A stretch of 22,166 nt of DNA from Candidatus Micrarchaeia archaeon (GCA_041500405.1 JBGQMB010000015.1:1-22166), one strand, 5' to 3'. Positions 1 through 22,166 are shown, numbered from the stretch's first letter. A program made the numbers and translations. Notes: a model not told the origin generated them from the sequence alone.

Positions 1-16
1 AATCAGATAAATGATG

Positions 17-1312
17 TCATTGGAGCGAAAGAATAAGCTCGTCAAGCGCCCTTCCGCGCTCCATCTCCCTGTAGGCCGCGCTTCCCTTTTTCAAATAAGA
101 GACCTTCATTGTCCTTCTTTCAAAGTGCTTGGGCAATGCGCCTGACGCGCAGGCCTTCCGCGCTTCCTCGACCGCAAGCGTCGCCTCCCGTTGCGCCATG
201 TTGAATATCTTTCCCTCCTTGAAGAATGTCCTCTCGGTTACGAACCTTGCAACGCCTTCCGCTATCTCCAGCGGCGGGCCGTGCCTGAGGAAGTTCTTTC
301 CGACCAGCTCGTTTGCGACGCCTATGACGCACGTGCTTGTCTTTTTGTTGTCGTGCGCCCCTACCAATATGACCTCAAATCCGCTTGACTCAAGGCGCCT
401 TGCGACCTTTGAGGCCAGGCGCATGAGCTCCCCATACTTTGTCTCGTCTATTATTTTCGGGCTTTTGAACGTTATGCCTATGAGCCTTGGCACGTATTTC
501 GCCTTTCTCTGCTTCGGGAAAAAGAGCATTTCATCCGCCCCTTTTGAGAACGCCCTTGCAAGCAGCACAAGCCTTGAGAAGTTTTCCGCAGAGAGCGCGG
601 ACGCGACATTCCTGTTCCTGTCCGTCGGGTCAATGAAAACGAGCGGCGCGCCCTGGAATTTCTGCCTTGCCTTCTCAACGTCCTTCCACCTTTCCTTTAT
701 CTCCACGACCTCGCCGAACCTCCATCTGGAAATGGCTTCCATCGCCTTTTCCAGGCTCCCGTATTTTACAATTATCAATTCTGTCAAATAGCCGGATATG
801 CCTTTTGTCTTCATATCAGCCCCGTATATTCTGAATGCCTTGAGCATCCTCTTCATCAGAAGTACGCTGTCCACGCTTTTCAGGCGCTTTTTCACGAAGC
901 TCACATGGAACTTGCTCCTGTCAACAGCGGAGCCCATGTGCGCGACATGCGTTATATTGTAAGCAGGGACAATGTCCGCCTTTATCCCGTTGACGAATAT
1001 CCTGGCATATGGATGCTCGGCATACGCTATCTCATACCTGCGGAACTCCTTTTTGACTATGTCTATGACAAGCTTTCCCATTGCCTCCTTGTTGAACGTT
1101 TTTGGAAACAGCAGAAACAGGTCTATGTCGCCTTCCCCGTGCAGGAAGGTGCCTTTTGCTATTGAGCCGGCAAGCAGCATCCTGACGCCTTTTGGCAGGT
1201 GTTGCTCAAGCCTTGACTTTATGTGGGAGACGGTGCTGTTTATCTTTTCCTTTTCCTTGCTGGATGGCCTTATCCTTTCAAGCACCATTTTCAGGGGCCT
1301 GGCGTCTTCCAT
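17..1312 (-). CDS. cca: Archaeal class I CCA-adding enzyme (tRNA nucleotidyltransferase)
   Basis: 431 aa. Nucleotidyltransferase signature GSIAKGTFLHGEGDIDLF, YAEHPY, DIVP, and DPTDRNRNVA motifs typical of archaeal CCA enzymes. Confidence 0.95.
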   Translation of the reverse strand: MEDARPLKMVLERIRPSSKEKEKINSTVSHIKSRLEQHLPKGVRMLLAGSIAKGTFLHGEGDIDLFLLFPKTFNKEAMGKLVIDIVKKEFRRYEIAYAEHPYARIFVNGIKADIVPAYNITHVAHMGSAVDRSKFHVSFVKKRLKSVDSVLLMKRMLKAFRIYGADMKTKGISGYLTELIIVKYGSLEKAMEAISRWRFGEVVEIKERWKDVEKARQKFQGAPLVFIDPTDRNRNVASALSAENFSRLVLLARAFSKGADEMLFFPKQRKAKYVPRLIGITFKSPKIIDETKYGELMRLASKVARRLESSGFEVILVGAHDNKKTSTCVIGVANELVGKNFLRHGPPLEIAEGVARFVTERTFFKEGKIFNMAQREATLAVEEARKACASGALPKHFERRTMKVSYLKKGSAAYREMERGRALDELILSLQ

Positions 1313-1334
1313 GGATATCGTTTGCGGCGGGCTG

Positions 1335-1342
1335 TTTTTAAA
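1335..1342 (-). promoter_or_regulatory. Probable TATA box for cca (likely leaderless transcript)
   Basis: TTTAAAAA on the - strand, 23-30 nt upstream of the ATG at 1312. Confidence 0.55.
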
Positions 1343-1352
1343 TGTAATCTCA

Positions 1353-1396
1353 AAGTCCTTTTTCTTTGCAAAGAAAAAGCACTTGGGGAAAAAGAA
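1353..1396. repeat. Intergenic palindromic repeat, copy 1
   Basis: aagtcctttttctttgcaaagaaaaagcacttggggaaaaagaa contains a perfect 22-bp palindrome (1358-1379) and is 43/44 identical to 4527-4570. Confidence 0.9.
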
Positions 1397-1423
1397 ACTA
1401 TTTTTTCCTCTCGCTTCAAGGCC

Positions 1424-2692
1424 TCACCTGAACAGCGAGCTTCCGAAAATGAACGCCGCAAGCATTATTGTTATCAGCAGCATTATGATTCCTGCAATGA
1501 GATGCATCTGCCTGACATATTTGTCCCTCATCGCAAGTATCTCTCCTGGGTCCTTTATGCCGAACGCGACGATGACCGCTATCGCAACAAGCGGAACCAC
1601 GAATATGAAGTTATAAAACAGGAGGTACCCTATTGCCTTGAAGAATTCCGCAGTCCAGATGTTGGTCAGGGACAGCATGCTGAGTATCATCAGGTATGGG
1701 CCTGAAGAGCACGGCAAAAGGAACAATGAGCAGAATACCGCAACAACCGCCACCATCGGAAGCGAGGTCGCCATTGCCATCACCTTCTGGAGATGCGGCC
1801 TCAGGAAAAGCGGTATCTCTATGGATTCCATGCCTGGGCGGTAGGAGAAATACGCCCTTATCTCAAGGATTGTTATGATTGCGGTTATTGCCACCATCAA
1901 ATAGAAGAAATATTTCTGTATGCTGATGTCGCCGACAACCTTCATCACGCCAATGCCCATCATGAAATAGCAGACAAAGACCACTGCCGTGAACAAAAGC
2001 CCGCTCATCAGCACGCTCTTCTTGCCCTTTTTCTCCAGCGTTATGGCAAGCAGCATGGCCATCACTGCCATGGTGCATGGGTTTATGGAGTCTGCAACCG
2101 CCGCGGGTATCAGCACCATCAGCGGTATCTCGTTTGACGCTTGTGTGGACGAGACGCTTGCGTTTCCGGTCAGGTTGAGGTCTGTCCCGGTTTGATATTC
2201 GAAGCTCTCGTTCTGCCTTATTTTGTCCATCAATTGTTCCATCTGCACGCTCGTGTAAGCGCCTGCGGGACATCCTTTATCTTCACAAAGCTGGATTATC
2301 TTTATTATGTCCTCCCTGGGCAGCTCCCCGACTATCATCAGCTTGCCGTTTATTATGGTCGTCGGTATTCCGCCCTGCGAGGCATCATACCCGAACTTCC
2401 CGTACATGGCAAGAAGCTCCTTGTTGTTTTCAGGGTCGTACCTCACTTCCTTCAGGGCCAGTGAGAAATTGTATGTTTTTGTTATGTCTGTAAGCGAGGT
2501 TATCATGTTCGCGCAATGCGGGCACCCCAGTCCCTCGTACATCACCATGGTCACGTTGGTTTTGATTGTTGCGTTCCCTTCGCCGCCAATTGCCTCGCCT
2601 AGGCATCCTGGGGCAAGCATGATGGCTGCCATTATCGCCAGCGCAAGGAGAATCCTGGCAATGTTCATAGATGTGGATTTTTTTATAACCAT
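1424..2692 (-). CDS. Thioredoxin/glutaredoxin domain (CPHC) fused to a CcdA/DsbD-like transmembrane electron-transfer domain
   Basis: Signal peptide ending APGC, then GCPHC and cis-Pro motif GIPT. C-terminal ~6 hydrophobic helices with DSINPCTM and LLPCSSGPY, the two Pro-Cys motifs of the CcdA/DsbD family. Confidence 0.85.
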   Translation of the reverse strand: MVIKKSTSMNIARILLALAIMAAIMLAPGCLGEAIGGEGNATIKTNVTMVMYEGLGCPHCANMITSLTDITKTYNFSLALKEVRYDPENNKELLAMYGKFGYDASQGGIPTTIINGKLMIVGELPREDIIKIIQLCEDKGCPAGAYTSVQMEQLMDKIRQNESFEYQTGTDLNLTGNASVSSTQASNEIPLMVLIPAAVADSINPCTMAVMAMLLAITLEKKGKKSVLMSGLLFTAVVFVCYFMMGIGVMKVVGDISIQKYFFYLMVAITAIITILEIRAYFSYRPGMESIEIPLFLRPHLQKVMAMATSLPMVAVVAVFCSLFLLPCSSGPYLMILSMLSLTNIWTAEFFKAIGYLLFYNFIFVVPLVAIAVIVAFGIKDPGEILAMRDKYVRQMHLIAGIIMLLITIMLAAFIFGSSLFR

Positions 2693-2707
2693 TTAAATAC
2701 CTTCTCT

Positions 2708-3157
2708 TTAGCTTAGGGCAGAGACTTCGGAATTGCCGAAAACGCCGGACGGACATTTCCTGTTTCCGCAAAGCTCGATCGCCTTTATCCAGTTTTTGAT
2801 TGACAGCTCGCCGATTATCATCATCTTTCCGTTGATTACCATGGTCGGGACGCCGCCATCGTCTGGATTGTACCCGAATGCCCCGTACTTCGCGTTCATC
2901 TCGTCCTGGTTTGTCTTGTTGTTCCACACTTCCTTCTTTGCCATGCTAATATTGTAAGATTTGTTCAGCGCGTTCAACGTCGTCATGGTATTCTCGCAGT
3001 GCGTGCACCCGTCCCCATAATACATCAGTATGCTTACGCTCACGTTCTTCCTGTCGGTCCCGTTCAGGACCTTTTCAACATCCTCGTTGCTGACCTGCTC
3101 TGCGCATCCGCAAATTAGAATAATAACAAACAAGACGGCCAATGCGCCCTTATTCAT
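2708..3157 (-). CDS. Secreted or lipid-anchored thioredoxin/glutaredoxin-like protein (CTHC)
   Basis: Signal peptide with lipobox-like ICGC, then GCTHC and GGVPTMVINGK. Clearly paralogous to the N-terminal domain of 1424..2692. Confidence 0.85.
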   Translation of the reverse strand: MNKGALAVLFVIILICGCAEQVSNEDVEKVLNGTDRKNVSVSILMYYGDGCTHCENTMTTLNALNKSYNISMAKKEVWNNKTNQDEMNAKYGAFGYNPDDGGVPTMVINGKMMIIGELSIKNWIKAIELCGNRKCPSGVFGNSEVSALS

Positions 3158-3440
3158 CCTTCTTCTTCCTCCTTGCCAGGGATGCCAGCGTTCCGCTTAT
3201 CCTTTTTATCTTTATCCTGTCCTTTGAGCACAACAGCGCCGCGGCAACCTCTCTCGCAGAGCTTCTTTCCACCCTTATGGTTTCAGCATTTCCGTCCTTC
3301 CTTATGGGCCTGAACATGATTCTTCCGAAGCCGGATGTGCCGAAAAAGCCGAGCAGGTACGCGCCTATGTCTGTTTTTCCTATATTTTCCAGCTCGATGT
3401 ACCTTGAATCAGGCCTATGCGACGGTTTGTATGTTCTCAT
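3150..3440 (-). CDS. rnp2: RNase P protein Pop5/Rpp14 family (short form)
   Basis: 96 aa with the family pattern: N-terminal SRYI, FGTSG, IRVER, AAALL, and C-terminal ISGTL. Overlaps both neighbouring genes, as expected in an operon. Confidence 0.7.
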   Translation of the reverse strand: MRTYKPSHRPDSRYIELENIGKTDIGAYLLGFFGTSGFGRIMFRPIRKDGNAETIRVERSSAREVAAALLCSKDRIKIKRISGTLASLARRKKKDE

Positions 3441-4411
3441 TTTAGGTATATCCCCGTTTTCTGGTAATTGCCAATGAATATTGTTGCTATGGACCTTTCA
3501 ATCTCGGAGAACAGCCCGCCGCTTTGGCTCGAGGAGTATGACACTTCGCAGACGTCTGGCTTTTTGTCATATGTCATGTTTGCCAAATCCGCGGCCTTCC
3601 TTATCGCGTCGTCCTTGCTGCCAACCATGTCCGCAAGGCCGTAATTCACCGCCTGCTTTCCGGACACTATCCTGCCGTCTGTAAGGTTTGCCAGGTCAGC
3701 GCTCCTTATCCTGTTGCCCCTGCTTTGCTTAAGCACGTTTACAAAGTCCTGGTAAATCTCGTCTATTATGCCCTGCATTATTGCCGTTTCCTCGGCATCG
3801 GCGGTTTTGTACTCAGAAAGGAAGTCCTTGTGCTCAGCGCTCTTTATCGCGGATATGTTGACGCCCACTTTCTCCATAAGGCCCGTTATGTCCATCGTGA
3901 GCGATATCACGCCTATGCTTCCTGTTATGGTCTCCGGTTCAGTCACTATATAATCAGACCCCAGGGCAACATAATAGCCTCCGCTTGCCGCGGTCTCGTA
4001 AAGGTATGCCACGCTGGTCTTGTTGAGGTTTTTAACCGCCTCGTATATCTGGCGGGACGGTATGACGCTTCCGCCCGGGCTGTTTATTCTCACAACAACA
4101 GCCTTGACCTCATCCCTGCCGTCCAGTGCGGATATAGCGCTGGCAATCTCCTCTCCCCCCGGAGAGCCTGAGGAGAACAGCGTTGCAGGCGTTCCCTCGG
4201 ACGAAATTTCGCCGTCAATGTTCACGACGGCGACGCAGTCCCGGAATGACAGATTGGCAGAGCCGAAGAACATCAGTATGCCGATTGCCGCAAAAAGGCC
4301 TATCGCTATCACCGCGGCGCCGAAGAACACCAACTTCCGCTGCATGTTTTCCCCAACCGAAAACTGCAGTGCGCCATGCTTCCTATAGTCCTTCTGCCCT
4401 GTTCCGTCCAT
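3437..4411 (-). CDS. sppA: Signal peptide peptidase SppA (S49, 36K type)
   Basis: N-terminal TM helix, INSPGGS, AASGGYY (catalytic Ser), TGSIGV, HKD. Start moved from the track's 4456 to ATG 4411, 24 nt below a TATA box; ATG 4345 is also possible. Confidence 0.92.
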   Translation of the reverse strand: MDGTGQKDYRKHGALQFSVGENMQRKLVFFGAAVIAIGLFAAIGILMFFGSANLSFRDCVAVVNIDGEISSEGTPATLFSSGSPGGEEIASAISALDGRDEVKAVVVRINSPGGSVIPSRQIYEAVKNLNKTSVAYLYETAASGGYYVALGSDYIVTEPETITGSIGVISLTMDITGLMEKVGVNISAIKSAEHKDFLSEYKTADAEETAIMQGIIDEIYQDFVNVLKQSRGNRIRSADLANLTDGRIVSGKQAVNYGLADMVGSKDDAIRKAADLANMTYDKKPDVCEVSYSSSQSGGLFSEIERSIATIFIGNYQKTGIYLK

Positions 4412-4434
4412 GTAATCCCGATGGTTTGGTATCG

Positions 4435-4443
4435 TTTTTAAAC
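4435..4443. promoter_or_regulatory. Candidate bidirectional TATA box (sppA on -, C/D sRNA on +)
   Basis: tttttaaac lies about 24 nt from both ATG 4411 (- strand) and the sRNA 5' stem at 4466 (+ strand). Confidence 0.5.
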
Positions 4444-4465
4444 TTATTGCGGCCATTCATAAACT

Positions 4466-4524
4466 GCAGGATGATGACGTGAACAACCTCTGATCAATGA
4501 TGAGGCATGACAGCGACTGACTGC
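4466..4524 (+). ncRNA. Archaeal box C/D 2'-O-methylation guide sRNA
   Basis: Terminal stem GCAG(4466-69)/CTGC(4521-24). C box ATGATGA 4471-77, 12-nt D' guide CGTGAACAACCT, D' box CTGA 4490-93, C' box ATGATGA 4497-4503, 13-nt D guide GGCATGACAGCGA, D box CTGA 4517-20. All four boxes are consensus with canonical spacing. Confidence 0.9.
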
Positions 4525-4526
4525 TT

Positions 4527-4602
4527 AAGTCCTTTTTCTTCGCAAAGAAAAAGCACTTGGGGAAAAAGAAGGCAATTTGGGGAAAGAAAAAGCGTTTTGG
4601 GC
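4527..4602. repeat. Intergenic palindromic repeat, copy 2, with a second tail; probable bidirectional terminator
   Basis: 4527-4570 matches copy 1 at 43/44 (hairpin CTTTTTCTT-CGCA-AAGAAAAAG). 4577-4602 matches 8543-8568 at 24/26. Lies between the convergent sRNA and peptidase gene. Confidence 0.85.
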
Positions 4603-4615
4603 GAGGATTTCCCTG

Positions 4616-5464
4616 CTAAAAAAGCAACAGCTTTGCGTACAGTATCGCCACGATTTCACCGCCGAGAAGGAACGGCATGTACGGGGGCATGCCCTTCATC
4701 ACAATTATCCTTTTTATGCCGAGCTTCTTGAGCTTTTTCACTGCGTCCCTTGTCACAAGCGGCGAGGACTTGAAGATATCCTTTGCCCGCTCGTCCAGCA
4801 TCTTGGGGTTCACGACCTCTTCTTCTGCTTCATTGACATCCGCCTCTCCGCTCATTATGGCATCAAGCTCGTCCTTGTACGTATAATATAGGAATGACAT
4901 CAGGCCAAGGCTTATGACAACCGCAAGTATGGCCGGATTGCCTATTGGCGAGTTTACGTACAATGCCGCAAACAAAAGCGTCATTACGGCCATGCTCGCG
5001 CCCTCCAGGTTCATCTTCAGCTTTGCCCCCAGCTTGGCAAGCCTGTATACAAAATACAGGAAGTTGGTTATCGAGAACAGCATGCCGCTGAACAGCAGCA
5101 CGAACAGGATGAACGGGAAATTCAGGAAAACGCCTGCGGCAACAGGCGCTATCGGAAGCAGAAGCGCCATCGACGGTATTATGAACATCTCCGCCCCGCC
5201 CATGTAGCCCATCCTGTAGAACAGGTAGCATATTATCCCTAGCACGATGGCCTGCGCCCCCTCCATCATGATAAGGTCCTTTGGCGCGGGCAGGGCTATG
5301 AGCGCTGAAATAATGAGTACACAGTAAAGCACGCTGTCCGGTATGTTCTTGTTCTTGAAAAGGTCAAAATACGCGCAAACGGCAAGCATAATCAGCGATG
5401 CCACTATCCTGAGCTGCTCAAAAGGCATTTCCGCATATCCCAATATGAATGATATGTCAATCAT
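4616..5464 (-). CDS. A24 family prepilin/prearchaellin peptidase-like membrane protein (FlaK/PibD-like)
   Basis: Polytopic. YFDL..K.IPD carries the first catalytic Asp; MGGAE sits at the GxGD position with Asp replaced by Glu. C-terminal PYMPFL motif. Confidence 0.8.
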   Translation of the reverse strand: MIDISFILGYAEMPFEQLRIVASLIMLAVCAYFDLFKNKNIPDSVLYCVLIISALIALPAPKDLIMMEGAQAIVLGIICYLFYRMGYMGGAEMFIIPSMALLLPIAPVAAGVFLNFPFILFVLLFSGMLFSITNFLYFVYRLAKLGAKLKMNLEGASMAVMTLLFAALYVNSPIGNPAILAVVISLGLMSFLYYTYKDELDAIMSGEADVNEAEEEVVNPKMLDERAKDIFKSSPLVTRDAVKKLKKLGIKRIIVMKGMPPYMPFLLGGEIVAILYAKLLLF

Positions 5465-6513
5465 GGCTTCACCGTGTCAAGGAACCTGTCCCTTATCCTG
5501 GTAACCACAAGACTATCGCACCTGATGTTCTTATGCGTTGCGGTGGAGAAGTTGGGTTCCGTCCTTCCGTTGTCCCCGTTGATAAGCTCCTTTATGTACA
5601 TGCCGGCCTCGCACCCTATTTCGGCATAAAACCCCTTGCCGTCCTTCCCGACTTCCAAGGAGTGGATTTTCCTTTTCCTTGTCAAATCCGCTCTCCTGTT
5701 TATCACGCGCTCGGGCGTCCTCTGGCTTATTGTTATGCCTTCCAGCTTCCTTATTGTTTCCAGGTCCTTTTCATCTATGCTTTCTTCGCTTGAAAAATAA
5801 GCCCTGTATCCCTTGTCAAAATGCGAGTCCGATATTAGGGCGACAAACGACGGATTCACATATCCAATCAGCTTCACTTTCACCCTTTTGTCGGAGTTGA
5901 TTTCGTTTTCCATATCTTTCAGGCCCGTGTCCCTTGCCTTCGCGCCCCTGATTTCCATCACGAACGGCCTGCCGGCAGTGTTGGTCACGTCAATGTCCTC
6001 CCTTCCCGACGCGTGCATCGTGAACGAGTGCGCTTCGGCCGCTTCCTTCATCTTTTCCCCGATTATGCCCTCCAATGACGGAAACCGTTTCACGAACCAT
6101 TCCTTTTGCGCGACATTCGGCTCAAGCTTTTTGTACCTTCCGAAAATGAACAGCGGCTCCATCTTGTGGGACATTGCCCCTGTTTCAAGATTGAAGCAAA
6201 AGGACACGTCCGGGTAATCGGGATTGTATTCTAGACCGGTTTTCCTTTCTATCGTTTCGCGCATAATCCTGTTCAATTGCCTCTTTACCGTTTCGCCAAG
6301 GCAGACGTCAAAAACGTCCTCCTCCACAGCCAGCGTTTTTTTGCCTATTATGCTTGAGACCGAGAATTTTTTCACGCCCTTTGCGCCGATTCCATTGAAA
6401 TCATATCCCGCGATTGCCTTTTCTGCGTTGTCCATCCTGTTTCCGCAAATATGGCAATTTCCAATGGAGAATTTATGCCTGAACCTCATGCTGCAGGCGC
6501 GGCACAGCATCAT
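5461..6513 (-). CDS. pus10: tRNA pseudouridine(54/55) synthase Pus10
   Basis: N-terminal CxxC...CxxC, GRYKK, HASGREDIDV (catalytic Asp), GRPF, QRTPERV, AGMYIKELINGDNGRTEP. Confidence 0.95.
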   Translation of the reverse strand: MMLCRACSMRFRHKFSIGNCHICGNRMDNAEKAIAGYDFNGIGAKGVKKFSVSSIIGKKTLAVEEDVFDVCLGETVKRQLNRIMRETIERKTGLEYNPDYPDVSFCFNLETGAMSHKMEPLFIFGRYKKLEPNVAQKEWFVKRFPSLEGIIGEKMKEAAEAHSFTMHASGREDIDVTNTAGRPFVMEIRGAKARDTGLKDMENEINSDKRVKVKLIGYVNPSFVALISDSHFDKGYRAYFSSEESIDEKDLETIRKLEGITISQRTPERVINRRADLTRKRKIHSLEVGKDGKGFYAEIGCEAGMYIKELINGDNGRTEPNFSTATHKNIRCDSLVVTRIRDRFLDTVKP

Positions 6514-8240
6514 TTTCTCATTCCCTTCATCAGCTTGAACATGTTCTCCACTTCAAGGGCGGTCGTCGCCTCGTATGCGCCCTTGTCCTCCCTTAGTTTT
6601 ACGAACCTCGGGAACCTTAGCGCGTATCCCCTGCCGTTCCTTTGCATGCAGGTATGCTGGCTGCTTACTGTTATGTCGTCAAACGCGATCTCGGCAACGT
6701 GCTTCGGCTCAACCCAGACATCGGGCTTCATGGCGTGGCTGAGGTTCTTCGGAGGCTCCTTTGTCTTTTCCGATTCAAGCATCTCCTTGAAGTTCGCCAT
6801 CTCCTCTTCCGTGAATCCGCTTCCGACCTTCGCGACAGTCTCAAACGCGTCCCTGTCCTCATTGTACACGGCGCAAAGCAGGCCCCCGAACCCGAACTTT
6901 GTCCTTGAGCCCTTGCCGAAATAGTATCCCATTATGACCGCGTCTAGGGTGTCTATTGCCTTGCCGTAGCTTTTCTTGAGCTTTATCCATGCGTAGTCCC
7001 TTTTGCCTGCGGTGTATGGGGCCTCAAGGTTCTTGGCTATTATTCCCTCCAATCTCTTTTCAGTCGCCTCGTCAAACGCCTTCTGTATGTCATCAGCGCT
7101 TTTCGCCATCCTCCATTCGCTGAGCTTCAGGTTGTCCCCGAACGGGAATATGCCCTCTATGAGCTTCCTCCTTTCCCTCATTTTCATTGCGGTGCAGTCT
7201 TCGCCGTTGAGCGACATTATGTCAAACACGTATATGTGCAAAGGCCAGTCTTTGCTTGCCTGCTCCAGCCCGTATTTCCTTCTCCTGTGCATGGTCTGCT
7301 GGAAGCTGTAGAACCTGTTTTCCTTTTCGTTGAACGCGAGCGCCTCGCCCTCAAACACAATCTCGTCCTGCGGAAGCTTTTTCACGCTTTCCACGATGTC
7401 CGGAAACATGTGCTCCATTGTTTCCAATTTCCTTGAGTATATCCTGACTTCCTTGCCCTTCTTGTGCAGCTGCATCCTGAAGCCGTCGTACTTGTATTCA
7501 ACCGCGCACTTCTCCAGCTTCTCGAAGATTTGCTCCGCGTCATTCAGCCTTTCTGCCAATGCGGGCCTGAGCGGCCTGAACACCTTTATCTTGAACCTGG
7601 CTATGCCCTTCGGGTCCTCAAACAGCGTTTTTGCGACCAATCCAAGGTCGGAGCACAGGTTGTACGCCCTTTCCAGCTTTTCCCTGAGCGTCTTGTCCCC
7701 TGTGCTGCTCCAGCTCAATGCATCCAGTATGGTCGCGTCCCCGACCTTTATCCTCAATTTGTTCAGCACAATCCTTGCTATGTATTTCGCCTCTATCGGG
7801 GTGGTGCTGTTGAACATTTCCGAAAGGAACCTTATCTTCTGGGTCTGGCTTCCTGTGCCGCTGGCCTGCGCAATCCTCATGAACGAGTTGTAGACATCTT
7901 CCAATGAAAGGTCCCTTGAGGACAATGATTTCTGCTTTTTTCCGCCGGTAAGCTCCGATGCGGCTATGCCGATGTCGCCCTTTTTCACATACAGCGCGTT
8001 TATCTCCCTTTCAGTGTATCCGGTTGCTGTTGCGAGCGTGGCTATGACGAATTTTTCGCCCACTCCAAATTCCACGCCGTAATATTCGGCCTTCAGCTTG
8101 CCCTGCAGCAGGTAGGATATCTTCTCCGCTTCGGAAGGGCTCATTGTCTTGTACATGTTGGCAAGGATGCTGGTTATCTCGAGCCTTCCGGACTTGCCCT
8201 CAATCTGCTGAAGTATCTCGCAAATCTCCCTGAAGAGCAT
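6510..8240 (-). CDS. lig: ATP-dependent DNA ligase
   Basis: 576 aa. Motif I EYKYDGFR, FEGE, VFDI, EGIIAK, WIKLK, and ALRFPRF. Confidence 0.97.
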   Translation of the reverse strand: MLFREICEILQQIEGKSGRLEITSILANMYKTMSPSEAEKISYLLQGKLKAEYYGVEFGVGEKFVIATLATATGYTEREINALYVKKGDIGIAASELTGGKKQKSLSSRDLSLEDVYNSFMRIAQASGTGSQTQKIRFLSEMFNSTTPIEAKYIARIVLNKLRIKVGDATILDALSWSSTGDKTLREKLERAYNLCSDLGLVAKTLFEDPKGIARFKIKVFRPLRPALAERLNDAEQIFEKLEKCAVEYKYDGFRMQLHKKGKEVRIYSRKLETMEHMFPDIVESVKKLPQDEIVFEGEALAFNEKENRFYSFQQTMHRRRKYGLEQASKDWPLHIYVFDIMSLNGEDCTAMKMRERRKLIEGIFPFGDNLKLSEWRMAKSADDIQKAFDEATEKRLEGIIAKNLEAPYTAGKRDYAWIKLKKSYGKAIDTLDAVIMGYYFGKGSRTKFGFGGLLCAVYNEDRDAFETVAKVGSGFTEEEMANFKEMLESEKTKEPPKNLSHAMKPDVWVEPKHVAEIAFDDITVSSQHTCMQRNGRGYALRFPRFVKLREDKGAYEATTALEVENMFKLMKGMRK

Positions 8241-8261
8241 GGTTTTGTATGATTAGTCCAG

Positions 8262-8304
8262 TTTAAAAATGCTTTTTCGCATTATATAATACTGTATTTT
8301 AAAC
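8262..8304. promoter_or_regulatory. Divergent promoter region between lig and tRNA-His
   Basis: TTTTTAAA on - at 8262-69 upstream of lig. TTTTAAAC on + at 8297-8304 upstream of the tRNA. Perfect palindrome ATTATATAAT (8281-90) between them. Confidence 0.5.
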
Positions 8305-8330
8305 GTTTTGAGGCACACAATAGTCTTGTC

Positions 8331-8402
8331 GCCGGGATAGCGTAATGGTTAGCGTGGAGGCCTGTGGAGCCTTAGATCCGGGTTCAACTCCCGGTCCCGG
8401 CC
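8331..8402 (+). tRNA. tRNA-His (GTG), intronless, CCA not encoded
   Basis: Acceptor GCCGGGA/TCCCGGC, D arm GCGT-AATGGTTA-GCGT, anticodon arm GAGGC-CT GTG GA-GCCTT (anticodon 8364-66), T arm CCGGG-TTCAACT-CCCGG, discriminator C73. Confidence 0.96.
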
Positions 8403-8461
8403 TTGGCCCTTTTCCCAGGGCCAGCCAGCTGTGCGGGGCCCAGGTAAAAGCGCCAGCGGAA

Positions 8462-8629
8462 AAGTCCTTTTTCTTTTGGGCTTTTTCAGAAAAAGCCCAG
8501 GGAAAAACCGACGTTTTTGCTGAAGCTTTTTCAAAAAGCTTCTTGGGGAAAAAGAAAGCGTTTTGGGCTCTGCGGAGCAGAAATACTCTTCTTTCCCCAG
8601 GGGCTTTCTTTCGCAAAAGAAAGGGCCTT
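8462..8629. repeat. Cluster of degenerate copies of the intergenic palindromic repeat
   Basis: aagtcctttttcttt leader at 8462. Hairpins at 8477-8499 (TGGGCTTTTTC-A-GAAAAAGCCCA) and 8522-8542 (GAAGCTTTTT-C-AAAAAGCTTC), the latter followed by ttggggaaaaagaa. Inverted copy at 8589-8629 with hairpin 8604-8623. Confidence 0.8.
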
Positions 8630-8672
8630 ATTATAAAGTTTGTGCATCAACTGCATAATCGCGTGAATCATT

Positions 8673-9197
8673 ATGCACAGCCTTGTTCCAAGCAAAGTGT
8701 TTTTCGTAAAGGGCGTCGGCAGGCACGCCGACCGGCTGAACTCATTCGAGGAGGCGCTTCGGGACGCCGGCATACAGATGTTCAACCTCGTTACCGTTTC
8801 CAGCATAATCCCCCTGCATTGCGAAATCGTGCCTGCCTCAAAAGGCCTGAAATGCCTCGAGCCGGGCGAGATTGTCTTTTGCGTGATGGCAAGGACATCA
8901 ACCAACAAGGCCGCGCCGATTTCAGCCTCAATAGGATGCGCACTGCCCGCAGACAAAAACAGCTATGGTTATCTGAGCGAATACCATTCGTCCAGTGATT
9001 CCGAAAAAAAGGCGGGGGATTATGCCGAAGGCCTTGCGGCCTCGATGCTCGCGTCCGCGCTTGGCAAAAAGAGCCCAAGGATATCCAAGACAACAAACTT
9101 CACGCAAACGGCAATGGGAAAGGAAGGCGTTTGGACAATAGTGGTCTCCGCGGCGGTGTTTGTCCTGCCGGACGGCATTGCCAAAAGGAAGGAATAA
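8673..9197 (+). CDS. pdaD: Pyruvoyl-dependent arginine decarboxylase
   Basis: VP.KVFF..GVG.H..RL.SFE.ALRDAGI..FNLV.VSSIIP with the Ser-Ser autocleavage site, plus GYLSEYH and W..VVSAAVFV. TATA-like TTATAAA at 8631-37. Confidence 0.93.
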   Translation: MHSLVPSKVFFVKGVGRHADRLNSFEEALRDAGIQMFNLVTVSSIIPLHCEIVPASKGLKCLEPGEIVFCVMARTSTNKAAPISASIGCALPADKNSYGYLSEYHSSSDSEKKAGDYAEGLAASMLASALGKKSPRISKTTNFTQTAMGKEGVWTIVVSAAVFVLPDGIAKRKE

Positions 9198-9222
9198 ATA
9201 TCTAACCGTTTTAGGTGACAAC

Positions 9223-9381
9223 ATGGGAAAAACAAAAAGGGACCTTTTGAAGAGGAAGTCAACCCTCAAGGCCAGGCTCGAGAAGCTTGAGGTAGAAGCA
9301 AGGAAGGATCCGCTGAAGAAAAACTTCAAGCTCCATCAGGAGCTGGAAGAGGTAAAAAAGCAGCTGGCGGCCGAGGAATGA
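9223..9381 (+). CDS. Small basic coiled-coil hypothetical protein (52 aa)
   Basis: SD-like AGGTGA just upstream of ATG 9223. Its stop overlaps the tmk start (ATGA). Sequence MGKTKRDLLKRKSTLKARLEKLE...QLAAEE. Confidence 0.7.
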   Translation: MGKTKRDLLKRKSTLKARLEKLEVEARKDPLKKNFKLHQELEEVKKQLAAEE

Positions 9382-9959
9382 CCATGATTGTCGCGATAGA
9401 GGGCATCGACGGGTGCGGAAAGACCACGCAGGCATTCCTGCTTTCGTCGGACCTGAAGATTGAGCAGCTCAGGTTTCCCGACTACAACACGATGCCCCAG
9501 ATAAGGGACTTCCTTGAGGGAAAGATACAGGTGCATCCGAAGGCCCTTTTCCTGATGTACCTTGCGGACATCTGCCAAGGCATTTACAAATCCGGCTTTG
9601 AGAAGAAGCCTATTTTGCTTGACAGGTATGTCTATTCAACTGTCGCATACGCAAGGACACTGGACAGGAAAGTGGCGATGAGCATAATAAAGGAAATCGC
9701 GCCGCCTATTCCGGACATTGTTTTCTGGATGGACATTTCGGCAGAAACGGCACTTGAAAGGAAGGCCAACCACAAGACTCCCGACAGGTACGAAAAGGAC
9801 CTTGAGTTCATGAAGGAAGTGCGCTCGGTTTACGAGGACATGCACAAAAGCAAATTCTACGCAAAGGAATGGATAAGGCTGGACGCGACAAGGAAGATAG
9901 AGGACGTGCACGCCGAGATAATGGCAAAGCTCAAGGGAAAAATTCCTGAAAAGAAGTAG
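9378..9959 (+). CDS. tmk: Thymidylate kinase
   Basis: P-loop IEGIDGCGKTTQ, RFP, LLDRYVYSTVAY, and PDIVFWMD. Confidence 0.95.
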   Translation: MTMIVAIEGIDGCGKTTQAFLLSSDLKIEQLRFPDYNTMPQIRDFLEGKIQVHPKALFLMYLADICQGIYKSGFEKKPILLDRYVYSTVAYARTLDRKVAMSIIKEIAPPIPDIVFWMDISAETALERKANHKTPDRYEKDLEFMKEVRSVYEDMHKSKFYAKEWIRLDATRKIEDVHAEIMAKLKGKIPEKK

Positions 9960-11234
9960 TCATTTCCTGAATTGTATGAAATCCGTTCCCATATAATCAA
10001 CAAGCGCCTTGGGTATTTTCAATCCGTCCTTTTCCTGGAAGTTCTCCATTATTGCTATTAGAGTCCTTCCTACGGCGAGACCGGAGCCATTCAGGGTATG
10101 CGGGAAAAGCAATTCGCCCTTTCTCCTGAACCTTGTCTTCATCCTCCTGCTCTGGAAGTCCGTGCAGTTGCTCACAGAGCTTATTTCCCTGTACTTGTCC
10201 TGGCTCGGAATCCAGACCTCTATGTCATATGTTTTTGCTGAGGCAAACCCCAAGTCCCCGGTGCAGAGCGTTATAACCCTGTACGGCAGCTCAAGCATCT
10301 GCAGTATCCTTTCGGCATCCGCGAGCATGGCCTCGTGCTCCTTCCAGCTGTCCTCCGGCGTCGTTATCTTGACCAGCTCCACCTTGTCAAACTGGTGCTG
10401 CCTCAAAATGCCCTTTATGTCCTTTCCGTAGGAGCCTGCCTCCTTCCTGAAGCACGGCGTGTAGGCAACATACTTTTTCGGAAGCTCCGCCTCCTCCAAA
10501 ATTTCCCCGTTGTGCAGGTTTGTCAGGGGCACTTCGGCTGTCGGAATAAGGCACAGCTTGTTTCCATCACCCTCGGTTGAGTAAAACTCCTCCCTGAACT
10601 TCGGGAGCTGCCCTGTTCCAACCATCATCTCTTCCTTCACGACGTACGGAACCCACATCTCCCTGTATCCCTTCTGCGTCTGCATGTCAAGCATAAAATT
10701 GATAAGCGCCCTTTCCAGCTTGTTGGCCCATCCGGACATCACCGTGAACCGATGCCCTCCAAGTTTCGCGCCCCTGTCAAAATCAAGCACGCCTTCCCTC
10801 ACGCCCAAGTCGTAGTGCGCAAGCACGTCGTTGCTTTTCTTGCTTATCTTTTCCCATTTCCTTATTTCCTTGTTTTGCGTTTCATCCTTTCCAATAGGAA
10901 CGCTCTTGTCCGGGATATTTGGCATGACCATCCAGACGCTTTCCCTTTTGTCAGCGACCTCCTTTTCCTTTGCCTCAAGGTCCGCCATGCCCTTTGCTAT
11001 CTTTTTCGAATCCTCAAGCATCGGCTTGATGTCCTTTCCTGCTTTTTTGGCGTCGCTTATCTTTTGGGTTGTCTGGTTCTTTTTTGCCCTAAGCTCGTCC
11101 AGCTTTGCCTTTATGTTTTTCCACTCATCATCCAGCTTCTTCATTTCCTGCGCCATTTTGGGGTCCATTTGCCTGTTTTTCAATGCATCAGCAACGGCCT
11201 TGGTGTCTTTCCTGATAAGCTCGATGTCTATCAT
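9960..11234 (-). CDS. serS: Seryl-tRNA synthetase (canonical type)
   Basis: N-terminal coiled-coil arm, GTGQLPKF, LIPTAEVP, CFRKEAGS.GKD..GILRQHQFDKVE, EISSVSNCTDFQSRR, and HTLNGSGLAVGR. Confidence 0.98.
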   Translation of the reverse strand: MIDIELIRKDTKAVADALKNRQMDPKMAQEMKKLDDEWKNIKAKLDELRAKKNQTTQKISDAKKAGKDIKPMLEDSKKIAKGMADLEAKEKEVADKRESVWMVMPNIPDKSVPIGKDETQNKEIRKWEKISKKSNDVLAHYDLGVREGVLDFDRGAKLGGHRFTVMSGWANKLERALINFMLDMQTQKGYREMWVPYVVKEEMMVGTGQLPKFREEFYSTEGDGNKLCLIPTAEVPLTNLHNGEILEEAELPKKYVAYTPCFRKEAGSYGKDIKGILRQHQFDKVELVKITTPEDSWKEHEAMLADAERILQMLELPYRVITLCTGDLGFASAKTYDIEVWIPSQDKYREISSVSNCTDFQSRRMKTRFRRKGELLFPHTLNGSGLAVGRTLIAIMENFQEKDGLKIPKALVDYMGTDFIQFRK

Positions 11235-11257
11235 GGTGCTGGTCTTGCCACAAATCG

Positions 11258-11326
11258 TTTAAATACCTGCCTTTTGCAGATGTTGCCATTCACCCACTTT
11301 TTTAAACCCTTTCTTCAATAAAAGGG
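11258..11326. promoter_or_regulatory. Divergent promoter region between serS and the giant ORF
   Basis: TATTTAAA on - (11258-65) lies ~24 nt above the serS ATG. TTTTTTAAA on + (11298-11306) lies ~24 nt above ATG 11330. Inverted repeat CCCTTT-N8-AAAGGG at 11307-11326. Confidence 0.5.
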
Positions 11327-11329
11327 AAT

Positions 11330-14300
11330 ATGGCATCCGCCAACAATAGCTTATATACAGTAGTCCTTTTGTTCGTCGCCCTGCTGGGCGCTGCCATGCT
11401 CATTTCCGGGGAAAACCAAGTCGGGGAAACGCATTATAGCCAATCATCTTTCCCCATGCTGGGCTTTTACGCGGAAAGCGACACTGATGCCGTTTTAGCC
11501 TGCGAGCTGTCCATAGGCGGCAATTCCGTCTATTCCAATGATTCCATTGCCAACGGAACGCAGATAGAGGCGCGTTCCAATTCATCCCTTTCCGACGGGC
11601 AATACCTGTGGGAAATGCGGTGCTCTGATTCCGGTGGCTCAGCCATTGCAGAATCCGGCATACTTGTTATAGACACTGTCCAGCCCTCTGTTTCAATAAA
11701 CGCGGCATGCAGCAACAATGCGCTTTCAATAAACGCATCGGCAGATGACGCCAACCCGTATTACATCGAGGCAAACGCCACCGACGCGTCTGGGATATTA
11801 GTTATGTCCGCTTCTGGAAATTCATCCGTATTCATTGAGATTTCGCCCGTGTCCGCCGGCGCGTACACCATAACCGCAATGGCGCTGGACATGGCAGGAA
11901 ACGCGGGCTATGCGGTTTTTGAGGCAACGGCCGAATGCGCAAACGCGTCCGCGCAAAACGAAAGCGTCGAAACAGCAACAGAAAACGAGACCATAAACGA
12001 GACAGTATCCCCGCCAGAGGAGAACATAACTGAAGAGAACCAAACTATCATCTCCAATGTTTCTGAAGGCAATGAATCTGCGGAATTAGAAAACGCAACG
12101 GAGATGAACCAAACCATCAACGAGACCGTTCCCGAGCCGCCAAAGAACAAGACCAGGGAGGAAGGCTACGGCATTATGGGCGTCGGAGGCCCTGTGCTGA
12201 ACTTTGTTTCGCCAACGCCGGACGACGGTTCTATAGTTCATTCAAACAATATTACAGTCAACGTCACTTCCGATGAAAACCTGAGTTCATGCTACTTTAA
12301 CATCAACGCAACCGGCTTATGGACCAATGTAAAACATCTGGGCGTCAACGGCGGCATTTTTGACTACAATGCCTCAATAGGCGCAGGCGGCTATGCATCA
12401 TCCAATGCACTGAACGTCAAGACTGTTATGGCAGGCGCATTCGACACCTGCTATCTCCTTTCCAACGGCAACTCCACATGCGTGGGCATCAACAATTATG
12501 GCGAGGCAAACAACTATACGGGCGGCGACGCGATTGCGGCTGTGGCGGGCGATACGGAACACACCTGCTACCTGCTCAGCAACGGCAACTCCGCCTGCTA
12601 CGGCGAAAACAGTTACGGCGAATCAACCAGCTACACCGGCGGCGACGCAATCGCGGTCGCGACAGGATATCATCACACTTGTTATATTCTTTCAAACGGT
12701 AGCTCCGCCTGCTACGGCACCAGCAACTGCAACGGCAACTCGCCATGCTTTGGCAGCAATGGGGAATCAACCAACTACACCGGCGGCGACGCAATAGCAG
12801 TTGCGGCAGGACAATTCCATACTTGCTATCTTCTTAGCAATGGCAACTCAACCTGCTATGGCTGGAATGACCGCGGCAGGGCGACCAACTACACGGGCGG
12901 CAACGCAATCGCGCTTTCTGCAGGTGTAGCCCATACTTGCTATCTCCTTTCCAACGGCAGTTCCATATGCTATGGCTACAACGGCTACGGTCAGACAACA
13001 AACTATACGGGCGGCAACGCAATCGCTGTTTCCGCAGGCTATGACCACACATGCTATCTCCTTTCCAACGGAAACTCCACCTGCTATGGCAACAACAACT
13101 GCAAGGGATATGCGCAATGCAGCGGCCAGTCGACCAACTACACAGGCGGAAATGCCATCGCCCTGTCTGCAGGCTATGAACACACATGCTACCTTCTTTC
13201 AAACGGAAACTCCACATGCTTCGGCAGCAACATCTACAACCAGTCAACCAACTACACCGGCGGCGACATAAAAATCCCGTTCGCGCTTGCTAGGAACATG
13301 AATGTGCAAAATGCTGATGCAGACACCTGGGCAGGCGTATCATTGAACCTTTCAGAAGGCTCTTATTTATACAATGCAAACTGCTTGAACGTCACGGGAG
13401 CTTCAAACACAACCGGGAACAGGACAGTGACACTTGAGCTTTACATTTCAATCTCCAATGTCTCGTCAAGAGTCCTCTCAGGGGAGACATCCGCAAATAC
13501 GGTCTGGATTACAGACAAGCTTTCAAACTCAACGGTTGATTATGGAACGACGGCGGCACTTGGGAGCGCCACACCAAACGCTACACTCTCAGCTTCGCAC
13601 AGCGTCACGCTCACGGGCCTCACGCCCCAGATGCTCTATTATTATAATGTTACGTCATGCACCGCGACCGGCACGTGCAACACCAGCGGCCCGTACAACT
13701 TCACCACGGACCTGACCCCGCCGTCGGTCGCCTTTGTTCCGCCCACGCCGGACAACGGCTCAATCGTCCATTCAACCAGCTTTACCGTAAACATCAGCTC
13801 AAGCGAGAACCTGAGCTCCTGTAGCCTTGCGCCTATTATGACGTATAATAGTCTGCCTATGGCAATAGGCGAGCGCCAGTCCTGCTATGTGCTGACAAAC
13901 GGCAATGCCGTATGCTACGGCTCCGATAGCATGGGCGAATTGGCAAACTACACAGGAGGCGACGCAATAGCGGCCGCGGGAGGCCAGCAGTTCACCTGCT
14001 ACCTTCTTTCAAACGGCAATTCCGCCTGCTACGGAGACAATCGCTGGGACCAGTCGACAAACTACACTGGCGGCGACGCCATAGCTCTTTCAGCGAATTA
14101 TGACCACACGTGCTATCTGATTTCAAACGGCAATTCAGTATGCTATGGAAGCTATGACGGAGAGGGCGGCGCGGCTGGACAGACGGTCAACTACACGGGC
14201 GGGAACGCCGTAGGTTTGGCATGCGGACATCTGCACACCTGCTACCTGCTGAACAACAGAACCTCGGTATGCTACGGTTCCAACAGCGAAGGCCAATCGG

Positions 14301-17300
14301 CAAACTACACCGGCGGCAACGCAATCGCGGTCTCCGCAGGAAGGTATTACACCTGCTATCTTCTCTCCAATGGCAACTCCGCTTGCTACGGCAACAACGG
14401 CTACGGCCAGGCAACCAACTACACCGGCGGCAACGCAATCGCGGTCTCCGCAGGGGAAAACCAGGCCTGCTACCTGCTCTCCAACGGCAACTCAGCCTGC
14501 TACGGCAGGAATGACCAAGGCCCTGGCGAGGCAACAAACTACACGGGCGGCAATGCCGTTGCGGTAGTCGCAGGCTGGTATCATACGTGCTATCTGCTGT
14601 CCAACGGCAATTCCGTTTGCTACGGCAGGAACAGCAGCGGCCAATCCGCAAACTATATGGGCGGAGACATAAGAACTCAGTTCCAGGGCGCGCTTCCGTT
14701 CATATTCAATATGCAAATAACCATCAATAATGCGGACGCCGATACGTCGGCAAACGCAACATTCTCCGGCATTCCTGAGAGAGACTATTTATTTTACGCC
14801 AATTGCACGGATTCGCATGGCAATTCAAACATCACCGCAAACAGGACGGTTGCTGTAGAGTACCAGCTTCCAATCTCCGGGGTTTCTTCGACAGTCATAG
14901 CAGGGGAAACATCCGCATATATAATATGGGCAACCGATAAGCCCTCAAACTCCACCGTGAACTATGGCACAACAACAGCGCTTGGAAGCACAACATTCAA
15001 CAGCACCCTCGCCGCATTACACAACAAGACGCTCACGGGCTTAACGCCCCAGACGCTCTATTATTATAATGTTACATCATGCACGGCAACAGGGACATGC
15101 AACACTAGCGGCCCGTACAACTTCACCACAGACCTGACCCCGCCGTCGCTGGACTTCATTGCCCCGACGCCTGCCAATGGCGCAATGCTTCATGCCCGCA
15201 ATCTGACGGTCAATGTCAGCTCCAGCAAGAACTTGACCTCGTGCTCCATTGTCATCAACATAACCAACCAGCTATGGACAAATATAATGCACCTTAACCT
15301 TTTTGGCGGGCGCTTTGACTATAATGCTTCAATCGGCGCCAATAATTATTCCTCATTCAACATGATAAACCGCAACCCTATTGCCACAGGATGGGATCAT
15401 GCCTGTTATCTGCTTAATAGTGGCAACTCAACCTGCTTCGGGGACAACAGCTACAACCAGTCAATCAATTATAGAGGCGGCGACGCAATCGCGGTCTCCG
15501 CAGGAGATAGCAGCACATGCTATCTTCTCTCCAACGGCAACTCAACCTGCTACGGGGACAACGGCTACAACCAGTCAACAAACTACACCGGCGGCAACGC
15601 AATAGCAGTTGCGGCAGGATATTACCACACCTGCTACCTGCTCAGCAACGGCAACTCGGTATGCTATGGCTTCAACACCAGCAACCAAATCCGGCCTTAT
15701 GCCGGCGGCAACGCAATAGCGATTGCAGCAGGCTATTATCACACGTGCTACCTGCTCAGCAACGGCAACTCGGTATGCTATGGCCTCAACGATGTCCGCC
15801 AGGCGACAAACTACACCGGAGGGAATGCAATCGCCCTGGCGGCTGCGGATACCCATGCCTGCTACCTCCTTTCCAACGGAAACTCCACATGCTACGGCGA
15901 CAACGCATGCAACGGCAATTCCCCGTGTTCCGGCGAATCCACAAACTACACCGGCGGCAACGCGATCGCGGTGTCAACCAAGTATGCCCAAACCTGCTAT
16001 CTCCTTTCCAATGGGAATTCCGTCTGTTATGGCTTAAATGGCGACGGCCAGTCAACAAACTACACCGGCGGCGATGCCGTTTCCGTATCCGTAGGAGCCT
16101 ATTTCACCTGTTACCTCCGCTCAAACGGCAACTCCACCTGCTACGGCAACAACAACTGGGGCCAGAGGACCAATTATACAGGCGGAGACATAAGGATCCC
16201 GTTCGTTTTCGCAAGTAACGTGAGCATAAGCAACGCGGATGCCAGCACCTTTGCTGTTCTATCCTTCAGCCTTCCAGATGGCGCATACTCTTATTCCATG
16301 AACTGCACCGACTGGGCCGGCAACTCCAACACGACTAGGAACAGGAGCGTTGTCATGGAGCTTTCCCTTTCGATATATGGCGTTTCGTCAAGCGTCCTGC
16401 CAGGCGAGACCTCCGCATTGCTGCTGTGGAACACCGACAAAAGCTCGAACTCAAGTGTCAACTACGGCACAACAACGGCGCTCGGAACCGTGTCATCCGA
16501 TGGCACACGGTCAACGCTGCACGGCATCACGCTCGCGGGCCTAACGCCCCAGATGCTCTATTATTATAATGTCACGTCATGCACGGCAACAGGGACATGC
16601 AACACCAGCGGCCCGTACAACTTCACCACGGACCTGACCCCGCCGTCGCTCGCCTTTGTCGCGCCCACGCCGGCCAACGGTTCGACAGTCTATTCCAACA
16701 GCGTGACGCTGAACGTTAGCTCCAACGAAAACCTGAGCTCATGCAGCCTTGCGGACCTAGGCACATTCGGCCTTTGGAACAATGTGAGAGCGCTTGGCGT
16801 ATACGGAGGCACATTCGACTACAATGCCTCAACCGGCGTTAACAACTATTCATCGTTCAACATGCTGAACCGCAAGACCGTCGCGGCAGGCGGCCGCCAG
16901 ACATGCTATATTCTCGGCAACGGCAACTCGACATGCTATGGCGACAACAGCTATGGCCCAGGTCAATCGACTAATTACACGGGAGGCAACGCCATTGCGG
17001 TGTCAAGCACCAATTACCACACCTGCTACCTGCTTAACAACGGCAACTCCACATGTTACGGATACAACAGCTACGGTCAAACGACTAGCTACACAGGAGG
17101 CAATGCTGTTGCGGTTTTTGCCAGTTCTTACCACACTTGCTATATTCTCAGCAACGGAAACTCCACCTGCTATGGCGCCAATAATTATGGAATGGCAACT
17201 AACTACTCAGGCGGCAACGCAATCGCGGTCGCGGCTGGCAAATATTTCACCTGCTACCTCCTGAGCAACGGAAATTCCACCTGCTATGGCGATGATACCT

Positions 17301-20300
17301 GCTTTGGTTACACGCCATGCACCGGCCAATCAACCAACTACACAGGCGGCGACGCAGTAGGGATAACTGCCAGCCCATGGCACACCTGTTATCTCCTGTC
17401 AAACGGCAACTCAACCTGCTACGGGTACAACGTCAGCGGAAGCATAAACAGCTACACAGGAGGCAACGCAATTGCTGTCTCTGCAGGAGGATACACTGAG
17501 TATCCCATCACTTCCAAATTCCACACCTGTTATCTCTTATCAAACGGCAACTCAGTCTGCTATGGCTACAACAGCAGCGGCGACACAAACAGCTACACAG
17601 GAGGCAACGCGATAGCGGTCTCGGCAGGCCAATACCAAACCTGCTATCTTCTCACCAACGGCAGCTCCGTATGCTATGGCGAAAACGGCTACGGCCAGTC
17701 ACCCAACTACACCGGCGGCAACATAAAAATCCCGTTCTACAGCGCCAACCTGTCGCTTGCCATTAACAATGCGGGCGCGGACACTTCCGTGACAACTTCG
17801 CCGTCAGGCCTTCCGGAAGGCAGCCATTCGTATTACATGAACTGCACCGACATGCTGGGCAACTCAAACGTGTCTGCAAACAGGATGTTCTATATAGAAT
17901 ACATGCTTCCGATCTCCAATGTCACCTCAACAGTCCTGGCCGGCTACACGTCAGCGTCCGTTAGGTGGATTACTGGCAAGACCTCAAACTCAACTGTGGA
18001 ATACGGAACTACCGATGCGCTCGGAACAGCCGCCTCGAACGGCACGCTCTCTGCATCGCCCAGCGTGACAATCTCCGGCCTGACTCCGCACGAAACCTAT
18101 TATTATAATGTGACGTCATGCACCGCTTTGGGCTTGTGCAATACGTCAGGCCCGTACCAGTTCGTCATGAACACCTCGCCAATGATATCGTTCGTTTCGC
18201 CGACGCCGAACAGCAACACATATGTCACTAGAAGCAATATAGCAATCAACATCTCCATAGATGACACGAACTTTGCCAATGTAACGGCGTATCTGTACAA
18301 TTCAACAGGCCTTCTTTATTCCAACACATCAGCAGACCAGCATTATTTCATAGACTACACCGGCATTCCGGACGGCCTTTACTATTTCAATGCCACCGCA
18401 TTCAACACAGCCGGGGTGCAAAACAGCACCGAGACAAGGAACGTGACTATAGACACGGTCTATCCAACAGTGCAATTCCTTTTCCCCACGCCGGGCAATG
18501 GCGATACGATGCTCAGCGGCAACATGACAATAAATGTAAGCTCCAGCGAGAACCTGAGCTCTTGCAGGCTCAGCATGAATGTCTCTGGCATGTGGAACAC
18601 CAACGTGCAAACCGCCTCGGCAGCCATGTATCACACTTGCTACGTTCTCTCCAACGGCAACTCCACCTGCTACGGCGACACTAGCTGCAACGGCAATACG
18701 CCATGCATAGGCAGCCAAGGCCAGTCAACCAGCTATGTCGGCGGCAACGCCATCGCAGTCGCTGTAAGTTTAGGCAACACCTGCTACATCCTCAGCAACG
18801 GCAACTCACAATGCTACGGAAGCAACGAATATAACGAATCGACCAGCTACACCGGAGGCAACGCGATAGCATTGTCGTCAGGATATTATCACACTTGCTA
18901 CGTTCTCTCCAACGGCAACTCCACCTGCTACGGTTTCAACAACTCGGGCCAGACAACGGCCTATTCTGGAGGGGATGCAATTGCGGTCTCAGCAGCAGGC
19001 TATAACACCTGCTATCTCCGCTCCAACGGCAACTCCACCTGCTACGGCGCCAACACCAGCGGAAGCACCAACCCATACACAAACGGAAATGCGGTAGCGG
19101 TCGCTGCAGGCATAGACAACACCTGCTACCTGCTGAGCAACGGCAATTCCGTCTGCTACGGCTCCAACAACAGTGGCAAGTCAATCTACTACACAGGCGG
19201 CAACGCGATTGCAGTCTCGATTGGATATGCGCATACCTGCTACCTTCTCAGCAATGGCAACTCAATATGCTACGGCGACAACAGCTATGGTATGGCGACT
19301 GCTTATACAGGAGGAGACGCGGTAGCGCTCTCGGCAACAGACGGGCACACCTGCTACATTCTTAGCAACGGCAACTCCACCTGCCATGGTAGGAACGATT
19401 ACAACCAGTCGGCCAACTACAGCGGAGGAAACGTTAAGCTCCAGTTCAGCTCAGGCAGGTATATGGCGCTGAACAATGCGGATGCCAGCACCTGGGCAAG
19501 TGTGGATTTATACAATCTTCAGGACGGCATATATCCATATAGCGTAAATTGCAGTGACATCGCAGGTAACTCGAACACAACGGAAACAAGGAACATCTCG
19601 GTTGAGCTTTTACTGAAGATATCCAACATCTCGGCATACACAGAGCCGGGCGAGACCTCGGAACAGATAACATGGACAACGGACAAGGCATCCAATTCAA
19701 CGCTAAGCTACGGCAACACGACGGACCTGGGAACAGGGCTCTCAAATGGCACATCATCCATTTCGCACAGTATAGTAATCACGGGACTCACGCCCCAGAC
19801 AACCTATTACTATAACATCACCTCGTGCACGCCAAGGGGCACGTGCAGCATATCCGGCCCATACTCATTCCTAACCAACGTCCTGCCGGCCCTTGACTTC
19901 ATATCCCCGACGCTCGGCAACGGCACGACAGTCCATTACAAGGACATAACAGTCAACATAAGCTCCAGCGAAAACCTAACGTCATGCACGCTCAGCACCA
20001 ACGCGACGTTCGCGCTTTGGGAAAACATAAGTCACCTTGGCATATACGGCGGAAGGTTCGACTACAACGCATCAGCCGGCGTCAACAACTACTCATCGCC
20101 GAACATGAATAACAGGAAGACAATCGCCTCAGGGGACTTCCATACGTGCTATGTGCTCAGCAACGGCAGCTCAGCCTGCTTCGGCAACAACTCATACGGC
20201 CAGGCAACCAACTACACAGGAACCAACGCCATATCCGTGGCAGCAGGAAGCAAGCACACGTGCTACCTGTTGTCCAACGGCAACTCCACCTGCTACGGCG

Positions 20301-22166
20301 ACAACACCTACGGCAAGGCATACGCATACACCGGCGGGAATGCCATAGCGGTCGCCGCAGGCGACAAGCATACCTGCTACCTGCTCAGCAACGGCAACTC
20401 GTCCTGCTGGGGAGCAACCAGCTGCATTGTAATAATGGGGAACCCGGTCTGCTCCGGCTACTTCAACCAGTCGACAAGCTACACAGGGGGCGACGCGATA
20501 GCCATTGCGGCAGGCAGGAACTTCACCTGCTACCTTCTCAGCAACGGCAACTCTGCATGCTTCGGGGACAACGGCTACAACCAGTCAGTCAATTATACAG
20601 GAGGCGACGCAATCGCGGTCTCGGCAGGCGTATACCATACCTGCTATCTCCGCTCAAACGGCAACTCTGCATGCTACGGCGACAACAGCTGCAACGGCAG
20701 CGGAAGCTCAATCTGCAGCGGCCAGGCAACCAATTACACAAAAGGAGATGCGATAGCAGTATCCGCAGGGGGCTGGCATACGTGCTACCTCAAGCCAAGC
20801 GGCAACTCGATATGCTACGGGACTGACGGCAGTGCATACGCTAGCGTAGGATATATCGCCGCCCCAGGCTGCAGGTGTTATATCGGCCTTTACTCTTCCG
20901 GATGCACATGCACAGCACCGCCACGCGCCACTGTCGGCGGCGACAACAGGACCGCAAACTATACGGGAGGCGATGCCATAGCGGTTTCAACAGGCCTTTA
21001 CCACACCTGTTATCTTCTCACCAACGGCAACTCCACCTGCTACGGCGCATACAACTATACCATGTCATTAGGTCTGTATGGTTCTTCTTACAGCTCAACG
21101 CCGGTGCCCAACTACACCAACGGAAACCTGAAATTCCCGTTCAGGGACGTCAGCAGCATGTCGCTGGGCATTGCCAACGCTGGCGCAGGCACGACGGCGG
21201 ACATTCCGCTGTACAACATATCCGAAGGCAGCTTTTCGTATTCCGTCAACTGCACGGACGAATCCGGAGGCACCAACAGGACGGAAACAAGGACTTTCAC
21301 GGTCGAGCTGAGCCTGTTGCTGTACAACGTTTCCGCAAGGGTGCTGGAGGGCGACACGACTGCGCTCATAACATGGAACAGCGACAAGAACTCCAACTCA
21401 ACGCTTGGATACGGAAGCACCACCGCGCTCGGGACAGCGGCATACAACAGCACTTCATCGGTTTCGCACAGCATATTCATAGAGGGACTTGTGCCAAACC
21501 AGCTGTACCACTTCAACATATCATCGTGCACGCCAAGCGGCACATGCAACTCAAGCGGGAACTTCACGTTTATAGCGGACCACACGCCGCCTTCGCTGGC
21601 ATTCTCGGCGCCGACGCCTGACAATAACACGCTAACCCGCATAAACAACATGACCATGCTCATCAACTCCAGCGAGGACCTCAGCTCATGCCAGCTTTCC
21701 ATGGTCACAGGAGGCCTTTGGACAAACATTATGCACCTAAACATATACGGCGGGCGCTTTGACTACAACGCCTCAATCGGCGTGAACAACTATTCCTCGT
21801 TCAACATGCTGAACCGCAAGACGATAGCCGCAGGCTCCTCCCATACATGCTACCTTCTTTCAAACGGCAACTCCACCTGCTACGGAGACAATGGCTACAA
21901 CCAGTCATCTAACTATACCAGAGGCGACGCGATATCCGTAGCTGCAGGCTATGATTACACCTGCTACCTCCGCTCAAACGGCAACTCGACATGCTACGGC
22001 TCCAACGGCAACGGCCAGTCAATCAATTATACTGGCGGCGACGCCATTTCCGTGTCTGGAGGCGGATATACGACTTGCTACCTGCTCAGCAACGGCAACT
22101 CCACCTGCTACGGAGACAATGGCTATAATCAGGCAACCAACTACACCGGCGGCAACGCAATAGAGG
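11330..22166 (+). CDS. Giant secreted surface glycoprotein (at least 3612 aa, 3' end outside the window): repeated Ig-like / inserted RCC1-like beta-propeller / FN3-like modules
   Basis: Manual translation from ATG 11330 (MASANNSLYTVVLLFVALLGAAMLISG, hydrophobic signal) found no stop up to 22166. The track lists no + ORF in this frame after 11330, consistent with no stop. 45 blade repeats are visible in the window. Confidence 0.93.
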   Translation, partial: MASANNSLYTVVLLFVALLGAAMLISGENQVGETHYSQSSFPMLGFYAESDTDAVLACELSIGGNSVYSNDSIANGTQIEARSNSSLSDGQYLWEMRCSDSGGSAIAESGILVIDTVQPSVSINAACSNNALSINASADDANPYYIEANATDASGILVMSASGNSSVFIEISPVSAGAYTITAMALDMAGNAGYAVFEATAECANASAQNESVETATENETINETVSPPEENITEENQTIISNVSEGNESAELENATEMNQTINETVPEPPKNKTREEGYGIMGVGGPVLNFVSPTPDDGSIVHSNNITVNVTSDENLSSCYFNINATGLWTNVKHLGVNGGIFDYNASIGAGGYASSNALNVKTVMAGAFDTCYLLSNGNSTCVGINNYGEANNYTGGDAIAAVAGDTEHTCYLLSNGNSACYGENSYGESTSYTGGDAIAVATGYHHTCYILSNGSSACYGTSNCNGNSPCFGSNGESTNYTGGDAIAVAAGQFHTCYLLSNGNSTCYGWNDRGRATNYTGGNAIALSAGVAHTCYLLSNGSSICYGYNGYGQTTNYTGGNAIAVSAGYDHTCYLLSNGNSTCYGNNNCKGYAQCSGQSTNYTGGNAIALSAGYEHTCYLLSNGNSTCFGSNIYNQSTNYTGGDIKIPFALARNMNVQNADADTWAGVSLNLSEGSYLYNANCLNVTGASNTTGNRTVTLELYISISNVSSRVLSGETSANTVWITDKLSNSTVDYGTTAALGSATPNATLSASHSVTLTGLTPQMLYYYNVTSCTATGTCNTSGPYNFTTDLTPPSVAFVPPTPDNGSIVHSTSFTVNISSSENLSSCSLAPIMTYNSLPMAIGERQSCYVLTNGNAVCYGSDSMGELANYTGGDAIAAAGGQQFTCYLLSNGNSACYGDNRWDQSTNYTGGDAIALSANYDHTCYLISNGNSVCYGSYDGEGGAAGQTVNYTGGNAVGLACGHLHTCYLLNNRTSVCYGSNSEGQSANYTGGNAIAVSAGRYYTCYLLSNGNSACYGNNGYGQATNYTGGNAIAVSAGENQACYLLSNGNSACYGRNDQGPGEATNYTGGNAVAVVAGWYHTCYLLSNGNSVCYGRNSSGQSANYMGGDIRTQFQGALPFIFNMQITINNADADTSANATFSGIPERDYLFYANCTDSHGNSNITANRTVAVEYQLPISGVSSTVIAGETSAYIIWATDKPSNSTVNYGTTTALGSTTFNSTLAALHNKTLTGLTPQTLYYYNVTSCTATGTCNTSGPYNFTTDLTPPSLDFIAPTPANGAMLHARNLTVNVSSSKNLTSCSIVINITNQLWTNIMHLNLFGGRFDYNASIGANNYSSFNMINRNPIATGWDHACYLLNSGNSTCFGDNSYNQSINYRGGDAIAVSAGDSSTCYLLSNGNSTCYGDNGYNQSTNYTGGNAIAVAAGYYHTCYLLSNGNSVCYGFNTSNQIRPYAGGNAIAIAAGYYHTCYLLSNGNSVCYGLNDVRQATNYTGGNAIALAAADTHACYLLSNGNSTCYGDNACNGNSPCSGESTNYTGGNAIAVSTKYAQTCYLLSNGNSVCYGLNGDGQSTNYTGGDAVSVSVGAYFTCYLRSNGNSTCYGNNNWGQRTNYTGGDIRIPFVFASNVSISNADASTFAVLSFSLPDGAYSYSMNCTDWAGNSNTTRNRSVVMELSLSIYGVSSSVLPGETSALLLWNTDKSSNSSVNYGTTTALGTVSSDGTRSTLHGITLAGLTPQMLYYYNVTSCTATGTCNTSGPYNFTTDLTPPSLAFVAPTPANGSTVYSNSVTLNVSSNENLSSCSLADLGTFGLWNNVRALGVYGGTFDYNASTGVNNYSSFNMLNRKTVAAGGRQTCYILGNGNSTCYGDNSYGPGQSTNYTGGNAIAVSSTNYHTCYLLNNGNSTCYGYNSYGQTTSYTGGNAVAVFASSYHTCYILSNGNSTCYGANNYGMATNYSGGNAIAVAAGKYFTCYLLSNGNSTCYGDDTCFGYTPCTGQSTNYTGGDAVGITASPWHTCYLLSNGNSTCYGYNVSGSINSYTGGNAIAVSAGGYTEYPITSKFHTCYLLSNGNSVCYGYNSSGDTNSYTGGNAIAVSAGQYQTCYLLTNGSSVCYGENGYGQSPNYTGGNIKIPFYSANLSLAINNAGADTSVTTSPSGLPEGSHSYYMNCTDMLGNSNVSANRMFYIEYMLPISNVTSTVLAGYTSASVRWITGKTSNSTVEYGTTDALGTAASNGTLSASPSVTISGLTPHETYYYNVTSCTALGLCNTSGPYQFVMNTSPMISFVSPTPNSNTYVTRSNIAINISIDDTNFANVTAYLYNSTGLLYSNTSADQHYFIDYTGIPDGLYYFNATAFNTAGVQNSTETRNVTIDTVYPTVQFLFPTPGNGDTMLSGNMTINVSSSENLSSCRLSMNVSGMWNTNVQTASAAMYHTCYVLSNGNSTCYGDTSCNGNTPCIGSQGQSTSYVGGNAIAVAVSLGNTCYILSNGNSQCYGSNEYNESTSYTGGNAIALSSGYYHTCYVLSNGNSTCYGFNNSGQTTAYSGGDAIAVSAAGYNTCYLRSNGNSTCYGANTSGSTNPYTNGNAVAVAAGIDNTCYLLSNGNSVCYGSNNSGKSIYYTGGNAIAVSIGYAHTCYLLSNGNSICYGDNSYGMATAYTGGDAVALSATDGHTCYILSNGNSTCHGRNDYNQSANYSGGNVKLQFSSGRYMALNNADASTWASVDLYNLQDGIYPYSVNCSDIAGNSNTTETRNISVELLLKISNISAYTEPGETSEQITWTTDKASNSTLSYGNTTDLGTGLSNGTSSISHSIVITGLTPQTTYYYNITSCTPRGTCSISGPYSFLTNVLPALDFISPTLGNGTTVHYKDITVNISSSENLTSCTLSTNATFALWENISHLGIYGGRFDYNASAGVNNYSSPNMNNRKTIASGDFHTCYVLSNGSSACFGNNSYGQATNYTGTNAISVAAGSKHTCYLLSNGNSTCYGDNTYGKAYAYTGGNAIAVAAGDKHTCYLLSNGNSSCWGATSCIVIMGNPVCSGYFNQSTSYTGGDAIAIAAGRNFTCYLLSNGNSACFGDNGYNQSVNYTGGDAIAVSAGVYHTCYLRSNGNSACYGDNSCNGSGSSICSGQATNYTKGDAIAVSAGGWHTCYLKPSGNSICYGTDGSAYASVGYIAAPGCRCYIGLYSSGCTCTAPPRATVGGDNRTANYTGGDAIAVSTGLYHTCYLLTNGNSTCYGAYNYTMSLGLYGSSYSSTPVPNYTNGNLKFPFRDVSSMSLGIANAGAGTTADIPLYNISEGSFSYSVNCTDESGGTNRTETRTFTVELSLLLYNVSARVLEGDTTALITWNSDKNSNSTLGYGSTTALGTAAYNSTSSVSHSIFIEGLVPNQLYHFNISSCTPSGTCNSSGNFTFIADHTPPSLAFSAPTPDNNTLTRINNMTMLINSSEDLSSCQLSMVTGGLWTNIMHLNIYGGRFDYNASIGVNNYSSFNMLNRKTIAAGSSHTCYLLSNGNSTCYGDNGYNQSSNYTRGDAISVAAGYDYTCYLRSNGNSTCYGSNGNGQSINYTGGDAISVSGGGYTTCYLLSNGNSTCYGDNGYNQATNYTGGNAIE
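12422..13282 (+). repeat. Propeller 1: 7 tandem RCC1-like blades (coding)
   Basis: Consensus IAVSAGxxHTCYLLSNGNSTCYGxNxYGQSTNYTGGNA (38 aa, 114 nt) x7, ending IKIPF. Confidence 0.9.
13856..14683 (+). repeat. Propeller 2: 7 blades (coding)
   Basis: 7 C-x9-C blades counted by translation, ending IRTQF. Confidence 0.9.
15377..16204 (+). repeat. Propeller 3: 7 blades (coding)
   Basis: 7 blades, ending IRIPF. Confidence 0.9.
16877..17737 (+). repeat. Propeller 4: 7 blades (coding)
   Basis: 7 blades, ending IKIPF. Confidence 0.9.
18611..19447 (+). repeat. Propeller 5: 7 blades (coding)
   Basis: 7 blades, ending VKLQF. Confidence 0.9.
20120..21142 (+). repeat. Propeller 6: 7 blades with four enlarged loops (coding)
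   Basis: 7 blades, ending LKFPF. Blades 3, 5, 6 and 7 carry loop insertions. Confidence 0.9.
21821..22166 (+). repeat. Propeller 7 (partial, 3 blades inside the window)
   Basis: 3 complete blades before the window ends. Confidence 0.85.

Follow-up and report, generated by a model that had tools for sequence, protein, structure and literature searches.

A giant open frame of a Candidatus Micrarchaeia archaeon predicted to encode a membrane-anchored fibre with RCC1-type propellers nested in Ig-like domains

The open frame and its continuation

The window, by which we mean the whole stretch of DNA analysed (22,166 nucleotides), is an entire contig (C15) of a Candidatus Micrarchaeia genome of 916,473 bases in 60 contigs that is 86.12% complete. 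It also encodes exported thioredoxin-fold proteins. The ORF listing of the window gives one frame at 11330..22165 on the + strand as 3612 aa with an ATG start and an open 3' end, and its translation contains no stop codon, which bears out the proposal, made in an earlier reading of the sequence alone (the sequence-only reading), of a single open frame of at least 3612 codons. The frame ends at 22165 solely because the contig ends there. TATA-like boxes for which a promoter role is suggested by the sequence lie about 25–30 nt ahead of the ATG (Table 1).

Such a long frame might be produced falsely by chimeric assembly or by collapsed repeats, and some features are of the kind that this would leave: the repeats have 65 exact 31-mers in common, the contig ends inside the gene, and the Logan contigs break at the shared 31-mers, include a few chimeric joints and in no case cover the whole stretch or visibly bridge the 3' end. 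Against this, exact internal repeats of 55 nt or more number zero, the modules are 56–65% identical to each other as protein and the blade DNA is matched at 70–78%, the frame is open over 10.8 kb while every other frame is closed, and relatives from other genomes share the module order. Logan contigs from four of four sediment-metagenome runs, two of which may be the assembly's own source, tile 11000–22166 with the same sequence, showing four variant places (SNPs) in 11,167 bases and no indels, and in none of the 3612 codons was an in-frame stop found. An assembly artefact is thus, in our judgement, hardly credible.

Contig C17 begins, in frame, with the same 32 bases that end this contig; these bases are unique in the genome and form the sole contig-end overlap of at least 20 nt in the assembly. 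Joining the two yields a protein of 4407 aa with 49 blades in arrays of 7, 7, 7, 7, 7, 7 and 7, the seventh head reaching exactly seven blades through the join, and supplies both the stop and the C-terminal anchor that the sequence-only reading proposed to look for by extending the contig. The join rests on 32 bases that no Logan contig spans, and it could be wrong, or the true gene could hold further modules between C15 and C17.

Table 1. Features of the open frame and of its continuation; Ig halves are matches to our own Ig HMM, and residues count from the ATG
Feature	Residues (aa)	Position	Strand	Content and basis
Upstream region		11258..11329	+	A/T-rich TATA-like boxes, read directly: tttaaata ~11258, ttttttaaa ~11299
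Start codon and N-terminal hydrophobic segment	1-29	11330..11416	+	Translation; hydropathy window aa 6-29
Two N-terminal Ig-like domains	~40-205	11447..11944	+	Pfam and own Ig HMM
Acidic, sequon-rich linker	~206-285	11945..12184	+	Glu/Asn/Thr-rich; N-E-T, N-Q-T, N-I-T recurring
Module 1	286-797	12185..13720	+	Ig N-half (288-355), 33-aa conserved segment, 7 blades (first Cys of blades at 374-620), Ig C-half (660-702), FN3-like
Module 2	798-1271	13721..15142	+	Split Ig (798-842, hmm 1-43; 1130-1176, hmm 47-93), 7 blades (852-1087), FN3-like; without 33-aa segment
Module 3	1272-1771	15143..16642	+	Split Ig (1272-1308; 1631-1674), 7 blades (1359-1594), FN3-like; module used for modelling
Module 4	1772-2283	16643..18178	+	Split Ig (1772-1807; 2131-2189), 7 blades (1859-2105), FN3-like
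Extra uninterrupted Ig, Big_13-like	2284-2378	18179..18463	+	Ig HMM 1-94, iE 3.8e-41
Module 5	2379-2852	18464..19885	+	Split Ig, 7 blades (2437-2675), FN3-like; without 33-aa segment
Module 6	2853-3420	19886..21589	+	Split Ig (2853-2893; 3292-3325), 7 blades (2940-3227), FN3-like; inter-blade loops long, Cys-rich
Module 7, cut by contig end	3421-3612	21590..22165	+	Ig N-half, 33-aa segment, blades 1-3; rest on C17
Continuation on C17		L009 2-2419		Blades 4-7, Ig C-half, further Ig-like and CarboxypepD_reg-like domains
Continuation on C17, distal end				Thr/Pro/Gly linker, TM helix, basic tail (sequence, Pfam, hydropathy)

Only two hydrophobic segments are found in the joined protein, at aa 6–29 and aa 4365–4399 (Kyte–Doolittle 19-aa windows above 1.8), the second being followed by a predicted cytoplasmic tail of about 8–13 residues that is basic. 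No K or R precedes the first, and because this basic n-region is absent its cleavage is uncertain; the signal peptide of the sequence-only reading stands as a hydrophobic segment that could be either a signal peptide or a signal anchor. Models for CTERM sorting signals (PGF-CTERM and similar) gave no match at E up to 1, nor did archaeosortase PF09721 in the genome, itself only 86% complete, and the tails of the family, compared by eye, have an S-x-x-[KR]-S-P ... GWY ... basic pattern in common. The two proposed N-terminal Ig-like domains find modest support, with Big_13 at 29.4 bits (aa 51–116; Y_Y_Y falls below the Pfam cut-off) and a match to our own Ig HMM at aa 123–192 (iE 8e-9), and the acidic linker claimed to follow them is seen in the translation.

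Blades and propeller fold

A blade-motif scan of the 3612 aa returns arrays of 7, 7, 7, 7, 7, 7 and 3; the claim that all complete arrays have exactly seven blades holds for six of six, and for seven of seven after the join. RCC1_2 (PF13540) matches 29 stretches of the 3612 aa (E 1.3e-200, 645.5 bits, cut-off 22) and the C17 part (805 aa) with 61.1 bits (Pfam), while TRF gives a 114-nt (38-codon) period with 70–78% DNA matches. A two-cysteine motif, C ... C-[YFWHV]-G, is present in 49 of 49 blades. Both cysteines are invariant, with C-x9-C spacing, in the 28 canonical 38-residue blades, which have 11 positions conserved to at least 93%, and the pair in each blade is probably disulfide-bonded, as the CRINKLY4 pair is.

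Module 3 was modelled with AF2 from a 20-row alignment (md12d3430f3e9; mean pLDDT 79.6, pTM 0.61, blade regions about 80–93), an earlier model from seven rows having reached a mean pLDDT of 64.4 with about 30 in its FN3 part. Of the seven modules this one was modelled, and it is predicted to close into a 7-blade propeller of the RCC1/BLIP-II/CRINKLY4 kind, as had been expected. VIA-align, whose matches are propellers spanning model residues 74–349, ranks RCC1-type structures at Z 21–33 and the next rows at Z 16 or below; among the former are UVR8 (Z 33.0, rmsd 1.9, 265 aligned), BLIP-II (Z 29.8, rmsd 1.9, 243 of 271 residues aligned) and PpCR4 (Z 27.6). Foldseek on the earlier model ranks ACR4/CR4, UVR8 and BLIP-II top, and in a PDB profile search BLIP-II and ACR4 both come up (E 1.2e-8), the cysteine pair aligning to the blade cysteines of ACR4. 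The conserved 33-aa segment ahead of the propeller, present in 15 of 20 modules, is modelled with pLDDT below 50.

Ig-like and FN3-like domains

The sequence-only reading described modules of an Ig-like domain, seven blades and an FN3-like domain. These components and the inventory as a whole (RCC1-type 7-blade propellers, FN3-like and Ig-like domains, acidic linker) are right, but the Ig-like domain is split by the propeller rather than preceding it. An Ig HMM of our own, built from six uninterrupted Ig copies, matches with its N-half (hmm 1 to about 29–77) before and with its C-half (hmm about 30–60 to 91–94) after the propeller in seven of seven modules, the N-half of module 7 being weak (iE 0.048). 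The split point lies at about position 40–50 of some 95, and the extra Ig between modules 4 and 5 provides an uninterrupted reference for the split copies. With hhalign, Ig columns 52–95 pair with module columns 361–404 for the C-half (probability 97.1%, E 7.3e-11) and columns 2–34 pair with Ig columns 2–35 for the N-half (probability 96.3%, E 1.9e-9). Big_13 (PF19077) reaches 66.3 bits against a cut-off of 27, and after the propellers only the second half of the profile is matched, the best stretch, aa 2712–2756 in module 5, covering profile positions 54–98 of 102.

These comparisons show, at the level of sequence, each of the seven propellers inserted within a loop of a Big_13-like Ig domain. 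Besides the complementarity of the halves, the nested topology draws on the model and on a complex test, which it passed weakly. Folded as separate chains, the two halves gave an ipSAE of 0.53 (median of three runs) against 0.02 for the best control, with partner pLDDT of at least 72 and runs agreeing in at least 95% of contacts; of 157 solved complexes 116 attain the mark applied, only 18 of them at 0.60 or below, and of 215 mismatches two attain it, both at 0.60 or below. The verdict was weak support. The picture of a plain string with one propeller every two domains is refined: the heads are nested in Ig loops and would hang off an Ig/FN3 stalk, and an uninterrupted Ig stands between modules 4 and 5. 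The split-Ig cassette is also found in relatives with Laminin_G_3 (E 1.2e-23) or DUF2341 (E 2.3e-21) as the insert at this position. The literature searched contained no account of archaeal RCC1 propellers nested in Ig domains.

The FN3-like domains carry the W.TDK.SNS motif in six copies, at aa 726, 1200, 1700, 2213, 2782 and 3349. Pur_ac_phosph_N (PF16656) matches five stretches with 119 bits against a cut-off of 30 and fn3 (PF00041) reaches 39.2 bits against 25, so that RCC1_2, Pur_ac_phosph_N, fn3 and Big_13 all lie above their gathering scores; in the model of module 3 the FN3-like part (model residues 406–500) is all-beta with pLDDT 80–93.

Variable positions of the blades

Across the 28 canonical blades of the 49, entropy peaks at offsets -4 and -3 (3.55 and 3.23 bits; 25% and 39% aromatic) and again at +13, +15 and +16 (2.98, 2.42 and 2.42 bits), where +16 is 54% aromatic. 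Identity is about 20% at the hypervariable positions, against about 62% in the blade core. The two aromatic-rich patches are likely to be ligand-contact loops, and we take their positions to correspond to the interface residues of BLIP-II. Of the claim of at least seven distinct binding heads, the part that stands is that defined loop positions vary in sequence between heads; that they would also differ in specificity may be proposed from this variation. Since the modules group by protein in the tree and the 49 blades resemble one another to the same degree regardless of module and position, the loop variation could instead be relaxed drift rather than a record of selected specificities.

Positional orthology of the blades was considered and rejected. 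Blades that share a position across modules have an identity of 0.612, those that share a module 0.593 and the remaining pairs 0.588, and there is no signal because all three classes stand at 0.62 once blade 1 is left out. Targeting by a diversity-generating retroelement was likewise rejected: the template repeat of the genome matches only contigs C18 and C3, not C15 or C17, and the four variant places in 11,167 bases over four runs are not population hypervariation of that type.

Relatives and distribution

The sequence-only reading called for a search of DPANN genomes for the same architecture, and relatives with three to six modules were found in public databases; where named, these proteins of DPANN MAGs are FN3-domain or hypothetical proteins. 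They include P0002 (2388 aa, partial; NCBI 'fibronectin type III domain-containing protein', Candidatus Iainarchaeum sp.), P0003 (4487 aa), P0004, P0005 (3645 aa) and P0045 (6996 aa), with further loci (L012–L017) in Micrarchaeota, Micrarchaeia and Iainarchaeum MAGs. Whole-module identity to the relatives is 49–59% (tblastn 41–58% over nine loci), and protein identity is 52–55% for P0002–P0004 and 36% for P0005. Like the protein described here, they have 7-blade arrays with the cysteine pair and N-terminal hydrophobic segments, the complete ones end in a C-terminal TM helix and basic tail, and the propellers lie between both Ig halves in six of six arrays of P0005, three of three of P0003 and three of three of P0045. 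In some relatives LamG, DUF2341, subtilase or beta-helix parts occur instead. The 183 proteins examined have six arrays at most, against seven in the joined protein.

Relatives from other genomes keep the same module order, and in the module tree the modules cluster by protein and are not one-to-one orthologues; on this sequence evidence they were amplified separately within each lineage and are not a set of seven heads conserved from ancient times. Of 151 genomes sampled from the phylum, 3 have the module, the source genome being one of them, and a family this patchy is not something that the lifestyle of the lineage requires in general. Several other giant Ig-rich open frames are present in the source genome.

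Comparison with known systems

CRINKLY4 (ACR4/PpCR4, PDB 7a0j/7a0k) has, like the heads described here, a compact 7-blade RCC1-like propeller with one cysteine pair per blade, and it is an extracellular, N-glycosylated protein whose pair aligns with the pair found here. According to the CR4 preprint, each blade is stabilised by a disulfide, and its authors regard the blade disulfides as unique to plant CRINKLY4 in comparison with BLIP-II and UVR8. Sequence identity to CRINKLY4 is 21–25%, however, and convergence or very distant kinship probably accounts for what the two share. As a plant receptor kinase, CRINKLY4 also has a TNFR-like cysteine-rich domain and a kinase; Pfam found neither here. 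Its N-terminal strand fills the pore, and the candidate segment in the present protein, the 33 aa ahead of the propeller, is modelled with pLDDT below 50. Receptor signalling of the CR4 kind was ruled out because there is no cytoplasmic domain. BLIP-II (PDB 1jtd/3qhy), the best PDB sequence match (E 1.2e-8), is likewise a secreted prokaryotic 7-blade propeller with blades of about 40 residues, but it is a single free domain without the blade cysteines, Ig/FN3 stalk and anchor that are all present here; its ligands, class A beta-lactamases, have no bearing on this protein.

Closer in scale are the RCC1-type giants of Oscillospiraceae, described in a preprint as extracellular proteins with many RCC1-type 7-blade propellers (West-Roberts et al. 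2023, bioRxiv 10.1101/2023.11.21.568195). These are bacterial, are described among genes of more than 10,000 aa, consist of RCC1 (PF00415) repeats from end to end and are said to be without TM anchors, whereas the present protein has 4407 aa, RCC1_2 blades that are Ig-nested and FN3-spaced, CarboxypepD_reg domains and a C-terminal anchor. Giant proteins proposed for host contact are also known from DPANN archaea themselves, namely SPEARE (La Cono et al. 2023, PMC10266531) and Mia14 (Golyshina et al. 2017, PMC5498576), which belong to the same signal-bearing, membrane-bound class rich in Ig, propeller and LamG domains, come from small-genome DPANN members and take up a large share of the coding capacity of a small genome. 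Their propellers are given there as WD40/PQQ-like, Kelch or YVTN rather than RCC1_2, and the nanohaloarchaeal SPEARE has a VirB4/TraG-like ATPase domain (PMC10266531), whereas Pfam finds no ATPase or other enzyme domain in the 3612-aa and 805-aa parts analysed here. Given the relatives in databases, the RCC1-type giants of the 2023 preprint and the DPANN giants in print, the statement that the architecture is not a described family was overstated; the protein is a striking variant within a class already known rather than a new kind.

Proposed function and alternatives

The joined protein contains 233 N-x-S/T sequons, against 108.7 +/- 8.5 in 500 shuffles (maximum 136), as well as 155 Cys, and has a pI of 4.69. 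We consider it probable, with appreciable room for doubt, that it is a type-I membrane glycoprotein fibre of about 460 kDa whose seven nested heads most likely serve multivalent attachment to cells or polymers. The chain would be exported by its N-terminal hydrophobic signal and held in the membrane by the one C-terminal helix, leaving a short basic tail in the cytoplasm. The stalk of the ectodomain would consist of roughly twenty beta-sandwich domains (Ig-like, FN3-like and CarboxypepD_reg-like), from which we estimate a fibre of about 80 nm, and seven of the Ig-like domains would each carry a 7-bladed RCC1_2/BLIP-II/CRINKLY4-like propeller in one loop; nested in this way, the heads would therefore project sideways and load would pass through the sandwiches only. 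Each 38-residue blade may be seen as a near-invariant scaffold, with its C-x9-C pair and an N-Y-T sequon, that presents two short hypervariable patches, which vary from blade to blade and head to head and are likely ligand contacts. The fibre would attach to another cell, be it a host or a partner, or else to some surface polymer, and its seven non-identical heads would lend avidity. The DPANN host and the extracellular multi-headed fibre of the sequence-only reading are supported; its adhesin for the recognition of host or prey is a role that the protein may have.

The same anchor, heavy sequon load and low pI resemble archaeal surface-layer glycoproteins, and the protein might rather be a structural part of the envelope, either an S-layer-like coat or a glycocalyx spacer, with propellers used for lattice or self-contacts. 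The other giant Ig-rich frames of the genome would suit such a role, as would the counting of propeller/PKD proteins among Micrarchaeon surface-layer components by Golyshina et al. (2017, PMC5498576). A core envelope protein would not be expected in only 3 of 151 genomes, though, nor to vary in module number among relatives through lineage-specific amplification, and variation that sits at loop positions fits recognition better than a lattice; we hold this explanation to be rather unlikely. We give a similarly small chance to a fibre that captures glycans or polymers, in which lectin-like heads would bind particles or extracellular polysaccharide and no specific host cell would be involved. 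The LamG/concanavalin-like and DUF2341 inserts of the relatives' cassette speak for it, as do lower-scoring structural matches to 7-blade lectin propellers (BP39L Z 15.3, PLL Z 14.3) and the aromatic-rich variable positions, which would also suit sugar stacking, but the protein binders and receptors BLIP-II, RCC1, UVR8, RPGR and CR4 score far above those lectins, and no carbohydrate-active enzyme or CBM domain was found in the protein by Pfam. That the heads are BLIP-II-like inhibitors neutralising secreted enzymes of hosts or competitors is very improbable: BLIP-II is indeed among the best matches (E 1.2e-8, Z 29.8, 243 of 271 aligned), but likeness of fold shows no function, a membrane-anchored fibre of 4407 aa would be an odd format for an inhibitor, and the blade cysteine pairs are absent from BLIP-II.

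Significance

Giant DPANN surface proteins and RCC1-type giant genes are already recognised, and close relatives of this protein stand unannotated in databases. Beyond the multivalent fibre favoured above, we put forward more tentatively that the split Ig is a general plug-in cassette of DPANN fibres, and that the seven hypervariable heads give several specificities. If so, one conserved loop of the Big_13-like sandwich would take up entire folded heads (RCC1 propeller, LamG or DUF2341), which could be swapped or amplified while the load-bearing stalk stays untouched, and the heads here would be consensus propellers with antibody-like, tyrosine- and tryptophan-rich patches on each blade. The cysteine staple of each blade would then be an archaeal counterpart of a CRINKLY4 feature, and the nested Ig/propeller cassette, as a natural domain insertion for display, may interest protein engineers. 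To our knowledge, how DPANN archaea recognise and hold the cells on which they depend is largely unknown. The seven separable heads of about 290 residues can each be expressed and screened, which makes the binding question directly testable for a Micrarchaeon; if the proposal is true, a genome-reduced symbiont could, with one such fibre, recognise two or more host surfaces or several epitopes together.

The giant open frame and its host

The window makes up all of contig C15 of a genome, G000, of 916,473 bases in 60 contigs (86.12% complete, 0.21% contamination). The sequence-only reading had described an uninterrupted frame of at least 3612 codons, and this is borne out by the ORF listing, in which 11330..22165 (+) is a single frame of 3612 aa with an ATG start and an open 3′ end. 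Its translation contains no stop codon, and an in-frame stop lies directly upstream because the stop-to-stop frame begins at 11306. As for the alternative that the frame was created by misassembly of repeats, exact k-mers do recur within it (65 31-mers and 18 41-mers) and five joints, all at repeats, are listed among the Logan contigs, each shown by one contig per run and one of them in three runs; these joints look like k-31 cross-overs or paralogues. No exact 55-mer is repeated inside the frame, protein identity of the modules to module 3 is 56-65%, and positions 11000-22166 are tiled by Logan contigs in all four sediment-metagenome runs, two of which are possibly the source of this DNA, with depth in 30, 30, 26 and 29 of 30 bins, four variant places and no listed insertions or deletions. 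An assembly artefact is unlikely, and we consider it extremely improbable.

Assignment of the host to DPANN is well supported. Ahead of the giant gene lie archaeal housekeeping genes (class-I CCA-adding enzyme, Pus10, ATP-dependent DNA ligase, SerRS and thymidylate kinase), and the closest relatives of the giant protein come from MAG records with DPANN titles (Candidatus Micrarchaeota, Micrarchaeia, Iainarchaeum, Woesearchaeota and Pacearchaeota). A few kb upstream, on the opposite strand, lie an SppA-type signal-peptide peptidase and a prepilin-type peptidase. The window also encodes two exported thioredoxin-fold proteins, the larger being fused to a multi-pass membrane domain that by eye resembles CcdA/DsbD (its Pfam matches are Thioredoxin_3 and UPF0715 only); both may serve as extracytoplasmic thiol-disulfide machinery in a genome with Cys-rich surface giants.

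Propellers nested within split Ig domains

Pfam matches in the 3612-aa product are dominated by RCC1_2 (E 1.3e-200, 645.5 bits, 29 stretches), followed by Pur_ac_phosph_N (119 bits, five stretches), Big_13 (66.3 bits), PhoD_N and fn3, while WD40_RLD (141.2 bits) stays under its threshold of 150. By blade-motif scan, the successive arrays hold 7, 7, 7, 7, 7, 7 and 3 blades, confirming six complete arrays of exactly seven blades, the previously noted FN3 motif occurs six times, and TRF reports a 114-nt period with 70-78% matches. From these results all factual elements of the sequence-only reading are therefore present where it had placed them. The module it had proposed, Ig-like plus seven blades plus FN3, stands in all three parts; the Ig domain is not placed before the propeller but split around it.

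Alignment of the seven modules shows a conserved piece of ~40 residues ahead of each propeller (P-S-x-x-F-x-x-P-T-P ... N-V-S-S-S-E-N-L-S-S-C) and one of ~50 residues after it (N-A-D-A-x-T ... L-x-D-G-x-Y-x-Y ... N-C-T-D ... G-N-S-N-x-T-x-N-R). An Ig HMM was built from six uninterrupted copies (giant protein aa 2285-2375, two from contig C17, two from C58 and one from the related locus L014), and in 7/7 modules it matches from position 1 to ~29-77 before the propeller and from ~30-60 to 91-94 after it, with iE 4.2e-7 to 1.6e-4 for the N-halves, save module 7 (0.048), and 3.2e-11 to 1.8e-5 for the C-halves. HH-suite aligns Ig columns 52-95 with module columns 361-404 (probability 97.1%, E 7.3e-11) and 12 aligned N-halves with Ig columns 2-35 (96.3%, E 1.9e-9), and Big_13 matches behind the propellers with the second half of its profile only. 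Folded as separate chains, the Ig halves gave an ipSAE of 0.53 (runs 0.55, 0.40, 0.53) against 0.02 for the best control, with partner pLDDT of at least 72 and at least 95% agreement of contacts between runs; 116 of 157 solved complexes and two of 215 mismatches attain the mark used, but only 18 of the 157, and both mismatches, do so with values up to 0.60. This predicted pairing lends weak support to the halves forming one domain, a modest addition because the profile tests already give a strong prior. In relatives, other inserts are found at the same cassette site: Laminin_G_3 in locus L012 (E 1.2e-23) and, in one module of L014, DUF2341 (E 2.3e-21) instead of a propeller, while in two further L014 modules a DUF2341-like stretch, seen by eye, precedes the site's propeller.

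The unit is therefore an Ig N-half, a head and an Ig C-half, followed by FN3. FN3 is present in six units, the seventh being followed by plain Ig domains, and modules 4 and 5 are separated by an additional plain Ig. After the Ig N-half, ahead of blade 1, comes a 33-aa segment (L-W-x-N-x-x-H-L-G ... G-G-x-F-D-Y-N-A-S ... N-N-Y-S-S-F-N-M) in 15/20 modules, missing from modules 2 and 5, with pLDDT below 50 in both models; that it might plug the propeller as in CRINKLY4 is only a guess.

Probable continuation and C-terminal anchor

C15 ends with the very 32 bases with which C17 begins, and the overlap is in frame; this 32-mer is unique in G000 and is the sole overlap of at least 20 nt among all contig ends. 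No contig bridging the join was seen among the Logan contigs of the four runs, and the join, resting on 32 bases, is the preferred reading rather than proof. Four blades encoded by the C17 frame (805 aa) bring head 7 to exactly seven. They are followed by the second Ig half, two uninterrupted Ig domains, another Ig-like domain that contains Cys, sandwiches of CarboxypepD_reg-like and SdrD_B-like type, a Thr/Pro/Gly linker and lastly a hydrophobic helix and basic tail. Extension of the contig thus yields both a stop and a C-terminal helix. Joining the frames gives a product of 4407 aa with 49 blades (7x7), 155 Cys, 233 sequons, a mass of about 459 kDa and a pI of 4.69, and only two hydrophobic segments (aa 6-29 and 4365-4399).

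A tail pattern common to the family (S-x-x-[KR]-S-P, hydrophobic helix, G-W-Y, basic run) is reminiscent of tripartite sorting signals. The family tails match none of the NCBIfam CTERM models, and exosortase or archaeosortase gave no match in the 86%-complete genome.

The propeller heads

A model of module 3 from a 20-row alignment (mean pLDDT 79.6, pTM 0.61) falls below pLDDT 50 at residues 41-76 and two short loops only. Compared with 48,161 chains by VIA-align, it matches RCC1-type propellers, as the sequence-only reading expected: UVR8 (Z 33.0, rmsd 1.9, 265 aligned), BLIP-II (Z 29.8, rmsd 1.9, 243 of 271 aligned), RPGR (Z 28.2), PpCR4 (Z 27.6) and ACR4 (Z 25.5). All RCC1-type rows lie at Z 21-33, against at most 16 for the next (phiKZ gp131, propeller lectins, WD40). 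Foldseek with the first model likewise places ACR4/CR4, UVR8 and BLIP-II on top, and when PDB sequences are searched with a profile, BLIP-II and ACR4 are matched with E 1.2e-8. In that search the two cysteines of each blade align with the ACR4 blade cysteines, a likeness to CRINKLY4, and the pair, which would be expected to form a disulfide, is kept in 49/49 blades. The CR4 preprint describes a disulfide stabilising every CRINKLY4 blade, and regards these and a pore-filling N-terminal strand as unique to CRINKLY4 relative to BLIP-II and UVR8.

Among the 28 of 49 blades with canonical 38-residue spacing, 11 positions are conserved at 93% or more. Counted from the first Cys, the entropy maxima fall into two groups, one at -4 and -3 (3.55 and 3.23 bits; 25% and 39% aromatic), the other at +13, +15 and +16 (2.98, 2.42 and 2.42 bits; +16 being 54% aromatic). 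On the PDB-profile alignment, these variable offsets would coincide with residues of the BLIP-II interface, Trp53, Trp152 and Trp269 among them. Additional Cys-x-...-Cys inserts are found in several of the loops between blades, at blade positions that vary between modules. Across the 49 blades, identity is ~0.62 in the core regardless of module or position (blade 1 excluded) and ~0.20 at hypervariable positions, with no signal of positional orthology; blades so evenly alike fit the ranking of RCC1/BLIP-II by Pereira and Lupas as the third most populated group of highly repetitive propellers. Sequons are enriched twofold (233 against 108.7 +/- 8.5, maximum 136, in 500 shuffles); N-Y-[TS] occurs 40 times in the joined protein, and N-Y-T ends the inter-blade loop in canonical blades.

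Other surface proteins and elements of the genome

Many further giant or contig-cut Ig-rich surface-protein frames occur in this ~1-Mb genome, and surface fibres take a large share of its coding capacity. G000 also carries a diversity-generating retroelement, whose C18 variable repeat differs from the template at 20 or more of its adenines and at none of the 61 non-A positions. Variable repeats were found on C18 and C3 only, and the giant gene was rejected as a target.

Features of the window, of other G000 contigs and of related loci
Feature	Contig or locus	Positions (strand)	Remarks
33-aa segment	C15 (window)	15263-15370	Module 3 residues 41-76; equivalents in modules 1, 4, 6, 7; conserved sequence
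Thioredoxin-fold proteins	C15	1424-2692 (-); 2708-3157 (-)	Motifs CPHC and CTHC
SppA-type peptidase	C15	3437-4456 (-)	Peptidase_S49
Prepilin-type peptidase	C15	4616-5464 (-)	Peptidase_A24
Tail pattern	C17 (L009)	~2290-2416	
Tail pattern	C28 (L010), C58 (L011)	C-termini	
Tail pattern	P0004, P0006, P0007, P0046		Proteins of the family
GyrB gene split by intein	C17 (L009)	4768-7959 (-)	Intein_splicing between DNA_gyraseB and Toprim
Ig-rich/surface frame	C42	2-5545	All 1848 codons open; 14 Ig matches
Ig-rich/surface frame	C50	2-3643	
Ig-rich/surface frame	C14	1-2844	
Ig-rich/surface frame	C6	19978-27480	
Ig-rich/surface frame	C18	15272-21094	
Ig-rich/surface frame	C58		
Stand-alone 7-blade propeller	C40	258-1403	382 aa
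Beta-helix with one nested propeller	C28	7442-11122 (-)	Anchor as in giant protein
Retroelement	C18	11706-13134	Locus L021, 10981-14634
Reverse transcriptase	C18	12481-13134	PF00078, E 5.7e-21
Template repeat	C18	12154-12240	87 nt
Variable repeat	C18		448 nt upstream of template repeat, near 3′ end of 301-aa ORF (11044-11946)
Second variable repeat	C3	8802 of reverse complement (-)	60/61 non-A positions matched
Nested propeller with subtilase	L017	4238-17488 (+)	Complete, 4417 aa, one propeller; Peptidase_S8, E 5.2e-39
Nested propeller frame	L014	3-14066 (+)	At least 4688 aa; one propeller, FG-GAP repeats, many NPCBM_assoc-like domains

Function

A putative export signal, one C-terminal anchor, the lack of any enzyme domain by Pfam in the 3612-aa and C17 parts, many sequons and cysteines and seven propellers that would project laterally are the basis on which we read the giant protein as probably a multivalent adhesin for another cell's surface. 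The aromatic-rich variable loops of the heads, moreover, belong to a fold in which the characterised proteins are protein binders. With ~4 nm for each of roughly 20 sandwich domains, the stalk is estimated at about 80 nm. A structural coat protein is a rather unlikely alternative for the same anchored, sequon-rich product, and a lectin-like binder of polymers is about equally doubtful; an array of inhibitors, for a fold that includes BLIP-II, we regard as very improbable.

La Cono 2023 (PMC10266531) and Golyshina 2017 (PMC5498576) treat surface giants of DPANN that combine propeller, Ig and LamG domains as presumed host-contact factors, and a 2023 preprint (bioRxiv 10.1101/2023.11.21.568195) describes RCC1-type giant extracellular proteins in Oscillospiraceae. 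The suggestion that the architecture is not a described family consequently goes too far, such giants being already in print. Our literature searches brought up no archaeal account of RCC1 propellers nested in Ig domains or of a CRINKLY4-like cysteine staple.

Relatives and amplification of the heads

A word-indexed search yielded 39 proteins, between 1986 and 6321 aa long. Closest among them are P0002 (from Candidatus Iainarchaeum sp., 55% identity, partial, annotated by NCBI as 'fibronectin type III domain-containing protein'), P0003, P0004 and P0005. An exhaustive profile search returned 85,830 proteins at E <= 0.001, of which 6,328 reach E <= 1e-30, most matching by the propeller alone or the FN3 part alone and few by the whole module. 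When 183 proteins were compared with the blade HMM, 50 had at least two arrays, five had at least five and none had seven or more; a propeller flanked by both Ig halves was present in 11, the giant protein included. At E <= 1e-20 the module occurs in three of 151 sampled genomes of the phylum (G000, a second member of its genus and a third genome from a different family of that order) and was not found in the others.

In a maximum-likelihood tree of 20 modules, all those extracted except the truncated module 7 and with no rows dropped, modules cluster by protein. M1-M6 and three single-propeller rows (C28, L013, L017) form one weakly supported half (82/91, drawn open), and support is 98/93 for three L016 modules, 100/100 for two L015 modules and 100/98 for the C28 single-propeller paralogue with L013. 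The seven heads therefore arose by amplification within the lineage and diverged afterwards; they are not seven specificities of ancient origin.
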